64,000 nucleotides of DNA from IMG/VR virus record IMGVR_UViG_3300025364_000003, positions 124,001 through 188,000 of that record. One strand, 5' to 3'. Below, piece by piece: positions 1 through 64,000 of the stretch. How positions within the stretch are numbered: position 1 is the stretch's first letter; every line of letters starts with the position of its first letter. Made by a program: the position numbers and the translations under genes. The notes beneath the pieces were generated by a model that saw only the letters and a program-made list of their open reading frames with translations, was not told the origin of the DNA and did not search any database.

Positions 1-203
1 TATCAGGCAAGGGTCCCAATGCATTATTGTTTGAAAATTCAGTTGCATATTTTCAAGGGTACGATTTTGGTCAACGATTAAGAACAGAAATTTTAGAAGA
101 GGCGAAAAAAAGATTTCCTTCTCCTGTCGATGGCCCGAAAGCAAAAGTAGGCTTATATGCAAATGCGTTAATTAAAAAAAATACGGAGATAAAAGAACTA
201 TGA
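1..203 (+). CDS. 3' end of hypothetical protein (truncated by window edge)
   Basis: Open frame from nt 3 (SGKGPNALLFENS...EIKEL) to TGA 201-203, overlapping the next ATG as ATGA. Confidence 0.6.
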   Translation, partial: SGKGPNALLFENSVAYFQGYDFGQRLRTEILEEAKKRFPSPVDGPKAKVGLYANALIKKNTEIKEL

Positions 204-553
204 AAGGTGATAGAGTAAGAATTGTAAATTCGAGTCACGTCCACGAGGATGAGAGTGGAGCATTGGCTTACGTTTATGGAGTGGTTCTTGATGATCAAGG
301 TCGTCCAGTTCACAACCATGATGGAACTGTTCAGGTTTTTAGTCAAGGAGGCGTAAAGAATGGCTCAACTGGCGTGGTAGTTGGTCATCCAGAAAAATGT
401 CACAGAACCCAACTCAAAGAACAGGGACAAGCTGTAGGGCTTGGTGCAAATGATTTCGTCAACATCATTCCAGTTATGCTTGACACCTACCAAAAGCTTG
501 GTTGGTTTCCAGCAGATAAAGTTCGTGTTGTTGCAGGTGGAGTTGCACAATAA
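200..553 (+). CDS. hypothetical protein (SH3/KOW-like start MKGDRVRIV)
   Basis: ORF track; ATGA coupling with upstream ORF. Confidence 0.7.
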   Translation: MKGDRVRIVNSSHVHEDESGALAYVYGVVLDDQGRPVHNHDGTVQVFSQGGVKNGSTGVVVGHPEKCHRTQLKEQGQAVGLGANDFVNIIPVMLDTYQKLGWFPADKVRVVAGGVAQ

Positions 554-557
554 TACC

Positions 558-563
558 TACTTA
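558..563 (+). promoter_or_regulatory. putative late-promoter motif TACTTA (representative of a family; see findings)
   Basis: ACCTACTTAA upstream of AGGAG RBS and ATG 581; same motif recurs before over 20 structural genes. Confidence 0.6.
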
Positions 564-580
564 AAGCGTAGGAGTAAAGA

Positions 581-1036
581 ATGACAGTACCACCAAACCC
601 ATTACAGGCTCACGAGACTTTCCAATACAGAAAAGCAGGCCAAGCAAGTGTTCTTGAATATATGGCTAGCGGATTGCCTTATGTGACGCAATCTAGCGTG
701 GGAACAACTCCTGAAAAAATTGAGTTTCCTTTTGTTACAAAGTTTTTTACTGTGAAGAATACTAGTGCAAATGACCTTCATGTTGGCTTCACAGAAAATG
801 GAGTTCAGGGCACGAATAGATTCACCCTTTCTACCAGTGAGTCTTTTACTGGCGATATTCGAATCAGAGATCTGTATCTGCAATCAGCTGGTGGCACAGC
901 CGATTTCGAGATCATTGCCGGACTAACCGGTATTCTACGCAGAGATTTCTTTATTTTAACCGGTTCTTTCGTTGGTTTTAGTGGAAGTCAGCAAGATTTT
1001 GGTTATCGTGCATTTGGTTATGACGGAATAGGATAA
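581..1036 (+). CDS. hypothetical virion protein (beta-rich)
   Basis: RBS AGGAG, late motif, Ser/Thr/Gly-rich beta-type composition. Confidence 0.65.
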   Translation: MTVPPNPLQAHETFQYRKAGQASVLEYMASGLPYVTQSSVGTTPEKIEFPFVTKFFTVKNTSANDLHVGFTENGVQGTNRFTLSTSESFTGDIRIRDLYLQSAGGTADFEIIAGLTGILRRDFFILTGSFVGFSGSQQDFGYRAFGYDGIG

Positions 1037-1085
1037 TTTAAACATATGACCTCTGATTGTCTAAACTTATCTAAGGAGTTTAGAC

Positions 1086-1931
1086 ATGAAGAAGACATAT
1101 GGTGGAAATGCTAATAAAAGTGGGATCTATAAAATCATCAACCATTCTAATGGACGATTTTACATTGGTTCCTGTAAGCGCTTTAAGCAAAGAGCATCCG
1201 AACATCACGGAGATTTAAGAACCAATCGACACTCGAATAAATTTTTGCAAAATGATTGGAATAAATGCGGGCCCGATTGTTTTGAATTTTTAGTGTTTGA
1301 GACTATAGAGAAACCAGAAGAAGAACGTCGTTTGCGAGAACAAGCGCTGTTGGACGAATTTTACGATGATCAAGTTCTTTGTTATAATATTGCAAAAACA
1401 ACTGTGGCAATTCCTCGACGAGTTTTTTCAAACGACCCTGATATCACCAAAAAGGTTCTTTCCCAAAAATCTAAGGCAATGTGGGCCGATTCTGAGTTTA
1501 GGGCTAAGATGAAAAAAATATATTCTGACCCTGGATTCCGCAAGAAGCAGTCTGAAAATCAGAAAAAAGTTTCACAAGACCCAAGCAATGGAAATTCGGC
1601 CGAAACTCTTCGAAAAAACATGTCGAATCCAGAAACGAAAGCGAAGTTATCTAAGAAGTTGAAAGAAGCTTGGGCTAGTGATGATGGAAGTCGTCGCAAA
1701 AAGGCTTCTAAAATTGCCAAGAAAGTGTATGAAGCAAACAAAGAAAAAATTACTAAAGCTAGGGTGAAAGCTAGAGCAAAATATTACGGCAAGGTTGTTT
1801 CTCCAGAAGGTGAAGTGTTTGAAATATACAACGCCAAGTCTTTTATAAGAGAGCAGGGTTTTTCGCAGACGTTTTATGACTTTTTAAATGGAAGGTACGA
1901 AGCCTATAAGGGTTGGAAGCGAGTGGAATAG
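1086..1931 (+). CDS. free-standing GIY-YIG homing endonuclease (Seg-like)
   Basis: GIYKI...FYIGS...R...H...LQ.DWNK.G...F.F...E...YN motifs, Lys-rich NUMOD-like repeats, C-terminal YKGW; RBS AAGGAG. Confidence 0.9.
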   Translation: MKKTYGGNANKSGIYKIINHSNGRFYIGSCKRFKQRASEHHGDLRTNRHSNKFLQNDWNKCGPDCFEFLVFETIEKPEEERRLREQALLDEFYDDQVLCYNIAKTTVAIPRRVFSNDPDITKKVLSQKSKAMWADSEFRAKMKKIYSDPGFRKKQSENQKKVSQDPSNGNSAETLRKNMSNPETKAKLSKKLKEAWASDDGSRRKKASKIAKKVYEANKEKITKARVKARAKYYGKVVSPEGEVFEIYNAKSFIREQGFSQTFYDFLNGRYEAYKGWKRVE

Positions 1932-1933
1932 AA

Positions 1934-3619
1934 TTAACGAATTCCGCTTCCCTCTTCAGCTTCAAGCTCGTTAGGTTTTCTAACGAGCTTTTTCTTTTCT
2001 ATATCATGACCCTTCACTTGTCCGACGTCTCTTAAATCGAACCCTGGCATTAGTGCAATTTTTTGCTTTGGAAAGCTTCCTCTTGCATTTGCATAACATG
2101 CTTGTCCAACAATCTCGGTAAAGGCTGCTGGAATTGCTTTTTTGGGCAAGAGTTTAGCATGTGCATTGAAAGCGGCCACTTCCCCTTTGTCACTAAAATC
2201 CACATTAGCCAAGATGTGAACAATATAATCATGAACAGCTCTAAACTTCAGATTTTGTTCAGGTGTAAACACATCATGTTGATTATAATCAGTTGATATT
2301 TTCAAAACGCCAGTTTTTTTAACTTCTTCGGACATTTCTTTCTGCGAATTATAAGGTTGCCCAGGAACAAACTCAACCTTTACCTTGGAAAGCATTCTCT
2401 GATACATTTTCTCAATATGTGAGATTAGTGCTTTATACGATGCAACAGCCTCAGGATCATAATCTGGGAGTTCATCATATGCATCTGCTACTAACTCACA
2501 ATATTTCTTGTAATTTGATAGAACCATTTTTTCTTGCAGGTGTCGGTCAAATCTTGCCTGGCTTTCATTTAGAGAATTGTGGACAACTTTGCCTGAGCGC
2601 TTATCAACAACCTTGAAATTGGGACTCCAAAATTTGGAGTAATCTGAAATGAATTGCTGCGGAAGGTTCCCATAGACAAGCTCAAGCACTTGTCCACGTC
2701 CTAAAACGATGGCAACAATTTTGTTTCGACCACTGAAACCAACTGGTTCTGTAATTCTTAAGGTTGTTTGCAGGCGCCACTCATCTTCTTTTGGAGGGAG
2801 CGCAAATTTTCTATATCTTTGTGAAAGCTTATCAAGAGCTTGTAAAAACTTCTTTTCTCCTTCTATAACATTAAATGTAGGGATTTCATTTTTCTGGTAC
2901 ATTTCTTGTGCAATTTCTCTAGCCTTTTCCCAATCCATCTTTTGTTCTAGGGCGTATTCATACGATTCAATATAGGCTTGCTTCGCCCTACCTTTCTTCA
3001 TGTCAACGTGACCCAAAACTCTTTCCATGGCTGCATCGAAAGTGTCTTGCATCATCGCCTTGTCCATTGGCATTTTTTCACTTGTCTTGAGTTTGTTATG
3101 CAAATTTGTGGCGAAGTCGGACATAAGTTCTTTATAAAAATTTGGGTCAGCATCAATGGTGCCTTTGGCCATTGGCACCGCTAAATCTAAATCTCTAGCA
3201 CCAAAATGTGAGCGTAACGCTTCTGCGAATGCTCGTTGTACAGGCATACGAACATCGTCTTCATCTGCTTTGGCAGATTGGGGCACGAGCTGAGCTACAA
3301 CAATCATCATTCGGCTTTCGCCACCAGTTGACATGGCATCTCTAGCAGAGCTATAGGCAGTTACAATGTTGTCAGTCCAATAGCTACCTTTCAGGGAATG
3401 CATTGACGGGCTTAGAATGGAACTCGCTTCAAGTTCTTCTTCGCCTTTCCAGCGACCTTCGGTTGGGTCTGGAATCATTCCGAGTTGGTAAATTTTTGGC
3501 AGATGTTTTGAACTTGTCCCGTGATACATTATCACGGGTTTTGCCCTCTTCCGCTCAAGAAGAAAATCAACTTCTTCTTTTACCAGTTTTTTGATGATAT
3601 TTTTGAGGTTATCGTTCAC
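1934..3619 (-). CDS. putative internal head polyprotein: leader + ADP-ribosyltransferase-fold domain + second conserved domain
   Basis: Leader LKNIIKKLVKEEVDFLLE; MYHGTS..L..I...G..P...GSYWT ART-like motif; second domain with FRAVHDYIVH...GE..AF..H...FTEIVGQ after SLNE/HLQE sites. Confidence 0.6.
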   Translation of the reverse strand: MNDNLKNIIKKLVKEEVDFLLERKRAKPVIMYHGTSSKHLPKIYQLGMIPDPTEGRWKGEEELEASSILSPSMHSLKGSYWTDNIVTAYSSARDAMSTGGESRMMIVVAQLVPQSAKADEDDVRMPVQRAFAEALRSHFGARDLDLAVPMAKGTIDADPNFYKELMSDFATNLHNKLKTSEKMPMDKAMMQDTFDAAMERVLGHVDMKKGRAKQAYIESYEYALEQKMDWEKAREIAQEMYQKNEIPTFNVIEGEKKFLQALDKLSQRYRKFALPPKEDEWRLQTTLRITEPVGFSGRNKIVAIVLGRGQVLELVYGNLPQQFISDYSKFWSPNFKVVDKRSGKVVHNSLNESQARFDRHLQEKMVLSNYKKYCELVADAYDELPDYDPEAVASYKALISHIEKMYQRMLSKVKVEFVPGQPYNSQKEMSEEVKKTGVLKISTDYNQHDVFTPEQNLKFRAVHDYIVHILANVDFSDKGEVAAFNAHAKLLPKKAIPAAFTEIVGQACYANARGSFPKQKIALMPGFDLRDVGQVKGHDIEKKKLVRKPNELEAEEGSGIR

Positions 3620-3634
3620 CCTGATAAATATGAA

Positions 3635-3868
3635 CTATGTTTTAGTTTCGTTATCAACTTCGGACTTCATTTTATTGTCAATTTGATTTATAGAAGCTTG
3701 TGTATGATAAGAAGCAACATCATCAGCTAGCTCTGCTGTCCACTTTACCTTTAGTTTTCTGGCGTTGGGCACAATGGCTGTTGTTTGTACATGAATCCAA
3801 TTTGGCAACTGGCTACGATAAATCTTTTCAGCTCGATAGAATTTGATCAAGTAAACTAAGTTCCTCAT
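3635..3868 (-). CDS. small hypothetical protein (LIxxYRxEK motif)
   Basis: ORF track; ATGA coupling with 3865-4083. Confidence 0.6.
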   Translation of the reverse strand: MRNLVYLIKFYRAEKIYRSQLPNWIHVQTTAIVPNARKLKVKWTAELADDVASYHTQASINQIDNKMKSEVDNETKT

Positions 3869-4083
3869 TTTTCAATTAACTTTTGTAAAATTTGAAACAC
3901 TTCAAGGTCTTCAATAGTCTTATCAATGTCACATGAGAATCCATCAAATGGAATATTGGGTCCACCAAATGCTTTTAGCAATGTCAGGGTCTTTTTGGCA
4001 GCTTCTTTTCTTCTTATGGCTTCATGGTATTGTCTTTCGGACCGGTAGATGCAAACAAGAGCAGTAAATTGAAGTTCCTTCAT
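3865..4083 (-). CDS. small hypothetical protein (LVxxYRxER motif)
   Basis: ORF track; ATGA coupling with def. Confidence 0.6.
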   Translation of the reverse strand: MKELQFTALVCIYRSERQYHEAIRRKEAAKKTLTLLKAFGGPNIPFDGFSCDIDKTIEDLEVFQILQKLIEK

Positions 4084-4646
4084 TTACGACGCTTTCCTTT
4101 TTGGGGTTTTTTGTTTTTTTCATTCTGAATTTGGTAACGCTGCGGAATTGAAACACCGTTGAGATGATCGAATTCATGTTGAAATAACCTGGCTGCCCAT
4201 CCTTCTAGTTGTTTTTCTTTCTCGACGAATTCGCCCTTCTCATTAGGTTCTACCCATTTAGCTGTGATCGTTTTCCAGCGAGTAATTTTGTATCCTTTTC
4301 CTGGTACAGAAAGACAATATTCAGCCATGTCCCATTTGCCATCATCGAGACGAGGCTCAAAGTTTGGGTTAACGTAAAGACGAAACTCGGAACGAAATTT
4401 GTAATCCCAGCCATCGCCATCCATTTCACGGCACAACATCACTTTTTTGAAAAGTCCCACTTGTGGAGCTGCCAAACCAATGCCATCCTCTAACATGCAG
4501 GTCTGTACCATTTTCCAGCCAAGCTCTTCAAAACCATCAAATTTTCCTGATTCGATCTCTTTAGCTTTTATTTTTTTTATTCGTTCCCAATGAAGAATTT
4601 CCATTGGCTTTGTTTTTGACGGGATTTCGTTTAAATCAAAAAGCAT
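4080..4646 (-). CDS. def: peptide deformylase
   Basis: GIGLAAPQVG, EYCLSVPG and QHEFDHLNG, the three PDF motifs; AAGGAG RBS. Confidence 0.95.
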   Translation of the reverse strand: MLFDLNEIPSKTKPMEILHWERIKKIKAKEIESGKFDGFEELGWKMVQTCMLEDGIGLAAPQVGLFKKVMLCREMDGDGWDYKFRSEFRLYVNPNFEPRLDDGKWDMAEYCLSVPGKGYKITRWKTITAKWVEPNEKGEFVEKEKQLEGWAARLFQHEFDHLNGVSIPQRYQIQNEKNKKPQKGKRRK

Positions 4647-4711
4647 GCTAACTCCTTGGTTTAATATAGCATGCCTTGTTTAAAAACAAATCGATAAACT
4701 ATAGAGTAATT

Positions 4712-5011
4712 CTACTTAGGTTTTGGTCCTTTGAAAGCTTGGAAAGGTACTTGATAGAGTGCTCTTCCGATCATCGATAAAGTAAGATCAAAGTCTTCTC
4801 TTAGTTTTTGAATTTCTTGATCGACGATTCCTTCATATTGGTCTTGACTTTCTATTTGATCGGCATAAGCACGTATGCCATTCTGAACGACTTGCATAAG
4901 TTGCTCTTTGAACCTATAGGCTTTGCCCATATGAACTTTACCATCGCTTTCAACAATCAATGATTCACGTACCGTTTCACGGATTAGTTTTTTGAGTTCT
5001 TCAAGTTTCAT
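4712..5011 (-). CDS. hypothetical leader-bearing (putative internal head) protein
   Basis: Probable start ATG at 5011 (MKLEELKKLIRETVRESLIVE), 6 nt after a TATTTA motif. Confidence 0.65.
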   Translation of the reverse strand: MKLEELKKLIRETVRESLIVESDGKVHMGKAYRFKEQLMQVVQNGIRAYADQIESQDQYEGIVDQEIQKLREDFDLTLSMIGRALYQVPFQAFKGPKPK

Positions 5012-5022
5012 CAGAGGTAAAT

Positions 5023-5493
5023 ATGACAAAGCAGGTGATTATTATAGGAGTTACGGGCCATCGAAAGCTTGATCACGATAAAGATGTTGTTAAAGAAGTG
5101 ATACGTGAAAAGTTACATCAATATGAGGCTGATGCAGTTGTCACTGGAATGGCACTTGGGTTTGATATGTTAGTAGCTGAAGTGTGCCTAGAAGAAACTA
5201 TTCCATTTGTTGCGGCTATACCATGCAAAGACCAAACAAAATTATGGCCGCCACATGAGAAAATACGTTGGACCGAGTTGATGAAAAAAGCTTGGAAATA
5301 TAAAATTGTTTCACCTGGGCCTTTTGAGACTTGGAAACTTTTTGAAAGAAATCGTTGGATTGTTGATCGTTCAAATATTATGTTGAGCTATTGGAATGGG
5401 GTACCCAAAGGAGGAACAGCGGCAACAGTTAAAGAAACCAAGAAATCTAAACGCCCTCACGAGAACCTGTATCCTCTTTGTGAATCCAGGTAA
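5023..5493 (+). CDS. YspA/DUF1273-like SLOG family nucleotide-binding protein
   Basis: IGVTGHR, GMALGFD, AIPC..Q...W, RNRWIVD.S, YWNG..GGT motifs. Confidence 0.85.
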   Translation: MTKQVIIIGVTGHRKLDHDKDVVKEVIREKLHQYEADAVVTGMALGFDMLVAEVCLEETIPFVAAIPCKDQTKLWPPHEKIRWTELMKKAWKYKIVSPGPFETWKLFERNRWIVDRSNIMLSYWNGVPKGGTAATVKETKKSKRPHENLYPLCESR

Positions 5494-5863
5494 AGAAATC
5501 AAGACAACGCTCATGAAGATAAACAGTTTGGACTGTGTTGTCATAGGAAAACAACACTTTGTAGTATTTCCAGGCATTGTCAACCAAAGACAATATTTTG
5601 AAGTCTTCGCCAGTAGAAATCACTTCATCAGGAACTAATGATTCAGACAAATACATTGCGACACAAACAACATCTTTCGTCTTTTCAACAAGGCACCAAC
5701 TGGCTTCGAAAACAGTACGTTTAATTTTGGGGTACCTATCTTTATATTCTTGTATTTTATCAACGGCAACAGTTAGGTACACATAATTTTTATCTACAAA
5801 TCTAGAAGAAGTAGGGTCAAATATCTCTTTCGTTAGAATGCCTAAACTACCGAGCTTCATCAA
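5447..5863 (-). CDS. hypothetical protein
   Basis: ORF track; fills gap. Confidence 0.55.
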   Translation of the reverse strand: MMKLGSLGILTKEIFDPTSSRFVDKNYVYLTVAVDKIQEYKDRYPKIKRTVFEASWCLVEKTKDVVCVAMYLSESLVPDEVISTGEDFKILSLVDNAWKYYKVLFSYDNTVQTVYLHERCLDFFTWIHKEDTGSREGV

Positions 5864-5923
5864 TTATTCTTATAATAAATAGTCGTTTGTTTTAGAGTCC
5901 CACCTCTAATTAAAAGAGGAGCG

Positions 5924-6610
5924 GTGGCACACATGAGAACTACTGAAGAATGGGCGAAACTTTATCTTGACGAAGTTGGTAGTAAGTACGCAAAAAAAAT
6001 ACATCTTAAATCAAAAGCTAATCCAAATTGGCTTTTGAAATTGATTGCACCTATTGTTAAAGTTTTTAACAAAACATTTATGACTGATTACATCACGACT
6101 CTCGGAAATACCATTTGGTATCCTGAGGGATGGTTGGAAAGAGGAGACGTAAAAAGTCGTTTAGCGATAATTGCACACGAGTGCATTCACATCAAACAAA
6201 GTTCTAAGCAAGGAAATTTTGTTCATGGTTTCCTCTACCTATTTCCCCAAAGTCTTGTAGTGTTTTCACTGTTTGCCTTATTGGCAATACCATTTAGCCT
6301 TTGGTGGCTTTTATGTCTCCTGTTTTTACTTTTCTTGGCGCCAATTCCGGCTCCATTTAGATACATGAAGGAGCTTGAAGCTTATCGAGTAAAACTTATA
6401 TTTTTTGAATATGTGTGGAACAGTAATGAAGAAATGATGAAGCTAGCCAAAAACCACGTGGTAAAACATATGACAGGTTCAGATTATTACTTTTGTTGGC
6501 CGTTTCCAAATTGGATCTTGAAAGACTTAGATAAAGAATCAGCATTAGAAGAAGAGCAATATCAAGAAATAGTAAAATTTCTCGAACGCCACAACCTGTT
6601 GGCAGGGTAA
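5924..6610 (+). CDS. membrane-associated HExxH zinc metallopeptidase-like protein
   Basis: TTLGNTIW...IAHECIH..Q, hydrophobic hairpin, downstream E.EAY third-ligand motif; GAGGAG RBS. Confidence 0.65.
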   Translation: MAHMRTTEEWAKLYLDEVGSKYAKKIHLKSKANPNWLLKLIAPIVKVFNKTFMTDYITTLGNTIWYPEGWLERGDVKSRLAIIAHECIHIKQSSKQGNFVHGFLYLFPQSLVVFSLFALLAIPFSLWWLLCLLFLLFLAPIPAPFRYMKELEAYRVKLIFFEYVWNSNEEMMKLAKNHVVKHMTGSDYYFCWPFPNWILKDLDKESALEEEQYQEIVKFLERHNLLAG

Positions 6611-6619
6611 AGCCTTCAG

Positions 6620-6853
6620 CTAGCCTTTGAGAACCCCATTGTCGTTAACTTTCAAGGCACGAGCTAATAGGTCCTTCAGGAGATCAACCTCGTGCTCCAA
6701 CTTCCTGACACGATTGTTGAGTTCATTTTTAGCTTCTTGTTCTGGATCGACCAAAATGCCGTCCTTGTCCATTGCATCAAATAGGGCATCGACGGCTTTT
6801 TGGCCTTCTATTTTATTTTTGTATTCTTGATTTTTTTGTTCTTTTTTGCTCAT
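6620..6853 (-). CDS. hypothetical coiled-coil protein
   Basis: ORF track. Confidence 0.6.
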   Translation of the reverse strand: MSKKEQKNQEYKNKIEGQKAVDALFDAMDKDGILVDPEQEAKNELNNRVRKLEHEVDLLKDLLARALKVNDNGVLKG

Positions 6854-6897
6854 AACAAATACCAGCGGTGAGAATAGACTAATTACTTCAGGTTACA

Positions 6898-7560
6898 ATG
6901 TCCATCTACGAAAAATATATCAAACAACTTATCGAAGAAGAGATCAATCGAAGTCTTCTTGAACAGGATTTGCCAGTTGAAGAACCGGCAGACACGCCTG
7001 CTGATGTTCCGGCACCCGATGCTGGTGCAGCGGGCGAAGCCGGGGCTCCAGAGGCCGGTGGAGAGGAAATTGATTTAGACATTGGTGCTGAAGGCGGCGA
7101 TATAGATTTGGACGTTGGAGGCGCTGCTGGGGGGCTCGAAGGAGGAGAACTGGGTGGCGATCTTGAGGACACTGAAGGCGTCGAGGGAGAAGAAGGGCTT
7201 GATGTAGCAGGTGGTGGTTTTGGAGGAGGCTTTGGCGGTGGTGGATTCTCTTTTGGAAGCGATGGCGAACCAGGACTGACTCCCGATGATGAAGAGGAGG
7301 CAGACACCGTTACAACTGTTGGTCCAGAAGATGTTGAAATCCCAGATGACCCATATATGGCCATTACTGACGAGGCAATCAATTTACTAAAAACAACTCG
7401 TCAGCCTGAGGTTATTCTAAAATCAGTTAAATCATCAATTCAGAGATATTTTGATGAATTTGATGATGCAACACCAGTAATTAAAACATTGTGGGATACT
7501 GAAGACATTACTCTTCGAGACGTTGCGAGAAGATTGCTTCTATTTATCAAAGGAAAATAG
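6898..7560 (+). CDS. acidic Gly-rich leader-bearing protein (putative head core/scaffold-like)
   Basis: Leader YIKQLIEEEINRSLLE; low-complexity D/E/G/A middle. Confidence 0.7.
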   Translation: MSIYEKYIKQLIEEEINRSLLEQDLPVEEPADTPADVPAPDAGAAGEAGAPEAGGEEIDLDIGAEGGDIDLDVGGAAGGLEGGELGGDLEDTEGVEGEEGLDVAGGGFGGGFGGGGFSFGSDGEPGLTPDDEEEADTVTTVGPEDVEIPDDPYMAITDEAINLLKTTRQPEVILKSVKSSIQRYFDEFDDATPVIKTLWDTEDITLRDVARRLLLFIKGK

Positions 7561-7574
7561 AAAAAGAGGATAAG

Positions 7575-7895
7575 ATGAAAATTACTGATGACGAACTTAG
7601 ATTGATGGTCCGTGAAGCTGTGCAAAAGAAAGTTGCGAAGCTTAAAGAGGCTAGTGATTTTACAGCACGAAGACAAATCGTTCACTCGGCTGAGAAGGCT
7701 TCAATGGATTTCGAAAAGGAAATTGTTGGACTTCTCAATCTTGTAAAACCAGATGAGATGCCACCTGCGCTTCAAAAACAATATTTCTACATTGTGGAGC
7801 AAATGAAGGACGAAATTAAATCTGCGGTTATGAAAGCAACACGTGATCTTGCCAAACTCCCGAAGACAGAAATGGGAACGCAGAAGAAACGCTAA
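7575..7895 (+). CDS. leader-bearing hypothetical protein
   Basis: MKITDDELRLMVREAVQKKVAKLKE; AGAGG RBS. Confidence 0.75.
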   Translation: MKITDDELRLMVREAVQKKVAKLKEASDFTARRQIVHSAEKASMDFEKEIVGLLNLVKPDEMPPALQKQYFYIVEQMKDEIKSAVMKATRDLAKLPKTEMGTQKKR

Positions 7896-7928
7896 ACTTT
7901 ACTATTTATCCTCACAAAGGAACTGACA

Positions 7929-8252
7929 ATGAAAAAGATTAGAAAAAGCGAATTAAAGGGCATGGTCAAAGAGGCCGTCAGAAAAGGTCTGCAAGAGAAA
8001 TTTGATTTTACAAACGACCTTGTTCCTGATGATGTTGCAGGATATTCACGAAAAGTTGATGAGTTCCTTAAAGACACTATCAAAAAGGCAAGAGAATTGC
8101 ATGACGAAGGCGAAGAAATGATGCGGGCCAATATTCTTTCGTCGTACGGGGTTCAGGAAAGAAATCGTTTTCTTCTTTACAACGTAGGTTTTTTAAATAA
8201 CCTTGTTGCAAGTTTGATTGCAAGACTTGAACACAAGTATCGTCAAGGGTAA
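7929..8252 (+). CDS. leader-bearing hypothetical protein
   Basis: MKKIRKSELKGMVKEAVRKGLQE; TATTTA motif at 7903. Confidence 0.75.
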   Translation: MKKIRKSELKGMVKEAVRKGLQEKFDFTNDLVPDDVAGYSRKVDEFLKDTIKKARELHDEGEEMMRANILSSYGVQERNRFLLYNVGFLNNLVASLIARLEHKYRQG

Positions 8253-8272
8253 TCAAATAAAAATCTGTTATT

Positions 8273-8306
8273 AAAGCTCGGGGTTTGTAATTCCGAGCTT
8301 TTTTTT
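8273..8306 (+). terminator. rho-independent terminator
   Basis: AAAGCTCGG-loop-CCGAGCTTT stem followed by T-run. Confidence 0.8.
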
Positions 8307-8327
8307 ATTGACCTACTTATAGCTGTT

Positions 8328-8528
8328 ATGAGTAGTTTTTTTGATGCAACGCCAGAAATCATTCTGATTGATAAAGAAGAGAGGAAGTTGGCCATTACTC
8401 AAAGCCAACCAATCTCAGGTTCTGGCATTACAACACCATTCTTAATTTTCGCAGGGTTGACTTCTTCAGGTTCTGCGACCTTTTTAAGAACAGATTCTTT
8501 TGGAAATTTAAAGGTAAAAGCAGAATAA
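8328..8528 (+). CDS. small virion protein, paralogous to N-terminus of 8536 and 44014
   Basis: FDATPE.ILI....KLA...SQ ... FLRTDS.GNLKV aligns with FDSTPE.ILI....KLA...SQ ... FVNLADDGALKI. Confidence 0.7.
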   Translation: MSSFFDATPEIILIDKEERKLAITQSQPISGSGITTPFLIFAGLTSSGSATFLRTDSFGNLKVKAE

Positions 8529-8535
8529 TTCAACC

Positions 8536-11247
8536 ATGCCAGCATTCGATTCAACACCAGAAGGCATTTTGATTAATGAGGACGGCACAAAACTTGCTGT
8601 CTCTGAAAGTCAAACCATCAACACTTCATCGCAACCTGCGTTGTTGTTGGGCGCTCTTCGCCCAGATGGAACAGCAACTTTTGTTAATCTAGCAGATGAT
8701 GGCGCACTCAAAATTTCTATTTCGGGCTCCGGATTGCTACCTTCCATTTCAAGCTCTACAGACAATGCAGTTGTTCGTTGGGATGGAACTACTGGCACCG
8801 CTATTCAAAATTCAAATGCAACTTTGTCAGATGCAGGAACCCTTTCTCTGGTTGGAGATTTGAACATTGCTGGCAACCTGAATGCAGTGGTCGGAGGAGA
8901 TTTAACAGGTTCTTTACCAACACCACAAGTCATTGCCTTTACTTCAGGCGCTACGCAGATCACGTTTGACAACATAATGGACGGTGAAATACTTCAACGA
9001 GTCGGTGATTTGATTGTTAGTATCTCGACTTCTTCATTTGGCGGTGGCGCAGTTGATTCGGTTTTTGGTAGAACTGGTGCAGTTGTTGCGGTTGCTGGGG
9101 ACTACAGCGGCTCACAAGTTACCTTTGTGCCTTCTGGCGACATTGCCGCAACGGATGTTCAAGCAGCAATTGTGGAGGTAAGAGACGACACTGATACCAA
9201 GCTTGCTGGAAAGGTAGACACAAGTACACAAATTATTGCAGGTGCTGGGCTAACAGGCGGTGGCGATCTTACAACAGATCGCACACTGGATGTGGTGGCA
9301 AATGGTGATGGCAGCATTGTCGTTAACGCCAATGATATTCAGGTCGGTGTTGTTTCTGATGCACAACATGGTAGCAGGGGTGGCGGTACGCTACATTCAG
9401 AAGCTACAACTTCTGTAGCTGGTTTTTTTGCTGCGGCAGATAAAGAAGCTCTGAACATAGTTGTAACATCATCATTGAACTTTGTCACCGGACCAGCATC
9501 TGCAACAGACAATGCTCTTGTTAGATGGGATGGAACAACAGGCAAACTTGTTCAAAACTCAAATGCCATTTTGACAGACGGCGGCTCTCTTTCAATTGTT
9601 GGCGATGTAAATGTTACTGGTAATTTAAATGCTTCTGTAAGTGGAGACTTGCAGGGTACACTTCCAAGTCCTCAGGTCATCGCCTTTACTTCTGGTTCAA
9701 CACAAATTTCTTATGACAATATTCCTGAGGGAACATTCTTGAGAAGAAGTGGCTCGTTTGTCATTGGAGATACGGTTACCTCAATTATTACTTCCTCTTC
9801 AGGCATTTCCGTTGTTGATTCTGTTGGCGGAACTGCACTTGCATCAACCCCGTCTTGGACTGACGTTCCATTAAACTTTACCAACGCAAAATCAGATGAT
9901 TTCAGCCACACGGAACCATCTTCAACCGTTCTTGTTAATACGACTGGAAGCTATCTTGTAGGTGGACATGTTACCATCTTCCAAAATGGCGGCAATGGGC
10001 GTTCCGCTGCTGAAATTAGGCTGGTAAAAAACACTGGCGATGGTTTTACCGAGGTAAGTGGAACACGTGGTGCAATTTATAGCAGATTAAATTCTCAAGG
10101 CGAAGGAACAGCTGGATTTACCGTGTTTTTGAATTTGCCGACTACGGCAAGTTTCAAGTTGCAAGCTAGAAAAATAAGCGGAGCGGGCAATCTCTTTTTA
10201 AGAGAAGATGGTTCTGGCCTTACCATTGTAAATACCCGTGGTGTAAAAGGAGAAAGAGGAGAAAAAGGATCGGCAGGTTCGGGAACTACAATAAATGTCA
10301 ACAATCAAGGCTCCCCAGTTTCTGGAACTCCGTTTGACCTTCTTAATTTTAATTTTGGGTTTACTGTTGCAGATGGTGGTGGAGGCGAGGTAGATATCGA
10401 GGTGGATGATTCTGGCACGCTTTCAAGCGTTGAAGCTGGTGATACATCGATAGATGGCACAGCTGATGGCTTTGCTCGCAAAGATCACCAACATGCAGTT
10501 TCTACTGGAACACCAAGTACAATTATTCCTGATCAGGCCAACGCAGAAGGAATCTCAACAAATCTTGCAAGAGCCGACCACATACACAATGTTCCAGCAG
10601 CAGTGCCAGTAGACATCACTCCCGAAGCTGGCAACTCCGAAGGGGTTGCCTCCAGCTTCGCTCGGTCTGACCACGTTCACAACATTCCTTCAGGAACACC
10701 TTCAACAATTACACCAGATCTGCCCAATGCAGAAGGTACGGCAAATTCTTTTGCAAGAACAGATCACATTCATAATGTCCCTACTGATACAGCTGTGGAC
10801 ATAGGTGCAGGTGGAACCTCTATCGAGGGCACGAGCAATTCATTTGCTCGTGCAGATCACGTTCACAGGATCATTGATCCAAGTAGCGAGGCTAGTGCCA
10901 CTGGCAACATTTCAACAACAAGCGCTTCGCCTACAACTGCTGCTGGTATGTCTATTACACCAGGTGCTGGCACTTATTTGGTTTGGTTCAGCACTTGGGG
11001 TTTACACAGCAGAAATTTCGCTGAACTGGCAATTGGAATCGCTGTTGCTGGGACTGATGTTGCAGCAAGTGAGCGAAGATGGGGTAACACCAACCAGAGC
11101 GATGGAGGCAGCGCCACTTTAGCAACGCAGGCTAGAGTAACTATAACAGCAGGCCAGGCTATCCAAGGTAGGTTTTGGAGGGCAAGCGGAGGGGGAAGTG
11201 TTGAAATAAATGATAGAACATTGACAATTCTAAAGGTGGACGGATAA
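8536..11247 (+). CDS. fibre protein with duplicated module and five ARxDHxH repeats
   Basis: Two TDNA.VRWDGTTG..QNS modules, VDSVFGRTGAV fibre motif, short collagen-like GVKGERGEKG, ARxDHxH x5. Confidence 0.8.
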   Translation: MPAFDSTPEGILINEDGTKLAVSESQTINTSSQPALLLGALRPDGTATFVNLADDGALKISISGSGLLPSISSSTDNAVVRWDGTTGTAIQNSNATLSDAGTLSLVGDLNIAGNLNAVVGGDLTGSLPTPQVIAFTSGATQITFDNIMDGEILQRVGDLIVSISTSSFGGGAVDSVFGRTGAVVAVAGDYSGSQVTFVPSGDIAATDVQAAIVEVRDDTDTKLAGKVDTSTQIIAGAGLTGGGDLTTDRTLDVVANGDGSIVVNANDIQVGVVSDAQHGSRGGGTLHSEATTSVAGFFAAADKEALNIVVTSSLNFVTGPASATDNALVRWDGTTGKLVQNSNAILTDGGSLSIVGDVNVTGNLNASVSGDLQGTLPSPQVIAFTSGSTQISYDNIPEGTFLRRSGSFVIGDTVTSIITSSSGISVVDSVGGTALASTPSWTDVPLNFTNAKSDDFSHTEPSSTVLVNTTGSYLVGGHVTIFQNGGNGRSAAEIRLVKNTGDGFTEVSGTRGAIYSRLNSQGEGTAGFTVFLNLPTTASFKLQARKISGAGNLFLREDGSGLTIVNTRGVKGERGEKGSAGSGTTINVNNQGSPVSGTPFDLLNFNFGFTVADGGGGEVDIEVDDSGTLSSVEAGDTSIDGTADGFARKDHQHAVSTGTPSTIIPDQANAEGISTNLARADHIHNVPAAVPVDITPEAGNSEGVASSFARSDHVHNIPSGTPSTITPDLPNAEGTANSFARTDHIHNVPTDTAVDIGAGGTSIEGTSNSFARADHVHRIIDPSSEASATGNISTTSASPTTAAGMSITPGAGTYLVWFSTWGLHSRNFAELAIGIAVAGTDVAASERRWGNTNQSDGGSATLATQARVTITAGQAIQGRFWRASGGGSVEINDRTLTILKVDG

Positions 11248-11867
11248 TGGCAAATATTATCTATAACTTTAACTTTTCAGATTTTCCAAGTGGTTCAATC
11301 GCCCCTGGAAAACTTTATGATCAAATGAATTCAACATACACAGCATCGAGATTTGACATGTCAACGGATGCAACAGCAGAAACAGTAGTTTTTACATTTG
11401 ATGATAATTTTTTTGTACCAACTTCTAGTTCTATTTCTGAAAATGTTATAAATAGTCATGATGGAAAACGTTGGCCTAACTTTACATTGAAAACACTTAC
11501 AGGGTTTGACAGAATAACAACAACTTCACGTGACTGGACCCCCATCAAACCAATGATAATTAAACCAGGCGCTCCTGGGAATTTTTTTGTAATATTTGAT
11601 GTAAATGCAAGACACACAACAGATGATACAAAAACAGAATATGCCATATTCTATAATGACACCATGTTATCAGGATCCAAGAAAGAACTTGAAGTAGCTT
11701 CGGGTTTATTTTCTTTTCTTGATACTCATGTCGAGGCTTTCTCAATAACAGGACAAGCGTTTATCTCTGGAGCAATGCCTGATTGCACCATAAGTGTTAG
11801 ATGGAAAACTACCGATCCGACAGCTGTGATTTTGGGAAGAAGCATGACCGTGCAAAGGATTAACTGA
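11247..11867 (+). CDS. putative fibre-associated virion protein
   Basis: TAATG coupling; C-terminal domain resembles C-terminus of 8536 (ends R.MTV.RI vs RTLTILKV). Confidence 0.65.
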   Translation: MANIIYNFNFSDFPSGSIAPGKLYDQMNSTYTASRFDMSTDATAETVVFTFDDNFFVPTSSSISENVINSHDGKRWPNFTLKTLTGFDRITTTSRDWTPIKPMIIKPGAPGNFFVIFDVNARHTTDDTKTEYAIFYNDTMLSGSKKELEVASGLFSFLDTHVEAFSITGQAFISGAMPDCTISVRWKTTDPTAVILGRSMTVQRIN

Positions 11868-11868
11868 A

Positions 11869-13089
11869 ATGACACTATATGACTACACGTACTCAATATC
11901 AGGTAGCTTCCCAAGTGGAAGTGTTGCTTCTGATCGACTTGAGAAAGAAATTAGAGACAGTTCAATTACCAAGGCTCTAAGTCACATTGATACTGCTGGC
12001 GATGATTGTGATATTTGGTTTAAGGCTTTGCTCACTACGGGTTCCAACAGTGAAAAAGAAACACTCGACGGCCTTGTTGCAGTCCATAGTGGGCAGCCTC
12101 TCATGGTAAAAACCATTAACACCTCTTCCCAAGGTTCGGTTGTATTTTCTCTAGAAAAAAGACAAAAAGACGAGGCGCCTCTTGTTGCATTGCAAGGTAG
12201 AATTGGCTCTGAAACTATATATGCGACGCACAATTTCTGTGATGAAACAACCTGGTATAATGGAAGTGTGCGTGTAACCAGTGCTTCTTTGGTTCAATCA
12301 GGCTCAATTTGGTATCACTCAGGCGTAGGATTTGGTACGCCATGGATTGACATGTACCACGGTAAAGTTTATGACGAAGAGGGCCTAGCCGAAGATCAGT
12401 TTATTTTCGCCTCTGCCAATGGTGAGGTTGGCCATGGGTACACTGTGCATGTGCTTGTAGACGGCACAGAAAAACAACAAAGAGCAGCATTTCACGCATC
12501 TGGTGGCGAATATACAGTAAATTATGCCTCTGGAGCAATTATGCCAGTATCCGGGCAGAATTGGTCTGGTTCGAATGTTGTGGCTTGTTTTTCACACAGA
12601 AACAGTTCCGCATGGTATCTTGAGCCTCTACCAAATAAAACTCTGGTGCTTGAAAAGGCCGAGGTTCAGTTTTCACACGATCTTGAGTTTAATTCCTCAT
12701 TCTTAATGACGACAGAGGGATATGCGGCAGTATTTGCACCGCACTTAATACAATCAAATGGCGGACCACTGCCAGATAATGCTCGCATACCGATAGACAA
12801 GACTCAATACAAAACGCCTGATCAAGTTATTGACGAAGCCATCATGGCATTTCCACAAGTTCCGCCAATTAGCACGAATACAAATAGAGGTTTCAAATTC
12901 CCAAGAAACATATTTCAATTTCATTATGGAGCTGTCAAAAAGTTATATTCGTCGCTAGGAATGCGAATAGGAATTTCGGTAGAGAATGATCAACCTTGGG
13001 GTGGTGAAAGAGCAACGGCTACATTTTATTGTATTTCTGAAACAGATCCTGGTCAACTTGAAGCACTTGCAATTTTAGGTTTGATATAA
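11869..13089 (+). CDS. putative virion protein
   Basis: N-terminus Y.YS..G.FPSGSVA..L resembles 11247; structural context. Confidence 0.65.
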   Translation: MTLYDYTYSISGSFPSGSVASDRLEKEIRDSSITKALSHIDTAGDDCDIWFKALLTTGSNSEKETLDGLVAVHSGQPLMVKTINTSSQGSVVFSLEKRQKDEAPLVALQGRIGSETIYATHNFCDETTWYNGSVRVTSASLVQSGSIWYHSGVGFGTPWIDMYHGKVYDEEGLAEDQFIFASANGEVGHGYTVHVLVDGTEKQQRAAFHASGGEYTVNYASGAIMPVSGQNWSGSNVVACFSHRNSSAWYLEPLPNKTLVLEKAEVQFSHDLEFNSSFLMTTEGYAAVFAPHLIQSNGGPLPDNARIPIDKTQYKTPDQVIDEAIMAFPQVPPISTNTNRGFKFPRNIFQFHYGAVKKLYSSLGMRIGISVENDQPWGGERATATFYCISETDPGQLEALAILGLI

Positions 13090-13092
13090 AAT

Positions 13093-13215
13093 ATGGTTAA
13101 GTTTGATAAAGACGGAAGACTTAGGATTTATGTTGAAGGCGTTGAAGTTGGTAATGTTACTGGTAGCCCTGTTTCACTTTCTGTTTTTGTTGTCGGTAGA
13201 GGTTTGGGCGTGTAG
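13093..13215 (+). CDS. 40-aa small protein missing from ORF track (MVKFDKDGRLRIYVEG...)
   Basis: Translated by hand; starts 3 nt after previous stop; FDKDGRLRI resembles LADDGALKI/LASDGALFI motif. Confidence 0.5.
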   Translation: MVKFDKDGRLRIYVEGVEVGNVTGSPVSLSVFVVGRGLGV

Positions 13216-13271
13216 TTGTTTACCTCTATTTACAATTGCTTGTCTGTGATGCAGGTGCAAGGAGATAAATT

Positions 13272-14138
13272 GTGGGAAAACGAGGATTGGTATTAAGTGG
13301 TGGTGGTTCCAAAGGAGCTTACCAGGTGGGTGTTCTAAAAGCTCTTATGGAAGAAGGTAGGCAATATGATGTAGTATCGGGCGTGTCTGTTGGTGCACTT
13401 ATTGGAGCACATATGGCAATGTATCCGCCAGAAAAACAAGCAGAAAATTTTGAAGGTCTTTTCAAAATATGGACAGAGAGCGTCAAGGGAAACAAAAGTG
13501 TTTATAAACCCTGGGCTCCTTGGGTGTTGACTTATTTGTGGTCCTTTTGGAAGGGCGGTATCTATAGCATGAAACCACTTAGGGACATCTTAGCCAAGGA
13601 AATGAACACCGAAGAAATGAGAAAAAGTGGGGTTGAATTTGAAGTAGGCGTTGTTTCCCTTCAATCTGGGAAATATCGCTCAGTCAATCTTACGAGTGAT
13701 CCTGGAAACAATCAATTAGCTGTAGATTGGGTATGGGCAAGCTGCATTTTTCCTGTTCTGTTCCCAGCTGTAGAAATTGGTGGAGAACAATGGGTTGATG
13801 GTGGCCTAAGAAATACAATTCCAATTCTAGATGTCTTGAAATACTCAGACGTAACCGAAATTGATGTTGTTCTAACAGGTCCTCGTGATGGTTTTATTCC
13901 GTCTGAAGATAAAAAATATAACTCTGCTCTTGACGTGGGGTTGCGTACCGCTGGGTTTTTAGCTGATGAAGTGTTTGCTACGGACCTTGATGAGGTTTGT
14001 TGCATAAATAAAGTAAAACTTAACATTTACGATCCTGTAGATCTAGTAAACGAAGATAGCTTCAAATTTGACCCGGACGAAATTGCTCGGTTGATCGAAA
14101 GAGGATACCGTGAAACTAAAACAAAACTAGGCAAATAG
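13272..14138 (+). CDS. patatin-like phospholipase
   Basis: LVLSGGGSKGAYQVG, G-V-S-V-G nucleophile elbow, DGG motif; AAGGAG RBS. Confidence 0.93.
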   Translation: MGKRGLVLSGGGSKGAYQVGVLKALMEEGRQYDVVSGVSVGALIGAHMAMYPPEKQAENFEGLFKIWTESVKGNKSVYKPWAPWVLTYLWSFWKGGIYSMKPLRDILAKEMNTEEMRKSGVEFEVGVVSLQSGKYRSVNLTSDPGNNQLAVDWVWASCIFPVLFPAVEIGGEQWVDGGLRNTIPILDVLKYSDVTEIDVVLTGPRDGFIPSEDKKYNSALDVGLRTAGFLADEVFATDLDEVCCINKVKLNIYDPVDLVNEDSFKFDPDEIARLIERGYRETKTKLGK

Positions 14139-14147
14139 GAGGCGCTT

Positions 14148-14690
14148 ATGTCTAGCGTACCTACCGTTGTAGTACCACCAGGCCCATATCTTTACGACGA
14201 CCCAAGATTCATTTACAACGAACCGTGTATGTTTTACGACGGTGGGTTCGACTTACAATGTTTAATTGATCGGCAACGTGTAGTTCTTCCCAAAAAGGTG
14301 GGAAAAAGCACTGCTGCCGTAGCAAGAAGGCGCAAGCCACAACTTCCACCAGAAGATTGTCGCACGATACTCGATTTTATCATTAGAGCCGAGGTTGAAA
14401 AGGTAAACAATAAGCCGGTGGAACATAGAGAAGTTGAAAAAAAATATCACCTCGAATACGACCCAATTAAAGTTGAAGTACAAGAATTGAAGCATCGAGC
14501 AGATGATTTTGAGGTCTGGGCCTATGCTTTAACATCATCTATAGTCCAACCTAAAATCTGTCCAACAGATAAAGTAAAACTTATCCCAATTAAAACCATT
14601 GTATCAAGTTCACTCGAAGCACGATTAAGGAAGTCGAAGATTCTAATTAAGGGTGAAGTTATTGATAGAAAGAATAAAAACAAGAAATGA
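14148..14690 (+). CDS. hypothetical protein
   Basis: GGAGG RBS; ORF track. Confidence 0.7.
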   Translation: MSSVPTVVVPPGPYLYDDPRFIYNEPCMFYDGGFDLQCLIDRQRVVLPKKVGKSTAAVARRRKPQLPPEDCRTILDFIIRAEVEKVNNKPVEHREVEKKYHLEYDPIKVEVQELKHRADDFEVWAYALTSSIVQPKICPTDKVKLIPIKTIVSSSLEARLRKSKILIKGEVIDRKNKNKK

Positions 14691-15361
14691 CCATTCCAAA
14701 ACTCAACCTCAATCTAAATGAAGAAAATGAGCTAGCTTTCAAAATCTCTATCGAAGGCTCTTCATCTGACATTGGAGCTACCAAGCCTAGGTTTAGACTT
14801 CTTGTGACCGAATCCGAAAATGGTCATGGAATGGTTTATCCGGCCGAACAAGGTGATGACGGCAACGTCATAGTTCGTCTTCCAAGCACTGAAACTTTTC
14901 TTGAGGAGACTAACTACCGTGGAAAACTTGAAGTGATTTTAGGCAATCATTACTTCGTTCCAACGGAGGTCGACATCGAGTTCATTAGGCCACTCAAAGT
15001 AGAAGCTGTTGTTGTAACAAACAAGGGCGGCTCTCTAAGGGAAGAAAAAGCTAAGCACGAATCTGCCGAGCCTTCCGTTTCCGTTTCTACGGTTGAGGTT
15101 AGAAACAAAAAGTCCATTAGAGAAACTCCTAACCCAGAATCGACGATGCAGAAGCCTAAAAAGCGCACTTGGAATGAGCTAACCGAAGCTGAAAAAAAGA
15201 AAGTCATTGCTTTCCGCAAAGAACAAAAACTCAAGAAGTTAAGAGAACAAAAAAGATTACAGGAAAAGAAAATTAGAGCAAAGAAATTTGCCGAACAAAA
15301 GGCTGAAGCACAATTGAAAGCTCAATTAAAAACTCTAATGTCGGATTCGCTTGAAGAATAA
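14687..15361 (+). CDS. hypothetical protein (Ig-like N-domain, basic coiled-coil C-tail)
   Basis: ATGA coupling; TAATTA motif at 14644. Confidence 0.7.
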   Translation: MTIPKLNLNLNEENELAFKISIEGSSSDIGATKPRFRLLVTESENGHGMVYPAEQGDDGNVIVRLPSTETFLEETNYRGKLEVILGNHYFVPTEVDIEFIRPLKVEAVVVTNKGGSLREEKAKHESAEPSVSVSTVEVRNKKSIRETPNPESTMQKPKKRTWNELTEAEKKKVIAFRKEQKLKKLREQKRLQEKKIRAKKFAEQKAEAQLKAQLKTLMSDSLEE

Positions 15362-15362
15362 T

Positions 15363-15569
15363 TTACCCTTTTGTGATTTTTTGACGCCTTTGTTGCATCA
15401 CTTTTCGATACATTCTCATTTTCCTAACTCGATTCATTAATTGTTTATTTTCCAAAGCAAGTTTGTAATTGAGAATTAGGTCAAAAAGATCAACACCTTC
15501 AATTTTTATTCCAATCTTACTCAAGATTGCTTTCCAAGCCAGGGAAAATGTTTGGGAATACAAGATCAA
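15363..15569 (-). CDS. small hypothetical protein (start uncertain)
   Basis: ORF track. Confidence 0.4.
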   Translation of the reverse strand: MILYSQTFSLAWKAILSKIGIKIEGVDLFDLILNYKLALENKQLMNRVRKMRMYRKVMQQRRQKITKG

Positions 15570-15666
15570 ATACTTCTTGTTGCCACTTTGACTTATTTTC
15601 TCTCACATATCGTTCTTTTCGATAAGTAAAAATAAGCTTTTGTAGTTTTTTGTTTGTTTGGTTCAT
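15517..15666 (-). CDS. 49-aa hypothetical protein (LIFTYRKER motif), missing from ORF track
   Basis: Hand translation MNQTNKKLQKLIFTYRKERYVRENK...LE*. Confidence 0.5.
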   Translation of the reverse strand: MNQTNKKLQKLIFTYRKERYVRENKSKWQQEVFDLVFPNIFPGLESNLE

Positions 15667-15675
15667 TAAATTTAT

Positions 15676-15837
15676 TTATTTTTTAACAAGCGGGATTTTG
15701 TTTGCCCTGGGAGCATTAGCCTTTATGTCTTGCATTAATTGTTTAATAATTTGTTCAGCTCTTTCAGCTCGATATTTCCTCAGAAGTTGTTCGAGCGTTT
15801 GACCGCAAATAACGATTGACTTAGAAGAGAAGCTCAT
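15676..15837 (-). CDS. 53-aa hypothetical protein (LLRKYRAER motif), missing from ORF track
   Basis: Hand translation MSFSSKSIVICGQTLEQLLRKYRAERAEQ...; ATGA overlap with 15834-16139. Confidence 0.55.
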   Translation of the reverse strand: MSFSSKSIVICGQTLEQLLRKYRAERAEQIIKQLMQDIKANAPRANKIPLVKK

Positions 15838-16139
15838 GTTTCGATAATTAGTTTCTTCTCTTCGGTCAAATCTTTTCTACCCACCTTACAAGCTTCAACA
15901 ATTGTTTTCATTGTTTCTTGATTTTCTATTTCAAGTGCAAGAAGATAAACAAGATAAAGTAATTGACGTTGTCCAGTTACCCCAAATCTTTTAATTTCTT
16001 GTACAATTTGTCGGCATTCATTTCTTTTTTGTGGAGAAAGAGTTAGTTCAAGATCTGGTTTGATGTATTCCACACCTTCTTCTGCTTCGTCTTCGTCGGT
16101 TAAGAATTTATCAAAACCTTCCTTTTCATTATTTGTCAT
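15834..16139 (-). CDS. hypothetical protein
   Basis: GAGG RBS; ORF track. Confidence 0.7.
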   Translation of the reverse strand: MTNNEKEGFDKFLTDEDEAEEGVEYIKPDLELTLSPQKRNECRQIVQEIKRFGVTGQRQLLYLVYLLALEIENQETMKTIVEACKVGRKDLTEEKKLIIET

Positions 16140-16205
16140 TTTTGAACCTCATCTGCTACTTAAGCATGGTAAAATATTTTCAGAAAGTGTAATCGGAGTT
16201 CTATA

Positions 16206-17276
16206 ATGCCAGCAAAATCACAAGATCAGCAGCAGGCCGCCGGAATTGCATTGCAGGCCAAAAGAGAAGGCACTGTGGACGAGCTACCCAGCGGTTCAGC
16301 TTCCAAAGAAATGGCCAAATCGATGACTAAAAAGGAATTGGAAAAACTGGCTGGAACAAAACATAAAGGGTTGCCAAAAGACATAGACGAGTCCAAAACA
16401 TGGGCCGGCTCGTCGTTAGTAGCTGTTTTCAAGGAGGAAATGCAAGGCGTTTCTGACCAAGACGATGAAGAAGAACAAATCACAACACAAAAATCCAAGG
16501 TAGAACGTTTGAATGATCGAGAAATTGGCACCGGCAAAGGCACAGAAGATACTTGGACTTCTACTGCTGGAGGAACTGCACCAGCCATTGCCAATAACGC
16601 TCGTAGTCCGATGACTTCAAATACTGCCGGTGCACGTGTTGCCGAGCAAGTAAAACTTTCAACCGGCAAGGAAACATGTCCAGCATGTGACGGCACTGGC
16701 CTGAAGGATGGCAGAGATAACAGACCAGCTCCTATGTGGCAACCGGATCTCTGTCCTGTTTGCCTTGGAAAAGGCGAGGTAGAAACAGGAAAAGAACTTG
16801 AAGAAATTCATGCTTCAAACAAAATAAATGAAACAATTAATCTCAGCAGGTGGCAACAGCTTGCAGGACTTAAAGTTGTTTCTGAACTTTTAACAGAAAA
16901 AAAAGAAAAGCGGGTGCAAAAAGCCGTGGACTCAAAAGCAGGTCAGGCAAAGCCTAATAAAGCTGCTAAATCCGTAGCAAAAGAAAGCACTTCATTTGAA
17001 GAAGTGTTAAAATCTCTTTTTAAAGAAGGAACGACTACAGAACAGAGATATTTTGATACCAATCAGGACGAAATTGGTGAAGGCAGAAACCCAAATAGCC
17101 TTGACATCGTTTTTGAAATGGACACAGCTCAGGCAAAAAATTATGTTAGTCGATTAGCAAAACATGGCTGGTCCTGGGACAAGGTTGCAGAACAACTAAA
17201 AAACCAATATGGAGTCAGGCCATATGAGATCGACAAAGTGTTGTTTCCTCATTGGAAAGAAGTAACTGGTCAATGA
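16206..17276 (+). CDS. modular protein: DUF3008-like N-terminus + DnaJ-type zinc finger + RWxxLAGL motif
   Basis: PAKSQDQQQAAGIAL.AKR...ASKEM..SM..KELE.LA.TK.KGLP; CPACDGTG...CPVCLGKG; several I/L-x-E sites. Confidence 0.7.
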   Translation: MPAKSQDQQQAAGIALQAKREGTVDELPSGSASKEMAKSMTKKELEKLAGTKHKGLPKDIDESKTWAGSSLVAVFKEEMQGVSDQDDEEEQITTQKSKVERLNDREIGTGKGTEDTWTSTAGGTAPAIANNARSPMTSNTAGARVAEQVKLSTGKETCPACDGTGLKDGRDNRPAPMWQPDLCPVCLGKGEVETGKELEEIHASNKINETINLSRWQQLAGLKVVSELLTEKKEKRVQKAVDSKAGQAKPNKAAKSVAKESTSFEEVLKSLFKEGTTTEQRYFDTNQDEIGEGRNPNSLDIVFEMDTAQAKNYVSRLAKHGWSWDKVAEQLKNQYGVRPYEIDKVLFPHWKEVTGQ

Positions 17277-17491
17277 CAAAAATTAGCAAACGTCGTTTGA
17301 TGGAATTAGCGGGGTTGGACATTGCCCCTTCGCCAACGAGTGTCAATGCATTTCATGCTCCGGGTCACATGGCAAAAGTAAACCAAGCACAAGAAATAAG
17401 AGATGTGCTTGGCCAAGATGAAGAAGATACTGTGCCCTCTGATGATATTGAAGAAGTAGAAAGTGAACTACTTGCTGTCGATTTTGACTAA
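17273..17491 (+). CDS. small acidic protein with ISKRRLMELAGL leader
   Basis: Likely start ATG 17273 (ATGA overlap). Confidence 0.6.
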   Translation: MTKISKRRLMELAGLDIAPSPTSVNAFHAPGHMAKVNQAQEIRDVLGQDEEDTVPSDDIEEVESELLAVDFD

Positions 17492-17950
17492 TCCATCAAA
17501 ACGCTCAAAAGGTTCAATCTTTTGAAGACTGTCTGACAATATTGTCATCACTTTTCCAAAAATTAGGTCACCCTCACGTTCTTTTGCTAAAATAACTGTT
17601 CTACCCCATAGTTGGTTCTCAACGATGAATTGAACTTCTTGCCAGGTTGGTAGATCACATTCATGTCTTTCGAGAATGGTGACAAGTTTTTGTGGCATTG
17701 TCAGTTTGATGTCATCTATGGTTGAAATACTGCGGATTGAGTCTTTATTTAGAATTTTACTAAGGCCAACTTCATTAACTCGATGCACCGCTCCGCAGTT
17801 AGGGCACTGTGCATATGAAGGCTTTACTTTTGCAGTTACTTCTTCGAGTACGCTGAACACTACAAATTTGTGAAATGGCGGCTCTGCCATTCGTTTAAAT
17901 TGCGGCAAGATACACTTGCATTCAACGAGATGTTTTACATACTCTGGCAT
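17468..17950 (-). CDS. hypothetical zinc-ribbon protein
   Basis: ECKC...QCPNCGAVH. Confidence 0.7.
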   Translation of the reverse strand: MPEYVKHLVECKCILPQFKRMAEPPFHKFVVFSVLEEVTAKVKPSYAQCPNCGAVHRVNEVGLSKILNKDSIRSISTIDDIKLTMPQKLVTILERHECDLPTWQEVQFIVENQLWGRTVILAKEREGDLIFGKVMTILSDSLQKIEPFERFDGLVKIDSK

Positions 17951-17958
17951 TTGGTTAA

Positions 17959-18120
17959 CTATAGGAATAAAAATAGCTTAACTATTATCGCAAAAAAAGC
18001 GCAGGTAGCCACTAAGCCAATGGCAACCCACGACTTTTTCTTCTTCAGGAGAGAGAGAGACTTTTGTCGTTTTTCGACTTTTTTAGCCTGCTCTACTCTC
18101 CTGAAGACGGCAAAGGGTTT
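17959..18120 (-). CDS. -1 frame extension of 18093-18368 encoding a C-terminal transmembrane anchor (putative programmed frameshift product)
   Basis: 53 sense codons with no upstream start codon; opens at slippery A_AAC_CCT; ends KKKKSWVAIGLVATCAFFAIIVKLFLFL*. Confidence 0.6.
   Translation of the reverse strand, partial: KPFAVFRRVEQAKKVEKRQKSLSLLKKKKSWVAIGLVATCAFFAIIVKLFLFL
18042..18120 (-). promoter_or_regulatory. putative -1 ribosomal frameshift signal (slippery heptamer + stem-loop)
   Basis: AAACCCT (18120-18114), 6-nt spacer, perfect 12-bp inverted repeat 18096-18107 / 18042-18053 with internal GTCG-AAAAA-CGAC hairpin. Confidence 0.6.
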
Positions 18121-18368
18121 TCTTCATCCGTGTATTTTGAAAGAGAAGTATCCAAACCTTTCATGAATCTATCAACATTACGTTGAAAGCCATCCATAAT
18201 TGCCTGATCAACGATGTCGAGAACACGAGCCATTGACTCTGGGTCAATATTTTGGCCAGTGCGACGCACGGTTAGTACCGTATGATCTCGGGTATGTTCC
18301 CTGATTGTACGGACGAGGTGAAATACTTCTTTTTCGATTGCTGTTTCGAGCTTTTTTCTGTCAGTCAT
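18093..18368 (-). CDS. hypothetical protein (0-frame product of the frameshift gene)
   Basis: ORF track; ends EENPLPSSGE*. Confidence 0.75.
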   Translation of the reverse strand: MTDRKKLETAIEKEVFHLVRTIREHTRDHTVLTVRRTGQNIDPESMARVLDIVDQAIMDGFQRNVDRFMKGLDTSLSKYTDEENPLPSSGE

Positions 18369-18370
18369 GC

Positions 18371-18934
18371 TTATCGCCTCTTTTGCTTACGTTCCTGACG
18401 CCTACGCTTTCGTGACTTCTTTTTTGTGTGCTTGTCAGCGATTGCGTGAGCAACATAAGACTCTGGCTTCAGCATGCACTCAAAACCCATTGATTGTACA
18501 TATCCCTTAAGCTGATCTGAGAATTTTGCAGTAAATTCTTCACGCTTGTGAGAGGGGCTTGCGTCAATGTGCACCTCCGGCGAAACAGAAATTGCTTCCT
18601 GCATTGCCAAGCCAATCATGCATGATCGAGTAACCTCGTCAAACATTCTCATCTTTTGCACACCAACAGGAAACTTTGCACGAGGCACAAATTCCTTAGT
18701 ATAAAAGTACAAACCACCCTTACCGACTCTGTGAACAGAGATTACGGAAATGAATTGGAATGCATGGCCAATCATCTGAGAGTCGGTACCAACGGCAACA
18801 ACATAATCGTATCCCTTGTGATTTGGATCACGCATGAAGGAGCCAATGTGCTTAAACACTTCTTCAGTGCTTCGCTTTTCCTTGGAACCAGGCTCGTTCC
18901 ATTGGACTGTCATTACTTGCTCTTGGTCATACAT
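18371..18934 (-). CDS. RNase H-like YkuK (DUF458) family protein
   Basis: VGTDSQ, HRVGKGG, R...E..RS, EVHID, G.....GF...KP.S..A...AD.H. Confidence 0.88.
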   Translation of the reverse strand: MYDQEQVMTVQWNEPGSKEKRSTEEVFKHIGSFMRDPNHKGYDYVVAVGTDSQMIGHAFQFISVISVHRVGKGGLYFYTKEFVPRAKFPVGVQKMRMFDEVTRSCMIGLAMQEAISVSPEVHIDASPSHKREEFTAKFSDQLKGYVQSMGFECMLKPESYVAHAIADKHTKKKSRKRRRQERKQKRR

Positions 18935-18945
18935 TTTAGAGTTAC

Positions 18946-19725
18946 CTATTCCTTTTCTAGGTCAGTGCGCAATGCGCCACAACGATTACAATTTTTTGAG
19001 CTTTTGCGGTTACGTGCTCCGCACTCTGCACAATCCCACCTTTGATCATCCAACTGCTTATATGTGTTGGGAGACTCCTTGGTTCTCACCAAAAAATTCT
19101 TTTTTACGTACTGACAATAATAACCCCTGCACATGTCAGGTCGCTTCTCATAAATTCCGCACATTCCATTGTCCGGATTTAAAAATTTACAACCAAATCT
19201 AGGACCCATCGCCTGAATCCTCATCATTGGATACGAGGTAGGTTTTTGAAAAATGGGGTGACCATTGAAAAATTTTTCCCCAATAAGCTTACCTTCCTCG
19301 TAATCTATAACTACGTCGCTACGCTTGTAGTTCCACCCCTTCTTCTTAGCATATCTCAGAAAAGATTTAACCCATTTCTCCTTAACGGGACCAAGAACAT
19401 GTTCTAAGTCGTCCGGATCAAGCCTGCAACATGCTGAAAATACTCCGGGAACTCCACAACAATTGGAAAGACAGGTTTCTGTTGCTACCTCATCTGTAAA
19501 TAACTTTCGTTCACTTTTTGGTTTTGATTGCCACATATCGGCATGATTTAGCGACAACACAGGAAGGTAGTATTTATTTTCTTTTCTTGCTTGTGATAAT
19601 TCTTCTTTTGTGTGTTTAATAGGCTTATCTTCATCTAATTCAGAAAATGGGTTAAGATCGATACGATCTTTGTCCATCGAAATAAGCTCATCCAAGCTCA
19701 AAGTTTTTCTATTTTGTTCTGACAC
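18946..19725 (-). CDS. YkgJ-family Cys-cluster (Fe-S/Zn) protein with C-terminal RanBP2-type zinc finger
   Basis: C...CC...ACC; C.FL....CGIYEKRP.MCR.Y.C; WDCAECGARNRKSSKNCNRC matches W-x-C-x2-C-x3-N-x6-C-x2-C. Confidence 0.8.
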   Translation of the reverse strand: MSEQNRKTLSLDELISMDKDRIDLNPFSELDEDKPIKHTKEELSQARKENKYYLPVLSLNHADMWQSKPKSERKLFTDEVATETCLSNCCGVPGVFSACCRLDPDDLEHVLGPVKEKWVKSFLRYAKKKGWNYKRSDVVIDYEEGKLIGEKFFNGHPIFQKPTSYPMMRIQAMGPRFGCKFLNPDNGMCGIYEKRPDMCRGYYCQYVKKNFLVRTKESPNTYKQLDDQRWDCAECGARNRKSSKNCNRCGALRTDLEKE

Positions 19726-19775
19726 GATTATCTATACTATTTAACTGTGAAATTGCAACTCAGGCCGGAGAAAAT

Positions 19776-21071
19776 ATGTCCTCGCTTAGACAAGAGTATA
19801 ACAAAAGTAAAACTCGCAAAGAAAAGATTGTCTCGGAAGCAGCTATTAATTGGCTGTCAGAAAATGTTATCATTATAAATGAAAAAATTGATAGAACTAC
19901 TGTTTCTAGATTGATTGACAGCATCCAAAAGTTTGAAGAAACTTTTGGCAAATTTGCCGCTCGACTTCCGACAATCAACCAATACCTTAGCGCAGCCGAA
20001 GCTGGTTTGCAACAGGTTATCACTGGAAAGGCTAATGATCGTAAAGCCTCAACAATGTTAAAGAAATTGACCATTCTTTATTTCACCTTCAGCGATTTCT
20101 TTTCAAGAGATTTGCCAATTCTTCTTAGGGCAAAGATTTTTGATGCTGCAAAGGAACAGCCGGATGTTCGACTTGATATGCTCAGAAATCGAAATGGCGC
20201 AACGTACGATCCACATCTTGTAAGAGATGCGCTTGCAAATGCTCTGAAACCAACAAAAGAAGAAAAAAAGCTTCTTGCAAAAATTTATCGTTCATCGCTT
20301 CTTCCAAAACTTAATGCCGAAGAAATTGCTGGACAAATGATGACTCTAACCTTTAACGAACTTCAAGAATTAACACAGGTCGGCAGAGTGCCAATGGCAG
20401 CTACTCCAGAAGAAATGACTGGTGGACAAGCTGGTTTGCCTGGGGAAGAAATCCCGCCAGCCGAAGTTCCCGTACCTGAAGGTGCCGTGGGAAAAGGAGA
20501 GGTGCTTACCGAGCAGGCCCTTAGAGAAGCTGCCGGATTGCTCAGTGAAGCAAAAATTGACGAATTGCGAGGAGCTGTTGCAAGTTTAAAACAACTTGTA
20601 GACTCAGCCGGACTCAGCAAATTATCGCCAAAGGTAGATAAGCTACAGTCAGATTTGCTTAGGGCAATGAATTCTGATGCATTCGTTAGTTATTGGGAAA
20701 CTGTTAAGCAAGCAGGTAGCGCAGGCGGCGCCAGGGGCCTGGCATCACAGCTTGGTGCTTTGTTTAAGCAAAGCCCTCAAGCCCAAGAAATTGCTAAATT
20801 AATTGGCAGAACGAACGCAACGGTAGAAATTTTTAAGTCTATCGCCCAAGCATGGCCTTCTATTGAGAAAGCAATTGCGAACAAAGAATCTTTAAATGCT
20901 GCGGATGTTGCCAACATCAGAAAGATACTCATTGGTGCAGCACCAAAGCAAAAGGCAGGATTGGTTGGCATGGTTGGCAATGCTCTCAATAGGCTCGTTG
21001 GCAAAGACGCAACTGAACCATATATTAGCGTCGAAGAAATTGTTGAAGCACTCGTTGGAGAATTGCAATGA
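19776..21071 (+). CDS. hypothetical helical late protein
   Basis: TATTTA motif 19738, GGAG RBS; several L/I-x-E sites. Confidence 0.7.
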   Translation: MSSLRQEYNKSKTRKEKIVSEAAINWLSENVIIINEKIDRTTVSRLIDSIQKFEETFGKFAARLPTINQYLSAAEAGLQQVITGKANDRKASTMLKKLTILYFTFSDFFSRDLPILLRAKIFDAAKEQPDVRLDMLRNRNGATYDPHLVRDALANALKPTKEEKKLLAKIYRSSLLPKLNAEEIAGQMMTLTFNELQELTQVGRVPMAATPEEMTGGQAGLPGEEIPPAEVPVPEGAVGKGEVLTEQALREAAGLLSEAKIDELRGAVASLKQLVDSAGLSKLSPKVDKLQSDLLRAMNSDAFVSYWETVKQAGSAGGARGLASQLGALFKQSPQAQEIAKLIGRTNATVEIFKSIAQAWPSIEKAIANKESLNAADVANIRKILIGAAPKQKAGLVGMVGNALNRLVGKDATEPYISVEEIVEALVGELQ

Positions 21072-21556
21072 CGAAAAATAAAAGACTCTCTGTGCAAGAA
21101 CAAGACCAAACTGGAGTTGACGCTGCGGTCGCCCGTGGACAAAATCAAGTTCCTGATGATAAGTTTGAAGAGTTCAAAACCACGATGTCGAGGTTGTACC
21201 AGGCGACACAACAAATTGGTGGAGGCACTGCCGGCTCGGCGCCGACAGCGGCGGCTGGACAGACACAACCACCAAGACAAACTGGCGCTCCGTCAGCAAC
21301 AGGTACGCCTGGTCAGACCCAAAGGGGTGGTTCACAACCTCAAGGTCGTCAAACACCTTTGGAACAACAAATACAACAAAGTATTAGCCAGCCTGCCAAC
21401 GTTCAAGGATTTGTCGAAATAAAAAGAGACGCATCTGATGCGGCATTGACCCATATAGCAAGGCAATTAGGCGTAGAAGAAGATCGGCTCAAGAAACTTG
21501 CAATTGATGCAGACGTTAGGTTGTTAATCAATCCTGATCTTCTTAGGGTCCAGTGA
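21068..21556 (+). CDS. hypothetical protein with Q/T/G/P linker
   Basis: ATGA coupling, GGAG RBS. Confidence 0.7.
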   Translation: MTKNKRLSVQEQDQTGVDAAVARGQNQVPDDKFEEFKTTMSRLYQATQQIGGGTAGSAPTAAAGQTQPPRQTGAPSATGTPGQTQRGGSQPQGRQTPLEQQIQQSISQPANVQGFVEIKRDASDAALTHIARQLGVEEDRLKKLAIDADVRLLINPDLLRVQ

Positions 21557-23024
21557 ATTTTACAAAGCCTGAACTTGTCATAAGGAGCATAATAGCTTTG
21601 CCGGCGAGCATTATACCACCGATGCTGCTAATTGCAGGAACTTTTTGAACCTTTTCTTGTTTGAGCCTCTCGCTAAAGTTTGCGAACACCTTTTTAAAGA
21701 AATGTTCAATTTCTTCATCGTTAATGGGTGCCGTTGTGAATTCCTCACAAAAATATTTTAATTCATTAACTAAATTTACTGTACCATAATGAAGCATTGT
21801 TTTGATCTGTCTCAAAGCAATATCAATTTTAACTCTTTGTTCATCATTTTTTGTAGATGATAAATTTGGCAAGTGAACCAAAACAGAATTTGATACCAGT
21901 GAACGGAGTCGTTTGTCAAACAACTCTTGCACTTCTTCGTGCAAAAAATAATTCTGCCTTTTTTGAAGGATAGATTGAGCTTGGGAAGCAACTGCTGCTC
22001 TCGTGCTTCCGTTTTCGATTGTGCATTCGTTCGAATCTAATCTCACTCGTTCTACCAAGGGCAGTTCATCATATTTTGTAAAAACAACAAGGTCACCTTT
22101 CATGGATGAAACAGGTAAAGAACCACAAACTACCGCAATATCATTGACAATGTTTAGCGAATCAATATCGGAAGGCACTCGCACAGGTTGCACGTCAAGT
22201 AATCCTCGCTCCTGGTTTGCTTTTAAAGTTGCGACGACCTCTTCAGAAAAACCATGAGCAATTATTACCATTGGTATTTTTGTTTCCAAACACTTTGTTA
22301 GTAGATGATCGATTTCTGAAACTTTCTCGACTAATCCATCTACAACTAAAAGCTTACAATTACGGCGTTCCCAGGTATTTTTTTCGAGCATAAATTTGAA
22401 TGGCTTCAATTGAAAAGTGTAGCCTTCTTTTAGTTCAATAAAAAAGTTATCTTGCCGACCATTTTCTACGAAAATGCGACCTTCAAGACCAGCAAGATTT
22501 AAAGCTTCCCAAATGGCTTGAGCCAGAACTTTGTCGGACCCGCAAATTTTATCAACAACATCACGAATGTTGTTAGGGCTAGGAATCGAGGAGTTTTTTT
22601 CAACCTGATTTTTAAATTGATCTACAACTTTATCGAATTGCTGTAGCAAAATTTGGGCATTGGTTTTTTCCATTGAAGTTTTGATCATTTCATTGACAAG
22701 CGTCACTCCGAACAAATAAGCTATATTCGCTCCACCGGCCGAAAGAAGTTCAGACTGGTAACATGACTTGAAAAGTGTAGAAGCCAATGCACGGGTTGTT
22801 CTGTCCGCTGGAGCGAGCTTTTTAAGAAGCTTTCCAATGAAATGGTAGCTGTCCTTTTCAAGAGGGTACAAGTCTTCATGGAGAATTAAATTTATTTTTG
22901 AGTATAACGAATCAATATTGTTGATTCCTGAAAATAACTCTCTGTGAACTTGTTCCTGTGGAATAAATGTGGTTGCTGTCTTCATATTTAATAAATGTAA
23001 ACTCTTTAGAGTAGAAGGTATCAA
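21543..23024 (-). CDS. degenerate GroEL/Cpn60-like chaperonin (start probably 22985)
   Basis: Apical-domain signature LLVVDG.VE.VSEI.HLL......PMVIIA.GFSEEVVATL..N...DIAVVCG; GDGTTT motif absent. Confidence 0.75.
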   Translation of the reverse strand: MIPSTLKSLHLLNMKTATTFIPQEQVHRELFSGINNIDSLYSKINLILHEDLYPLEKDSYHFIGKLLKKLAPADRTTRALASTLFKSCYQSELLSAGGANIAYLFGVTLVNEMIKTSMEKTNAQILLQQFDKVVDQFKNQVEKNSSIPSPNNIRDVVDKICGSDKVLAQAIWEALNLAGLEGRIFVENGRQDNFFIELKEGYTFQLKPFKFMLEKNTWERRNCKLLVVDGLVEKVSEIDHLLTKCLETKIPMVIIAHGFSEEVVATLKANQERGLLDVQPVRVPSDIDSLNIVNDIAVVCGSLPVSSMKGDLVVFTKYDELPLVERVRLDSNECTIENGSTRAAVASQAQSILQKRQNYFLHEEVQELFDKRLRSLVSNSVLVHLPNLSSTKNDEQRVKIDIALRQIKTMLHYGTVNLVNELKYFCEEFTTAPINDEEIEHFFKKVFANFSERLKQEKVQKVPAISSIGGIMLAGKAIMLLMTSSGFVKFTGP

Positions 23025-23030
23025 AAATAA

Positions 23031-23552
23031 ATGTCTGACTCAGAACGTGATGAAAAAATTGATAAACTTTTAGAGTTGCTTATAGAAGCTCCAGCGCTAA
23101 ATGGCGGATTCGCCAAATTATCTGATGCTGTTAAAAATATAAAAGATACCAACACTAAAGTTTTATATGAATTGCAATTGGTAAAAACAAACCAAAACGT
23201 TCACACGAAAAAAATTGAAGATATGCATGAATCACTTTATGATCCAGACAATGGTCTTTTTTCAAGAGTTACTGCCGCAATTAAAGACAATAAAGCACAG
23301 GAAGCTGGCATTGAATTTATTAAACAAAAAACAGAACACCTAGAAACGGCTCATACTGATTTTGCGAAAAAAATTGCCTTGCTTGAAGAAAAGCATGATG
23401 CAATAGAAAGAATTGCCGGAAAAGATTTACAAGAGCTTCATTCGACCATATCTATCAGAAAGAACATGTTGCGAGCGTTTTGGATATTTATAACAGGAAC
23501 GATTGCAGGACTGGCAAAATTTTTATGGGACATATTCCCAGTATTGTTTTGA
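23031..23552 (+). CDS. coiled-coil protein with C-terminal transmembrane helix
   Basis: AFWIFITGTIAGLAKFLW tail; TATTTA motif at 22985. Confidence 0.65.
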   Translation: MSDSERDEKIDKLLELLIEAPALNGGFAKLSDAVKNIKDTNTKVLYELQLVKTNQNVHTKKIEDMHESLYDPDNGLFSRVTAAIKDNKAQEAGIEFIKQKTEHLETAHTDFAKKIALLEEKHDAIERIAGKDLQELHSTISIRKNMLRAFWIFITGTIAGLAKFLWDIFPVLF

Positions 23553-23617
23553 TTTTTAGACACTTGTTTGATGAAAGAAAATAATTCAAGAATCAGGTGT
23601 TATAAAAGGAGATAAAG

Positions 23618-23830
23618 ATGAGTGATGTAAAAACAGCTGAAGAACTCAAGGAGCTTTGGGCAGACCTTTGTCATTGTGTGGAGTCCATGGAAAAGGACTT
23701 AGAAAAAAATCTAAACAAAGGAAATTCTGCTGCGGGCCGACGAGTACGAGCACAGCTTAGAGATCTTAAGAAGAAGTCCGCAGAGTTGATCAGGGAGCTT
23801 GTAAAGCTCGATAAATCATCAAAGGACTGA
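23618..23830 (+). CDS. Hc1/histone H1-like small protein
   Basis: D.EK...KGNSAAGRRVRA.L..LK motif typical of Hc1 family; AAGGAG RBS. Confidence 0.7.
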   Translation: MSDVKTAEELKELWADLCHCVESMEKDLEKNLNKGNSAAGRRVRAQLRDLKKKSAELIRELVKLDKSSKD

Positions 23831-23831
23831 T

Positions 23832-24269
23832 ATGGGTTTCAGAAAAGCAATTTATGATGTTGAGGAAAAGGGACTGGATCCTACCGTTCCTCATAACCAA
23901 ATTGGTGATGATGGAAGATTGTTGTCTGACGTTGAACCAAGCGAACCTGCTGCTGCGAGTTCTCCAAAAAAAGAATCGCCAAAGGAGAAGTCCACCCAGA
24001 AACCATCTAAGGGAGTAGCAGCAAAAAGTCGTAAAAGGAAAGAGGTGGAGACTCCCGACAGCAAGGTTTCTGTAGAAATCGAGTTCAAGGATGAACCTCT
24101 TCAGGCGGCAGAGGAATTATCGGACAACGAACCAAAAATTGAAACCAAAAAGAGGAATAAGAAAACTTCAGCAAAAACCAAATCCAGAACAAGAGCCAAA
24201 AAAAAGACCTCTTCGCCCACCAAGAAGAAGATAAGCAAAGAAAGGGCTGGAGGTAAGAAGGAATCCTAA
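23832..24269 (+). CDS. Lys/Ser-rich low-complexity protein
   Basis: ORF track; basic C-terminal tail. Confidence 0.65.
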   Translation: MGFRKAIYDVEEKGLDPTVPHNQIGDDGRLLSDVEPSEPAAASSPKKESPKEKSTQKPSKGVAAKSRKRKEVETPDSKVSVEIEFKDEPLQAAEELSDNEPKIETKKRNKKTSAKTKSRTRAKKKTSSPTKKKISKERAGGKKES

Positions 24270-24272
24270 TAG

Positions 24273-25610
24273 ATGGCCAAGAAAACATTCGTACTTGACA
24301 CAAACATTCTTTTAGCCGACCCAAACGCAATTTTTTCTTTTGAAGAAAACGAAGTTATTTTACCTTTTGTTGTTCTGGAGGAACTTGATAAGCATAAGTC
24401 CAACCAAGGAGAGATTGGCCTCAGCGCACGTGAAGTAAGTCGTCAATTGCATGACTTATTAAAGGTTGCCGATAGACAAACTATGAAACGTGGCATTTCG
24501 CTACCTAATGGTGGCAAGTTGAAAGTTGTTTCTTCCTCAGGACAATCCGATCTTTTTGACAAAGAGCTTGCAGCAGATAAAGCAGACAATCATATTCTAG
24601 CGGTTTGTCTTGGACTGAAAAACAAAAAAGTTATTTTAGTCACGAACGACATGCTTCTTAGGGTAAAGGCAGATGCCTATGGCATTGCCAATGAAAATTA
24701 TAGAAAAAATGTCATAGCCAAAAACATTGAAAGCATGTATTCAGGCATCAGAGAACTGAATGTCACGAAATCTGTATTGCATGAACTTTGGCAAAAATAT
24801 AGAGACAAGGACAGTTTAACGAATTTTATCAATGATAAAATTGATAACTTAAAACCAAATGAATTTGTTCATATAACAAACGGTGGATCAAATAAGCCAT
24901 TTTTAATTCGAAAGCAAAACGATTCAATCAGGTTCGTACCCGAAGGCTTTGAATTGTCGAAAGTGAAACCTCGCAATCTAGAACAGAGACTTGCTTTTGA
25001 TCTTCTTATGGACAATTCTGTCAACCTTGTTTCTATCGTAGGAAGCGCAGGAACAGGCAAGACATTAATTACTCTTGCGGCAGGACTCGAACAAGTTGTA
25101 GACAAAAAGAAATACAAATCATTGCTTGTGTGTCGGCCAGTTCAACCTCTTGGAAAAGACATTGGTTATCTTCCAGGAAGCAAAGAAGAAAAGATGGAGC
25201 CATGGATTGCCCCCATAAAAGACAATCTTCGTTTTCTTCTTACAAGTGATGGAAGAAAGTCTAGGAATAGCGAGAACAGTCTAAATTACTACTTCGATAT
25301 GGGAATCATCGAGGTTGAGGCAATGACCTACATTCGAGGTCGCTCTATTGCCAATGCATATATGATCATTGATGAAGCACAGAATTTGTCAGCTCATGAA
25401 TTGAAAACAATCATTACACGAGTGGGCGAAGGTACCAAGATTGTACTAACTGGCGACATTGAACAGATTGACAACATGTACGTTGATTCTGTTTCAAACG
25501 GACTTGCTGTTGCCGTTGAGAGGTTCAAGGAACATGACATAGCTGGTCATATTACCTTGAAGAAGGGCGAACGAAGCAAGTTGGCAACTTTAGGTTCAAA
25601 AATATTGTGA
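24273..25610 (+). CDS. phoH: PIN-PhoH (PhoH2-like) ATPase
   Basis: FVLDTNILL PIN domain; GSAGTGKT, IGYLPG, RGRS, IIDEAQN, TRVGEG.K...GD..QID motifs. Confidence 0.95.
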   Translation: MAKKTFVLDTNILLADPNAIFSFEENEVILPFVVLEELDKHKSNQGEIGLSAREVSRQLHDLLKVADRQTMKRGISLPNGGKLKVVSSSGQSDLFDKELAADKADNHILAVCLGLKNKKVILVTNDMLLRVKADAYGIANENYRKNVIAKNIESMYSGIRELNVTKSVLHELWQKYRDKDSLTNFINDKIDNLKPNEFVHITNGGSNKPFLIRKQNDSIRFVPEGFELSKVKPRNLEQRLAFDLLMDNSVNLVSIVGSAGTGKTLITLAAGLEQVVDKKKYKSLLVCRPVQPLGKDIGYLPGSKEEKMEPWIAPIKDNLRFLLTSDGRKSRNSENSLNYYFDMGIIEVEAMTYIRGRSIANAYMIIDEAQNLSAHELKTIITRVGEGTKIVLTGDIEQIDNMYVDSVSNGLAVAVERFKEHDIAGHITLKKGERSKLATLGSKIL

Positions 25611-25661
25611 ATCGTCAAAACGAGTCCTCTGATTTATACTAACTTTGATTGAAAGTTGTGT

Positions 25662-26141
25662 ATGAAAAGGAAATTTAATGGCAATTCTGACAAAGGTAGA
25701 ATTTATCGGATTGCCAATACTAAAAACGGTAAATTTATATTGGTTCTACAATTCTGCAAAAACTTTAAAAGCGTGCTTATCAACACGTTTTTTCTTTGAA
25801 AAACAACAAACACCAAAAAATGAAGCATGCATGGAAGGTAATGCTGCCGAAAAAAGAAAGCAACGTTCTCAAAAAATTTCCAAAGCATTGTCCGGAATCA
25901 AACGTTCACCACAAGAACATAAAAGAAAAATAAGTTATTCCTTGAAAGGAAATATAAAGGAGATAAAAGTCCACTTCTCAGGTGATGCGAAAACATTAGA
26001 CTTGTTTCTCCAAGAGGTGAACAATTCGACTACATTGTCAATCTAAATAAGTTCTGTATTCAGAATGACTTGAATTATAAATGTATGTGGAAATTCCTCA
26101 ACAGGAAGATGAAAAGTTATAAAGGTTGGCATCTTGAATAA
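25662..26141 (+). pseudogene. decayed GIY-YIG homing endonuclease (relative of 1086-1931)
   Basis: MKRKFNGNSDKGRIYRIANTKNGKF then frameshift to YIGST; NUMOD3-like EHKRKIS.SLKG; ends KFLNRKMKSYKGWHLE*. Confidence 0.8.
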
Positions 26142-26191
26142 ATGTTAGTGATGATAAGACTAAAAGAAGCCTTGAATGGTAATTACCGAGT

Positions 26192-26923
26192 GTGATAGAC
26201 GATAGCAACAAATACGGTCGAAATAGGAATCTATGGCGCAGGGTTTATAGTTTTAGGAGACGCAAACCTGTCAACACTCAATTGGTTGATGCTGAAACAG
26301 GTGTGACTTTCTCCTATGATCTTCAGCAAATCTTGCGGCATAGAGATTATTTTATTATTAAGACCACTGCCACTGCTTCAGCTGTTATTCCGCCCATACC
26401 ACCTCCGTTACTCCTGGGAGAATACGATGAGGGTTTGGTGTTCTTCAACAATACAGATTCGGCAGTTGCTTCGTTTGATACTTGTTTTTCTGACACCCCC
26501 GATGCGGTTGTTCTTTCGGTAGAGCCAAGCCCTAATAATGATGATTTTATAATTCCGTATGGTATTACTTTTAATTCATGTTCAATGAGTATTGGGTTGT
26601 CGGCGCCTTATAGTGGTGCGGTTAGATATCGAGCAGTTTATTCTTCAACAGGTTACCCCATCAATGTCACCAGTTCGCTTGTGCCAGCCTCGGGTACATT
26701 TCAAGTTTCAGCTGGACACATTACAGCTTCGCAGGCAACGGAATTTACGGCAAGTCATCCTTCGGGCGGAAGCTTGGACTTTTTTGCCAAAACAGCCTGG
26801 GACTTTTTTGGCAACTTTGACAATAACGTATTTATATCAGAAGACAATGCAACCAGCACATCAACTTCAGGATCAATATCAGCGCCACTTAGCAATCCAA
26901 TATATTTCATAGCATTCTTTTGA
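26192..26923 (+). CDS. putative virion protein
   Basis: TAATTA motif 6 nt before GTG; Ser/Thr-rich beta composition. Confidence 0.7.
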   Translation: MIDDSNKYGRNRNLWRRVYSFRRRKPVNTQLVDAETGVTFSYDLQQILRHRDYFIIKTTATASAVIPPIPPPLLLGEYDEGLVFFNNTDSAVASFDTCFSDTPDAVVLSVEPSPNNDDFIIPYGITFNSCSMSIGLSAPYSGAVRYRAVYSSTGYPINVTSSLVPASGTFQVSAGHITASQATEFTASHPSGGSLDFFAKTAWDFFGNFDNNVFISEDNATSTSTSGSISAPLSNPIYFIAFF

Positions 26924-26955
26924 AGAACTATTTACCCTAGTCAAGGAACGTAATA

Positions 26956-29900
26956 ATGGCAAAAGACTTTCGAGCCAGTCAAGTACAAACAACCCAAATA
27001 ATCTCTTCGGGATCTTCCGGCACAAATGCAAGAATTGTTGTCTACCCCGTGGAGAAGCAGTCGGGTGCTAGCCCAAATCAGGGCATAATCGATCCTGACA
27101 AGTTTTCAACTGGTTCTATTGGAGTAGATACATTTATTTTTGTTTCTGGCGGCATCGGCGAGCGGAACACAATCAATAATTCTATTGCTGTATTCGGTGG
27201 TGACGTTCATATTTCTGGTAATCTTACTTCAGATCAACAAATTTTTGGCGAAGGAGAGAGCCTTTTTAGGTTGGGTGTTGTTGATTATGCTACAACTGAA
27301 AACACCTCTTCGAATCCGTTAGTTGCTGGACAAGTTGCATTTCCTGGTAATGAATTTTCCGGGTCTTCATTAACTCTTAGAGCAATCCTTGCCAATACAA
27401 CTGGTTCTGGCATTGCAGCTGTAAAACTTTTTAACCTTGATTCACTAACTTTTGTTGATATTAATGGACCTTCCCAGCAAGAGCTTGCGGTAACTGGTAC
27501 TACGCCAACTCTTGTTGAATCTGTCAATCTATTGAGTGCCTCAGGATTTACGACCGGGTCGTTGGCTCTTTACGAACTTCAGCTGTTTTCAAACAGCAGT
27601 ACAAACACTGCGCAAGTGGGTGGAGGTGAACTTCGTCCTTCGGGCTCATTTACCGCCAACACAATTATAACAAGCAGCGTAACCGTCATATCTGGAAATT
27701 GGATAGATGACAATAGTCGTTTGAGAACCACTGCTTCCGTAGCTATTGATAGTGATGGAAATTTTGCCAATGAGAAAGGTTCCGATAATTATTTTTATGT
27801 TTCAGGAACTATAAATTCTTGGACTACAGCTTCGCTGTTTGGCAATCGCAGCATTTCTGTTTTTGGGGGAGATGTAAGAATCTCTGGTTCTGTAATCGGA
27901 GGTTCGGGTTCAGTAATACAAGACAATTTCCCCGGAGGGACAACTGGAAGTAATTCACCGTTCAACTTTATAGGCGGTGGTGTCAACCACACAATCACTC
28001 CGTTCTCAAACGGCCAGGAGACTAGCACAGCTGGGACAACTGCAAGAAACTTCATTGGTGCAGGTACGGCAAATACTATCACTCAATCTAGCGATTCCGC
28101 TATTGTGGGTGGAAAAAGAAACCAAATTTCCGAAGGGGTTCTTTCGGGTGCATTTATTGGTGCCGGCAGTTCCAACAGTGTTAACGGCAATGATGCTACA
28201 CAAGTAGCCGGTTTTGACAATTCAGTTGGTGGCGATAGAGCATTTGGTGGCGCCGGCGACTCAAATGTTTCAAGTGCTGACGATGGTTTTGTAGGTGCGG
28301 GCGCAAACAACGTTGTCGCACTTGGAGCTAACCGCTCAGCAATCGTAGGCGGAAGCACTAACAATATTCAAAATGGTGATACCGATTCCTTCATTGGGGC
28401 AGGTACTTTTAACACTATTGATGCAAAAAACTCGGCTATTGTAGCTGGCACAAACAACATTGTTGATTTTGATGCAAACCATTCTTTCATTGGCGCAGGT
28501 CAAAATAACCGAATTGATACTCTCGGTGCTACATTATGGGAGGCGATCCTTGTTGGCTCTGGGAACAGAATCCAAGGATTTAGCGCAAATGCTACAAATT
28601 ACTCTGTTATTCTTGGCGGTCAAAGCAATTTGATTGTCAACAGCGCTTCCCTTCTTTATGGATTTGATCTTACAAGTAGTTTTTCTGAGGGGAACACAAT
28701 CCAGTTTGGTAGCCGAATTTCAGGCAAACGCCCATATAGATTTGTAGTTTCGGCTTCCAAAGGTTCCGTTTTTCACGGTGGATTGTCAGGTTCGCTTACA
28801 ACACTAACCGATGGCAGCCCTTATCTTATTGCTGGAACCAATATTACACTCTCAACTGGTTCCAGTGGAGCCGTAACTATCAATTCTACCGGTGGTGGAG
28901 GCGGCGCCGACTCAGATTGGACTTTAACAGGTTCAACACTCTATACAACTTCATCAATTGTAGTTGGTCAACAAACCACTACCAATCCAATTGGAGAAGA
29001 TGTATTTTTCTTTGTTTCAGGCACCTTTGGATCTGGTTCTGCTGTCGATGCAGTTTCCGTATTCGGCGGCGATGTTAGGATTTCTGGTACGTTAGCAGTT
29101 GGAACTGGTTCTGTTTTCATTAAGGATGACTCCATTTTCTTTGGTTCGGCCTCCATTAGAAATGTTGGAGGTCAACTCCAATTCTTTGATGATAATAATT
29201 TAGCTGGACAAACCTTGCAGCAGCTCGCAACTGGTAGTGGGGGAGGAGAAACATCATCTCTACAACAAGCTTATAATCTAAACAATGTTGTTACTACAAG
29301 TGTAGCAAGTGGTTCATTTACATTGTTCGCAAATGACGACACTCATTCTCCATTTGTGATTAGTGCCAGCGCACACTCCACTGGCGATCCTCCGATTATT
29401 GATATAAGAACTGGCACAGGAAGTCCAGAATTTTTCCGAGTCATCGATACGGCCAATAAAGAATTCATGACCATTGAAAAGGCTGGAAATTTTGATAGCC
29501 GTATTAATATGAGGTCAGAGGGTTCTTTTGGTATTTCATATGGCTGGCTCAACAACACAAACGCTGGAATCGGTCTTAACACAGACAATATACGGTTCCA
29601 GGTTAGCTCTGGCGATTCTTTTGAATTCGTTTCCACTGAAGGCGTCGTCGCCTTTACAATTAGTGCTGGAGGCAGCATTGCTGCATCTTCGATTGTTGCT
29701 GGAGTAAGTGTAGCTGTTTCAAGCACGCTCGGTGTTACAGATACCATTCGTGCCAGAGGCGGGCTTGCGGTTGATCCAGGCGCAAACATTAGCGAAACTA
29801 CATATGGCACAGATGCTATCATGGTTGTTTCTGGAGTTGTTGGCGGCAAGGATTCTACTGCAAATTCCACTGCTTTGTTTCTTGGTGATGTTCATATTTC

Positions 29901-31347
29901 TGGCAACCTTACTGTAGATGGTACAGCACCTGGTGGTGGCGGAAGTTCTTTCTTCTATTCAGATACGGCTAACGTTATTGAACAATCAGGCTCGCTTGAA
30001 ATGTCAGGCTCTGGGCTTTTCAAGTCTGGCCTAACTGGTGCCTTAAACGTGCTTCCAGACGGTTCACCGTTTATTGTTGGGGGTGGAGATGTTTCGGTAT
30101 CTTCGGCTTCCAATGGAAGAATTACAGTAAGTGCAAATCTGTCAACATCAAGCAGCCTAATCCAGCTTTCTGTTGTCGATTACACAACTACGACTGCCAC
30201 ATCAAGCAATCCAGCAGCTCTTGGACAAATCATTTTTGACCCAAGTGATTATACGGGTAACATTATTCTAAAATCAGTTCTTTCAGCAGCTTCTTCATCA
30301 GTCACTGCTTCTGTCAGACTTTTCAATGTAACCTCTGGTGCTCTTGTTCACATTGGAGGAGCAGGTCAGACCGAAATTACCTCGGTTGGCACAACTCCAA
30401 CAATCGTTGAATCAGTCAACTTGCGTAATGCAACCAACTTCTCTGCCGGGGCGGCCATTTACGAATTCCAAGCATTCACCTCGGATGAGTCTCAGCTTGT
30501 TACAGTTGGTGGTGGCGAAATCAGGACCAATGGTTTGGTTGATAAGAGCATTCCTATTACTGGTAGCTTGTTGTCATTTGGTATTGCCGACTATGCTACT
30601 ACCAATAGCACTTCCTCCAACCCAGAGGCCGTAGGACAGCTTGTATTTGATCCATCGGAATACACCGGCCCAATTAAACTTAGAGCGGTTCTAGCGTCAA
30701 CCACAGGCTCTGTGACAGCTTCTATGCGACTGTTTAACGTAACTTCGGGCTCGTTGGTTCATATTGGTGGTTCAGGCGTTACAGTGTTGGAAACAACAAG
30801 CGTGACACCGGAGTTAGTTGAATCTGTTAATTTGCGTGACGCCACAAACTTTTCAACAAACCAGGCCATTTATGAACTTCAGCTTTACACAACAACTGGT
30901 TCGCAATCTGCCATTGTTGGTAGTGCTGAGTTTAGAGTGACCGGCTCAGTTACTGCGCCTCCAACAAGACTTAGCCTTGGAAGCTATACTACTACAACAG
31001 CAACTTCATCAAATCCACAAGCTGTTGGTGGTGGTTACTTCGTACCTTCAGAGCATAATACCAACTTGTGTGTTTTCCGAGCTGTTCTTTCTACTACAAC
31101 AGCTTCAAATACCGCATTTGCACAGCTTTATAATATAACATCAGGGGCGTTGGTTCATGTGGGCGGACCAGGAATAACAGAACTTTCTTCGTCGGCCAAT
31201 TCGCCAACCAATGTTGAATCCGTGAACCTGTTTAACGCAACAAACTTTAACCCAGACACAAGCTCTGTATATGAGGTTCGTGTTTATGGAAGTGGCTCGT
31301 CGTCGCCAACAACGACGCTAGTAAATTCAGAACTGGTGTGTTCTTAA
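26956..31347 (+). CDS. large modular fibre/spike protein (1463 aa)
   Basis: Four copies of ~130-aa DY.TT..SSNP...VESVNL domain, four D...FVSG...FGGDV.ISG modules, central FIGAG..N beta-helix repeats. Confidence 0.8.
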   Translation: MAKDFRASQVQTTQIISSGSSGTNARIVVYPVEKQSGASPNQGIIDPDKFSTGSIGVDTFIFVSGGIGERNTINNSIAVFGGDVHISGNLTSDQQIFGEGESLFRLGVVDYATTENTSSNPLVAGQVAFPGNEFSGSSLTLRAILANTTGSGIAAVKLFNLDSLTFVDINGPSQQELAVTGTTPTLVESVNLLSASGFTTGSLALYELQLFSNSSTNTAQVGGGELRPSGSFTANTIITSSVTVISGNWIDDNSRLRTTASVAIDSDGNFANEKGSDNYFYVSGTINSWTTASLFGNRSISVFGGDVRISGSVIGGSGSVIQDNFPGGTTGSNSPFNFIGGGVNHTITPFSNGQETSTAGTTARNFIGAGTANTITQSSDSAIVGGKRNQISEGVLSGAFIGAGSSNSVNGNDATQVAGFDNSVGGDRAFGGAGDSNVSSADDGFVGAGANNVVALGANRSAIVGGSTNNIQNGDTDSFIGAGTFNTIDAKNSAIVAGTNNIVDFDANHSFIGAGQNNRIDTLGATLWEAILVGSGNRIQGFSANATNYSVILGGQSNLIVNSASLLYGFDLTSSFSEGNTIQFGSRISGKRPYRFVVSASKGSVFHGGLSGSLTTLTDGSPYLIAGTNITLSTGSSGAVTINSTGGGGGADSDWTLTGSTLYTTSSIVVGQQTTTNPIGEDVFFFVSGTFGSGSAVDAVSVFGGDVRISGTLAVGTGSVFIKDDSIFFGSASIRNVGGQLQFFDDNNLAGQTLQQLATGSGGGETSSLQQAYNLNNVVTTSVASGSFTLFANDDTHSPFVISASAHSTGDPPIIDIRTGTGSPEFFRVIDTANKEFMTIEKAGNFDSRINMRSEGSFGISYGWLNNTNAGIGLNTDNIRFQVSSGDSFEFVSTEGVVAFTISAGGSIAASSIVAGVSVAVSSTLGVTDTIRARGGLAVDPGANISETTYGTDAIMVVSGVVGGKDSTANSTALFLGDVHISGNLTVDGTAPGGGGSSFFYSDTANVIEQSGSLEMSGSGLFKSGLTGALNVLPDGSPFIVGGGDVSVSSASNGRITVSANLSTSSSLIQLSVVDYTTTTATSSNPAALGQIIFDPSDYTGNIILKSVLSAASSSVTASVRLFNVTSGALVHIGGAGQTEITSVGTTPTIVESVNLRNATNFSAGAAIYEFQAFTSDESQLVTVGGGEIRTNGLVDKSIPITGSLLSFGIADYATTNSTSSNPEAVGQLVFDPSEYTGPIKLRAVLASTTGSVTASMRLFNVTSGSLVHIGGSGVTVLETTSVTPELVESVNLRDATNFSTNQAIYELQLYTTTGSQSAIVGSAEFRVTGSVTAPPTRLSLGSYTTTTATSSNPQAVGGGYFVPSEHNTNLCVFRAVLSTTTASNTAFAQLYNITSGALVHVGGPGITELSSSANSPTNVESVNLFNATNFNPDTSSVYEVRVYGSGSSSPTTTLVNSELVCS

Positions 31348-32627
31348 TGGCTGGTAATAAAATCATAGTTCCTGACATTTTTGTATCTTCAAGAACTGAA
31401 GACACAAATTCAAATGCTTATAGCACCTTTCAAGGCGCCTTTAAAGCATGTTGGGATCACCTAAAATACCTCGAAACTTTAGGAATAACTACGGAAATTG
31501 CACGAAATCATGGGACTGCTGTAAATGGTCGTGGACCAGGAACCGGCTGGTGGGACGAACCAACACGTTTTGGTAACAACGGGTGGTCATGTTTTAGATG
31601 GAATTCAAACACTAATAGAAGCTGGGAATGGTACATGTTTATTCAAAATTGCGATACCGTTGGTCCGACTGGCCCTGGATTACCTGGCTATAGTATTCCT
31701 GGAGCTGGTAGTACTCGTGGATTTCATGTAGCAGCCGCTATTACAATTTCTGGTTCTGTTACATCTAACCCTTGGGGTGGAACCACTGGTTCTCTTGGTT
31801 CTGATGCCAAAGGCAGCCCAGTTTGGATATCTGGTTCAAATAATCACAAGCTTTTTGTTTTTCCTGAAGCCAATGGCGTTAGTGGTGTTTTGGGAGATGG
31901 AAGAACCAGCACCGATCGTGAAGGACTCGCTGTGGATAGCGACGCAGGTGGAAATGCCTCACATCGTAGAATAAGCTTTATTACAGATGATGATTCGTTT
32001 TTATATATCAGAAACAACGGTCAGGCTGATTATTCGATTGGATATTTGGGACTCTACGAGGCTTTTAATCGACAAAATGCTGAAGGAGTTGAGGATACTA
32101 CAACGCCAAACTTTGTTTGTTATTGGGATTTCTCTCCGTCAGACCCATGGGAAGCGTCTAAAGACATTGGAAGTTTGACAGTTGAACCAGGCGACAATGA
32201 ACAAGGGGCTTGTATTTTGCCGCACGAGCAAGATAGCCAAATGAGAGGAATACGACTTTTGACTATACCAGATAGTACAGTTGATGGTGTTCATGTTTTG
32301 AAATACGGACAAAGGCTGACCAAGCCAACGGTTGCATTGCACGATGCAACATTTTCTCTGCGGTCCGCTGGGGTTTTTGAGGCTTCGACACTATATCAAG
32401 GAACAGTCGGTAGGTTTGATCCGACTATGTTACAGGTTTCGAAAGGAATACCAAATTTTGCTCGTATTACAAATACAAGCATACCCAAAATGGCAATAAA
32501 CCCACTTCAAAATAGTTCAAATCTTGCAACATCTTGGATAATTCCATGGCATCCAGATGCTCCATATCTGGAGAGGCGTGATCGATTTGGTGATAGAAGA
32601 AGATACGTTATAACGAGTAGCGGTTAA
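31347..32627 (+). CDS. virion protein, paralogue 1 of 3 (RSWEWY family)
   Basis: Start likely ATG 31347 (TAATG overlap); FRWN..NRSWEWY, NPWGGTTGSLGSD.KG.PVW. Confidence 0.75.
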   Translation: MAGNKIIVPDIFVSSRTEDTNSNAYSTFQGAFKACWDHLKYLETLGITTEIARNHGTAVNGRGPGTGWWDEPTRFGNNGWSCFRWNSNTNRSWEWYMFIQNCDTVGPTGPGLPGYSIPGAGSTRGFHVAAAITISGSVTSNPWGGTTGSLGSDAKGSPVWISGSNNHKLFVFPEANGVSGVLGDGRTSTDREGLAVDSDAGGNASHRRISFITDDDSFLYIRNNGQADYSIGYLGLYEAFNRQNAEGVEDTTTPNFVCYWDFSPSDPWEASKDIGSLTVEPGDNEQGACILPHEQDSQMRGIRLLTIPDSTVDGVHVLKYGQRLTKPTVALHDATFSLRSAGVFEASTLYQGTVGRFDPTMLQVSKGIPNFARITNTSIPKMAINPLQNSSNLATSWIIPWHPDAPYLERRDRFGDRRRYVITSSG

Positions 32628-32628
32628 A

Positions 32629-33867
32629 ATGGCAGGAACAATTAGAGCAAAACTTGACGGATATTTCTTTGGCGAATCCGACGACAACAATGCTAAAGCT
32701 GCGTTTAAGTTTGTTTGGGACCATCTAAAGGAGCTTGAAACACTAGGCATTGTGACCGAAGTCGCTAGAAACAATGGAACTAGCGCAGGCGTAGGCGATA
32801 CTGGCTGGTGGAACGATAGCAATTCATTTGGCAACGATTGCTGGGCCGTATTTCGATGGAACGCAAGTTCCAATCGTTCATGGGAATGGTACTTCTATAT
32901 GCAAGCTGCTGTTAGCTATACAGCGGGAGTGGGTGCACCAGCGTTAGTTCAAGGTGGTACAAGCATTGATGGTTTAGTGATGGCTGCGGCAATTTCTGCC
33001 AATACCGCATCGGGTGTCACGTCTAACCCCTGGGGCGGAACCACTGGTTCTCTTGGTTCTGATACCAAAGGTGATCCCGTCTGGACTACAGGTTCTGTTG
33101 GCGATGGTCTTTTTGTTTTTCCTCGTTCGAATAATTTAAGTGGTTCGCACAATACAAGCAAGCAAAATTTATGGCTAGCTTCTTCTGAAGCTAGCCATAT
33201 GCGGGCTCATGTTATTACTGACGAAGATAGTTTTCTTGGCATTTTTGGCAACCCGGACGCAGAATCTGACTACTCTTCATATTCTATGAGCTTTATCGGA
33301 CCATACAAGCCAAACCAAATTATATCTTCAAGCGTAACCACGCCATTAACTGTTGTACAGGCAACAGAAGATACGCTTGGCATGTTTAATCCAGGCGTAG
33401 AACATGGCGGCACAGCGGGATCTGCTGTTAATTGTGGCGGAGGTATAATTGCAGCAGATAAAATTTCAGTACGAAGTCTTAGAGTTGATTTTCCAAGACC
33501 TAATATAGGCAGTGCATTTTTACCCACTGATCAGTGGGGTTCAGAGATACAAGGACACGTTTCTGGTTCCGATGATGCGAAATGGATTCCTTTAGACCCA
33601 TTTTTATTTGTTCATAATAATGAACCTGATTATCAGGGTTACGTTGGTCAACTTAACAATCAACTAATTAAACTGGTTCGGTATGCACACCTAACACATC
33701 GCTCATCAGATGGAACTAAAATAACCTTTTCTACAAACAGAAACTGGTTTGTTGATTCCATTGGAACTGTTGCAGATAATGTTGTTCTTGTTCCTTGGAC
33801 TGGCTCTGTTGATGTAGGAAAAAATCTTGGGATTCGTGATGGTGTATTTAGTGGGAGCATTGGCTAA
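32629..33867 (+). CDS. virion protein, paralogue 2 of 3
   Basis: Same motifs as 31347. Confidence 0.75.
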   Translation: MAGTIRAKLDGYFFGESDDNNAKAAFKFVWDHLKELETLGIVTEVARNNGTSAGVGDTGWWNDSNSFGNDCWAVFRWNASSNRSWEWYFYMQAAVSYTAGVGAPALVQGGTSIDGLVMAAAISANTASGVTSNPWGGTTGSLGSDTKGDPVWTTGSVGDGLFVFPRSNNLSGSHNTSKQNLWLASSEASHMRAHVITDEDSFLGIFGNPDAESDYSSYSMSFIGPYKPNQIISSSVTTPLTVVQATEDTLGMFNPGVEHGGTAGSAVNCGGGIIAADKISVRSLRVDFPRPNIGSAFLPTDQWGSEIQGHVSGSDDAKWIPLDPFLFVHNNEPDYQGYVGQLNNQLIKLVRYAHLTHRSSDGTKITFSTNRNWFVDSIGTVADNVVLVPWTGSVDVGKNLGIRDGVFSGSIG

Positions 33868-34121
33868 TGGCTGACTACGAAGGTATAGACACAACTGATT
33901 ATGAAGCTGAAGTATTTCAAGCTTATTCTTCGCAACCAGTTAGCTTAAGAAAACGTGACATTTGGGTGGCCGCAGAAACAGCAAGGCAGCCAACTACTAC
34001 GACAGGTGCTAACGTTGTTAGACTATTTCGTGGGATAGTCGGAGGACAATTTGTATTTAGCACAGGTAGTCCTCCGACAGGGGCAACAGACGTCGTTGTA
34101 ATTACTGAGGTTATAGAATAA
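33867..34121 (+). CDS. small virion-associated protein
   Basis: TAATG coupling. Confidence 0.6.
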   Translation: MADYEGIDTTDYEAEVFQAYSSQPVSLRKRDIWVAAETARQPTTTTGANVVRLFRGIVGGQFVFSTGSPPTGATDVVVITEVIE

Positions 34122-34123
34122 AC

Positions 34124-35386
34124 ATGGCCGGAACAATCAAAGGAAGGTTGCTTGTATCTTTGTCTAGTAGCGGAGCTGGCGCTGATCAGAAAAACATCGC
34201 CTTATTTTACCGCTCTGTTTATGATTTTCTTAAGGTTCAAGTTGAAACAGAAGGCTATGTTACAGAAATAGCCAATGGCGGAAGCAGCGGAAGTAATATT
34301 AGCCCAGGAGCCTTTTCTGTTTGGCGTTGGAATACCAGTTCTAACAGAAATTGGGAATGGTACATGCTTATTCAGTTTACTTCTGGAAGCACTGTACCTT
34401 CAAGTCGTTTGCCAGTTAATATTGAAGGTTTCGGTAGCACATTTAACAACATGGGTTTTGGCGCCGCTGTTGGCATAAATCACATATCTGGTAGTTATAC
34501 ATTCTTTAATCCATGGAATGGAACTACTGGTTCTTTTGGCTCTGACAGTAAAGGCAACCCTGTTTGGGGTACGACCGCTTCAAATCCTTTGGCAGACGTA
34601 CATCTTTCTGTTATGCCGAGGAGCAATATTAGTGGTAGTAGGATTATCAGTAACGCAGGAGCAACTACCTTTTGGGACGAACGTTCTGATTTAGCTGGAT
34701 TTGCGAGTGGCTTTACGGGTCAGTACAACAATGGACTGATGTTAAACATGTTTGCTGACGAAGACAGCATCATGGTTTTGGTAAAAGATGATGATTCAAA
34801 CGATCACGGTCATATATACATTGGCCCATATGATCCGCTACCAAGTTTGTCTGCTTCAGTTCCCGCCCCACTGATGATGTATAGGAAACTTTGGGCAGAG
34901 TCTAGTGACTTATTTGACAACAGTGACACTATTTGGAGCAATATAAGAGCTGGAACAGCATGTACTGTTTTCCCAATGAGCAACACTCTATCAAGCTCAG
35001 AGCTTTTCCTCCCAACTTGTGGGATAATGCCCACCTTTGCCCCCTTGTTTGGAACTATTCAGCCGAACAAGCAAGCTCAAATTGCTTTGAATACCACTTC
35101 AAGCTTTTATGAGTCAACACCAATTTTTATTCATAGACTCGAACGTCCATTTGGAATGGTTGGTATGTTTAGAAGTCAATTGTTGCGCCTTATTTCTGGG
35201 GTGGGAGGGGATACTTTTCGGTATGCCACTAGTAATAGTGGTTCCAGTGCGCTAAGAAGAGCATTTTTTCCCGTTGATAACATAAGTGAGGAAGCTGGCA
35301 CATATTCGACACCTTGGTCGGGCTCATTGTTGCCCAACACTGGGTCAGGTGTTTTTACAACCATTTCTGGCGGATTCATATTTTAG
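34124..35386 (+). CDS. virion protein, paralogue 3 of 3
   Basis: WRWNTSSNRNWEWY, NPWNGTTGSFGSDSKGNPVW, DEDS motif. Confidence 0.75.
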   Translation: MAGTIKGRLLVSLSSSGAGADQKNIALFYRSVYDFLKVQVETEGYVTEIANGGSSGSNISPGAFSVWRWNTSSNRNWEWYMLIQFTSGSTVPSSRLPVNIEGFGSTFNNMGFGAAVGINHISGSYTFFNPWNGTTGSFGSDSKGNPVWGTTASNPLADVHLSVMPRSNISGSRIISNAGATTFWDERSDLAGFASGFTGQYNNGLMLNMFADEDSIMVLVKDDDSNDHGHIYIGPYDPLPSLSASVPAPLMMYRKLWAESSDLFDNSDTIWSNIRAGTACTVFPMSNTLSSSELFLPTCGIMPTFAPLFGTIQPNKQAQIALNTTSSFYESTPIFIHRLERPFGMVGMFRSQLLRLISGVGGDTFRYATSNSGSSALRRAFFPVDNISEEAGTYSTPWSGSLLPNTGSGVFTTISGGFIF

Positions 35387-35387
35387 T

Positions 35388-36047
35388 TTATAAATTGAAA
35401 ATAATGAACGGTTCTGGCCTGGGTCCTAGCACCATCATTCTTACATGTTCTATGTCTTCTTCAGTAATTGAACCTCTTCGTCCATTGTTGTGAGGATACA
35501 TCACTGACTGAATTTCTCTATCATGATGCAGTCCAAGTGCATGACCAAATTCATGTATAGCGGTACTTAAAACCCTGTCGTCGGGTATTCCAACGTGTAG
35601 TTGAATTTTGCTTCTTGCAATTGACATTTTTATTCCAAAAAAATCATGTCGAAAATAACGATGAGCCAAACCAAAAAGTTGGTAACCACATTCATTTTGC
35701 GGTAGCGGTTCTTCATTTATCCAAATTGTATTTTCTTCCATTGTTTCCATTGGAACACTTTCTTCATACGAAAATATATTTAATTCGGTTTCTCGATTCC
35801 AGGTTGCAATGGCCTGTTGCACAACTCTTTTTCGTTTTTCTCTCATAGAATAATCAACAATGACTCGTATTGGGAAAGCTTCTTGATTCCATAAAACTGG
35901 TTGTCCGAAGTCGTTTTCAATGACATTGGCAAAATCAGCAGATGGCACATTATGATTTTCATTGCAGTGCGAAGGTGTCGTTTCGGCATGTGTCGGAACG
36001 CAACCAGATGCTAAAGCAATAAATAAAAATGCAAAGTTTTTCAACAT
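35388..36047 (-). CDS. matrixin (M10-like) zinc metalloprotease, probable lipoprotein
   Basis: HEFGHALGLHH + SVMYP Met-turn; start MLKNFAFLFIALASGC with lipobox-like ASGC. Confidence 0.85.
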   Translation of the reverse strand: MLKNFAFLFIALASGCVPTHAETTPSHCNENHNVPSADFANVIENDFGQPVLWNQEAFPIRVIVDYSMREKRKRVVQQAIATWNRETELNIFSYEESVPMETMEENTIWINEEPLPQNECGYQLFGLAHRYFRHDFFGIKMSIARSKIQLHVGIPDDRVLSTAIHEFGHALGLHHDREIQSVMYPHNNGRRGSITEEDIEHVRMMVLGPRPEPFIIFNL

Positions 36048-36073
36048 GTTCTTAAATATATAAAACCTACTTA

Positions 36074-38617
36074 ATGAAAGCAATGTCTTCCAAGAACAAA
36101 AATAATAATTGGGAAAAGCAATTCCGTGAACTTGAAAAAAGGGCGGTTAGACATGAACAAATTTTACAAGAGGCTGGTTATGCTGGAGGCCCGAGTTCCG
36201 TTGATGGGTCTGCAACTTTCAGGGGAGGCCCATACGGTTTTGGAGGCGTAAATCAACTGGCTGCTGGTTTGTCTGAGCCGGTAAAGAAGTTGAAAAAACA
36301 AAGAGATGAGGAAGCGGTTTATAACATTGCAAGCCAACAAAGAATAAATCGTGGGTACCCGGCACCACAATCCGTCACAGGATTTCCCGGTGGTGAATCT
36401 AATTCCGGCATTCGCTCTGGACAGCATTTCCCCACAGAAATTGAACCAATAGCAGTTTCTTCCGACGACCTTTCAAAAATGGCTGCTGACGAAGATCCAA
36501 CAGATGACTATTTTGGCTTTGATGATGATGAATTAGAAGACATGAAAGATAGGTCAGACAGAGGGCTGAAAGAATTTGGAGTATCAGGTGCTCAAGGAGC
36601 TATGAGAGGTGTTCCTTCAGACAAGAATTATCGTGACCTTCCTGGGTGGCCACGTCACAATTCGCTTGAGAAACCCGGCAACTTCGTTCCAGAAATTGAA
36701 GGAGACGAAGATGGGGATGGCGAAGAAGATGACTACTTGACCGATGAGGAATACGTCAATGACGTGCTGCGTTTGAATGGCATGGGGGTTAAACCCGGTC
36801 ATCTCAAAAAATTGTTTGGTCAGGGTGGGCTTGAGGAATCAGCTCTCTATGAGCGCACGCTTTATCATGGAACTGTGATTGATCACAAGGACAGCATAGA
36901 GCAGTATGGCCTCACGGGTGAACTTGGAGACTGGGTAAAAGATGCTTACGGTTTGGAACTGGATGAAGAAGACTGGGAAGAACAACTTGGTGGTATAACT
37001 TTCGCTGCTCAAAAGAGCGACATGAGCATGGCTGTTGGAGCGATGCGTTTTCACATTGGCAAGAAGCTGGGAAAGTCACTGAGGGATGTAACAATTGAAG
37101 ATATTCGTCGCTGGGGTATGTTGGTTGTCATAAAAGATGTCGAAGAAGAAGACGATTCATATGGCGACGGGTGGAAACAGCGTCCACCACATGGGCAAGA
37201 AGGCTATTATGATGAATATCCTGTTTCTGTAGAGCCTGGTGATTGGTTTACTAAAGAACAAGTGTACATCGATCATGTTCTTACAGGTGGTAAACTAATT
37301 GACTTCCTTCGTCGACATGGAGCACTCAGACATGTTACTTCGCAAGTAAAAGAAGACAAAGAAGCAGCTGCACGAAGAGAGTTGATCAAACTTGCAGTTG
37401 CTTATCATGATCCCAAGTATCGGGATGATATTGTAAATAAAGTAAAGCAGCTGTCTGGGAAAATGCTGCAAAAGCAACTTGAAAACTACAGAGATATTGA
37501 AGAAGCACATGAAACCATTGCTCAAAAGAGAGCGCAAAGATACGGCGGGACTGCGCAAAAGCAGCGAGGACAACAGCTAAAATTTGATTTTGGGGAAGCG
37601 CTAAGTTTGAAAAATGTATTTCTAGAAACGTATGTTGCTCCCCCCTATGGTCCAGAACCCGACAAAGGAACAGAGCATTACAAGCGTGGGAATTGGGAAG
37701 AAACTCCAATAGGAGATGATTGGCTTATTAATCCAGTCGATCATTCTGGTGGTCATGCTGAAATGCCAGCAGCAAAACATAGTCCTGGCAGACAAGCTTA
37801 TGGACAAATAGGTTCTCCTAAAGACTTTGTACCTGAAGACTGGGAGCAGAGACATTCCAAAACAAAAGAGGAACCAATGGATCCAGAAGAACTGAAAAAA
37901 TTTATCGAATCTGTTGTTAAGGAAGCAATCAGAGAAGAAAGAGTGAACGAAGAAGACTTGGTTGAAGGTTCGAAAAATGAACCAACCAATCCAGAACTTT
38001 GGTCTAGGGCAAAAGTAGCAGCAAAGCGTAAGTATGATGTATATCCGAGCGCTTATGCTAACGCTTACGCTAGTAAATGGTATAAAGACAAAGGTGGTGG
38101 CTGGCGCAAAAAGAAAAAACCCAAGAAAGAATCTCTTGAGAATATCATTCGAAATCTCGTTAAAGAAGAAATGGGCGTTCAAGAAAAAGTTCACAAAGAT
38201 AGCGGTCTTGGAAAATGGTTTGGAGAAAAGTGGGTTGATATCTCCAGAAAGAAAAAAAGCGGTGGACATCCTGAATGTGGCGCCTCGGCTGACAAGGGTA
38301 AAAGAAAAAGTGATAGTTCAAAAGCATACCCAAAGTGCGTGAAGAAGTCAAAGGCGCAATCCATGACCAAAAAGGAAAAAGAAAGTGCTACTCGCCGTAA
38401 AAGAGCAAAGCCTAACAAACCTGGAAAGCCTGACAACACAGCCACAGACAAGACAAAAAAAGAAGCATACACTGGCATTGACGACAAAACAGGTCGTGGA
38501 GAACCAAAAGGTGGCAGTAAGGCTTTTCAAAAAAGTCGTAAAAAAGTTTTTGACTACGATGAAGAACACAAACCCAAGGGAATTGAGGATTTGAAAAATT
38601 ATCACATGGATGATTAA
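36074..38617 (+). CDS. large modular internal-head-type polyprotein with ART-like domain
   Basis: RTLYHGT...I.QYGL...GGITFA domain; YDVYPSAYAN and GL.KWF.EKWVDI...YPKC modules; internal leader copies ELKKFIESVVKEAIRE and LENIIRNLVKEE. Confidence 0.65.
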   Translation: MKAMSSKNKNNNWEKQFRELEKRAVRHEQILQEAGYAGGPSSVDGSATFRGGPYGFGGVNQLAAGLSEPVKKLKKQRDEEAVYNIASQQRINRGYPAPQSVTGFPGGESNSGIRSGQHFPTEIEPIAVSSDDLSKMAADEDPTDDYFGFDDDELEDMKDRSDRGLKEFGVSGAQGAMRGVPSDKNYRDLPGWPRHNSLEKPGNFVPEIEGDEDGDGEEDDYLTDEEYVNDVLRLNGMGVKPGHLKKLFGQGGLEESALYERTLYHGTVIDHKDSIEQYGLTGELGDWVKDAYGLELDEEDWEEQLGGITFAAQKSDMSMAVGAMRFHIGKKLGKSLRDVTIEDIRRWGMLVVIKDVEEEDDSYGDGWKQRPPHGQEGYYDEYPVSVEPGDWFTKEQVYIDHVLTGGKLIDFLRRHGALRHVTSQVKEDKEAAARRELIKLAVAYHDPKYRDDIVNKVKQLSGKMLQKQLENYRDIEEAHETIAQKRAQRYGGTAQKQRGQQLKFDFGEALSLKNVFLETYVAPPYGPEPDKGTEHYKRGNWEETPIGDDWLINPVDHSGGHAEMPAAKHSPGRQAYGQIGSPKDFVPEDWEQRHSKTKEEPMDPEELKKFIESVVKEAIREERVNEEDLVEGSKNEPTNPELWSRAKVAAKRKYDVYPSAYANAYASKWYKDKGGGWRKKKKPKKESLENIIRNLVKEEMGVQEKVHKDSGLGKWFGEKWVDISRKKKSGGHPECGASADKGKRKSDSSKAYPKCVKKSKAQSMTKKEKESATRRKRAKPNKPGKPDNTATDKTKKEAYTGIDDKTGRGEPKGGSKAFQKSRKKVFDYDEEHKPKGIEDLKNYHMDD

Positions 38618-38635
38618 AAAGTTAATCGCAAGATG

Positions 38636-38663
38636 TTGACAGTCTTCACTGAGTGTTTACCTT
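38636..38663 (+). promoter_or_regulatory. sigma70-like promoter for hsp20
   Basis: TTGACA-N16-TACCTT upstream of AGGAGG RBS. Confidence 0.5.
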
Positions 38664-38705
38664 ACAGCTGTCACAAGAGTGACAACATTTTTAGGAGGAA
38701 ACATT

Positions 38706-39134
38706 ATGGGACTTTTAGCAAGAAAAAACCTTAATTCTGTTAACCCAATTTTTAATGATAGCTTTTTTGATGATTTCTTTAGAGATCCTTGGGGTGTTTC
38801 CCTTGCTCGCCCCAACTATTCAAACGTTGCTCGATACCCAATTAGGCGTCTAAGAACTGACAATGGAACGTTTAAAGTAGAATTTGATGTTCCAGGCGCC
38901 GGAAAAGATGACATCGAAATTCATTATGATGAAGAAACTGGTATTCTCACCGTCTCCTCTAAGACAGAGGAAAATTCCAAAGAGTTGGAAACGAGTCGCA
39001 CATTTAGCTACCAAGTTTCGGCCTATGATCTAGATACCGAAACCATAGAAGCTACCTGCGACAAAGGAATATTGACTATAATAGGCAAGCCTATAACAAA
39101 GCAGCTGACCCGAAAGCGAATTGAGATCAAGTAA
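38706..39134 (+). CDS. Hsp20/alpha-crystallin small heat-shock protein
   Basis: FDDFF N-terminus, DVPG..K.DI.I, F, I.A...GIL.I, terminal IEI; AGGAGG before ATG 38706. Confidence 0.9.
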   Translation: MGLLARKNLNSVNPIFNDSFFDDFFRDPWGVSLARPNYSNVARYPIRRLRTDNGTFKVEFDVPGAGKDDIEIHYDEETGILTVSSKTEENSKELETSRTFSYQVSAYDLDTETIEATCDKGILTIIGKPITKQLTRKRIEIK

Positions 39135-39165
39135 AAAAAAGCCCCCGATTACGGGGGCTTTTTTT
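39133..39165. terminator. bidirectional rho-independent terminator
   Basis: A-run GCCCCCG-ATTA-CGGGGGC T-run between convergent genes. Confidence 0.9.
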
Positions 39166-39190
39166 ATTTATACACCTGTCTCTGTTGTGA

Positions 39191-39691
39191 TTACCAGTTG
39201 ATTTTGAAAGACTGCCAACCTCTGTTAGGAACACGAGCTGGCTTTGACTTTTCATTTAAGCCAAGAACTGCCTTCTCTTCCTCGGTTAGCTTTGCAAGGG
39301 CATTTTTCCTGAGCTTTTCTTTTCTTTCTTTTTCGGCTCTAATCTTAGCCTGGCGTTCTTTTTCAGCTTTCTCTTTTGCTCTCTTTTCGGCTGTAGTGTC
39401 AAGTTCAGCTAGCTTTATGATCCGAAACCCAAACTTTCCTTCTTTTTTCAATTTTTTCAGACGGTTGTAAACCCCTTTTTCAACATCTTTGACAAAAGGG
39501 TCGCCATATGGTCGAGAATAACATTCGGGAGTTACACCAGAAGGGTTTCTCCTTCTCACTTCTGCCCAGTAATTTTCGACGAAAGTTTTAGAATCATCAA
39601 CTGAAAGATGAACGGTATAGCCATCAGGGCGCTGCCCCCATCCACTTTCAGACTCAAGCCATTCTTGAAGAACAACGGGGAAAGTAGTCAT
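39191..39691 (-). CDS. hypothetical phage protein
   Basis: WLESESGWGQRPDGY..H motif; AGGAGG RBS. Confidence 0.75.
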   Translation of the reverse strand: MTTFPVVLQEWLESESGWGQRPDGYTVHLSVDDSKTFVENYWAEVRRRNPSGVTPECYSRPYGDPFVKDVEKGVYNRLKKLKKEGKFGFRIIKLAELDTTAEKRAKEKAEKERQAKIRAEKERKEKLRKNALAKLTEEEKAVLGLNEKSKPARVPNRGWQSFKINW

Positions 39692-39711
39692 ATCTGCCTC
39701 CTAATTTTAGT

Positions 39712-40095
39712 TTAGCTGCACCAGACAGGTCTGTAAACTACTCGAAACCATTTCTTAAATTCTTTTAGCGTTGCTTCAACATAAATGTACTCTTCTTTAA
39801 GAATTTTGAATCTGAAATGATCACGTCCACGTCGTGACGGCTGAACATCCAAATACATAAACAACTCCCCCTTTAAAAGGGCCGCTTCTTTTCCAGAACC
39901 AAGCTCTACTCCAATTAGGTCGTTTTCTATTTGAATCAACGCACCTGGACTTAATAGCAACGGGTCACGCACTGGCAAAAGAAAACAATCCACAAATATA
40001 ACTATTTCTTTAGATGTGAACCAATTATATATCAACATAAGTGATAAATTGAGATGATTGTTTCTCAAGCTATTACAAACTAACATTAGGAGCAA
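39712..40095 (-). CDS. hypothetical protein (start uncertain)
   Basis: ORF track. Confidence 0.5.
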   Translation of the reverse strand: MLLMLVCNSLRNNHLNLSLMLIYNWFTSKEIVIFVDCFLLPVRDPLLLSPGALIQIENDLIGVELGSGKEAALLKGELFMYLDVQPSRRGRDHFRFKILKEEYIYVEATLKEFKKWFRVVYRPVWCS

Positions 40096-40098
40096 TTA

Positions 40099-40617
40099 AT
40101 GGAAGATTGGGAAAAAAAATATTGGGCACAAAAAATGCAACAGCTCCAAAAAAATCCTCAGGAACTACCACATCATGAGCCGGCACACATAGCTCAAGAT
40201 AGACAAAGGGCGCAACAAGCTGGAAATCATTGGAGAGAAATTGATCCTCTTACGGCCATGTATGCTAATCAACAGGGCATGACGTCTAGGGGAATGGGTC
40301 CTCAGGTGCAAGTTGTTCATTTACGTGAAGGGGTAGTCTACTACAAGAAAGTAGATGTAGAAGGATTTGGCACTACAATGCCAATGGTTCGCTCATGTGG
40401 ACCAGCAGTAGGCGTTGTTGGAAGGGAATTTGAAATGCGCCAAGAATGTCATTGTTATCTTATTGACAATCTTGAAGTTGTTGATCTTGGAAATGTAAAC
40501 CCACAAAAGATGTTAAAATTAGTTGAGGTTCGGGCACCATTCATTGGAACTATTTTGGTTGAAAGTAGTGCAGTTGTTGCACCTGGAGACAGGGGACCAA
40601 AAATTCTCAAAGGATAA
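40099..40617 (+). CDS. hypothetical protein
   Basis: AGGAG RBS. Confidence 0.7.
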   Translation: MEDWEKKYWAQKMQQLQKNPQELPHHEPAHIAQDRQRAQQAGNHWREIDPLTAMYANQQGMTSRGMGPQVQVVHLREGVVYYKKVDVEGFGTTMPMVRSCGPAVGVVGREFEMRQECHCYLIDNLEVVDLGNVNPQKMLKLVEVRAPFIGTILVESSAVVAPGDRGPKILKG

Positions 40618-40923
40618 CAAGGATTATGTCTATCTTTCGTATCTGATGTGAAGTCAAGCTCCGGAAACATCATTATAGAGTAAAAGAAGCACTGTTCCTT
40701 GCGAGTGAAATTCGTTGGGAGAATATAGAACGTTGGTCAATTTGAAGTTGTATGTATTTGCAAATACAAATAAGTGATGTCTTTTAATAAAAATCCCGGA
40801 TTGTCTCTATAGAATACAAGATCCATTTTTGGCTGTAAACCAAATAATATCAAGAAAGACCGACAATAATCCTGCAAAATTTGAGATTACTACTTATGCT
40901 TAAGTTTACCAGGACCGGAACCA

Positions 40924-42894
40924 ATGACATCAAATTTTCCAATTTTATTAGATGATTTTCCAAATCCGTCAGGCAGTACATTTTTGTCTGCTACGGGTGC
41001 ATTGGGTCACGCTGCACAACATACCAATATGAATGATGCCATTGAGGCCATTCAAACACGTATTGGTGTAACGGGTTCAACGGTAAACACGAGTCTTGAC
41101 TATGAAGTTCACAATGTCGATCACGGTCATGATCATGATGGTATCAACTCAAGACCAATTGCTTTAGGCACCAGCGGTTCAGGTTGTACATTTGAAGATG
41201 GTTTGTTTGATTTTACAGTTTTCACACGAGCCGGTGAGGCAATTTGTAAAATAAACGAAATTCTAAAATCACTTGCGCCATCACCAGCACCCAATCTTGA
41301 TGATCTTGGAGTTGTGGATACGGGCACGGCTGGCATTTTATCGTTTGGCAATACCCAAGGGGTGTCTGGATATGCGAATGTAACTGGAACTGGTTCTTTG
41401 CCAGCTGTCGATATCAACGATTTATATTCCGTGTCTTCTTTTTCGGGTGATCTTAGACGTGGATTGTTCAACAATTCTACGACGATAAATGGAATTTTGA
41501 ATGATGACGTCGCCGCCGATCTTCCAAACTATCCTGGCAATGCTTTTGGAAACGCCGACCAAGGGATACTTCGGCTTGTTCTAAACGGAGCAACCTTGGT
41601 AACCATGAGTCTAACCTCTACTTCTTCATCCATAACATCCTCTACAGCCGATGGAAGTTTTTTAGCCGTCTCTTCATTGCAGACAGGAAGTTTTTCCAAT
41701 GGTGACCCTTTTACACTATTCAAACATAGAACAGGTGTGTGGTCAGTTGATCCTGGCGACCAAAGAAACGGATGGAATGTTGCTCGTGTTTTTCATGAAA
41801 TTGGTGGGACCTCTACCGAAACAAACAGGGTGGCCTGGGTTGTTGACGACAATCCTGCTGCTCCCACTGCACCGTCAGGTTCCTTACATACGTTGAACCT
41901 TACAGGGTTAAAATATCTCACAGGGGTAAAATACTTTACTGGTGGATCAGCTCTTTACAACACAGCTATTTCTGGAGCGTATAGAAATGCATACTCTTCA
42001 GGAAACGCTGTTACTTTTACCAATTCTACCAATATATCTTTTAGTTCACAACCTTTGTCTTCTATTGTTGTCGGTCTCGAAGATGAAAACAAAGTAGAGG
42101 TAATCACAAACAAGGCTGGCACAATCACAGCAGCCAAACTCTTACCAGGAACCATTACTGCGAGAGTTAACTGCACCAAGCCTATTGGTCCAAATCTCAC
42201 AAACGGGGGAGTTTCGAGCATAGGTGAAATATTCTTAAACAGTCAAGCTGCAAACAGCACCGTTTTAAGAGATAGATTTAGAGATGAAAATTTTAGACTT
42301 GAGGTTGCTGATTACGATCTTCAAGCAGATATTCCAGCTTCTGGTTGGGATAGCACCACCAATCGTTCTGGTTCTTCAGCTCTTCCGTTAGTCGTTTTCG
42401 ATGAGTGCTTAAGAGCACTTCCCGGTCTTCCGGACAGTGGCGGAGGGAATGGAGATTTCAGTGGGTTTGCCAATGGCCCATCGGCCAATGTGGACTATAG
42501 TGATTTCTCTGGTTCCCTAACATATTACCGTGAGTTTATAAACAACACTGGTGGTTCAAGATCAAATTTTGATTTACAAATAACTGGCTCTGGCACTTGG
42601 AGCACTGGAAGTGCAGTTTTGGGTGCTAATAATAGATTTTTGGTGGAGGTAAAATTACCAGAGAAAACAGGTTGGAACGTCTATACTCCGTTTCAAAAGG
42701 TTGGTGATCCGCAGATTCCAAATGATGGAGCAGGAATTTTAAATGGATCGTTTGATGAAACACTTCCTGCTGCAAACAAAGGAACGTTTGGCACCATATT
42801 TGTAGCGGACGGCAACTACATCGTTGTAAGAATAACCGCCAATGCACAGTGGTCTGGAGAAATCTGTGACATGAGATTGGTGTGGACGTCATAA
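40924..42894 (+). CDS. putative virion structural protein
   Basis: N-terminal TSNFP..LD.F.NP...HA.QH.N.NDAIEAIQ..IG fibre-type motif; TACTTA 40891. Confidence 0.75.
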   Translation: MTSNFPILLDDFPNPSGSTFLSATGALGHAAQHTNMNDAIEAIQTRIGVTGSTVNTSLDYEVHNVDHGHDHDGINSRPIALGTSGSGCTFEDGLFDFTVFTRAGEAICKINEILKSLAPSPAPNLDDLGVVDTGTAGILSFGNTQGVSGYANVTGTGSLPAVDINDLYSVSSFSGDLRRGLFNNSTTINGILNDDVAADLPNYPGNAFGNADQGILRLVLNGATLVTMSLTSTSSSITSSTADGSFLAVSSLQTGSFSNGDPFTLFKHRTGVWSVDPGDQRNGWNVARVFHEIGGTSTETNRVAWVVDDNPAAPTAPSGSLHTLNLTGLKYLTGVKYFTGGSALYNTAISGAYRNAYSSGNAVTFTNSTNISFSSQPLSSIVVGLEDENKVEVITNKAGTITAAKLLPGTITARVNCTKPIGPNLTNGGVSSIGEIFLNSQAANSTVLRDRFRDENFRLEVADYDLQADIPASGWDSTTNRSGSSALPLVVFDECLRALPGLPDSGGGNGDFSGFANGPSANVDYSDFSGSLTYYREFINNTGGSRSNFDLQITGSGTWSTGSAVLGANNRFLVEVKLPEKTGWNVYTPFQKVGDPQIPNDGAGILNGSFDETLPAANKGTFGTIFVADGNYIVVRITANAQWSGEICDMRLVWTS

Positions 42895-42910
42895 AAGGTA
42901 AGGTATCTAA

Positions 42911-43975
42911 ATGTCTCTAAACCAGGCACTGATTGCTTTCAAGAAGCTCTTCAATAGGCCACATACGTCCAATGATAAACAATTGCTGGCTAACGAAGGT
43001 TATTTTGTAGGCTTTCAACAAGACACTTCTACCATTTTTGCAGAGCGACCTCCGGCAAACCCGCCGGGTAGTCCTTTCCAAGTAAACACAGGTTCGTTTT
43101 ATGCTAATGATGGCACCACTGAAAAGGTTAGACTAACTTTAGAATTTGTTTCGGGAACTGACACTTCTAATGGTAGACACGGTTTCCAGGCAAAATTACC
43201 TTCCGACTATGAAACCAGTTCTTCCAATCCAAAAGCTGGAACCGGTTTTTTTGTTAATAATCAAGTTCTACAGTTCACAACCGGTTCTGTGCAAATTGTT
43301 ACAGAATTTGTTGGTGGTTCAGGGTACCAGGCACTTCTACGAAATAAAAATTTGCAACAAATTCCGTTGCTTGATCCCAGAGAATGGATTCTTTATGAGT
43401 TTGGTGGTTTAATTTATCAAGAAACGCCGCCAGCCGTTGGTCCGACAAATGAAAACCCAGGGTTTTTAGATTGTTGGATTTATATCGGCGACATGGCTTC
43501 AGATGTAACCAGTTCGGTTTCTGCATCTGGAATTACAACTAGAATTAATGGCACGAACCTCACTACCAATACGCAAGTTATTAATATAAGCGGCTCAATT
43601 GTTTCTGCATCGGTCACAGGCGGAACTGATGTAACTTATGCTTTTGATGCTCTAAAAGCTGATGACAGAGTTCACATACTTTTGTCTGACGGTGGACCTT
43701 TTGAAAAGTATCTTTCCGGTTCCTTCAGGGAGGCAATTTATATTAATAAAATTTTCCCTTCAGCTTCTGTTTGGTATGAGGATAGCTCTAAAACAAAAAA
43801 AATTGTTGAGAAGATTTGGTCATATAATTCAAACAAAACTGTGAATACGATAGTCAGGAACGTATATGCTACTGATGGTACAACAATTCTAACAACCGCT
43901 ACCGACGCAATTACCTATGGCAGTGGCTCTGTTCCACCTATTGCAGAAGTAAGTCGCATAAGAAATATTACATAG
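42911..43975 (+). CDS. putative virion structural protein
   Basis: Context and composition. Confidence 0.7.
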   Translation: MSLNQALIAFKKLFNRPHTSNDKQLLANEGYFVGFQQDTSTIFAERPPANPPGSPFQVNTGSFYANDGTTEKVRLTLEFVSGTDTSNGRHGFQAKLPSDYETSSSNPKAGTGFFVNNQVLQFTTGSVQIVTEFVGGSGYQALLRNKNLQQIPLLDPREWILYEFGGLIYQETPPAVGPTNENPGFLDCWIYIGDMASDVTSSVSASGITTRINGTNLTTNTQVINISGSIVSASVTGGTDVTYAFDALKADDRVHILLSDGGPFEKYLSGSFREAIYINKIFPSASVWYEDSSKTKKIVEKIWSYNSNKTVNTIVRNVYATDGTTILTTATDAITYGSGSVPPIAEVSRIRNIT

Positions 43976-44013
43976 AACAATATACTTAAGACCAACGCAG
44001 TAAAGGTAAAAAC

Positions 44014-44871
44014 ATGAGTCTAGAATCACCATTTTCAGTTTTGTTTGATTCCGAAGGAACAGAGCTTGCGGTAACCGCAAGTCAGTCTGGTTCATTCTTG
44101 GACGGCACACAGCCAGGATTTTTGGTTATGGGTTCTGGTTCCAATGGAGCACAGTTCCTCAGACTGGCAAGCGATGGTGCTCTTTTTATTACTGGTCAAG
44201 TAACTGACACAGTCGATATTACAGGTGCGTTGCTTATTACAGGTGCAGTTGCACAGGGCGACGCCGGCTCTATACCTGAATCGTGGTACGTTAGAATCAC
44301 TGACGGCACTCAGGTTATTGGCGATAGTTTTTCTACTCCGATTTTTGTTACCGGATCTGTTCTTGCTGAATTGGATGGAGCTACTTTTGACGGAGGCGCT
44401 CTTCTTGTTACTGGTAATCTTGCACTGGATCCAAATTCTGTCGTTGTTGTTTCTGGTAACAACTATGATGCAGATGGCAATCTTCTTGTTGCTCTTTCAG
44501 GCGTTGCAGTTTTCAATGAACATCTACAGGTCACAGGTACTGTAAATGTCGTAGAACCTGTAACAGTTACCGGCTCCGTTTCCACAACACCTGTAAAGTG
44601 TCCCAACACGACAGTTACAGGATTTGATGCTAATACTACATCAGTTACAGTTCTTGCAACAAATACTGCCCGCTGTGGTGCAACATTCTTCATGGATGGA
44701 AACTCTCGGGCATTTATCAAGCTCGGCACAGGCGCCTCTACAACCGATTTCTCGATTCTGCTAAGAAATAATGGTTATTTTGAACTTCCAGCGAGTTACA
44801 CCGGAGAAGTTTCAGCAGTTTTCAACAATAACGCAAACAACACATTGAGGATTACAGAAATCACAGAATGA
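44014..44871 (+). CDS. putative virion protein with shared N-terminal module
   Basis: N-terminus similar to 8328/8536; repeated L.VTG motifs; TACTTA 43983. Confidence 0.7.
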   Translation: MSLESPFSVLFDSEGTELAVTASQSGSFLDGTQPGFLVMGSGSNGAQFLRLASDGALFITGQVTDTVDITGALLITGAVAQGDAGSIPESWYVRITDGTQVIGDSFSTPIFVTGSVLAELDGATFDGGALLVTGNLALDPNSVVVVSGNNYDADGNLLVALSGVAVFNEHLQVTGTVNVVEPVTVTGSVSTTPVKCPNTTVTGFDANTTSVTVLATNTARCGATFFMDGNSRAFIKLGTGASTTDFSILLRNNGYFELPASYTGEVSAVFNNNANNTLRITEITE

Positions 44872-44891
44872 TAGCACTATAAGTTTGAAAC

Positions 44892-44919
44892 AAAAAGCCA
44901 CGTCTAACGTGGCTTTTTT
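44892..44919. terminator. bidirectional rho-independent terminator
   Basis: AAAAAGCCACGT-CTA-ACGTGGCTTTTT between convergent genes. Confidence 0.88.
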
Positions 44920-45517
44920 ATTTAACTAATTCAATTTCTATTTGAACCTCTGGAAATTCTTCCACAAGTTTTTCCGCAGCTTGTACATTAAACAGATTGT
45001 CATCGAAGAATCGTAGAATTTTTATATTTCCTTGTTGAAGCTTACCCCTCAGATATGCTTGTTTTCTTGCAGCGTTTAGCTCACCAACATCACCCGTAGG
45101 CGTGAAATCTCCAACTGCTACAACTTCAACGTCCGGCATTCCTTGTTGGGATATGAATTCAATAATTTCATTGGCCGCTGGTCGTGCAGTACAAATAGAA
45201 ACCCCGTAAGGTCCTAGACGCTTGTAGTCGGCTTTCATTCGATCAAAATGAGGTAAAGTAACAGGATTTAAAATAACTCCAAAGTCTGATAAATCAAATT
45301 CTTCATCATCCTTAAGATGATATTCATGAAATTCGTGCGGCGATAGTTCTCTTGTTTTACCAGTTGTCTTATTTATTAAGTGAACAGTGCCTTCTGTACT
45401 GCAAAGTGTATCGTCAAAATCATAAACATTTAGCTCATTTGGTGCGTTATCAAATATTTCTCTCAATATTTTACTTGCATATTCTTTGATCAATATTTCT
45501 AATCTGGGCTTTGACAT
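44918..45517 (-). CDS. HAD-superfamily phosphatase with leader
   Basis: VYDFDDTL (motif I), ICTAR (II), K, FFDDN..N (IV); leader LEILIKEYASKILRE. Confidence 0.8.
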   Translation of the reverse strand: MSKPRLEILIKEYASKILREIFDNAPNELNVYDFDDTLCSTEGTVHLINKTTGKTRELSPHEFHEYHLKDDEEFDLSDFGVILNPVTLPHFDRMKADYKRLGPYGVSICTARPAANEIIEFISQQGMPDVEVVAVGDFTPTGDVGELNAARKQAYLRGKLQQGNIKILRFFDDNLFNVQAAEKLVEEFPEVQIEIELVK

Positions 45518-45544
45518 ATTTTCATCCTAATTATCTCTGATGCT

Positions 45545-46828
45545 ATGTCCACTTTCACAACAATAATCAGACCAACACCTTTCGGCTTTTACGACTCAGA
45601 TCCAATTTATCAATTGGATGCTGATAAAATCATTTTTTATGTGCTGAGGAAACTGGGTGAGGATGTTCTTTCGGTTGAGCTCACCAAGAAGATGATATGG
45701 GCTTGTTTCGAGGAGGCCACATTAGCTTTTAACGCTCACATTATAGAATACCAAGCTAAGTCAAATCTTTCAAGTCTATTAGGACAAGCCACAGGTTCTG
45801 TTGATCCTAATAATCCTACAAATAACACAGCAGAACTAAACATCAACCTTACGGACAATTACGTTCGTCCAAATCTTGATTTCCTTGTTCGCCAAGCGGA
45901 GCCATACGCCGCTGAAATAGGCTATGGACAATCTTTAGATACTTTCAGCGGGTCTATCGATCTTCAAACTGGCAGACAAGACTATGATCTTTATACGGAA
46001 TTAAAAAGCACCGCTGGGACACCACTTCTTCAGCTTATGCCAACAGGTTCTCGTGGAAGAATGAAAGTAGTCGAAGTTTTCCATTTTGGTCCTATCCAGT
46101 TTGTATATAACTCCAATCTTGCTTCCAATTTCATTGCTTCTGGACTTCCGGTGGAGTCCTATGTTCCAGATACACGTTTTTATGTTCTTCCCTTGTTTGA
46201 AGATATTCTCAGAGCAGGCATGCTTGAAACAGCTCAGAGAGTTAGACGTTCTCACTATCGTTACAGAATTGATGGTAGAAATCTCAGAATCTTCCCAGCA
46301 CCAAGTCACCTCATACCCGGATTTAGCGATAAGCTTTGGGTCCGTGTAGCATTTCCTCCATCAGTAGCGCCAGGCATTGTTCCCGGAGGCGGTGTTTCAA
46401 GTTCAATAGGTGGTGACGTAAACGGTGAACTATTGCCTCCGCTTCCTGATGATACACTTTTTGGCGTTTCTCACCCAGCTAACGTACCATTTGGATTGAT
46501 CAAATATCGTTCTCTAAACCCTTGGGCCAAACATTGGATTTTCCAATACACTCTTGCTCTTTGCAAAGAGTTACTTGGCTTGATCAGAGACAAATTCAAA
46601 AACTTCCCTATCCCAAATGCCGAACTTACTTTGAATGGTGCCGATCTCATTCAGCAAGCACGTGAGGACAAACAAAACCTCCTTACTGGTGATGGTGGGT
46701 TGCTAAGTGTTCTCGACGGTCTCACCTATGACAAGTTGGCTGAAATGAAAGCAAACACAGCAGAATTTGAAATGAAACAATTGCAAATGTTACCATTTCC
46801 GCCCAAATATGTTATTAGCTTCGGGTAG
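45545..46828 (+). CDS. neck protein (T4 gp13-like)
   Basis: LRKLG....VEL......C..EA; WI..Y.LAL.KE.LG.IR.KF...P.P...TLNG.DL...A. Confidence 0.75.
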   Translation: MSTFTTIIRPTPFGFYDSDPIYQLDADKIIFYVLRKLGEDVLSVELTKKMIWACFEEATLAFNAHIIEYQAKSNLSSLLGQATGSVDPNNPTNNTAELNINLTDNYVRPNLDFLVRQAEPYAAEIGYGQSLDTFSGSIDLQTGRQDYDLYTELKSTAGTPLLQLMPTGSRGRMKVVEVFHFGPIQFVYNSNLASNFIASGLPVESYVPDTRFYVLPLFEDILRAGMLETAQRVRRSHYRYRIDGRNLRIFPAPSHLIPGFSDKLWVRVAFPPSVAPGIVPGGGVSSSIGGDVNGELLPPLPDDTLFGVSHPANVPFGLIKYRSLNPWAKHWIFQYTLALCKELLGLIRDKFKNFPIPNAELTLNGADLIQQAREDKQNLLTGDGGLLSVLDGLTYDKLAEMKANTAEFEMKQLQMLPFPPKYVISFG

Positions 46829-46982
46829 GGGACAAACGTATCCTTTCATATAACCTATGAGTGCAAAGCTCAAAAATATAAAGGGTTACAAAGTTGATTT
46901 GGAAGGCAAGAATTAATTTCTTGCATTGGGTTAGTAGCTCTACTTATCAGTAGTTTATTATGATTAATGTTTGGATTAATAA

Positions 46983-47444
46983 ATGAAAATTTCCAAGAAA
47001 CAAATAAGAACCTTGGTTCGTGAAGCAGTACGAGTGCAGCTTGATGAAATTTATGGCATTTCACAGTATGAACGTATGCTTGAGCTAAAACATCAATATG
47101 AAGACGACATTAAAGTTCTTGATAAGATTGGTCCCGAATTATATCAAAAGATCATTGATTTTAGAGAACAGGCAAGTGATTTCAATGAATTCAAAAGGCT
47201 TGTGAGGGGCATGCCCGTTCACATGGCAAAGAAGTTTTGGGATCGCCAAATGGGCAAAGTTTCAACAGAGCGACTTGTGGAACTGCGTGATGAATGGGAA
47301 GAACTTAAAGATCGTTTCAAAGAGATAGATGCAACAACAGAAGCTGACCGAGCTTATGGACGCAAGCGAACAAAAATTATTGATACAGAAACTGGTGAGG
47401 TCATTGGGACCGAAACGGACAAACGAGGCAGTCTGGGTTCCTGA
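46983..47444 (+). CDS. leader-bearing hypothetical protein
   Basis: MKISKKQIRTLVREAVRVQLDE; TACTTA 46941. Confidence 0.75.
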   Translation: MKISKKQIRTLVREAVRVQLDEIYGISQYERMLELKHQYEDDIKVLDKIGPELYQKIIDFREQASDFNEFKRLVRGMPVHMAKKFWDRQMGKVSTERLVELRDEWEELKDRFKEIDATTEADRAYGRKRTKIIDTETGEVIGTETDKRGSLGS

Positions 47445-47453
47445 GGAGTTTCA

Positions 47454-48041
47454 ATGAATGCTCAGCTCGAAAAGCTTATTTGCGATATTCTAATTTTAGA
47501 ATTTGCAGATCATATAAATGAAATAAAAGCAACAATCAACAGCGAACCTCCCACGTTTGAGCGTTGGTTGCAACATGTCGGCGGACTTGATTTTCTCGAA
47601 GATGAATTTCATGAATTTCGCAATGTAGATGAATTGGAAGACTCGGAAGCATATGAAGACGCTTTAAGATTTGCCGAGGAGGAGTATGAACATCTTTTTG
47701 ATAAATTTATCAACTTCTCCAATCCAGAAACACTATACCGTTGCATTAGTGCTCCAACCATATAGGATATAAATTTGTCAAAATTAGGAGAGTATTGGTC
47801 AGTTTTTCCTTCGCATCAAAGTTGTTATCTTAGTAAAAATAAAAAGCACCCAAAATGGGTGGTAGCTGCAAATGTTCCATTGAATGGGATAAATTGGTAT
47901 GAAACCATGACAGCTAACATGGGAACATTTGCCGCCGAACAGGAAGTGACTTTATACAAGCATGCAGAAGTAGAGGTGCTTTACATCCTTGACAATAATG
48001 GCAAAAAACATAAGCCAAAACAAAAAATTGGAATAATCTAA
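47454..48041 (+). pseudogene. R-S-E type ADP-ribosyltransferase-fold gene interrupted by in-frame TAG (47763-47765)
   Basis: ORFs 47454-47765 and 47775-48041 are in the same frame; joined product has LYRCI...LGEYWS...EQEVTL; leader LEKLICDILILE. Confidence 0.6.
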
Positions 48042-48442
48042 TGACCTACCACAGCAAAAAGCATATTCAACAAATTATTGAAAGTGTTTTAGAAGAACAG
48101 TGGGGAGCAATTACATCCAATAGAATTTATGGACGACAAAGGAATGGCGGGAATGTTAATCCACCAGAATGGAATGACAGTACGCCCAAGGTTGTTGAAT
48201 ACAGAAACAAACTTCGAGACTTAGAACCAGTCATTCGTCAAAGTCAACAGTACAAACAATTTCTTGAAGATTTAGGCCACACCAACCCAAATGATCAATC
48301 TTCATTGTTTGGCATGTATGAGAACTTCTTGAGATATTTTGCTATTGATAAGCACGTCTTTCAAGATGGCGATAATGATGATTGGACAGCGGCAAAAGCT
48401 GTAGCCGAGTATTTCAAATATCATCCTGACCGTCTGAGTTGA
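48041..48442 (+). CDS. leader-bearing hypothetical protein
   Basis: HSKKHIQQIIESVLEE; TAATG coupling. Confidence 0.7.
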   Translation: MTYHSKKHIQQIIESVLEEQWGAITSNRIYGRQRNGGNVNPPEWNDSTPKVVEYRNKLRDLEPVIRQSQQYKQFLEDLGHTNPNDQSSLFGMYENFLRYFAIDKHVFQDGDNDDWTAAKAVAEYFKYHPDRLS

Positions 48443-48854
48443 CTGGAATTAGTTTCCAATCAATTTTCATTGGACAGAACACTATTCTTTTATACACCTT
48501 GTCACTGACAAGCAAAGTAATAAAATCCTTTTGATCAAATTCGGTAGACGCATCCTCAAGAAACATAACTGGTTTGTCAAAAGAGTGAACTTCGTACTCT
48601 TTAGAAAAGAAAGGTTTCTTTTTCACTTCTCTAAGGACCAGATAGTGCGCATTCCAATATGAATCCAGATCTTTTTTGGTATCTTTGTTGTTGGACGGAC
48701 GAATTACGTAGCCTTCGAATATGTCTGATGACACATCTTCTATTGACGTGCACTCTTTGGGGATAACCCAGTACAGTTTTCCCGGAATAAGATTGGGAAC
48801 ATCCAAACTTCGCTGCATCTCAGATAAAATGCTGTTGAGTGCATCAATGTTCAT
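48414..48854 (-). CDS. hypothetical protein
   Basis: GAGG RBS; ORF track. Confidence 0.6.
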   Translation of the reverse strand: MNIDALNSILSEMQRSLDVPNLIPGKLYWVIPKECTSIEDVSSDIFEGYVIRPSNNKDTKKDLDSYWNAHYLVLREVKKKPFFSKEYEVHSFDKPVMFLEDASTEFDQKDFITLLVSDKVYKRIVFCPMKIDWKLIPVNSDGQDDI

Positions 48855-48905
48855 ATTCTAAATAACCTCTTGGCCTACCTAATTATTGCTGAGAGGTAGG
48901 TCACC

Positions 48906-49610
48906 ATCGCACGCTTATTCATTACGCCCCGTGAGCAGCAGCTAATCAACGACTGGACTAAAGAGTTCGTGAAAGACGTTGTTGGTCAGTACATTTGGTA
49001 CTATCCAATTTCAATTCTTAAATCGGACGTTCATCCGGTGTATGATGAAGCGATCGTTAAAATATTTGATAATCCCATCAAGATTGATGCTTTGGTCGAT
49101 CAACCAGACAGGGGGCAATCCATTGGCAAATGGACAGTGGAAAGCACAACTACTATTTCTGTTTACGTTCAAGTCAGAGATTTGATTGACAAGGGTTTTT
49201 CACCAGACATTGGTGATTATTTTGTTTATGGTGAAGATGTTTTTGAAATTAATGTCATTATGCAAATGGGTGATGCTTTTGGTCAGGCAGAATATGATGT
49301 ATATTGGAAAATAGATGGCAAACTTGCTCGCTCGGGACGATTTGATCTTCCACAATTTAAAAAGCTTCTTGAAGATAGGAAAGTGTTTGAAGAATCGCAA
49401 GTTCAGAAAAGATTTGAGCAACAGCGTGGACTCAAGGAAAACACTGAGGACGGAGCAACTGGTGATGTCCGTCAGGTTAGAGAACGACTTGCTGACGACA
49501 TGGCACCTATCGCTCTCAATGAAGGCCCGAGAACTGTAAATCCTGAAGATGAAGAAGATACCTCCGATACTACTGGTAAGAAGGCTTCATCTTCTTTTTA
49601 TAATGAATAG
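48906..49610 (+). CDS. head-closure/neck protein (T4 gp14-like), probable ATC start
   Basis: In-frame extension (M)ARLFITPREQQLINDWTKEFVKDVVGQ after GAGAGG; VYDEA..K.F..P, P.IGDYF.YG..FEI. Confidence 0.65.
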   Translation: MARLFITPREQQLINDWTKEFVKDVVGQYIWYYPISILKSDVHPVYDEAIVKIFDNPIKIDALVDQPDRGQSIGKWTVESTTTISVYVQVRDLIDKGFSPDIGDYFVYGEDVFEINVIMQMGDAFGQAEYDVYWKIDGKLARSGRFDLPQFKKLLEDRKVFEESQVQKRFEQQRGLKENTEDGATGDVRQVRERLADDMAPIALNEGPRTVNPEDEEDTSDTTGKKASSSFYNE

Positions 49611-49634
49611 TGTTCATTCACTATAAATTAAATT

Positions 49635-50126
49635 ATGGCACAAAATTCTATAAAGAAGCCGTCTAAGCCTCGACGTCGAAGAAGCAAAAAGAAAAGCGGT
49701 GGGAGGGGTCACTACAAAACCGGTTATCACACTTCTCCTAAGTGTTCCAATGGCCCAGCAAAATATCGCTCTGGTTGGGAGAAAGTTGTTTGCGAAAGCT
49801 TGGATGCAGATCCGGATGTTGTAGAATATCAATACGAACCTTTTGAGATCAAATACGTTTCTAATCACAGAACTGGAAGAATAAGAATCTACATTCCTGA
49901 TTTCTTAATCACATACTCTTCCGGAGATAGAAAATTGGTTGAAGTTAAGAGAGAGAAGCATCTTGAACGACCAACAGTCAAAAAGAAAGCGTTGGTTGCA
50001 AGAGCTTATGCAAGCCGTAACGGTATGGAGTATCAGTTTTGGACAGAAAAGAAAATCAAGGAACTCCAGAAGATGCTAAAGAGTTCGAAGACCTCTTTGA
50101 CGAAAGCGAAGACGAACGAGAAATAG
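49635..50126 (+). CDS. head-completion nuclease (T4 gp4/TnsA-N-like PD-(D/E)xK)
   Basis: YRSGWE...LD.DP.V..Y.YE...I.Y...YIPDF...LVEVK. Confidence 0.85.
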   Translation: MAQNSIKKPSKPRRRRSKKKSGGRGHYKTGYHTSPKCSNGPAKYRSGWEKVVCESLDADPDVVEYQYEPFEIKYVSNHRTGRIRIYIPDFLITYSSGDRKLVEVKREKHLERPTVKKKALVARAYASRNGMEYQFWTEKKIKELQKMLKSSKTSLTKAKTNEK

Positions 50127-50707
50127 TAGACATAGGTCTCGATATTTCCACAAGTATTGTTGGTCTTGTAGTTTTGAATGCAACCACCAACGATCTTATC
50201 AAGATGGATGCAATTAAGCTCACCAGCAAAAAGTATTCAGATACCTGGGACAAGGGGACTCGTGTTGAAAAGGAACTTGCTAGGATTGTTGATCTAGAAA
50301 AGTATGTTGTCAACCACATTTTTGTGGAAGAAGCTCATATGAAGTTTACGCCAGGATTTTCTAGTGCAAAGACTTTGTTTTCCCTTGCATGCTTCAACGG
50401 TATTGTTTCATTTACAGCTTATAAGTTGTTTGGTGTGAAACCAAAAATGATCAATGTAAGAACTGCTCGTAAAAACCTTGGGATTAAGATCAACTATAAG
50501 GACAAGTCCAAGGACACTAAAACAAAGATATTTGAAGCGGTCAAAAAAATGAACCCGCATTTCCCGTGGGCTAAACATGTAGCTAAAGGTGGAAAGAAAA
50601 AAGGTCAAACTGTGTGGAGTAAACACAATTTTGATATGGCAGATGCTTGGATTATATGCGAAGGCGGTCGTCGAACAATAAACCCTTCTGGTAAAAAGAA
50701 ACGCTAA
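50039..50707 (+). CDS. RuvC-like Holliday junction resolvase
   Basis: IGLDISTS..G, IFVEE, L..FNGIV, DMADA; TTG start 8 nt after GGAG. Confidence 0.8.
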   Translation: MDRKENQGTPEDAKEFEDLFDESEDEREIVDIGLDISTSIVGLVVLNATTNDLIKMDAIKLTSKKYSDTWDKGTRVEKELARIVDLEKYVVNHIFVEEAHMKFTPGFSSAKTLFSLACFNGIVSFTAYKLFGVKPKMINVRTARKNLGIKINYKDKSKDTKTKIFEAVKKMNPHFPWAKHVAKGGKKKGQTVWSKHNFDMADAWIICEGGRRTINPSGKKKR

Positions 50708-50708
50708 T

Positions 50709-51091
50709 ATGGAACCTGGTGATATCGTTGTAGCAAAACGGTTAATATACCATGAAGGAATCAATATCAAAGGTGTTTGGTCATCTCCTAGTAGTCATGA
50801 ATCAAATCTTGTTTTGGCGATAAAATTTCTGTTTATTCTCATAAAGAAGCTTATTTGTTTACCGTATTGAGTGAAGGGCGTACGTTAGAAAAACATTATT
50901 CGGGTTATGAAGAATTTTCTAAAGAAGTTCTTCATGTTTCTAAAATTAAAGGGATGGTAATTGACTTCGATCCATTGGGTTCAAAAAGACCCCATATTGA
51001 AGGAATAGCAGCAGTTTTAATTGAAGACAAGGTTTGGTGGATAGTTGCTGGCGATCTTCAAGTAGTAAAGTTAGGCAAGGGTAAGCAATGA
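50709..51091 (+). pseudogene. hypothetical gene with apparent 1-nt frameshift near 50805
   Basis: MEPGDIVVAKRL...SSHES appears to continue as SCFGDKISVYSHKEAYLFTVLSEG in the frame of ORF 50855-51091. Confidence 0.45.
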
Positions 51092-51735
51092 GTGCAACCG
51101 GAAGAAAAAAACACAACTCTAAAGGGAAGGCCGAAGAACGTGATCCTTTCGATTATTATCCTACGCCAAATTGGTGCATAAAACGCTTTGTAGAAAAAGC
51201 ATCGCACAGGTTGCCAGTTGGTAATTGGATTGAACCAGCAGCTGGCGATGGCGCAATCATACGTTCTATCACCTCTTATGGTAAGGGATATGAGAAAGTT
51301 CAATGGACTTCGGTTGAAATTCAAGATAGATTTAAAGAATCGCTTGAGGAAGTATCTGATAAAGTTTGTATTGGAAATTTTGCGTCTTATTTACATCCAG
51401 GCTCAAAAGCCGACGTGTGCATTACCAATCCTCCATACAAACTTGCTGAGTCAATGATTAAACATGCACAGACTCAGGCTAAATCCGTTGTTATGTTGTT
51501 GCGAATTAACTTTTTGGCAAGTGAAAAAAGACGTGATTGGATGGAACAAGATACTCCTGACATTTATGTTATTCCAAATCGTCCTTCGTTTCGTGGTAAA
51601 GGTTCTGACGCTACTGAATATGCTTGGTTTGTGTGGGACGATAAATCGTGTGGTAGAATTTTCATACTCGATTCAACGCCTCGGGGCGTGCGACAAGCAG
51701 AAAAGAAGGCTTTGAGACAAAAGCAAACTATTTAA
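51088..51735 (+). CDS. DNA N6-adenine methyltransferase
   Basis: DYYPTP, IEPAAGDGAI (SAM motif I), ITNPPY (motif IV), YAWFVW. Confidence 0.9.
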   Translation: MSATGRKKHNSKGKAEERDPFDYYPTPNWCIKRFVEKASHRLPVGNWIEPAAGDGAIIRSITSYGKGYEKVQWTSVEIQDRFKESLEEVSDKVCIGNFASYLHPGSKADVCITNPPYKLAESMIKHAQTQAKSVVMLLRINFLASEKRRDWMEQDTPDIYVIPNRPSFRGKGSDATEYAWFVWDDKSCGRIFILDSTPRGVRQAEKKALRQKQTI

Positions 51736-51742
51736 TGTTGCT

Positions 51743-52489
51743 GTGTTACTCAAAGAATATATAAACTATCAAGTTGCTAGTGTCTTGCTCGAAATCAGAG
51801 GCACGTTCAAGTGGAATGAATTTAAGGCACTTAGTACCCTAGACCAAAAACTTCAATACGCTCAACAACATCTCAAGGAGCTTGGAAGAGGTAGCAGCAG
51901 GGCTGCCTTCCTACTAAGCAATCGATATGTTTTAAAGATTGCCCTTCCTCAAGCGGCAGAAAAGGGAATGGGGCAGAACAAAGGCGAGCTTCAGGTCTTT
52001 GCTAATACGGCAAGCAAGAATTATGTAACCGCTATTCATGACGCTGGCGAAGATGGCCATTGGCTCGTTTCAGAAATTGCACGACCACTTGCAAGCACAG
52101 AAGAATTTCAGAAGCTCACAGGGGTTCCCTGGGAACAGTTTGTTTCTATACTGAAAAATCATGAAGATATCAAGAGTGAATTTAGCGAGATCGAACAGGG
52201 CATTCAAATGTGGTCTCGTCGTCTCAAAAATGCTCAATCGCAGGGTAATGAAGCGGGTATTGACAAGTTTACAAAGAACGTTCAAAACCTTCAGCAAAGA
52301 AAAACAAACCTTCAAAAAATGTTAAATTCACCAGTGGTACAAGGTGCTCTTGCTTTGATGAATCAAGCTGGTGTTATGCGTGGTGATATTCTTGAAGTGG
52401 ATCATTGGGGCAAAACCGCTGATGGTCGTGTAGTTCTATTAGACTACGGCTTTACAGAGGACTTGGTTGACCTTTACCGAGCTGCATGA
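51743..52489 (+). CDS. protein-kinase-fold enzyme, paralogue 1, with leader
   Basis: LGRGSSR Gly-loop, VLKIA Lys, QN..E helix C, D....HWG catalytic loop, LLDYG; leader LKEYINYQVASVLLE. Confidence 0.8.
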   Translation: MLLKEYINYQVASVLLEIRGTFKWNEFKALSTLDQKLQYAQQHLKELGRGSSRAAFLLSNRYVLKIALPQAAEKGMGQNKGELQVFANTASKNYVTAIHDAGEDGHWLVSEIARPLASTEEFQKLTGVPWEQFVSILKNHEDIKSEFSEIEQGIQMWSRRLKNAQSQGNEAGIDKFTKNVQNLQQRKTNLQKMLNSPVVQGALALMNQAGVMRGDILEVDHWGKTADGRVVLLDYGFTEDLVDLYRAA

Positions 52490-53283
52490 TGAGACTGAAA
52501 GAACAAATACGCTTCATGGTTTTTCAAACACTTCATGAAATTAGGAGTAATTTCAAGTGGTCTGAATTTAAAAAGATAGATGATCACTTTGACAGGGCCT
52601 TGTACCTTATAAACACTGGTACTCAAGTATTAGGGGAGGGAACTTCACGTCTTGTATTTTTGTTAAGCAATAGGTTTGTGCTCAAACTAGCCCAACTAGC
52701 CCAACCTCTTCCACGTTCTCCTCGTAGTTTTGAGAGAGGGAAGGCGCAAAACAAATATGAAGTAGATTTGTCTACCGATCCAGATGTAAAACCAATTGTG
52801 GCCGAAGTCTATGATGCGGCCGATGATTACTCGTGGATTGTTTCGGAGTTGGTTCGACCAATAAAAAATATAAATGAATTTAAAGATTTAACTGGGTTTT
52901 CGTTCACTGATTTTCGCCAGGTTCTTAAACTTGTTTTTGAGGGCGAACTTGAAAATACCATTGAGAAACATCGCAAATTGCGACAGAGGTATATCGAAGA
53001 GATCAATCGACTTGACTCTGAAGATACGGCCGATAAAACAAATATTGAATACTACAAAAGCCAACTTGAGGCTATTGAAAAAGTTATTGAATATCAAACT
53101 GAATTACCCGAACACCCAATGGTACAAGCTGCTATTGAATTAATTTCTGATAAGGGTGCAATGGCTGCCGATATGATCGTGTTAGACCACTGGGGCAAAA
53201 CTGCCGATGGCCGTGTAGTTTTGTTGGATTATGGTTATTCGAGAGATGTAGCTAGAAAACATTATGATGTTACGTGGATCTGA
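52486..53283 (+). CDS. protein-kinase-fold enzyme, paralogue 2, with leader
   Basis: LGEGTSR, VLKLA, QNKYE, DMIVLDHWG, LLDYG; leader LKEQIRFMVFQTLHE. Confidence 0.8.
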   Translation: MMRLKEQIRFMVFQTLHEIRSNFKWSEFKKIDDHFDRALYLINTGTQVLGEGTSRLVFLLSNRFVLKLAQLAQPLPRSPRSFERGKAQNKYEVDLSTDPDVKPIVAEVYDAADDYSWIVSELVRPIKNINEFKDLTGFSFTDFRQVLKLVFEGELENTIEKHRKLRQRYIEEINRLDSEDTADKTNIEYYKSQLEAIEKVIEYQTELPEHPMVQAAIELISDKGAMAADMIVLDHWGKTADGRVVLLDYGYSRDVARKHYDVTWI

Positions 53284-53307
53284 ACAAACAAAATCATATA
53301 TATTGTT

Positions 53308-54017
53308 ATGTTAGTTGCAAATCTTAAAGAACAAATACATTTCATGGTGTCGCAAACTCTTTTAGAAATTAGGAGTAATTTCAAGTGGTCGGAGTTTAAA
53401 GAACTTGAAACTCCTAAGGGAATGGCATATTACCTAGAAAAAACAGGCACCGAAAAACTAGGCAGCGGGTCTTCTAGATGGGTTTACTTATTGAGCAACC
53501 GCTATGTCTTAAAATTAGCTGATCCTTTAAATCCTCGTAGGGGACTGGCCCAAAATCATGCAGAACTTGAAGTTGCAACCGACTCAGTGTAGCTCCATTC
53601 GTGTCGCAAATTTTTGATTATGATCCTGATGGTTTCTGGTTGGTATCTCAACTTGTTAGACCATTGAATAGCGATGAAGATTTTGAAAAACTAACTGGTG
53701 GAATCGACTGGGAAGCATTTCAGTATGCCGTACAAACTTTTTTGTATGAAGCTAGGGGGGATTTTAAAAAAGCTGCTGATGAACTTGAGTTTAGGGCATC
53801 AAGGAGAAATTCTGATCATTATGCAGAAGTATTACTCAAGGCTCTTTCATATCTTAAGACAAACAAGTGGGTGAGAAATTTTCTAAAAATGGCAAAAAAA
53901 TACGATTTGCTTCCAGAAGATTTAACATTTTTAGATCATTGGGGCAAAACCGCTGATGGACGTGTAGTGCTTCTTGACTATGGTTATACGGCATTAGTTC
54001 ATGATCTACACTACTGA
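53308..54017 (+). pseudogene. protein-kinase-fold enzyme, paralogue 3, split by a 1-nt frameshift near 53588
   Basis: 53308-53592 has leader, GSGSSR, VLKLA, QNHAE; 53601-54017 has WLVSQ, DLTFLDHWG, LLDYG; one added base gives a continuous ATDSxVAPFVSQ matching STDPDVKPIVAE. Confidence 0.75.
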
Positions 54018-54086
54018 CAATTCTCTATTGTCTAAACAATTATTTCTAAAATGCGTTCGACGTGGGTTTACTTACTATTTACCCAT

Positions 54087-55304
54087 ATGTCCGGCAATGA
54101 AACTCGACAGAATATCCCAAGAGATCCAAGGAATCCTGAACCACATGTAGATTCTGGATATGAGGGTGACGATACCTCGGATACGTTTTTGATTCCGCCA
54201 GTTGGAATTGAAGATGCGGACATGACTCTGTTCAGACTTTTTGACAAAGATATTGGATTTACTGTTCGATTAGTAGAGACGGCAAACAAAGATATCCAGA
54301 TTAAAAAGCCTTTTGTAATTTTCGCTACTGGTGAACGATTTGTGCTTGCAAAGCGATTGCGTCCACCAAGAGATAGAAACGACAAATTGATGCTTCCGGC
54401 CATTTCTATCCGAAGAACATCTATTGAACAAACATCGCTGGACATTACTGGCAGAGGTATCAATCAGTTTACTGGCAATCTTGTCATTAAGCGACGTCTT
54501 GAAAAGGGAGACAGGGATTACCAAAACTTTATTAATAAGCTGGGGTTTAAAAACTTAAAAAATTCTTATTCTACCGAAAGAGAAACAGGCGAACTGAAAA
54601 ACGACGTTTCGGTGCAGCAAGGCGGGCTTTTAGAACAGAGAACCAGTTTGAATAACATGTGGGAAATTATCACAGTACCACAGCCACAGTTTTTTACTGC
54701 AACATACGAAGTAACTTTTTGGACTTCGTTTACCCAACACATGAATTATATGATAGAAACGTTTATCTCATCGTTTCTACCAAACGATAGAATACACAAG
54801 TTGGTAACCGACAAGGGTTACTGGTTTCTTGCTTACACGCAAGAACAGTTTGCGAATCAAGAAAATATTGATGATTTCACTGAAGATGAAAGAATTTTGA
54901 GGTACTCTTTCAATGTTCAGGTTAAAGGTTATATTTTCGCACCACAGCATCCAACTAATGCTGTTCCAGTGAGAAGATGGATTTCATCGCCAACGGTAGT
55001 TTTCGACGTAAGTTCATATTCTACCGAAGTGTTGGAGAAGGAACATCTAAATCGTCCACCGCAAAAAAACAAGGACAATCCGGAAAATTTCACATTGACA
55101 GACATTGAACTGGATCCCCAAACAAAACAGACTCCAACAACAAATGAAAGATTCGCTGTTCGAAAAGATATAATCGACCCGATCACAGGAAAGAGGAAGC
55201 GTCGTTACGTATCTATTTTAGAGTCCAATGAAAAAAAGGGAGAGACAGTTTACAGGGCATCCGACGTTGAAACATTGGAAGAGTTTATCAAGACACTCAA
55301 ATAA
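54087..55304 (+). CDS. tail terminator / sheath stabiliser (T4 gp15-like)
   Basis: ATGERF, LPAISIRR, P.P.F....YEV..W....HMN..IE motifs; immediately before sheath; start likely ATG 54087 after TATTTA. Confidence 0.6.
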   Translation: MSGNETRQNIPRDPRNPEPHVDSGYEGDDTSDTFLIPPVGIEDADMTLFRLFDKDIGFTVRLVETANKDIQIKKPFVIFATGERFVLAKRLRPPRDRNDKLMLPAISIRRTSIEQTSLDITGRGINQFTGNLVIKRRLEKGDRDYQNFINKLGFKNLKNSYSTERETGELKNDVSVQQGGLLEQRTSLNNMWEIITVPQPQFFTATYEVTFWTSFTQHMNYMIETFISSFLPNDRIHKLVTDKGYWFLAYTQEQFANQENIDDFTEDERILRYSFNVQVKGYIFAPQHPTNAVPVRRWISSPTVVFDVSSYSTEVLEKEHLNRPPQKNKDNPENFTLTDIELDPQTKQTPTTNERFAVRKDIIDPITGKRKRRYVSILESNEKKGETVYRASDVETLEEFIKTLK

Positions 55305-55385
55305 GAAGATTTCTCCTCAGGTGGTGTCTAATTAGTTAGGAGTATACTGACAAATTGCCTCAGGTAATGGTAAAAGGAACGGAAC

Positions 55386-58300
55386 ATGGTTAGCCAAATT
55401 TTTAACTTTCCAGGCTTCTTCGATAGAGAAATCGATCTAACAGCCCAGATTCAGGAGCCAGTAGGCGTTCCAGCTGGTGTAATTGGTGGTGCCGAACGTG
55501 GTCCGGCATTCGTCCCATTCACTGTTGGATCATTTGCTGATTTCCGAACTCGCTTCGGCGATCTAAATCCAAGATATGCTGCGCCATACGCAGTCGATAG
55601 ATTCCTGGAAAACAGGACAGCACTTACCTTCATCAGAATTCTTGGTGCGGGTGCCAATGAGACGTCAAGTGATATCGAGACAACTCGTTTGCAAGGAACA
55701 GTCAAAAATGCTGGATTCCGTCTAAGTGGAACTCTCAGTTCCGTTAACCCAGCTACTACTAATGGTGCTGTTCAATTCCTCGTCGCTCGCCACGTTGTTA
55801 CTGCTTCAGAAGCACTCGGAATGCCGATGTTTTCTGACAATAATTCACTTCTTACCTCGGGTTCGAACGACGAGGTTTACCTTACTCGTGGTGTTATTTT
55901 CGCTGCGTCAGGTACTCGAATTCAAATTCTAAATGGAGATGACAGCAACGAGCAGTACAGCAGCTTTGTTGATGACGTTGCAACTGTAAACTCTGCAAGC
56001 AGAGAATTCAAAATTGTTATTTCTTCATCGGCTGGTGCGTCGTTTGGCAATGACGACGGATTCCCTGGCGTTAGAATTCTAACCGCTTCTCTGAATCCAA
56101 GTTCTGATAACTACTTTGCCAAGCTGATGAATACTGATCCAGAAAGGTTCAGCGACGAAAAACATGTGGTCTATGCTGATTATGCAGTCGATGCCGAACT
56201 CGCAAATGTTGGCACTGGAAGCGGCGATGTTGCTATTGCAAGCGGTAGCATTAACACTTCTTCTACTTCTGGCAACACCTCTCTTCCATTCCTAGAGGCG
56301 TTCGGTCGTTTTGACACCAGATTCACAACTCCAAAAACACCTTGGTTTATCTCGCAACCATATGGCAAAACTGAGTATGACCTCTTTTACATTGAAGCTG
56401 TTGATGATGGCGCATACGCAAATCAGCGTTTCAAGATTTCTATCACCAATCTTCTCAAGTCTTCAAATGTTCGTGATAAACACGGAACTTTCACACTTGT
56501 TGTAAGAACATTTGATGATACAGATGCCGAACCACAGATTCTTGAGCAGTTCAACAACCTTTCTCTTGATCCGGATTCGGACAACTACATTGCTAAGGTT
56601 ATTGGAGATAAGCGTGCTCGCTTCAACTTTGACGCTGAAGCTGAAGAAGATCGTCGCCTTCTCACCACTGGCAAGTTTGAAAACAGAAGCCGATACATTC
56701 GAGTATTTGTTTCTGACCAGGTAGCACAAAAGAAGATTCCTGAAGATGCTGTTCCATTCGGCTTCCGAGGAACTGCTCCATTGAGCACCAACTCACTTCT
56801 TTCTGATACTGCTGGGTCGGCGGCCCTAGCAAGACTTGCTTTGTCGGGTGCAACTGATCCACGTCTTGCGTGGTCTATAGTACCTCCTCTTCCATACCGT
56901 TATAAGGTAACAAGAGGAAATGCAGCAACCAATCCGGGTTTCGAAGGTGCTCCAGGAGCAACCGAATTAACTGATGCACGTTATTTTTGGGGGGTCAAGA
57001 CTTCTAGAAACACCAACGCACTGAATCCAAACATTGTCAATCTTCCAAACCAGTTGGTCAACAGCTACACTAAGTTTGCAGGTATTGAAAAACTTGATGT
57101 ACTTGTTACAGGTTCAGCTAAAGATGATTTCAACAACAATAAGTTTACGCTTGCTCGTGTTGCGCTAGGAAATGCATCACTCAATGATGTTACATCATCA
57201 GCCGCAATCCACATGAAAGAAGCTGCTTATCTTCGTAACAGAACGCCAGATGGGTTCGAATACAAGATAACTGATGAAATTTCTGGTCTGGATAGAATTA
57301 CATTTGCCACCCTTTACCAAAAGGGCACGTCTGCTGCCGACTTCAACAAGTTCACCAACTTTGCAAAGTTTACCTCTATTCTATATGGTGGTTTCGATGG
57401 CGTCAACATTCTTGATAAGAATGCAGCTACATTTAATGACCGTTCCACTTCAACAGAAACTGCTGGAAGCGAGGTTGGAAATGCAGCATCTACTTTCACT
57501 TCACCTGGACTTAACGAGAACGTAAACGGATTTGGTACTTCAAACCAGACTGTTTTCGCTTATCGAAGAGCTTCAGAGATTATCACTGATGCAATCGCAT
57601 CTAACATCAATCTGCTTACTATTCCAGGTCAGCGTGATCCGTTGGTCACAGACTTTGCTGCTGATGAAGTTCGTGACTTTGGTCTTGCTTTCTATGCCAT
57701 GGATTTACCAGCATATGACTCTGATGGTAACAGAATTTGGGACAATCAAACTTCAAGATTTATCGACATCGAACAGACTGCAAATAACTTTGAGCAGCGT
57801 GCTCTTGACAATGAGTTTGCAGGTGCTTACTTCCCAGATTTCGTACTTGAGGATGATGTAAACAGGCGCAGAGTAACCGTTCCAGCTTCTGTTGGAGCAC
57901 TTGCAGCACTTGGATTCAATGACCGTGTTGCTTATCCTTGGTTCGCACCAGCAGGCTTCAACAGAGCAGCTCTTGATTTTGTACAGCTTACAAAGACAAG
58001 AATTAAGCAACCAGAACGTGAACGTCTTTTTGACATTCACATTAACCCAATCGTCAAATTCCCTGGCGAATCTGGTTTCGTAATCTTCGCACAAAACACG
58101 CTTGAACAAGCCGAGTCTGCGCTCGGCAGTATCAATGTTGTTCGAATGTTGAATGAACTCAAGCGCAGGATAATCGAGATTGGCAACCGAGCAATCTTCG
58201 AACAGATTACTCCGGAAATTTACACTGAACTTGATAGGAGATTCCGCAGCGTTCTTAACCTCATTTCGGCTCGTGCTGGTATTGAGAGATTTGATGTCAT

Positions 58301-58445
58301 CGTTGATGGCAGAAACAATACAAACCTTGATCGTGAGAACAATAGAGTCAATGCTCGAATTGTGCTCGTTCCAACGAGGGCGGTTGAGTTCATTGCAATT
58401 GACTTCATCATTACTAGAAGCGGCGTGTCGTTCGATGCCGTATAA
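55386..58445 (+). CDS. tail sheath protein 1 (T4 gp18-like)
   Basis: PGF..REIDL, AGVIG.AERGPAFVP, GGFDG, YFP, PWFAPAGFNR, INPIV.F, INV.R, P.RAVEFI.IDF. Confidence 0.93.
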   Translation: MVSQIFNFPGFFDREIDLTAQIQEPVGVPAGVIGGAERGPAFVPFTVGSFADFRTRFGDLNPRYAAPYAVDRFLENRTALTFIRILGAGANETSSDIETTRLQGTVKNAGFRLSGTLSSVNPATTNGAVQFLVARHVVTASEALGMPMFSDNNSLLTSGSNDEVYLTRGVIFAASGTRIQILNGDDSNEQYSSFVDDVATVNSASREFKIVISSSAGASFGNDDGFPGVRILTASLNPSSDNYFAKLMNTDPERFSDEKHVVYADYAVDAELANVGTGSGDVAIASGSINTSSTSGNTSLPFLEAFGRFDTRFTTPKTPWFISQPYGKTEYDLFYIEAVDDGAYANQRFKISITNLLKSSNVRDKHGTFTLVVRTFDDTDAEPQILEQFNNLSLDPDSDNYIAKVIGDKRARFNFDAEAEEDRRLLTTGKFENRSRYIRVFVSDQVAQKKIPEDAVPFGFRGTAPLSTNSLLSDTAGSAALARLALSGATDPRLAWSIVPPLPYRYKVTRGNAATNPGFEGAPGATELTDARYFWGVKTSRNTNALNPNIVNLPNQLVNSYTKFAGIEKLDVLVTGSAKDDFNNNKFTLARVALGNASLNDVTSSAAIHMKEAAYLRNRTPDGFEYKITDEISGLDRITFATLYQKGTSAADFNKFTNFAKFTSILYGGFDGVNILDKNAATFNDRSTSTETAGSEVGNAASTFTSPGLNENVNGFGTSNQTVFAYRRASEIITDAIASNINLLTIPGQRDPLVTDFAADEVRDFGLAFYAMDLPAYDSDGNRIWDNQTSRFIDIEQTANNFEQRALDNEFAGAYFPDFVLEDDVNRRRVTVPASVGALAALGFNDRVAYPWFAPAGFNRAALDFVQLTKTRIKQPERERLFDIHINPIVKFPGESGFVIFAQNTLEQAESALGSINVVRMLNELKRRIIEIGNRAIFEQITPEIYTELDRRFRSVLNLISARAGIERFDVIVDGRNNTNLDRENNRVNARIVLVPTRAVEFIAIDFIITRSGVSFDAV

Positions 58446-58501
58446 GATGAGCCAGGCAAATAGTTACATAGAAAGATTAGTCGACTAATCGGAGAGAATT
58501 C

Positions 58502-61500
58502 ATGACTCAAATTAATTTCAAAAGTGCAGGAGTTTCAGCCAGGGTTATCAACCTTACTGGCCCAACAGCAATTCAACCTGTTGGAATCCCAGCTGGTGTG
58601 ATCGGAACTGCTGTAAAGGGACCTGCATTTGTTCCTGTAACTTTTGCAACAACGCAGGACTTTACGGTTGTATTCGGACTTCCAGAAGACAACAAGGCAA
58701 ATGGACCACTTGCTGTGGGCGAGTGGCTTCGTAATAGACAAGCAGCAACTTACCTTAGGGTTCTTGGTGCTGGTCAAGCCAAGAGAAGAGAACAATCTGG
58801 AGAGAATCAGGGTAAAGTTCAGGGTGCAGGTTTTGTTGTTGGTGACGAACAGCCACAAGCTGGTGGAGCATTGGATAACAACATGTACGCCAATGAAGGG
58901 GGACCTCTAGGGCGTTTGTATTTCCTAAACACCTTTATGTCAGAAGCAAACGGTTCGGGTTTTCTTACTGACGCTGGTCTCCCTGGTGAGGGAACGCCAA
59001 TCGTTAGGGCAGTTCTTTTAGCTGCTTCCGGTGTTATCATCACCCTTTCTTCGTCACTTTCTGCATCGACAATGGTTCCAGGAGCAGCTCCAGCGTCAAA
59101 CCTTGTTGCCACAGAAGAAAATAAGAGCGGTTCATTCCTAGGCTCCGTCAACCTCTCCGGCGGCAGACAGGAATTTGTGATGTTCTTGAATGGTCACAAG
59201 GGAACTGATCCTCTATTTCCCAATGTCATTACTGCATCTTTTGATGTTGACGCACCAAATTACCTTGGCAGTGCCCTTAACACCGATCCTTTCAACCTTG
59301 AAAAGGCAGGTTACTTGCTTTATGCCGATTACTCGGTTCATCCAAACCTTGCAACCGTTACTGGTTCTTCTGTGGTCGATACCACTACTGATGAAGTTGT
59401 AGGTGGAGGTTTGGCAGCTGGATTTGAACCAATCGCATTCTTGGCAACTGGTTCATTGTCTCGAAACTCCGGCTCAACCGTAGTACCAAGTTATGAAAAC
59501 TGGGAAGATAGATACACTACGCCAAAATCACCTTGGATTGTTTCACAGAGGCTTGGCGGCAAGCCAAGAAATCTCTTCAGAATTCATCTTTTGGATGACG
59601 GTGCTTGGGGCAACGATCAGGTCAAATGGTCTGTTGAAAACATTGTTCCGGCAATCAATGATGTAAACCCTTATGGAACTTTCGACCTTCTCATCCGTCG
59701 TTTCAACGACATCGATAAGAAACGTGAGGCAACTGAGGCTTGGAGAGGGCTTTCACTCAATCCAAGCTCCGACAATTACATTGCTAGAGTGATTGGTGAC
59801 CTCAACACCTTCTACAACTTTGATGCTGCCGAAGGTAACCAGAAGATTCAAACTACTGGCGAGTATCCAAACCAGTCCAAGGTTATCAGAGTAGAAGTCT
59901 CGCCAGACGTTGAAAACGTTGAGTTGGATGCTTCGGCTCTTCCGCTTGGTTTCAGAGGAATTCCACACTTGGTAACCTCGGGAACTGCACCATTGGCTCC
60001 ATTAGGCGAAGCACTTGCAGACAGCGTTCTTATTACTGGCTCTTCTGATCCAGCTCACAATGTCGTACAGATGCCAGTTCAGTTCCGCAGAAGCCTTAAC
60101 CTTGGTTCGGTTACCAGCCGTCGTGTAGACAAGGGCCTCTATTGGGGTATTCAGTTTACTCGTCAGCTTTCAGTTGAAGAGCCAAACTCAACAACCGAGC
60201 CAGAAAGAACTATTGCCAACTTCACCAAGTTCTTCCCTAAGCATCAGACTGATTGGTTGAATGTTGTCGTCAGCGACAATGAAGGAGTGGCAGATGCGGC
60301 AGAAACCGGTATTCTTGATGCGGATAGGTTCAATAACAACCTATTCTCTCTTGAGAACATCAGGATCGTAAGAGATCCGATCACGAATCTTGCTGACACT
60401 ACCCAGCTTGTAAGTTGGAGTTATGTAAGAGCCGGAAACGTAGCTACCTCTGGTTCGGTTAGAGCATTGACAGCTGACGATTTGTCGGATTCATCTGTAA
60501 GGCAGGTTGCTAAGTTCAGCGGAATTATCCAGGGCGGATTTGATGGTGTTAGAATCTTTGATGAAGACACTGCCAATCTTACCAACCTCGCAATTATCGA
60601 AGAAATGGACAACACAAACAGGGGAGTGTCGAATGGTCCTACCGTAAAGGCTTATGATACCGCTTTGGATATCATTGCCGACGACACCGAAACTGATATC
60701 CAACTTCTTACCATCCCAGGAATTAGACATCCACAGATCACCGATGACGCTCTACAGCTTATCGAGGAAAGATTTGATGCAATGTACATCATGGATCTTC
60801 CAGAGTATGACACCACAAATCAACTCGTTACTGCTTCCTCACAGGATTTGAGCGTTAGATTTACCGCAAATCAGCACCGTGATCGAGGTTTGAACACTTC
60901 CTTCGGAGCAGCTTACTTCCCAGACGTAATCTTGAGGGATACACTCAACAACACTATTCGACAGGTTCCGCCTTCGGTTGCTGTTCTTGGTGCATTCGGT
61001 CTCAATGATGCAGTCGGATTCCCATGGTTTGCCCCAGCAGGTTTTGCACGTGGCGCCCTACAGACAACTGAAGAATCTACGCTTCCATTGTCCCGTGACA
61101 ACATGGATGCGCTTCAAGATGTCAAGATTAACCCACTTGTATCCTTTGCAGGATCGGATGGTGTTGTAGTCTGGGGTCAGCGTACTCTACTTGCTCGTGA
61201 TTCTGCACTTGAGAGAGTCAATGTACGTAGACTTCTCATTCAACTTAGAAGAGATGTTCGCCGTGTTGCTCGACGCTTCGTATTCGAACCTGGTCGTGCC
61301 GAAACGCTTGCAAGATTTTCTCAGTTGGTAAACCCAATCTTGAAGAGGGTGCAGGACCAGAGAGGCGTGGAGAGATTCCTTGTAAGAATTGACACCACAA
61401 CTACTACACAAGCCGACATTGAAAACAGAACGGTTCGTGGAAAGATTTTCCTTGTTCCAACCAGAACTTTGGAATTCTTGTCCATCGACTTCGTCGTTAC

Positions 61501-61531
61501 CAATCAAGGCAATTTCGTTTCATCGCAATAA
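58502..61531 (+). CDS. tail sheath protein 2
   Basis: SAGV, AGVIGTA.KGPAFVP, PWFAPAGFARG, INP, VWGQRTL, RVNVRRL, PTRTLEFL.IDF. Confidence 0.93.
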   Translation: MTQINFKSAGVSARVINLTGPTAIQPVGIPAGVIGTAVKGPAFVPVTFATTQDFTVVFGLPEDNKANGPLAVGEWLRNRQAATYLRVLGAGQAKRREQSGENQGKVQGAGFVVGDEQPQAGGALDNNMYANEGGPLGRLYFLNTFMSEANGSGFLTDAGLPGEGTPIVRAVLLAASGVIITLSSSLSASTMVPGAAPASNLVATEENKSGSFLGSVNLSGGRQEFVMFLNGHKGTDPLFPNVITASFDVDAPNYLGSALNTDPFNLEKAGYLLYADYSVHPNLATVTGSSVVDTTTDEVVGGGLAAGFEPIAFLATGSLSRNSGSTVVPSYENWEDRYTTPKSPWIVSQRLGGKPRNLFRIHLLDDGAWGNDQVKWSVENIVPAINDVNPYGTFDLLIRRFNDIDKKREATEAWRGLSLNPSSDNYIARVIGDLNTFYNFDAAEGNQKIQTTGEYPNQSKVIRVEVSPDVENVELDASALPLGFRGIPHLVTSGTAPLAPLGEALADSVLITGSSDPAHNVVQMPVQFRRSLNLGSVTSRRVDKGLYWGIQFTRQLSVEEPNSTTEPERTIANFTKFFPKHQTDWLNVVVSDNEGVADAAETGILDADRFNNNLFSLENIRIVRDPITNLADTTQLVSWSYVRAGNVATSGSVRALTADDLSDSSVRQVAKFSGIIQGGFDGVRIFDEDTANLTNLAIIEEMDNTNRGVSNGPTVKAYDTALDIIADDTETDIQLLTIPGIRHPQITDDALQLIEERFDAMYIMDLPEYDTTNQLVTASSQDLSVRFTANQHRDRGLNTSFGAAYFPDVILRDTLNNTIRQVPPSVAVLGAFGLNDAVGFPWFAPAGFARGALQTTEESTLPLSRDNMDALQDVKINPLVSFAGSDGVVVWGQRTLLARDSALERVNVRRLLIQLRRDVRRVARRFVFEPGRAETLARFSQLVNPILKRVQDQRGVERFLVRIDTTTTTQADIENRTVRGKIFLVPTRTLEFLSIDFVVTNQGNFVSSQ

Positions 61532-61563
61532 TTGAATAAATTTCCCCATAAGAGAGGTAAATA

Positions 61564-61668
61564 ATGAAGGGTCTACTCCACCGTTTAATAAATCTTTTCA
61601 ACTCTGAGCACTGTTGCTGCTGTTGTGGCTGCTGTCAGTGCCGGAACTGCAAGGGCAGCTGTAAGTGA
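61564..61668 (+). CDS. 34-aa Cys-rich peptide (metallothionein-like), missing from ORF track
   Basis: MKGLLHRLINLFNSEHCCCCCGCCQCRNCKGSCK*; GAGAGG RBS; stop overlaps next GTG (GTGA). Confidence 0.65.
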   Translation: MKGLLHRLINLFNSEHCCCCCGCCQCRNCKGSCK

Positions 61669-62519
61669 ATGATAGGGATAGAATACAAGGATTCATTTCT
61701 GACTTAGTCAAAGAAGAATTGACTGAGGTATCTCCTGTATTTTATCCCACAATCAAAAAGGGAATAGAAGCTGGCCGTGAGGCTTCTCGTAGACAGGCTT
61801 CGGCCTACAGGGGAAGGCACGGCCAAACCTTTTCTGATGAACTTGCTCAAATACGTCGAGATTCCAAGCGTAAAAGGGATAGGCATCATAAGATGCTGTC
61901 GCTTTCCAAGCATCTGAAAAAAGTTTTCGGAAATAATGCATATGGTGGCTCTGCACTTGCCACTGTAGAAATTTCTAACGATTTTAAAGCTGATGTTAAA
62001 GCTGAATTTGTGAGCGTTATGGGAATTGATAATGTCAAGTTTGTAGTTTCAATAAAGAAAAACGGCAAAGAAATTCTTACCAAAGAATTTGTTGCTGGAT
62101 TAGGGGCAAAACAAAGTGTAGCAAGGTTCATTAAGAAATTTCAGGAAAAATTGCAAGAGGATGCAGCAATGAAGGTTACGAAAGCGCAACTAAAAGAAAT
62201 GGTCCGCAAGATCATTAGAAAAAAATTAACAGAAATGGATCTTGGTGAAAAAAGTCGATCTACTACAGGGGCTGACAGGAGGATGAGTCCATCTCAACTT
62301 GAAAAGCATCTTGAAAAGGAAAGAGAAAGATCAAAACAAGCCAAGGTTGTTAAAAAACGACAAGCAATGAAGCAATCGGCTCGTGGTATGGAATTAGAGA
62401 GTCGCATAGATATTGATCGAGATGTTGACAACGAAGAAATGGTTGATGCTAAAGAAGAAGAATATCTTACCAAGCTCGAAAAGTTAATTCTTCAAAGTGA
62501 AAAGGAAGGGCTTTGCTAA
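61665..62519 (+). CDS. leader-bearing protein with two leader copies
   Basis: RIQGFISDLVKEELTE and internal MKVTKAQLKEMVRKIIRKKLTE. Confidence 0.7.
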   Translation: MNDRDRIQGFISDLVKEELTEVSPVFYPTIKKGIEAGREASRRQASAYRGRHGQTFSDELAQIRRDSKRKRDRHHKMLSLSKHLKKVFGNNAYGGSALATVEISNDFKADVKAEFVSVMGIDNVKFVVSIKKNGKEILTKEFVAGLGAKQSVARFIKKFQEKLQEDAAMKVTKAQLKEMVRKIIRKKLTEMDLGEKSRSTTGADRRMSPSQLEKHLEKERERSKQAKVVKKRQAMKQSARGMELESRIDIDRDVDNEEMVDAKEEEYLTKLEKLILQSEKEGLC

Positions 62520-62520
62520 A

Positions 62521-63078
62521 ATGACTACTATAAAACAAATAATTGAAGAAGCTGTCAAGGAAGCACTTGACCCAGTTGGGAAAACTGAAACGGGGAAAAA
62601 GGTAGGGGTCGGTCAAATTCGTGACATCGACAACGATGGTGATATTGATAGTTCTGATGCGTATCTTGCATATCGTCGAAAAAAAATTACACAGGCAATG
62701 AAAAAAGAAGATCGTGAACTCAATGAAAAAACAATGACTTGGGGTGATCTTCCATCGGAAGATGTTTTTGAAGATTTAATGGATGGCAAAGCTTTCAACA
62801 TGAAACTTCAGGGTGCCGACTCTCTTGCGTTTGAATATGCCATGACTCTATCTGATAATCCAGGAGCGGGAAGTACAGCATCTGCGGGCAGTCTTAGAGC
62901 TACCATAGAAGCCCTTATCAACGCTCCAGAGCCAGACGAACTTTCTGATGACCAATACGAAGAGGTTGAAAATGTTCTTGACGAATGGAACGACAGATAC
63001 GGGGATGTGAGCATTGAAGAAACTGCGTGGTCTTTGGCTTCTGGTATTATGGAAGTCCTTGGAATTGAATGGATTTGA
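62521..63078 (+). CDS. leader-bearing head-core-type protein
   Basis: Start likely MTTIKQIIEEAVKE; LDPVG...DIDNDGDIDSSDAYL..RRK.I..AM module seen in T4-like phage head proteins. Confidence 0.65.
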   Translation: MTTIKQIIEEAVKEALDPVGKTETGKKVGVGQIRDIDNDGDIDSSDAYLAYRRKKITQAMKKEDRELNEKTMTWGDLPSEDVFEDLMDGKAFNMKLQGADSLAFEYAMTLSDNPGAGSTASAGSLRATIEALINAPEPDELSDDQYEEVENVLDEWNDRYGDVSIEETAWSLASGIMEVLGIEWI

Positions 63079-63087
63079 TAGAGTAAA

Positions 63088-63582
63088 ATGCCAAAGAGTA
63101 AATATCCAAAAAGCGTACAAGATCTACCAGAAGACGACTACAGTCAGTGGACGGCAGTTTATCACAGTGCACGTGACGGGGGCGACAGCAAAGAAACCGC
63201 AGCAAAAAAAGCTTGGGGTGCTGTTAAGGAATCCGGCTTGCAAGAAAGTGGTGAAGATAATCCATGCTGGGATGGTTACGAAATGGTCGGTATGAAAACC
63301 CAAAACGGGAAAGAAGTACCTAACTGCGTTCCGAAAAATGAATCAAAAAAACCTGTACGTATTTCAAAAACGCAGCTTAAAGAAATGGTAAAGCGGGCCG
63401 TTAGAAATCAATTACAAGAGGCTTCCACTGTTCGAAAGCGTCAAATGATACTTGATCGGTTTAGAACCGAAGCAAACCTTTCAACTTATGAATTGCTAGA
63501 AGACGTCCTTGAATTCATTGATGAAAAGACTTGGCAGAAAGTATTGCAGGGCATTGGTAACAAATATGGTTATCGACTTTAA
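63088..63582 (+). CDS. ChaB-like domain + CWxGY...VPNCV module + internal leader
   Basis: P.SV..LP......W..VY.SA......ETA.K.AWGAVK (ChaB-like); NPCWDGYEMVGMK..NGKEVPNCVP; ISKTQLKEMVKRAVRNQLQE. Confidence 0.7.
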   Translation: MPKSKYPKSVQDLPEDDYSQWTAVYHSARDGGDSKETAAKKAWGAVKESGLQESGEDNPCWDGYEMVGMKTQNGKEVPNCVPKNESKKPVRISKTQLKEMVKRAVRNQLQEASTVRKRQMILDRFRTEANLSTYELLEDVLEFIDEKTWQKVLQGIGNKYGYRL

Positions 63583-63654
63583 CAGAATAAAACAAAGACA
63601 TAATAAATGAGCAGAATAATTTACCTATAGAGCCTTTATACGGGAACAGGTAAA

Positions 63655-64000
63655 ATGAAGCTTAATAGAACACAATTCAAGAAAATTTTAAAAGAGTGCA
63701 TCAGAGAATTAATAACAGAAGGTGCATTTGACAATGTAATCAAAGAAAATGTTCAACCAGTTGCTGCAACAGCTAGGGTTGCTCCAAATGATTTTGTAGG
63801 ACAGGTTACTAAAAATTCTACCACGGCGCAACCACCATTCTCTTCTGTTGGTCATATGACACCAAATGAAAGACTTAGGGAACTTTCTCGTATTGCAGCT
63901 ATGCAGACCGCTCAAGGTGACCCAAAACAAGCTGCAATGATGGAAAGTATTTTTGCAGACACGGCAATGACGACCCTACAATCGCAACTTGGAACAGAAA
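63655..64000 (+). CDS. leader-bearing protein, truncated by window edge
   Basis: Hand translation MKLNRTQFKKILKECIRELITEGAFDNVIKE... Confidence 0.7.
   Translation, partial: MKLNRTQFKKILKECIRELITEGAFDNVIKENVQPVAATARVAPNDFVGQVTKNSTTAQPPFSSVGHMTPNERLRELSRIAAMQTAQGDPKQAAMMESIFADTAMTTLQSQLGTE

What the first reader, a model, noticed from the sequence alone, without database searches (positions are those of the whole stretch)
17959..18368. Putative programmed -1 frameshift that adds a membrane tail-anchor to a 91-aa protein
Seen (minus strand): the ORF ends GAA AAC CCT TTG CCG TCT TCA GGA GAG TAG. A_AAC_CCT and the overlapping C_CCT_TTG both fit X_XXY_YYZ. Six nt after the first heptamer begins TCTTCAGGAGAG, which pairs perfectly with CTCTCCTGAAGA 42 nt downstream and encloses a GTCG-AAAAA-CGAC hairpin. 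The -1 frame is closed by TGA one codon before the slip site and has no start codon before the hydrophobic segment. It runs 53 codons (..PFAVFRRVEQAKKVEKRQKSLSLLKKKKSWVAIGLVATCAFFAIIVKLFLFL*), filling the apparent intergenic gap up to 8 nt before the next ATG. The end is a basic patch followed by one transmembrane helix. Known: phage -1 frameshifting is best documented in tail-assembly chaperones and capsid/tail proteins. Inference: soluble and membrane-anchored isoforms made at a fixed ratio, in a non-structural operon.
Basis: partly seen in the sequence, partly recalled or inferred. Interest (0 to 1): 0.8.

Follow-up and report, generated by a model that had tools for sequence, protein, structure and literature searches.

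The report
Phage frameshift site adding membrane anchor
A small gene of an uncultivated 461-kb phage carries a conserved ribosome-slipping signal that most likely lets a minority of ribosomes change reading frame and extend the protein with a membrane-spanning tail, a use of frameshifting I did not find described for phages.

Summary
The 91-aa minus-strand ORF (18368-18093) is overlapped by a start-less -1 frame. That frame is open from 18123 and encodes a basic linker plus one transmembrane helix, stopping 8 nt before the next gene.

- **Conservation:** 34 distinct homologous loci (33-100% identity, huge-phage contigs) share the architecture. CCCTTT is invariant at the nucleotide level and in phase. 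At the site Pro is always CCT and Leu is TTG in 31 of 32, against 27% and 13% elsewhere in these genes.
- **Coding signal:** the -1 frame shows purifying selection (pN/pS 0.46 against 1.2-1.3 in the other frames), starting upstream of the 0-frame stop. Arg-Arg there is kept through five different codons.
- **Rivals excluded:** an assembly indel, an independently initiated small ORF and a non-coding spacer.

Corrections: the universal slip site is C_CCU_UUG, not A_AAC_CCU. The stem is very stable here (z = -5.4) but is only partly conserved across the family.

In E. coli both heptamers shift below 1%, so the anchored isoform is probably minor. The function of the protein is unknown. No experiment has been done; this is a new, well-supported member of canonical -1 frameshifting with an unusual output.

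The parts
18093..18368 (-). 0-frame ORF, 91 aa including the TAG stop. It is predicted to be a two-helix hairpin (residues 3-37 and 43-79) with a disordered C-terminus where the slip site lies.
   Evidence: AlphaFold2 mean pLDDT 83.6; 24 homologous protein clusters
18124..18126 (-). TGA that closes the -1 frame two codons upstream of the heptamer. It limits where a shift, or any -1 initiation, could occur.
   Evidence: the same TGA is present in about half of the homologous loci
18111..18117 (-). C_CCT_TTG, the slippery heptamer conserved in the whole tail-bearing family and the most likely shift site.
   Evidence: CCCTTT is invariant in 34 of 34 distinct loci; the last base is G in 31, T in 2, A in 1. 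Synonymous sites are frozen. It is the only in-phase copy in the window. It is listed as shift-prone in E. coli.
18114..18120 (-). A_AAC_CCT, an overlapping second heptamer. With the first it forms an extended run A_AAC_CCU_UUG in which three successive tRNAs could re-pair.
   Evidence: It is absent in L021, L026, L029, L047 and L109. In-phase copies occur 5 times in the window's ORFs. It gives 0.06-0.72% in E. coli.
18042..18107 (-). Downstream stem-loop. The 12-bp outer helix pairs 18107-18096 with 18053-18042. Inner helices are 18094-18091/18057-18054 and 18089-18085/18062-18058, with an apical hairpin 18078-18075/18069-18066. The 0-frame stop (18095-18093) lies at the one-base bulge junction between the outer and the inner helix.
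   Evidence: -34.1 kcal/mol, z = -5.4. The outer helix is kept in 7 close relatives, with one compensatory G-C/A-U pair.
17959..18117 (-). -1 frame extension: 52 sense codons from CCC plus TAG, with no usable start codon.
   Evidence: pN/pS 0.46-0.57 in this frame against 0.7-1.3 in the others
18031..18102 (-). Basic linker of the trans-frame product (codons 6-29 of the tail; 11 Lys/Arg against 2 Asp/Glu before the helix).
   Evidence: the Arg-Arg at codons 6-7 is conserved through five synonymous codons
17962..18030 (-). Single C-terminal transmembrane helix (tail residues 30-52), which gives a tail-anchor topology.
   Evidence: mean Kyte-Doolittle 2.5 over 19 residues; an equivalent helix is present in every tail-bearing homologue
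17468..17950 (-). Downstream syntenic gene (160 aa, four conserved Cys). It starts 8 nt after the -1 stop. In five relatives the -1 stop overlaps its ATG as ATGA.
   Evidence: AlphaFold2 pLDDT 85.9, no Protein Data Bank (PDB) fold match
18371..18934 (-). Upstream gene of the same minus-strand cluster (187 aa, RNaseH_like PF04308). Context only.
   Evidence: E = 3.4e-27; the same neighbour occurs in relatives

Best explanation
This is a programmed -1 ribosomal frameshift site.

**Proposed mechanism.** Most ribosomes translating the 91-aa ORF read on for five more codons and terminate at TAG. This releases a soluble two-helix protein. A minority slip back one base while tRNA-Pro and tRNA-Leu occupy CCU and UUG of C_CCU_UUG, and re-pair on CCC and UUU. 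The overlapping A_AAC_CCU possibly contributes. The shifted ribosomes then read 50 further codons in the -1 frame and make a 136-aa protein. That protein has the same N-terminal domain followed by a basic linker and one C-terminal transmembrane helix. It is therefore a tail-anchored isoform with the helical domain on the cytoplasmic face of the host membrane.

**Stimulator.** In this genome a very stable stem-loop starts 3 nt after the heptamer and encloses the 0-frame stop. It most likely acts as the stimulator by resisting unwinding while the heptamer is being decoded.

**What is shown and what is inferred.**
- Shown by sequence and comparison: the signals, their conservation, and that the -1 frame evolves as coding sequence from the heptamer onward.
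- Inferred: that shifting really occurs, its efficiency (probably of the order of 1%), membrane insertion, and the purpose.

**Suggested purpose.** A few anchored subunits may tether an assembly of the soluble form to the membrane in a genetically fixed proportion. This is a hypothesis only.
For: 1. **Shared architecture.** It is found in 34 distinct homologous loci at 33-100% protein identity. Each has in-phase CCCTTT (34/34) and a -1 frame open from the heptamer to a transmembrane helix. That frame ends -4 to +21 nt from the next gene's start, with an ATGA overlap in five loci.
2. **Frozen synonymous sites in the 0 frame.** Pro is CCT in 34/34, against 27% of Pro codons elsewhere in these genes. 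Leu is TTG in 31/32, against 13% elsewhere. The preceding codon always ends in C.
3. **Coding signature in the -1 frame.** pN/pS is 0.46 for the linker, against 1.33 and 1.20 in the other frames. There are no stops in -1, against 2-5 in the 0 frame.
4. **The signature starts before the 0-frame stop.** Tail codon 5 is aromatic in 33/34. Codons 6-7 are Arg through AGG, AGA, CGA, CGG and CGT, while the 0-frame residues there vary among E, G, D and V.
5. **No room for independent initiation.** Most loci have no ATG/GTG/TTG before the helix, and four have none that could give a helix. In about half, only two codons (AGA AAA) separate the -1 stop from the heptamer.
6. **The stop is genuine.** Protein homologues stop at 91-108 aa and none is fused. 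Four assemblies are identical with no indel.
7. **The heptamer is known to be shift-prone.** C_CC.U_UU.G is among 18 under-represented, shift-prone heptamers in E. coli (PMC4066793). C_CCU_UUU is the West Nile virus site (PMC11507841).
8. **Stem.** z = -5.4 here. The mean z over 20 homologues is about -2. One compensatory pair is seen, and L018 keeps the CUACUC arm in a different codon phase.
9. **Negative control.** A tail-less distant relative, L007, lacks the heptamer.
Against: - No experimental, transcript or peptide evidence exists.
- In E. coli, C_CCU_UUG gives only 0.15% without a stimulator, 0.30% with the IS911 stimulators and 0.70% with the IS3 pseudoknot. A_AAC_CCU gives 0.06%, 0.08% and 0.72% (Table S3 of PMC4066793). 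The shift may therefore be rare unless the unknown host differs.
- The stem is not conserved family-wide. About 7 of 20 homologues have z at or below -2.6 and several are near 0.
- The stem's register differs between subclades, and its distance from the heptamer ranges from 2-3 nt to 12 nt.
- Covariation rests on a single pair in 7 sequences.
- The hosts and their tRNA sets are unknown.
Confidence: 0.85

Rival explanations
1. Frameshifting occurs, but on A_AAC_CCU rather than on C_CCU_UUG.
For: The 6-nt spacer to the stem is the textbook distance. AAAA precedes CCC in most loci. Its efficiency with the IS3 pseudoknot in E. coli (0.72%) equals that of C_CCU_UUG.
Against: It is absent in L021, L026, L029, L047 and L109, which keep the tail and C_CCU_UUN. 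In-phase copies occur in four other ORFs of the window with no -1 extension. Its efficiency without a stimulator is lower (0.057% against 0.147%).
Confidence: 0.12
2. The hydrophobic peptide is a separate small gene. It would be translated by initiation at a non-canonical codon, or by re-initiation after termination at the 0-frame TAG, and not as an extension of the 91-aa protein.
For: An AGGAG-like sequence lies in the 5' arm (18101-18097). Small membrane peptides are common in phage genomes. Gene callers leave the 143-150 nt uncalled.
Against: There is no ATG/GTG/TTG before the helix in most loci. Protein-level conservation in the -1 frame (Pro-Phe-Ala/Gly-x-aromatic-Arg-Arg) begins at the heptamer, upstream of the 0-frame stop. 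Only AGA AAA lies between the -1 stop and the heptamer in about half of the loci. This model also does not explain the frozen CCT TTG codons.
Confidence: 0.05
3. The spacer is non-coding. The stem-loop would be a regulatory RNA element (processing site, attenuator or translational-coupling device) and the open -1 frame would be incidental.
For: The hairpin is very stable. Some relatives lack a clear stem, so structure and frame could be unrelated features.
Against: pN/pS is 0.46-0.57 in the -1 frame only, and that frame has no stops while the others have 2-5. A transmembrane helix is found in all 34 loci despite high sequence divergence. There is no T-run after the stem on the minus strand and no Rfam match.
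Confidence: 0.03
4. It is an assembly or sequencing indel, or a decaying gene: really one continuous ORF broken by a 1-nt error.
For: None was found. It was the default artefact to exclude.
Against: The same two-frame arrangement is seen in 34 distinct sequences from many samples and assemblers. No fused homologue exists among 24 protein clusters. Contigs from four runs are identical across 17700-18700. These were contigs, not raw reads, and some may be the source sample.
Confidence: 0.01
5. The frame change happens at the RNA level, by transcriptional slippage of RNA polymerase, and not on the ribosome.
For: Recoding by polymerase slippage is known in bacteria and phages. In distant relatives the equivalent site is an A8 run.
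Against: Here the longest homopolymers are A4, C3 and T3, which is far below the runs that support slippage. The conserved pattern is the phased X_XXY_YYZ, which matters only to tRNA re-pairing.
Confidence: 0.02

Closest known systems
E. coli dnaX tau/gamma -1 frameshift (A_AAA_AAG with a downstream stem-loop and an upstream Shine-Dalgarno-like element)
   Same: Bacterial-type tandem -1 slippage on an X_XXY_YYZ heptamer, with a stable stem-loop a few nucleotides downstream. Two products are made from one gene in a set ratio.
   Different: dnaX shifting gives a shorter product, at about 50%. Here the shift gives a longer product on a weak heptamer (C_CCU_UUG). No convincing upstream Shine-Dalgarno-like stimulator was seen. 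(The dnaX details are from general knowledge and PMC5009743.)
Phage lambda G/GT and other tail-assembly-chaperone frameshifts
   Same: A phage -1 frameshift near the 3' end of a small ORF gives a minor C-terminally extended isoform that shares the N-terminal domain. The conservation is of architecture rather than of sequence.
   Different: The genomic position is not between the major tail and tape-measure genes. The neighbours are an RNaseH-like protein and a four-cysteine (Cys4) protein. The extension is a transmembrane anchor, not a tape-measure-binding domain, and the heptamer differs.
Flavivirus NS1' frameshift (C_CCU_UUU plus a pseudoknot; West Nile virus, PMC11507841)
   Same: The heptamer is nearly the same (C_CCU_UUN). 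Two relatives here (L029, L039) have exactly C_CCU_UUU. In both systems the base of the downstream structure sits so close that it must open before shifting.
   Different: It works on a eukaryotic ribosome with very high efficiency. The stimulator is a pseudoknot rather than a hairpin, and the gene and outcome are unrelated.
Recoding that switches membrane association in animal viruses: arterivirus nsp2TF (-2 frameshift, alternative transmembrane region) and Ebola GP/sGP (transcriptional slippage), both as cited in PMC5009743; alphavirus 6K/TF, recalled from general knowledge and not looked up
   Same: A frame change near a defined site gives isoforms that differ in having a membrane-spanning segment.
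   Different: These are eukaryotic viruses with other mechanisms or stimulators. I found no phage or bacterial example in the papers searched.

Membership tests
Canonical programmed -1 ribosomal frameshifting | Slippery heptamer X_XXY_YYZ in the 0-frame phase, inside the overlap of the two frames | tested here: met
   C_CCT_TTG at 18117-18111 is in phase and lies 2 codons after the -1 stop and 6 codons before the 0 stop.
Canonical programmed -1 ribosomal frameshifting | Heptamer conserved at the nucleotide level across homologues, including synonymous positions | tested here: met
   CCCTTT is invariant in 34/34 distinct loci. CCT is used for Pro in 34/34 (27% elsewhere) and TTG for Leu in 31/32 (13% elsewhere).
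Canonical programmed -1 ribosomal frameshifting | The -1 ORF lacks its own initiation signal yet evolves as coding sequence | tested here: met
   No start codon precedes the helix. pN/pS is 0.46 against 1.2-1.3 in the other frames. Arg-Arg is kept through five codons upstream of the 0 stop.
Canonical programmed -1 ribosomal frameshifting | Stimulatory RNA structure 5-9 nt downstream, conserved with covariation | tested here: inconclusive
   The stem is strong here (z = -5.4) but lies 3 nt from C_CCU_UUG. It is kept in 7 close relatives with one compensatory pair. Another subclade uses a different register 12 nt away, and the stem is weak or absent in others.
Canonical programmed -1 ribosomal frameshifting | Trans-frame protein detected and shifting abolished by slip-site mutation | not testable with these tools
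   There is no cultured phage or host and no RNA or proteome data. Only contigs of DNA runs were available.
Phage tail-assembly-chaperone frameshift (G/GT type) | Gene pair located between the major tail protein and tape-measure genes; the extension binds the tape measure | tested here: not met
   The flanking genes are RNaseH_like, a RanBP-type zinc-ribbon protein, a four-cysteine (Cys4) protein and a DUF3008 protein. The extension is a transmembrane helix.
Tail-anchored membrane protein (the trans-frame product) | Single hydrophobic helix within the last ~30 residues, preceded by a positively charged segment, with no other membrane segment | tested here: met
   Tail residues 30-52 have a mean hydropathy of 2.5. 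Before them are 11 Lys/Arg against 2 Asp/Glu. The N-terminal domain is a soluble-looking helical hairpin. Actual membrane insertion was not tested.

The most novel reading that the evidence does not exclude
The recoding may be a trait of the whole gene family rather than of one clade. This small helical protein is always encoded just upstream of the four-cysteine (Cys4) protein gene in large uncultivated phages. Different lineages would use different slip sites to add different membrane-targeting modules.

- In one lineage, C_CCU_UUG adds a transmembrane helix.
- In another, A_AAA_AAG/C sits at or next to the stop and adds a 13-25-residue, Trp-rich amphipathic helix. This is seen in L049-L053, L063, L065, L066, L069, L081, L084, L089 and L131.
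- Other lineages have no tail.

That would be repeated, convergent use of -1 frameshifting to set the membrane-bound fraction of one protein.
Probability: 0.35. Interest if true: 0.8.

Novelty: new member of a known kind. Interest (0 to 1): 0.62.

Why it matters
Phage frameshifting is known almost only from structural genes, namely tail chaperones and capsid or tail proteins.

- **A new type of output.** A conserved site in a non-structural gene of huge phages, whose output is a membrane anchor, would widen what recoding is used for in phages. It would give a genetically fixed soluble-to-anchored ratio.
- **Annotation.** Gene callers miss it systematically. All the assemblies examined leave a gap of about 145 nt, and one assembly mis-extends the downstream gene into it.
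- **A test case for weak heptamers.** It offers a natural, deeply conserved example of a weak heptamer (C_CCU_UUG). This could be used to study how weak heptamers are selected or boosted in non-model hosts.
- **A handle on function.** It also gives a starting point for studying two widespread huge-phage proteins of unknown function.

Tried and rejected
- **Cultured relatives.** A nucleotide search of the 1.6-kb region and a protein search with the downstream protein, both against 50,697 GenBank phage records, gave no match. No annotated or cultured relative is available.
- **Function from profile libraries.** PHROGs and Pfam gave nothing for the 91-aa or the 160-aa protein.
- **Function from structure.** Good AlphaFold2 models of both proteins had no significant PDB fold match. 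The ESM Atlas gave only sub-threshold leads.
- **RNA families and terminators.** Rfam found no family. The terminator scan found no minus-strand terminator at the stem. The plus-strand terminator-like hit at 18034-18057 is the reverse complement of the 3' arm.
- **One consensus structure for all homologues.** This was rejected. The two subclades pair the GAGUAG region with differently placed 3' arms, and distant clades have unrelated or no hairpins.
- **Stop-codon reassignment (TAG read as sense).** Rejected. Homologues end in TAG, TAA or TGA, and reading through TAG here meets TGA after 15 codons without reaching the helix.
- **The -1 tails of the 'LKKRK' group of distant relatives as extra frameshift cases.** Rejected. 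Their similarity is a by-product of overlapping the conserved N-terminus of the downstream gene, and L100 and L117 carry the same peptide in the +1 frame.
- **Openness of the -1 frame as evidence in the A_AAA_AAG group.** Weak, because the +1 frame is also open in 10 of 14.
- **A wider scan for that group.** The first attempt failed for lack of conserved columns. The second added only two loci.
Full report
**1. The observation**

Reading 18600-17800 on the minus strand and listing ORFs confirms every detail.
- The 91-aa ORF runs 18368..18093 and ends GAA AAC CCT TTG CCG TCT TCA GGA GAG TAG.
- The -1 frame is closed by TGA at 18126-18124. It then stays open for AGA AAA and 52 further codons, to TAG at 17961-17959. 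That is 8 nt before the ATG of the next gene at 17950.
- Its product is Pro-Phe-Ala-Val-Phe-Arg-Arg-Val-Glu, then a Lys/Arg-rich linker, then a 23-residue hydrophobic helix.
- The only ATG/GTG/TTG in the frame is a GTG at codon 36, inside the helix.
- The two 12-nt arms are perfectly complementary. The 88-96-nt region folds at -34.1 to -36.8 kcal/mol with z = -5.4 to -6.4.
- Among 67 non-overlapping ORFs (19,544 codons) of the window this is the only in-phase CCCTTTG. It is also the only ORF with an in-phase heptamer and a -1 extension of 30 or more codons.

**2. Where the window comes from**

The window is identical to part of a 461-kb viral contig (IMGVR_UViG_3300005974_000004 / Ga0081526_100001). 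The sample is a hypersaline-lake metagenome. Nothing similar exists among 50,697 deposited phage genomes, by DNA or by protein. The lineage is therefore uncultivated.

The site lies in a four-gene minus-strand cluster, in this order:
- a 259-aa protein with a RanBP-type zinc ribbon;
- a 187-aa RNaseH_like protein (PF04308);
- the 91-aa gene;
- a 160-aa protein with four conserved cysteines.

**3. It is not an indel**

A search of 5.8 billion proteins found 24 clusters of homologues at 51-100% identity. Eighteen are 91 aa long, two are 92, two are 106 and two are 108. None has the roughly 136 aa expected of a fused ORF.

In their alignment Asn84 and Pro85 are invariant, and Glu83 and Leu86 nearly so, inside an otherwise variable C-terminus. 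Contigs assembled from four sequencing runs are identical over 17700-18700, with no inserted or deleted letters. These are contigs rather than raw reads, and some may be the source sample. The weight of the argument therefore rests on the many divergent homologues.

**4. The architecture is conserved**

I fetched DNA for homologues from three sources:
- viral and metagenome collections;
- exact protein look-ups;
- the more conserved downstream gene used as an anchor.

In 34 distinct sequences the following all hold:
- CCCTTT is invariant and in phase. The first C is always the third base of a 0-frame codon. The seventh base is G in 31, T in 2 and A in 1.
- The -1 frame is open from that point for 45-66 codons.
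- Its last 20 or so residues form a hydrophobic helix preceded by a basic stretch.
- Its stop lies between -4 and +21 nt of the start of the four-cysteine (Cys4) gene. In five loci it overlaps that start as ATGA, the usual arrangement for translational coupling.

The length of the 0-frame after the site varies from 5 to 24 codons, and its stop is TAG, TAA or TGA. Stop-codon reassignment is therefore not the explanation.

Only C_CCU_UUN is universal. A distant relative, L007 (21% identity in the small protein, 45% in the neighbour), has neither the heptamer nor room for a tail.

**5. The -1 frame is translated, starting at the heptamer**

- **Downstream of the 0-frame stop.** In 13 ungapped relatives, pN/pS is 0.46 in the -1 frame for the linker, which lies before any possible start codon. 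It is 1.33 and 1.20 in the other two frames. The -1 frame has no stops, against 2-5 in the 0 frame and 0-2 in the +1 frame.
- **Between the heptamer and the 0-frame stop.** The -1 reading is the better conserved of the two. Codon 5 is Phe, Tyr or Trp in 33 of 34. Codons 6 and 7 are Arg in 24 and 21 sequences, through AGG, AGA, CGA, CGG and CGT. The 0-frame residues at the same place wander among Glu, Gly, Asp, Val and others.
- **Upstream of the heptamer.** About half of the loci have only AGA AAA between the -1 stop and CCC. There is no room for independent initiation.
- **Synonymous sites in the 0 frame.** Pro is CCT in 34/34, against 27% of Pro codons elsewhere in these genes. Leu is TTG in 31/32, against 13% elsewhere. 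The sequences are related, so naive probabilities overstate this. The pattern still spans clades that share only a third of their residues.

Together these results exclude a separate small gene, a non-coding spacer and re-initiation after the stop.

**6. The slip site in the light of experiments**

Sharma et al. (PMC4066793) list C_CC.U_UU.G among 18 heptamers that are under-represented in E. coli genes and shift above 0.1% without a stimulator. Their Table S3 gives the following -1 frameshifting efficiencies:

| Heptamer | No stimulator | IS911 stimulators | IS3 pseudoknot |
|---|---|---|---|
| C_CCU_UUG | 0.147% | 0.303% | 0.699% |
| A_AAC_CCU | 0.057% | 0.080% | 0.718% |
| C_CCU_UUU | 0.212% | 2.995% | 11.7% |
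| C_CCU_UUC | 0.193% | 1.387% | 23.2% |

The family has therefore kept the least efficient member of the C_CCU_UUN set. This suggests either selection for a small anchored fraction or a host whose Leu-tRNA set behaves differently. The seventh base is also the first base of the -1 Ala/Gly codon, which constrains it.

The decamer A_AAC_CCU_UUG would let three successive tRNAs re-pair. That may explain why AAAA precedes CCC in most members.

C_CCU_UUU is the highly efficient West Nile virus site. There the base of the downstream structure is also thought to open before shifting (PMC11507841). This makes the 3-nt spacer seen here less troubling.

**7. The stem**

The stem is real and strong in the window. 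Across 20 homologues the 88 nt after the heptamer have a mean z of about -2. Seven are at or below -2.6, and several are near zero.

- **The six closest relatives plus the window.** The outer helix is in the same register and 86.6% of cells are paired, against 52-68% when the partner is slid. There is one compensatory pair: G-C in the window and L035, A-U in five others. In a tree of the N-terminal domain the window sits among the A-U sequences and L035 lies elsewhere. The double change is therefore not a single shared event with L035.
- **A second subclade (L036-L038, L014, L018, L019, L021).** Here the 5' CAG is CCG. The 3' arm uses CTA CTC instead of CTT CTG, so it pairs with GAGUAG 12 nt from the heptamer. 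L018 keeps CUACUC in a different codon phase, which changes the peptide but not the pairing.
- **More distant clades.** These show unrelated hairpins or none.

I conclude that a downstream helix embracing the 0-frame stop is selected in the 91-aa subfamily and very probably stimulates shifting here. It is not a defining feature of the family. There is no Rfam match and no minus-strand terminator.

**8. Products and likely role**

The 0-frame product is predicted with good confidence (pLDDT 83.6) to be a two-helix hairpin with a disordered tail where the site lies. The trans-frame product has 136 residues. It combines the same domain with a linker carrying 11 basic and 2 acidic residues and a C-terminal helix. 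This is the layout of a tail-anchored protein with its domain in the cytoplasm.

Neither this protein nor the syntenic Cys4 protein matches a known fold or family. I therefore commit only to the following. A small, fixed fraction of the protein is tethered to the host inner membrane. The soluble majority can associate with it, as with the shared-domain logic of lambda G/GT. This step is inference.

**9. Comparison and novelty**

Mechanistically this is canonical bacterial-type -1 frameshifting of the dnaX or IS-element kind. By output it resembles the phage tail-chaperone case, where a minor isoform is extended at the C-terminus. It fails the positional and functional criteria of that family, however.

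Recoding that adds or swaps a membrane segment is described for animal viruses, namely arterivirus nsp2TF and Ebola GP (PMC5009743). I found no phage or bacterial example in the papers searched. That search was limited. I rate the finding as a new member of a known kind, with an unusual output and an unusually weak, deeply conserved heptamer.

**10. A wider lead**

Among more distant relatives found through the downstream gene, about a dozen distinct loci share three features:
- the small ORF ends in, or just after, an in-phase A_AAA_AAG or A_AAA_AAC, often as A8-G-TGA;
- a gap of 40-58 nt follows;
- the -1 frame fills that gap exactly and encodes a Trp-rich amphipathic peptide.

The helical hydrophobic moment of these peptides is mostly 0.5-0.9, against 0.15-0.56 for the +1 frame. 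One close pair shows an AGG-to-CGT synonymous Arg change in the -1 frame.

Against this, Lys-rich C-termini create such heptamers by chance, and the +1 frame is open in 10 of 14 gaps. A third group, the 'LKKRK' tails, proved to be an artefact of overlap with the conserved start of the next gene. This remains a lead, stated as the novel case.

Noticed in passing
L049-L053, L063, L065, L066, L069, L081, L084, L089 (about 1420-1500 in each); L131 943-1008: Distant relatives of the 91-aa gene end in or beside an in-phase A_AAA_AAG/C, often as A8-G-TGA. A 40-58-nt gap follows, and its -1 frame encodes a Trp-rich amphipathic peptide that ends at the next gene's start. This may be a second lineage-specific frameshift that adds a membrane-binding helix instead of a transmembrane helix.
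   Followed up: partly
L073 and L077, heptamer at 1489, stop/start ATGA at 1501-1504: In these relatives there is no spacer. An in-phase A_AAA_AAG lies four codons before the stop, and the -1 frame there is the frame of the downstream Cys4 gene. A -1 shift would therefore fuse the two proteins. This could be chance, because the tail is Lys-rich.
   Followed up: no
L033 1299-1859: The gene caller extended the downstream gene to 186 aa by starting inside the hidden -1 tail region. All other assemblies leave 143-150 nt uncalled. These are examples of how the recoded tail is mis-annotated or missed.
   Followed up: partly
window 18091-18096 (minus strand): The 0-frame stop codon lies at the bulge junction of the stem (GAG-UAG-AG). 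In the 91-aa subfamily, GAGUAG is the conserved 5' arm. Ribosomes that do not shift must therefore melt the helix to terminate, and the structure could also influence termination or coupling to the next gene.
   Followed up: no
window 18946-19725 (minus strand): The first gene of the cluster (259 aa) ends in a RanBP2-type zinc ribbon (PF00641, E = 1.8e-6), a domain mostly known from eukaryotes. Upstream of the ribbon it has a Cys-rich segment.
   Followed up: no
window 16206-17276 (plus strand): A convergent neighbour of 356 aa combines an N-terminal DUF3008 with a weak DnaJ-type CXXCXGXG zinc-finger match. DUF3008 proteins flank the cluster in several relatives too.
   Followed up: no
L122 (PBIO01000025.1) and L123 (PBNF01000027.1): Contigs carrying the Cys4 gene are deposited as parts of Halobacteriovorax and Legionellales metagenome-assembled genomes. 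The first, a 101-kb contig, is the same as a viral-collection contig (L092). It is probably a phage contig binned with a bacterium, or a hint of the host.
   Followed up: no

Follow-up and report, generated by a model that had tools for sequence, protein, structure and literature searches.

The question raised by this locus was why a phage should encode an 847-aa protein made of short, dissimilar segments punctuated by glutamate motifs. The stop-free ORF of this protein, P0001, lies in a window of 64,000 nucleotides, the whole stretch of DNA that was analysed, taken from an IMG/VR virus record. The source, an uncultivated phage, was concluded to be a T4-like marine megaphage of roughly 460 kb; a gene identical to that of P0001 is carried by a 460,987-bp IMG/VR contig. 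An original prediction, made from the window's letters, had described P0001 as a polyprotein whose L/I-x-E sites delimit an ART-like enzyme, basic DNA-binding modules and two internal leader copies, to be released within the capsid. All quoted motifs were found in the protein: ILQE at residue 30, GLKE at 164, GLEE at 252, ALYE at 257, VFLE at 515, AIRE at 618, DLVE at 628, SLE at 687, LVKEE at 695 and VQE at 702 among the putative sites and leaders, and LYHGT at 263, GITFA at 307, YDVYPSAYAN at 654, ASKWYK at 666, GGGW at 674, KWF at 714, EKWVDI at 718 and YPKC at 752 among the modules.

Architecture of P0001

Judged by its sequence, P0001 is a mostly disordered carrier holding swappable small domains between conserved glutamate sites (Table 1). 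Most of the chain was predicted to be disordered, since the whole-protein ESM Atlas model was of low confidence (pLDDT 0.49, pTM 0.26) and all non-cargo blocks fell on the disordered side of a charge-hydropathy plot. A Pfam search with the whole protein and five segments gave nothing usable, and the PHROGs search returned just two families, both of unknown function (phrog_27331 and phrog_23735). Blocks A and B, which had neither a Pfam nor a PHROG match, were rich in Gly and aromatic residues, contained an invariant D-x-D-G-D-G-E-E-D stretch and were split by the L-K-E167 site. In cargo 1, the ART-fold domain (about residues 258-420) is followed by a bundle of three helices (about 420-480) and then by a disordered tail that ends in V-F-L-E518.

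Table 1. Features of P0001 and of its upstream neighbour, with positions in the window
Feature	Residues (aa)	Position	Strand	Basis
Matrixin-like metalloprotease gene (Peptidase_M10)		35388-36083	-	
P0001 ORF	1-847	36074..38617	+	stop-free
N-terminal segment, candidate propeptide, ends I-L-Q-E33 before AGY	1-33	36074..36172	+	site conserved 17/17
Acidic carrier blocks A and B, pI 4.5	34-167 and 168-255	36173..36838	+	invariant alignment columns
Cargo 1: predicted ART-fold domain, three-helix bundle and tail	256-518	36839..37627	+	fold model, profile match
Carrier block 2 (PEPD..ERYKQG..SGGH..PKDFVPEDWEQR)	519-600	37628..37873	+	invariant columns K537 to T597
Internal leader copy 1, core I-E-S-V-V-K-E-A-I at aa 611	601-621	37874..37936	+	regex match
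Cargo 2a, small basic module (PSAYAN..WYK..GGGW)	634-680	37973..38113	+	phrog_27331, E 1e-10
Internal leader copy 2, core I-R-N-L-V-K-E-E-M at aa 692	686-704	38129..38185	+	regex match
Cargo 2b, basic two-Cys module (GLGKWF..WVDI..CG..YPKC), pI about 10	708-796	38195..38461	+	phrog_23735, E 1.6e-9
Conserved C-block (AYTGIDD..GGS.AF..YDE..KNYH), K-K-E797 just before	798-847	38465..38614	+	found in nearly all family members

Homologues and exchange of the inserted modules

Twelve close homologues of P0001 were found, and the family comprises about 20 representatives that share four conserved disorder-like blocks. A scan of IMG/VR yielded only 5 loci, one of them from the same phage, and no paralogue was present within the 206-kb record. 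The module order was not co-linear among the homologues, hence P0001 is a string of separable modules, as had been predicted, and not one fold. Because homologues gain, lose or swap blocks, the blocks between the sites were taken as separate units.

At the first insertion site, the ART-like module was present in 8 of 13 members. P0010 had a short LYHGT variant there, P0013 an unrelated segment, and both P0006 and P0011 a module with a GHSRG motif; the site was empty in P0003, P0012 and P0093-P0096. The second site was occupied by DUF5872-type modules in P0001 and P0003, by a domain of the HicA RNase toxin in five members and by nothing in the others. HicA (PF07927) scored above the cut-off in P0006 (E 5.5e-10) and P0013 (E 5.7e-11) and was also listed for P0009, P0011 and P0012; it was absent from P0001 itself. 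The GHSRG module of P0006 may be hydrolase-like, judged by its motif alone, and a search of PDB sequences with it gave no match. The predicted release of one enzyme was thus too narrow for the family, as relatives carry a HicA domain, the hydrolase-like module or no cargo.

The cargo-less versions were 350-420 aa long and kept all blocks and sites. In these proteins the terminal L-x-E of block B was followed directly by LKxhFxE, and it was therefore concluded that cargo 1 is inserted between two tandem sites.

Conservation of the hydrophobic-x-Glu sites

The raw number of sites in P0001 alone was at chance level, the [LI]-x-E motif occurring 9 times against 7.6 +/- 2.5 in shuffles (p=0.35) and [LIVFM]-x-E 22 times against 15.9 (p=0.054). 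The raw L/I-x-E count was for that reason dropped as evidence; the sites gain meaning only across homologues.

Site conservation was judged on alignments of 13 and 20 family members. Hydrophobic-x-Glu at E33, E167, E255 and E518 was kept in all or nearly all members holding the segment, with the E33 site (before [AGS]GY) present in 17 of the 17 members that hold the block and L-K-E167 in about 18 of 19. The P1 Glu of the boundary sites was invariant across the family, P3 was hydrophobic and P2 varied. These four sites delimit blocks as predicted. The ALYE, AIRE, DLVE and VQE motifs, also named as delimiters, were not conserved. Of 16 members, 11 had hydrophobic-x-E just before the A[YF]TG C-block, 3 had K-K-E and the other 2 had neither. 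P0001 itself has K-K-E797 there, with no hydrophobic P3, which counts against processing at this point.

The boundary sites were located outside the confidently folded parts. The tail of cargo 1 (about residues 491-518) had a pLDDT <=30 in the model built from a shallow alignment, and in the deep-alignment model the first strand begins at module residue 6 (aa 261), past the E255 site.

The ART-fold module

An AF2 model of the cargo 1 module built from a 65-sequence alignment reached a pLDDT of 91.8 and superseded the model from an 8-sequence alignment (pLDDT 54). Its best structural match was the NAD lobe of KptA/Tpt1 (Z 7.5, rmsd 2.8 over 85 residues, 25% identity). The other non-helical matches were ART folds too, DarT, PARP, Arr and pertussis S1 among them, and at least 15 further ART-fold chains scored Z 5-6.4 over module residues 1-166. 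A Tpt1 profile matched the module with E 1.1e-4, and its structural neighbours in the Atlas and BFVD were DarT, PARP and Tpt1. The anticipated ART-like LYHGT module was in this way borne out at the level of the fold, as a divergent ART-fold domain.

The assignment was limited to fold membership because the match scores were middling (Z 7.5, Foldseek E > 0.2, TM < 0.5); on the model, cargo 1 belongs to the ART fold and not to a specific ART family. Foldseek of the model against the PDB gave no match at E <= 1e-3, no Pfam or PHROG model reached its threshold on the domain, and the shallow alignment, used as a profile against PDB sequences, gave only chance matches to kinases. The label PF18760 (ART-PolyVal) was not given to cargo 1, as hhalign against the P0092 region aligned just 10 columns, the TLYHGT stretch.

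The residues invariant in the 65 sequences of the cargo 1 type were H265-G-T, E387 and D390. When the module was checked for a catalytic triad (H-Y-E or R-S-E), H265 and E387 were invariant and no middle residue was assigned. Cargo 1 thus shares with the ART superfamily (DarT, Tpt1-KptA, PARP, Arr) the H-G-T strand-helix start, the invariant Glu and the KptA NAD-lobe fold, but it differs by insertions specific to it and by a three-helix bundle at the C-terminus, and the Tyr/Arg of the classical triad was not identified. The profile search matched 530 cluster representatives, most of them through the ART-like module, and these were mostly stand-alone proteins of about 220 aa.

The small basic modules

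Cargo 2a corresponded to the first half of DUF5872/phrog_27331 and was 55-71% identical to stretches of P0014, P0058, P0088 and P0092, where they stand in other orders. In P0058, PF19197 (DUF5872) scored 51.5 bits (cut-off 27.5) on a stretch 55% identical to residues 633-681 of P0001. For P0001, hmmscan of the whole protein and its segments returned nothing for this model, and the precomputed list of the database assigns PF19197. Cargo 2b was matched in P0014 and P0058, and its Atlas structural neighbours were small DUF5872/DUF6321 proteins of Uroviricota. The counterparts of 2a and 2b in pelagiphage HTVC027P are gp49 and gp50, encoded by adjacent tiny separate genes, and the basic C-terminal modules are accordingly autonomous, in agreement with their description as distinct units. 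Searches of PDB sequences with these modules gave no match.

The leader helix

The leader was defined by the regular expression h-x-x-h-[VIL]-[KREQ]-E-x-h. Scanning the first 30 residues of 261 genes gave 12 occurrences, against 0.6 +/- 0.75 (maximum 4) in shuffles. Internal occurrences numbered only 6, and 2 of them were those of P0001 at residues 611 and 692. The two internal copies proposed for P0001 are genuine, the motif being otherwise N-terminal in about 11 other genes of the same genome. The ORF at 46983-47444 of the window is one that carries the leader at its N-terminus. The expression was composed after the N-termini had been viewed, a circularity that was lessened but not removed by a test on independent loci: the loci of other phages, unused in defining the motif, gave 5 N-terminal matches against 0.16 expected. 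The informative internal matches in those loci were the linker helix of the P0001 family. In cargo-less homologues the helix of copy 1 stands immediately before the C-block, and copy 2 is common to P0001 and P0003.

The spacing of the leader (h at -6, -3 and -2, E at 0) equals that of residues 4, 7, 8 and 10 of the T4 IPIII capsid-targeting sequence, in which residues 4 and 7 serve targeting and 8 and 10 processing (PMC9026906). Several leader-bearing ORFs occupy positions that match those of the prohead-core genes of T4, lying either in the interval that separates the tail sheath genes from the capsid gene or immediately downstream of the gene for the protease. A PHROGs search of the neighbouring and leader-bearing ORFs gave no functional label.

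Head genes and neighbours of P0001

The genome encodes a Peptidase_S77 protein of 206 aa (T4 gp21, PF03420; gene G000:C1:117183-117803, match 117261-117686, E 5.8e-23, 78 bits against a cut-off of 27), a member of the protease family that cuts after L/I-x-E (PMC9026906). Also encoded are a T4-type portal, extended at its N-terminus by about 450 aa, and a gp23-type capsid protein, whose nearest relatives are those of an uncultured 484-kb phage and Flavobacterium phage immuto. At the place that corresponds to the T4 gp23 cleavage site, the N-terminal region of the capsid protein reads L-L-K-E and then TNALSLGG. In T4, changing the P1 Glu to Asp blocks processing. The P0001 gene stands among late/structural genes, including two tail sheath genes and a gp15-like gene; locus L007, which is syntenic, has a gp13 gene. 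Occurrences of the T4 late-promoter motif TATAAATA showed no enrichment (4 against 2.1 expected), and none was found upstream of the P0001 gene. Directly upstream and divergent is the gene of a matrixin-like metalloprotease, and the same neighbour precedes P0006, a 37% identical homologue. The N-terminus of this enzyme has a lipoprotein-type signal (a hydrophobic stretch followed by L-A-S-G-C), so the enzyme is probably exported.

Proposed function and alternative explanations

It was proposed, with about an even chance of being correct, that P0001 carries multiple cargoes inside the head as a polyprotein which the prohead protease processes. The sequence suggests that the protein probably loads several small proteins into the capsid. 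The largely disordered backbone comprises the N-terminal segment, acidic blocks A and B, block 2, the linker helix and the C-block, with autonomous domains set in at fixed points, in P0001 the divergent putative ART-fold enzyme and a DUF5872-type basic protein in two halves. Hydrophobic-x-Glu brackets each inserted unit, and the later units each have an amphipathic leader helix copy just before them. The leaders, the backbone blocks or both would carry P0001 into the prohead core, where the gp21-family protease would cut after Glu at about 33, 167, 255, 518, 617-621, 698-704 and 797. Cutting at these points is predicted to release one ART-like enzyme of about 30 kDa, along with two basic peptides, each of about 10 kDa and with a pI of about 10, and several peptides of the backbone that are acidic or neutral. 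We infer that, after packaging and cleavage, the cargo would remain with the DNA, which the basic peptides may bind, and would be ejected into the host on infection like T4 Alt and the internal proteins, the ART-fold product possibly acting as an enzyme. A wider proposal, that the leader helix is a portable, genome-wide capsid-targeting tag and the carriers are tag-cargo concatemers unzipped in the head by the prohead protease, is offered tentatively, as a possibility short of an expectation.

P0001 could instead be an uncleaved polyvalent protein, one multi-domain effector that is packaged and injected or made early, in which the disordered blocks serve as interaction motifs or flexible linkers and the Glu sites are conserved for binding or helix capping, not for proteolysis. 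Phages commonly encode polyvalent proteins that combine 2-15 unrelated domains, and N4 vRNAP, ArdC and TraC1 travel unprocessed (PMC5512222); the ART-like module also occurs with PBECR5 in the 4678-aa P0104, and DUF5872 with ART-PolyVal and SOD in P0092. This explanation is nevertheless unlikely, as it does not account for hydrophobic-x-Glu with a variable P2 around each insertion point, for the two tandem sites kept by empty carriers or for leaders of the N-terminal type recurring internally just before cargo, in a genome that holds a protease family of exactly that specificity. We consider it distinctly improbable that P0001 is a non-virion cytoplasmic hub tethering accessory enzymes during infection, its leader being a generic amphipathic N-terminal helix, common in these phages, for oligomerisation or for membrane or partner binding. 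The unannotated leader-bearing ORFs, the missing late-promoter signal and the non-structural-looking neighbourhood of the homologue P0005 (ClpP, RNase T, a macro domain gene and others) are consistent with such a hub, whereas the T4-like positions of several leader-bearing ORFs, the capsid-targeting spacing of the leader and the placement of both P0001 and P0006 in structural regions argue against it.

An explanation that departs from the polyprotein in the purpose of the backbone, not in its processing, is that the conserved backbone is a prohead core or scaffold component, an analogue of T4 gp22, gp67 or gp68 degraded to peptides, and that the cargo are opportunistic passengers. The retention of all blocks and sites by the cargo-less versions would suit it, as would the charge of the acidic blocks (pI 4.5), which is similar to that of the acidic core peptides of T4 (PMC9026906). 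It was judged very unlikely, because the family, with 5 loci in IMG/VR and about 20 representatives, is rare, and because the phages of the collection with the most closely related capsid proteins lack it, although an essential scaffold would be expected there. That the adjacent M10 peptidase processes P0001 is suggested by its divergent gene upstream of both P0001 and P0006. This idea was rejected on the lipoprotein signal of that enzyme, P0005 lacks a Peptidase_M10 neighbour, and it is hardly credible as an explanation. Specificity for Glu at P1 is not a known trait of matrixins.

Comparison with known systems

With the T4 system of IPI-III and Alt, P0001 has in common a gp21-family protease in the genome and short amphipathic leaders that end in hydrophobic-x-Glu with the 4/7/8/10 spacing, and its small basic cargo proteins resemble the T4 internal proteins. 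In T4, the ART Alt is packaged and gp21 trims both of its ends (PMC9026906), which matches the ART-fold cargo 1 flanked by two sites. Unlike these proteins, P0001 fuses several leader-cargo units and backbone blocks in one 847-aa chain with internal leaders. In Pfam and PHROGs its sequence showed no homology to Alt, gp22, gp67, gp68 or the internal proteins of T4.

Polyvalent proteins (PMC5512222) likewise join unrelated effector-type domains in one phage polypeptide that is rapidly shuffled, and P0001 would be counted among them, since it carries ART-like and DUF5872-type modules and its architecture varies among homologues. Its modules occur elsewhere beside PBECR5, ART-PolyVal and weak Kinase-PolyVal/Zeta matches, and both kinds of protein are predicted to be delivered with the virion. 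However, P0001 has no metallopeptidase, MuF or portal-fusion domain, its chain is mostly a conserved disordered backbone, and the proposed processing is by the prohead protease at conserved sites, not by autoproteolysis. None of the domains of the polyvalent repertoire (MPTase, MuF, ART-PolyVal, PBECR and others) was found in P0001 by Pfam search, and HicA has 0 mentions in the polyvalent-protein paper of Iyer et al. 2017 (PMC5512222).

In phiKZ, 201phi2-1 and SPN3US, gp21-related proteases cut internal head proteins after Glu at many sites, and these proteins include long propeptides with redundant sites (PMC9026906, PMC5694885). The likeness to P0001 lies in the large phage, the gp21-related protease and the Glu sites, and the N-terminally extended portal of the present phage is a further resemblance, but the lineage is different (a gp23-type capsid protein here), P0001 is without homology to the inner-body proteins, and P3 is L/I/V/F here and S/A/G in phiKZ.

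Significance

What happens in the first minutes of an infection, host take-over and counter-defence included, is decided by the proteins that large phages inject along with their DNA, and for uncultivated phages there is hardly a way to identify these proteins. If the proposal is true, a leader helix, a conserved Glu site and a gp21-type protease would form a sequence rule that predicts capsid cargo, and cargo would be stackable as cassettes on a disordered carrier. If the wider proposal of a portable tag holds too, a search for leaders, whether N-terminal or internal, with hydrophobic-x-Glu after them could reveal from sequence the whole injected set of uncultivated phages (ART-like enzymes, HicA RNases, hydrolases and small basic proteins). 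The polyprotein proposal would also bring to light an uncurated ART-fold family and suggests that a HicA-type RNase can be deliverable cargo. The leaders would, moreover, provide natural tags for loading foreign proteins into T4-like capsids.

Modular Architecture and Boundary Sites of P0001

The ORF of the putative carrier polyprotein P0001 was open across 847 aa. The original prediction had read this protein as a string of disordered segments and modules delimited by Glu sites, and all the motifs quoted in it were found in their places. K, G, E and D were abundant in the chain, whose C-terminal third was basic and whose strongly acidic stretches had net charges of -13 and -12 per 40 residues. 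In a charge-hydropathy plot all non-cargo blocks came out as disordered, and the ESM Atlas prediction for full-length P0001 was poor (pLDDT 0.49, pTM 0.26). The numbers of [LI]-x-E sites (9 versus 7.6 +/- 2.5 in shuffles) and [LIVFM]-x-E sites (22 versus 15.9, p=0.054) are raw counts in P0001 alone and by themselves are uninformative.

A word search yielded 12 close relatives of 486-862 aa. When 1.8 billion cluster representatives were searched in full with an HMM, cargo-less forms 350-420 aa long (P0093-P0096, P0142, P0220 and P0222) were recovered as well. Four blocks were conserved in the alignments of all relatives: aa 1-255, in which G, Y and F positions and a D-x-D-G-D-G-E-E-D-x-Y-L stretch are invariant, aa 519-600 (block 2), a linker helix, and a 50-aa C-block, A[YF]TGIDD...NYH. 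The content between them differed. Site 1, the first insertion point, held the ART-like LYHGT module in 8/13 members, a short LYHGT variant in P0010, an unrelated segment in P0013 and a ~130-aa module with a G-H-S-R-G motif in P0006 and P0011, and was empty in P0003, P0012 and P0093-P0096. Site 2 carried both basic modules in P0001 and P0003 and a HicA domain (PF07927, E about 1e-10, above the cut-off) in five members, being empty in the remaining ones. Because the content between the conserved blocks varied, the homologues were not co-linear as one fold, in agreement with the predicted swapping of modules.

At the module boundaries, P1 was always Glu and P2 was free to vary. A hydrophobic-x-Glu preceded [AGS]GY (E33) in 17/17 members holding the block, [LIV]-x-E preceded Q/F/A (E167) in about 18/19, the site ending block B, aa 168-255 (E255), was present in 13/13, and hFxE stood before block 2 (E518) in nearly all members holding it. 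Before the C-block, hydrophobic-x-E was found in 11/16 members, K-K-E in 3/16, including P0001, and neither in 2/16. None of these sites fell in a region that the models folded with confidence. In empty carriers LKxhFxE directly followed the L-x-E closing block B, hence cargo 1 was inserted between two tandem sites.

Cargo Modules

The family profile gave 530 hits, most covering only positions about 255-460, and the ART-like module mostly made up whole small proteins of about 200-240 aa. Giant proteins contained it too, for example P0104 (4678 aa), in which it was accompanied by a PBECR5 nuclease domain, typical of polyvalent proteins. H265-G-T, E387, D390 and G405 were invariant in a 65-sequence alignment. 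A few members weakly matched PARP and PTS_2-RNA, and the best match of the profile among PDB sequences was the RNA 2'-phosphotransferase Tpt1 (E 1.1e-4), spanning the LYHGT strand-helix.

The AF2 model built from a deep alignment was confident (pLDDT 91.8, pTM 0.80). In an exhaustive structure search its top match was the KptA NAD lobe (Z 7.5, rmsd 2.8 over 85 residues, 25% identity), and the other non-helical matches over residues 1-166 were all ART folds at Z 5-6.4, namely TreX, Arr, PltA, DarT1, PARP13, pertussis S1, MbcT and tankyrase. Residues 165-225 were modeled as a three-helix bundle. The model and the KptA match thus supported the ART-like domain originally proposed, and cargo 1 was accepted as a predicted ART fold near the DarT/Tpt1/PARP branch. 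Membership in a named family was not accepted. No Pfam or PHROG model matched at threshold, and the neighbours in Foldseek, Atlas and BFVD (DarT, PARP, Tpt1, Arr) were all weak.

The leader-bearing ORF at window 1934-3619 (-), 561 aa, continued with M-Y-H-G-T...I..L-G-M-I-P, gave a weak hit to the beginning of the ART-like profile (E 6e-4 in the genome) and matched phrog_3170 with the C-terminal half. Another ART-like protein with a leader tag may thus be encoded here. The G-H-S-R-G motif of the cargo in P0006 (aa about 493-624) and P0011 resembled a serine-hydrolase nucleophile elbow; the module had no PDB or Pfam match, and the motif alone suggests a hydrolase-like reading.

The basic modules of P0001, aa 634-680 (phrog_27331) and aa 708-796 (phrog_23735, two Cys), had pI values of 9.7 and 10.1 and recurred elsewhere, their order and position differing from protein to protein. 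They were reversed in P0058, flanked a 400-aa centre in P0014 and lay upstream of Fe/Mn superoxide dismutase and ART-PolyVal in P0092, and one was C-terminal in P0088. Pelagiphage HTVC027P encoded them as two adjoining genes of 66 and 88 aa. Each module is a small basic protein in its own right, a distinct unit as predicted, and, by analogy with the basic internal proteins of T4, might bind DNA.

The ORF at window 62497-63078 and Synechococcus phage Sf-CH8 gp125 (L010:1081-1686, in that phage's locus) had a calcium-loop-like D-I-D-N-D-G-D-I-D motif after DPVG. Gp125 ended in the PSAYAN module, which links the small modules across T4-like cyanophages.

Leader Helix

Many ORFs of the genome began with an amphipathic helix, h-x-x-h-[VIL]-[KREQ]-E-x-h. 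Within the first 30 residues of 261 genes the motif had 12 occurrences, versus 0.6 +/- 0.75 in shuffles (maximum 4), and internally it occurred six times only. Two of these internal hits, at P0001 aa 611 and 692, were the predicted leader copies, each right before a cargo unit. As the pattern had been written after seeing the N-termini, the count was redone on loci of other phages, giving 5 N-terminal hits versus 0.16 expected. Among six internal hits there, 3 were the linker helix of the P0001 family ahead of the C-block and 3 were one unrelated protein in three loci.

In the T4 IPIII capsid-targeting sequence, residues 4 and 7 serve targeting and 8 and 10 processing, and Asp at 10 blocks processing (PMC9026906); the leader motif had the same spacing. 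Several leader-bearing ORFs lay in the interval from the tail sheath genes to the capsid gene or directly downstream of the protease gene, places at which T4 keeps prohead-core genes. The products of the leader-bearing ORFs are candidates for targeting to the capsid. Another motif, R-[WL]-x-x-L-A-G-[LIV]-x-x-E, also recurred at N-termini.

Genomic Context

The window spans G000:C1:124001-188000 of a 206.5-kb IMG/VR record, 45% complete (CheckV). A 100% identical P0001 gene copy was carried by a 460,987-bp viral contig, which makes the source a megaphage of about 460 kb. The sequences analysed could be read without an alternative genetic code, and none of them resembled human sequence. By its sequence, the phage encodes a T4-type head system of portal, gp21-family protease and gp23-type capsid protein. 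The portal domain began only at ~residue 458, leaving a long N-terminal extension reminiscent of the propeptides on portals of phiKZ- and SPN3US-like giant phages. The capsid protein was closest to that of an uncultured 484-kb phage (48% identity), followed by those of Flavobacterium phage immuto and of a Microcystis phage. It contained L-L-K-E then TNALSLGG ~35 residues ahead of PIVRRV, where T4 gp23 has its maturation site. A gp15-like match within the window was weak and below the cut-off.

Positions of the genes and gene groups, in the window and in the virus record G000:C1
Feature	Window	G000:C1	Remarks
Target ORF, P0001	36074-38617 (+)
Matrixin-like metallopeptidase	35388-36083 (-)		PF00413, E 4.6e-9; listed TTG start overlaps target gene by 10 nt, internal Met more likely the true start
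Hsp20	38679-39134		Directly downstream of target gene
DUF3008 domain, DnaJ-type zinc-finger-like region	16206-17276
Patatin-like phospholipase	13272-14138
PIN-PhoH fusion	24273-25610
Leader-bearing ORFs (about 11)	1934-3619 (-), 4712-5029 (-), 6898-7560, 7575-7895, 7929-8252, 46983-47444, 61665-62519, 62497-63078, 63655 onward	196326-196931 (-)	Last one outside the window
ORF directly downstream of protease gene		119116-120267	N-terminus similar to leader by eye; pattern not matched
ORFs with second N-terminal motif (at least 6)	17252-17491	194848-195219, 198231-199076, 202103-202561, 202506-203024, 204230-205099
Tandem ORFs, about 410-430 aa	31338-32627, 32629-33867, 34124-35386		Two begin MAGTI; common N-terminal region DHLK/DFLK..ETLGI/ETEGY..TE[IV]A; one very weak gp23-like match (E 0.009)
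Tandem ORF trio	51743-52489, 52486-53283, 53308-53592		Last two: common N-terminus LKEQI.FMV.QTL.EIRSNFKWSEFK; first: loose match only (LKEYI..VASVLLEIRGTFKWNEFK)
ORFs with GIY-YIG-like start (GIYKI.N..NGR.Y.GS)	1086-1931	112164-112985, 193174-194067	Probably homing endonucleases; two adjoin head genes
Tail sheath paralogues, ~1010 aa each	55386-58445, 58502-61531		Adjoining, N-termini alike; second matches sheath C-terminal domain; probably duplicated
T4-type portal		112972-116199	PF07230, E 1.8e-67; inside 1075-aa ORF, ~8-11 kb upstream of window
gp21-family prohead protease		117183-117803	PF03420, E 5.8e-23
gp23-type major capsid protein		191067-192989	PF07068, E 4e-65

Proposed Processing and Alternatives

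We proposed that the carrier would enter the prohead core via its leaders and/or backbone motifs and that the gp21-type protease would then cut it on the C-terminal side of the conserved Glu residues. Cleavage would yield a 4-kDa leader, acidic peptides derived from aa 34-255, an ART-like enzyme of 30 kDa, a block 2 fragment of 11 kDa, two basic peptides of ~10 kDa each and a 6-kDa C-peptide. Staying with the DNA, the cargo would reach the host by ejection. Architecture, conservation, fold and gene inventory are the observed part of this picture, and packaging, cleavage, ejection and activities the inferred part. This route was modeled on T4 Alt, an ART trimmed at both ends by gp21, and on the basic internal proteins, and the multiple cuts would resemble those in head proteins of phiKZ-like phages.

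Alternatively, P0001 could be an uncleaved polyvalent effector of the kind described by Iyer et al. 2017 (PMC5512222), a hub protein of the cytoplasm with a generic helix as its leader, or a protein whose backbone is itself a core or scaffold component. The carrier could also be processed by the adjoining matrixin-like peptidase, which is divergent from the target gene both here and in the P0006 locus (L007). This was considered unlikely because its N-terminus is a lipoprotein-type signal, a hydrophobic stretch then L-A-S-G-C; in addition, ClpP and RNase T genes replaced it upstream of P0005.

Capsid-targeting leaders, Glu-specific prohead proteases, packaged ARTs and polyvalent proteins are known ingredients. 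The concatenation of leader-cargo cassettes along a backbone that is conserved and disordered, with leaders placed internally and sites that bracket the cassettes, appears to be new, as do HicA and an uncurated ART-fold family as exchangeable cargo and the genome-wide leader set.

Follow-up and report, generated by a model that had tools for sequence, protein, structure and literature searches.

For which purpose would a giant phage carry several versions of the same putative enzyme next to each other? The question is raised by an uncultured giant phage of ~461 kb, whose genome contains three side-by-side copies of a gene of a kinase-fold family, the third of which is frameshifted. In the stretch of DNA that was analysed (the window, 64 kb in length), these adjacent paralogues, here termed c1, c2 and c3, occupy positions 51743-54017 on one strand. 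With a confidence that is slightly better than even, we regard them as paralogues in tandem that belong to a large family of minimal protein-kinase-like (PKL) enzymes restricted to phages, predicted to be kinases with an accessory role in host takeover or counter-defence.

Copies, family and genomic site

The presence of three adjacent paralogues, as described in an earlier note on this DNA, is borne out by their open reading frames, their common strand and pairwise tblastn E-values ranging from 1e-47 to 1e-20, and no fourth copy was found by tblastn in the 64-kb window. Not all of them are whole, which the earlier note had overlooked. The first two copies, c1 (51743..52489, + strand; 248 aa, GTG start) and c2 (52486..53283, + strand; 265 aa), are intact reading frames, with the start of c2 overlapping the stop of c1 (ATGA), and they are followed by the broken c3 (53308-54017, + strand), which is split into two pieces. 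Shine-Dalgarno motifs are absent from the array genes, and in a scan for promoters and terminators such sites were rarer than in shuffles.

The N-terminal fragment of c3 (53308..53592, + strand; 94 aa) encompasses the N-terminal helices, the Gly-loop, the strand-3 Lys and helix C. It is encoded in frame 1, which stops at a TAG (53590-53592), whereas the remainder runs on in frame 0. The C-terminal fragment (53586..54017, + strand), whose frame opens after a TGA (53568-53570) and whose longest ORF with a start codon extends from a GTG over 138 aa (53601-54017), holds strands 4-5, the hinge, the hairpin, the catalytic Asp, the HWGKTADGR stretch and the DYG motif. At the frameshift site (53587..53588, + strand), two bases are found where a codon would be expected between TCA (Ser) and GTA (Val). 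Aligned to the family profile, the first piece accounts for positions 2-89 and the second for 91-218, leaving one position uncovered, and we hence assign the break to a 1-nt deletion at 53587-53588. Identical calls of both pieces (94 aa and 138 aa) were obtained on 11+ contigs stemming from three assembly sources (JGI, Logan and ENA), which makes an assembly error unlikely as cause of the break; the C-terminal piece was found on 5+11 contigs, the frameshift site is identical in the relatives L005 and L006, and the clusters of the two pieces contained no full-length form. A programmed frameshift was rejected, as the site lacks a slippery heptamer and slipping by -1 from the GTG would not be cognate. 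The third copy would have been inactivated recently by a 1-nt deletion and would be dispensable, with c1 and c2 remaining intact.

The family to which these proteins belong comprises 4,449 representatives at E <= 1e-3. Its Atlas clusters are 92-100% viral and only four MAG contigs carrying a member were found among 185,579 species genomes. It is nearly phage-restricted and so far unannotated: the sole named family that was matched is PHROG 4301 (c1, E = 3.6e-15), which is described as of "unknown function", and members of the family's clusters are named "hypothetical protein", with one labelled as DNA-directed RNA polymerase. Searches of Pfam, NCBIfam and PADLOC gave no meaningful match for the family, with no Pfam kinase model being matched by the window proteins (threshold E <= 1) or by any of 80 members (threshold E <= 0.01), and cultured phage records contained no match for either the region (blastn) or c2 (tblastn).

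Arrays also occur in related phages, where in about 30 loci 1-7 copies are lined up between a conserved gene for a protein of 213 aa and a gp15-like tail gene. The former (48969..49610, + strand), which has no match in Pfam or PHROG, was detected by tblastn in 27 loci, in many of which it immediately precedes the array. The latter (54051..55304, + strand; 417 aa), a probable tail sheath stabiliser of the T4 gp15 type with an Atlas lead to PF16724 clusters, directly follows the array in 31 loci and is itself followed by two tail sheath paralogues (55386-58445 and 58502-61531, PHROG 23). In the window, the array is preceded by an accessory block (49635..51735, + strand) with PHROG and Pfam matches, containing a TnsA-like endonuclease, a RuvC-like resolvase, a 78-aa ORF and a DNA methyltransferase, which is clade-specific, having been found in none but the closest relatives. 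Even closely related phages differ in their set of copies, which is subject to turnover: L001 carries three intact copies, L007 carries two and L081 has a different third copy at a different position. Phylogenetically, the orthologues from L007 and L081 group with c1 at 100% support and L081_3 and L007_2 with c2 at 95-99% support, besides lineage-specific clusters of copies with 94-97% support. The array site may be viewed as a plasticity hotspot within the neck/tail module.

A minimal kinase-like fold with a variable hairpin

AlphaFold2 models of c1 and c2 were obtained with pLDDT values of 93.2 and 94.1, respectively. The top matches of both models in Foldseek searches of the PDB are nearly all PKL kinases, including APH(2''), MTR kinase, PknB, WbdD, PRPK and phosphorylase kinase, next to a few SAICAR synthase structures (probability 0.9-1.0, E ~1e-4 to 1e-2), with APH(2''), MTR kinase, PRPK and PknB as best matches of c1. 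TM-scores to solved kinases are low (0.3-0.4) and rmsd values large, so that the fold superposes only in part; of the listed top PDB matches, PRPK reaches the highest TM-score (0.38-0.43), and Atlas structure matches to Pkinase, RIO and APH clusters range from 0.39 to 0.46. Matches of c2 in BFVD are headed by jumbo-phage proteins of no assigned function, followed by annotated phage kinases, and the named neighbours in the Atlas are all kinase families (T7 kinase, Pkinase, Kinase-PolyVal, YrbL, APH, OspG). A sequence-profile search of the PDB returned a single sub-threshold match, the kinase SteC, covering the Gly-loop and Lys. According to these predictions, c1 and c2 have a PKL bilobal fold, with five strands and helix C in the N-lobe and a helical C-lobe, although the match is partial. 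The kinase fold proposed in the earlier note is thus supported by the structural comparison that was suggested there, with matches of kinase type only for the two models.

All three copies contain the motifs G.G.SR, VLK(I/L)A, QN..E, W.VS and LLDYG. Among 80 sequences sharing 25-57% identity with c2, the residues R55, K67, Q88, E92, D229, D248 and G250 are invariant and H235, W236, K238 and T239 are kept in at least 90%; the equivalent catalytic-type residues of c1 are K65, E82, D215, H221 and D234. The (near-)invariant G50, G52, R55, K67, E92, D229 and D248 are correctly ordered along the predicted secondary structure, and the modelled proteins contain the PKL set of Gly-rich loop, strand-3 Lys, helix-C Glu, catalytic Asp and DFG-type Asp. 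The catalytic loop is atypical, being one residue longer than in canonical kinases and not containing His-x-Asp. The spacing between the catalytic Asp and the HWG motif is D-x5-HWG and not D-x4-HWG as previously noted. The canonical Asn five residues after the catalytic Asp is absent; this position is variable (D31, E16, G10, ...), whereas the one following it is His in 72/80. H235 precedes the DYG Asp by 13 residues and immediately adjoins the strand that follows, similar to the placement of Asn171 relative to Asp184 in PKA, and it probably stands in place of the catalytic-loop Asn. The replacement of Asn by His that had been proposed is thus plausible.

On predicted secondary structure, a family-specific three-helix N-terminal extension would be followed by a canonical N-lobe with the GxGSSR loop, the strand-3 Lys and the helix-C Glu, by a hinge (W.VSELVRP) and by a helical C-lobe built solely from helices that precede the catalytic loop. 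This C-lobe would include a long, fast-evolving helical hairpin and lead to the catalytic Asp, the HWGKT.DGR hairpin and the metal-binding DYG motif, with activation segment and helices F to I missing. Past DYG, the domain extends for a median of 12.5 residues, with a single short helix in both models, and since it stops at this point there is no activation segment. Consequently, the proteins are not classified as Pkinase (PF00069), as profile match, activation segment, APE motif and helices F to I were all absent.

The most variable part of the proteins is the hairpin. In c1 it is encoded at 52136..52339 (+ strand; about aa 132-199, model helices 140-167 and 170-194) and in c2 at 52909..53124 (+ strand; about aa 142-213, model helices 155-175 and 181-209), and its length in the family ranges from 52 to 134 aa. 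Between copies, the segment from hinge to catalytic loop is only 7-12% identical, compared to 36-62% in the N-terminal and 48-57% in the C-terminal parts. The inserts had been described as unrelated, which is accurate for their sequence but not for their structure, as both models display the same topology of a long antiparallel helical hairpin. Orthologues share 31-59% identity with c1 in the hairpin versus 72-74% in the core, and 32-35% versus 63-68% in case of c2. With dN values of 0.35-0.69 in the hairpin and 0.18-0.30 in the core, the former is 2-3 times higher; synonymous sites are saturated (pS 0.62-0.83) and dS offers no basis for positive selection on the hairpin. Together with the 1-7 copies per locus and their turnover, this divergence agrees with the proposal of a duplicated and diversifying family that came with the suggestion to compare copy number and inserts. 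The occurrence of variable hairpins in arrays suggests target specialisation.

The family probably modifies host or phage molecules. With respect to the nature of these molecules, the best solved matches are small-molecule kinases, which runs counter to a protein-kinase reading, and in view of the atypical catalytic loop another chemistry or a non-protein substrate is possible.

Unlikely, but best placed among the alternatives, is a function as small-molecule phosphotransferases of the aminoglycoside or methylthioribose kinase type, with a metabolite, a signalling nucleotide or an anti-phage compound resembling an antibiotic as substrate in place of a protein, and with the hairpin forming the pocket. 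The best solved matches of both models are APH(2'')-IIa, -IIIa, -Ia and -IVa and MTR kinase, which share with the array proteins the absence of an activation segment and the presence of a helical subdomain, and in APH the substrate is bound between the core and the helical subdomain, which contributes to its site (PMC3691515). Conversely, the TM-scores to APH are only 0.3-0.35, no PF01636 match was found at E <= 0.01 in 80 members, and the Brenner motif H-x-D-x4-N is missing in these sequences, where the residue two before D229 is variable. Moreover, APHs keep C-terminal helices after their DFG-equivalent, where the array proteins end, most of the Atlas feature neighbours are protein kinases (T7K, Pkinase, Kinase-PolyVal, OspG), and the extreme divergence of the hairpin in paralogues and orthologues would suit changing macromolecular targets better than a fixed small ligand.

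We consider it quite improbable that the kinase fold serves a chemistry other than that of kinases, for instance AMPylation, another nucleotidyl transfer or a glutamyl transfer of the kind known from SelO and SidJ, or that the proteins act as ATP-binding pseudokinase scaffolds or decoys. The catalytic loop with its His for Asn and its extra residue, the invariant Arg of the Gly-loop, the Gln-Asn adjoining the helix-C Glu and the loss of the entire substrate-binding C-terminal subdomain would all be compatible with such a function, but the full phosphotransferase set of Lys, Glu, Asp and Asp is invariant and no structural or profile match of SelO or SidJ type was found among the top matches.

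Conserved gene ends and possible traces of conversion

Both ends of the array genes show conservation at the DNA level. A 5' segment encoding the first N-terminal helices (52495..52572 in c2, + strand) recurs at 51749-51826 (60% identity) and at 53323-53400 (85%), the latter including the string shared by c2 and c3 that had been pointed out previously, which is located at 52537 and 53365 and is identical over 26 nt. A 3' segment (52400..52455 in c1, + strand), which encodes DHWGKTADGRVVLLDYG, the same in all three copies, recurs at 53185-53240 (77%) and 53934-53989 (86%). A degenerate pattern of 35 nt matches exactly at the three locations that had been named for the 3' repeat (52400, 53185 and 53934), with 0 matches expected by chance. 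The near-identity claimed for this DNA does not hold, as the copies are 77-86% identical over 56 nt with differences mostly at third codon positions, and the conservation of the 3' end is largely at the level of the protein.

Several features hint at short gene-conversion tracts at the ends of the array genes. In the C-terminal part, nine "concerted" sites stand against one "other" site, and a motif of c1 agrees with c2 and c3 but not with its own orthologues. The 26-nt string in which c2 and c3 do not differ is a further hint. In partition trees, c3 joins c2 in the N-terminal but not in the C-terminal part. We did not adopt a chimeric origin of c3 from these trees, in light of their moderate support and the short segments (65 columns). 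Tandem duplication and loss, perhaps with occasional short gene conversion, shape the array.

The earlier note had gone further and viewed the proteins as leader-tagged and injected, with conserved DNA ends driving the swapping of specificity inserts. In favour of virion packaging, the array is part of the neck/tail module, where the gp15-like and sheath genes follow closely behind it, and a relative (P0064) carries a fusion to ART-PolyVal, which is a domain of proteins presumed to be co-delivered with DNA (PMC5512222); the conversion hints and the discordant grouping of c3 would be in line with shuffling. The presumed leader, residues 1-45, forms three helices that are conserved family-wide and recur in the internal repeats of fused polypeptides of 2-4 domains, which identifies it as part of the repeated domain and speaks against a terminal signal, and no other ORF of the window was found to share it. 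A plasticity hotspot would account equally well for the adjacency to tail genes, as a site where an endonuclease, a resolvase and a methyltransferase are encoded as well is typical for non-structural accessory genes. Finally, the orthologous inserts are collinear in L007 and L081 and identical tracts between copies span at most 26 nt, and we thus regard injected proteins with shuffled inserts as a poor prospect.

Relation to known kinases and proposed function

Among phage proteins, close parallels are found in Kinase-PolyVal (PF18762), a member of the Ser/Thr/Tyr-kinase superfamily (Iyer et al. 2017, PMC5512222) and an Atlas feature neighbour of the array family (score 0.93, rank 27). Truncated kinases are known in polyvalent proteins and, like the array family, Kinase-PolyVal is phage-borne, has lost the C-terminal subdomain while keeping the residues for ATP binding and phosphotransfer, and occurs in stand-alone and clustered copies with a proposed cassette-like variability (PMC5512222). 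Both families are also linked to phage conflict proteins, in case of the array family by the fusion to ART-PolyVal in P0064. However, its profile matched neither the window proteins nor 80 members, assuming that the Pfam set used includes PF18762, and its signatures, a Glu preceding strand 2, a Gln within the final strand of the N-lobe and an insert separating His and Asp, were not recognised in the array family, which instead displays GxGSSR, W.VSELVRP, no His-x-Asp and a large insert before the catalytic Asp. Kinase-PolyVal is also reported mostly from (pro)phages of Verrucomicrobia-Chlamydia and Bacteroidetes.

A second parallel is provided by the phage kinases T7K (gp0.7) and JSS1_004 (PF27024, Phage_T7_kinase), for which a role in host takeover and broad anti-defence is proven (PMC13645617). 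T7K is a structural and feature-space neighbour of the array family and resembles it in its compact kinase domain, its almost phage-exclusive distribution, its divergent DFG-type motif and its homologues in jumbo phages. In contrast, it contains D-x4-N and DPV in place of D-x5-H and DYG, has a DNA-binding shut-off domain and is encoded by a single early gene rather than an array; PF27024 is assigned to all listed T7K relatives, whereas no Pfam domain is found on 94 members of the array family. The kinship to T7 gp0.7 that had been considered was rejected, as hhalign gave a probability of 0.3 both for gp0.7 alone and with 15 homologues, covering only the Gly-loop and Lys. Similarly, OspG/NleH, SteC, Bud32/PRPK and RIO, with OspG being an Atlas neighbour, have kinase domains of ~200-250 aa without activation loop, but no significant sequence relationship to the array family. 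Unlike the array proteins, they retain helices after the DFG-equivalent, and they contain neither the three-helix N-terminal extension nor the long hairpin before the catalytic loop.

For the catalysis, the substrate class and the biological role of the array proteins we infer the following. ATP would be bound between the lobes and its phosphate passed to a substrate docked on the variable hairpin, which would be located where aminoglycoside-type kinases have their specificity subdomain. By analogy with the T7 and JSS1 kinases, the proteins would act as accessory host-takeover or counter-defence enzymes, with each paralogue having its own target. A more specific proposal, in which the hairpin is a target-recognition module and the array a fast-turning-over repertoire whose paralogues each disarm a different defence or housekeeping protein by phosphorylation, is speculative and rather unlikely; if it were true, the array would constitute a modular and specific counterpart to the single hyper-promiscuous T7 kinase. 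A small-molecule kinase activity or another chemistry, if true, would be equally informative.

As predicted kinases with an accessory role in host takeover or counter-defence, the array proteins would belong to a class of enzymes for whose phage representatives T7K and JSS1_004 a broad counter-defence activity was demonstrated only recently (PMC13645617), and the family would contribute further kinase-fold genes of huge phages, in the thousands and so far unannotated. Its architecture is unusual, with the C-lobe being built before the catalytic loop and nothing following DYG, and the proteins may offer a compact natural scaffold for studying the minimum requirements of the kinase fold. At the same time, they would provide a concrete route to the function of a widespread part of phage "dark matter" (PHROG 4301).

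The kinase-fold array and its broken third copy

Three adjacent genes on the same strand of the window encode clear paralogues (tblastn E-values of 1e-47 to 1e-20 between them), and tblastn searches found no further copy of the kinase-fold gene within these 64 kb. The first, c1 (51743–52489, 248 aa), has a GTG start and is joined by an ATGA overlap to c2 (52486–53283, 265 aa), which is followed by the interrupted reading frame of c3 (53308–54017). Every motif that an earlier note on this DNA had quoted for the triplet was found in the sequence, and its 35-nt degenerate 3' pattern and 26-nt 5' string occur exactly three times and twice, with zero occurrences expected by chance in both cases. 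Shine-Dalgarno-type motifs, present in 19 of the 44 plus-strand genes of the window, are absent at the starts of the three kinase genes (51743, 52486, 53308) and of the subsequent gp15-like gene (54051), and the tight spacing and overlaps of these genes suggest translational coupling.

In c3, the first 94 codons stop at a TAG (53590–53592) and the remainder is found in another frame, with the two pieces covering positions 2–89 and 91–218 of the family profile. Direct reading reveals two bases in place of a codon at 53587–53588, equivalent to a 1-nt deletion, and no slippery sequence is present at the frameshift. Since both pieces are recorded alike on at least 11 contigs from JGI, Logan and ENA assemblies, with no full-length version within their 90% clusters, the lesion is most probably real and an assembly slip unlikely.

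Predicted fold and catalytic residues

AlphaFold2 models of c2 (pLDDT 94.1) and c1 (pLDDT 93.2), obtained from alignments of 80 and 84 sequences, display an identical order of structural elements. Three N-terminal helices precede strands 1–3, the first two of which flank a Gly-rich loop; then come a long helix C and strands 4–5 leading into the hinge. Next in order are a pair of short helices, a long helical hairpin with antiparallel arms, a further helix, a short turn bearing the catalytic Asp, and a beta hairpin preceding the DYG motif and one short terminal helix. Top Foldseek matches in the PDB are nearly all protein-kinase-like (APH(2''), methylthioribose kinase, PknB, WbdD, PRPK/Bud32 and phosphorylase kinase), besides a few SAICAR synthase entries, with probabilities of 0.9–1.0 yet E-values of just 1e-4 to 1e-2 and TM-scores of 0.3–0.43. 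Among viral models, unnamed proteins of the jumbo phages RaK2 and CBB score best, with annotated phage kinases, T7-like members among them, ranking next. In the ESM Atlas, the unnamed clusters are virus-only and the named ones exclusively kinase families (Phage_T7_kinase, Pkinase, Kinase-PolyVal, YrbL, APH and OspG). The sole sequence-profile match in the PDB, the effector kinase SteC, is below threshold and coincides precisely with the Gly-loop and the strand-3 Lys. The kinase-like fold proposed in the earlier note is thus borne out by confident models and kinase-type matches, albeit at low TM-scores.

Across 80 relatives that are 25–57% identical to c2, invariant positions (c2 numbering) comprise R55 (GxGSSR), K67 (VLK), Q88 and E92 (QNxxE), D229, G237, V245, L247, D248 and G250 (DYG), whereas G50, G52, N89, W117, E121, R124, H235, W236, K238 and T239 are conserved in at least 90%. 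The family thus has the full Lys/Glu/Asp/Asp complement that active phosphotransferases carry. Its alignment lacks the canonical D+5 Asn, and a conserved His is instead located at D+6, immediately ahead of the next strand and 13 residues before the DYG Asp. In PKA, Asn171 and Asp184 have the same spacing, which makes the proposed replacement of the catalytic-loop Asn by His plausible, although the loop reads D-x5-H and is thus one residue longer than the D-x4 originally counted before the HWG motif.

The domain ends at a median of 12.5 residues past DYG. A loss of the C-terminal subdomain is also described for the kinase of polyvalent proteins (PMC5512222), the closest concept to the present family, whose Pfam model does not match it and whose published signatures are not recognised in it. 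No profile-detectable relationship links the family to T7 gp0.7, which carries D-x4-N and DPV motifs that both differ from the sequences found here. T7 gp0.7 and JSS1_004 are phage kinases that disarm defences (PMC13645617) and nevertheless serve as the functional precedent.

Conserved ends and a divergent hairpin

The paralogues share 36–62% identity in the N-terminal helices, 41–48% in the N-lobe and 48–57% in the C-terminal part, but merely 7–12% between hinge and catalytic loop, where the segment preceding the catalytic Asp comprises 52–134 residues in 80 relatives. The inserts are therefore unrelated in sequence, as claimed, but not in structure, since both models contain the long antiparallel hairpin. 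The 3' DNA, described as near-identical, is 77–86% identical over 56 nt with differences mainly at third codon positions, and its similarity mostly mirrors an invariant peptide.

We also found no recombinational swapping of inserts. Orthologous hairpins are collinear and diverge fast (31–59% identity vs 63–74% in the core), with a dN of 0.35–0.69 compared to 0.18–0.30 in the core; saturation of synonymous sites precludes assignment to a selection class. In the quartet of c1 and c2 with their counterparts in the related phage locus L007, the C-terminal part holds 17 orthology, 9 'concerted' and 1 'other' sites, and the N-lobe 28, 4 and 1. A 17-residue catalytic peptide is the same in c1, c2 and c3, with another version in c1 orthologues; c2 and c3 have 26 identical nucleotides in common, where the c2 orthologue differs at synonymous sites; and in partition trees c2 and c3 join for the N-terminal part (86%) but not for the C-terminal one. 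These patterns hint at short gene conversion among the window copies and do not demonstrate any exchange of inserts.

In APH(2'')-type enzymes, the best solved structural matches, a helical subdomain moulds the substrate site (PMC3691515), an analogy that supports a role of the hairpin as specificity determinant. By the same resemblance, the substrate of the phage family may also be a small molecule.

Family distribution, genomic setting and turnover

With a threshold of E ≤ 1e-3, a profile search of the full library yielded 4,449 cluster representatives, 1,031 of them at E ≤ 1e-30. No member has a Pfam domain over the kinase-fold region, and the only named match is PHROG 4301 ('unknown function'). 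The family was found on just four MAG contigs among 185,579 species genomes, and cultured phage records gave no tblastn match; many carriers are contigs of 200–460 kb, and the window itself derives from the uncultured phage contig IMGVR_UViG_3300005974_000004 of ~461 kb. Some polypeptides hold 2–4 complete kinase-fold domains, with relatives of 3–4 domains among them. An ART-PolyVal ADP-ribosyltransferase is joined to the domain in one relative, and DUF5661 precedes it in a second (relatives of these unusual layouts include P0095, P0096 and P0100 from other metagenomes and L080 656–2047). Residues 1–45, three helices conserved family-wide, also open the internal repeats of multi-domain polypeptides, and no further window ORF has them. 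They extend the domain structurally and give no sign of a cleaved or targeting leader, contrary to the 'leader-tagged' enzymes of the earlier note, whose injection with the virion is likewise unsupported.

In about 30 related IMG/VR loci, a 213-aa gene is followed by an array of 1–7 kinase copies, a 417-aa gene and two sheath genes. The 417-aa gene (54051–55304), directly after the array in 31 loci, has no Pfam or PHROG match, and its nearest ESM Atlas clusters (PF16724, T4 gp15; score 0.96, TM 0.62) make its product a probable gp15-like stabiliser of the tail sheath. The sheath paralogues (55386–58445 and 58502–61531; ~1,000 aa each, PHROG 23) are only ~30% identical by tblastn via orthologues, and the pair is retained in ~24 related loci. 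Only in the closest relatives does an accessory block (49635–51735) encoding a TnsA-like endonuclease (PF08722), a RuvC-like resolvase, a 78-aa ORF and a DNA methyltransferase separate the 213-aa gene from the array. L007 adds a 291-aa opposite-strand ORF (L007 2679–3554) resembling a GIY-YIG-type homing endonuclease, and together these genes suggest a plasticity hotspot. As listed, the RuvC-like ORF (50039–50707) begins at a TTG inside the TnsA-like gene (49635–50126), an overlap of 88 nt; since its L007 orthologue begins ~25 codons further in, the true start is probably near 50110–50120. Elsewhere in the window, most of the large ORFs (903, 1,463, 847 and 656 aa) lack a PHROG match, a PhoH-like gene is located at 24273–25610 and no tRNA was found.

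In a maximum-likelihood tree of core columns, the first copy in each of L007 and the related locus L081 clusters with c1 (100% support), and the second copy in L007 and the third in L081 cluster with c2 (95–99%). The middle copy of L081 is sister to the c2 group (94%); c3 falls outside this group (92%) and has no orthologue in L007 or L081. L007 has two copies only, L081 carries another extra copy, placed differently, and L001 has three intact copies, and several lineages show expansions of their own, such as the four copies of L066 (97%). Seven copies are found within 8 kb of a 70-kb phage contig (L050, IMGVR_UViG_3300033121_001410, 3–8093): the canonical site holds four of them, and the other three precede the 213-aa gene. 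The proposed duplicated, diversifying family is thus supported, and since copy content and lineage expansions differ among relatives, the array evolves by birth and death, with c3, missing from relatives and frameshifted here, being dispensable. The analysis shows the fold, the catalytic motifs and the dynamics of the array; catalytic activity, its substrate and its timing are inferred or unsupported, as is delivery with the virion. The finding is real and makes biological sense, as a tandem array whose members belong to a distinct, unannotated and phage-only family with a minimal kinase fold, one copy having been broken recently.
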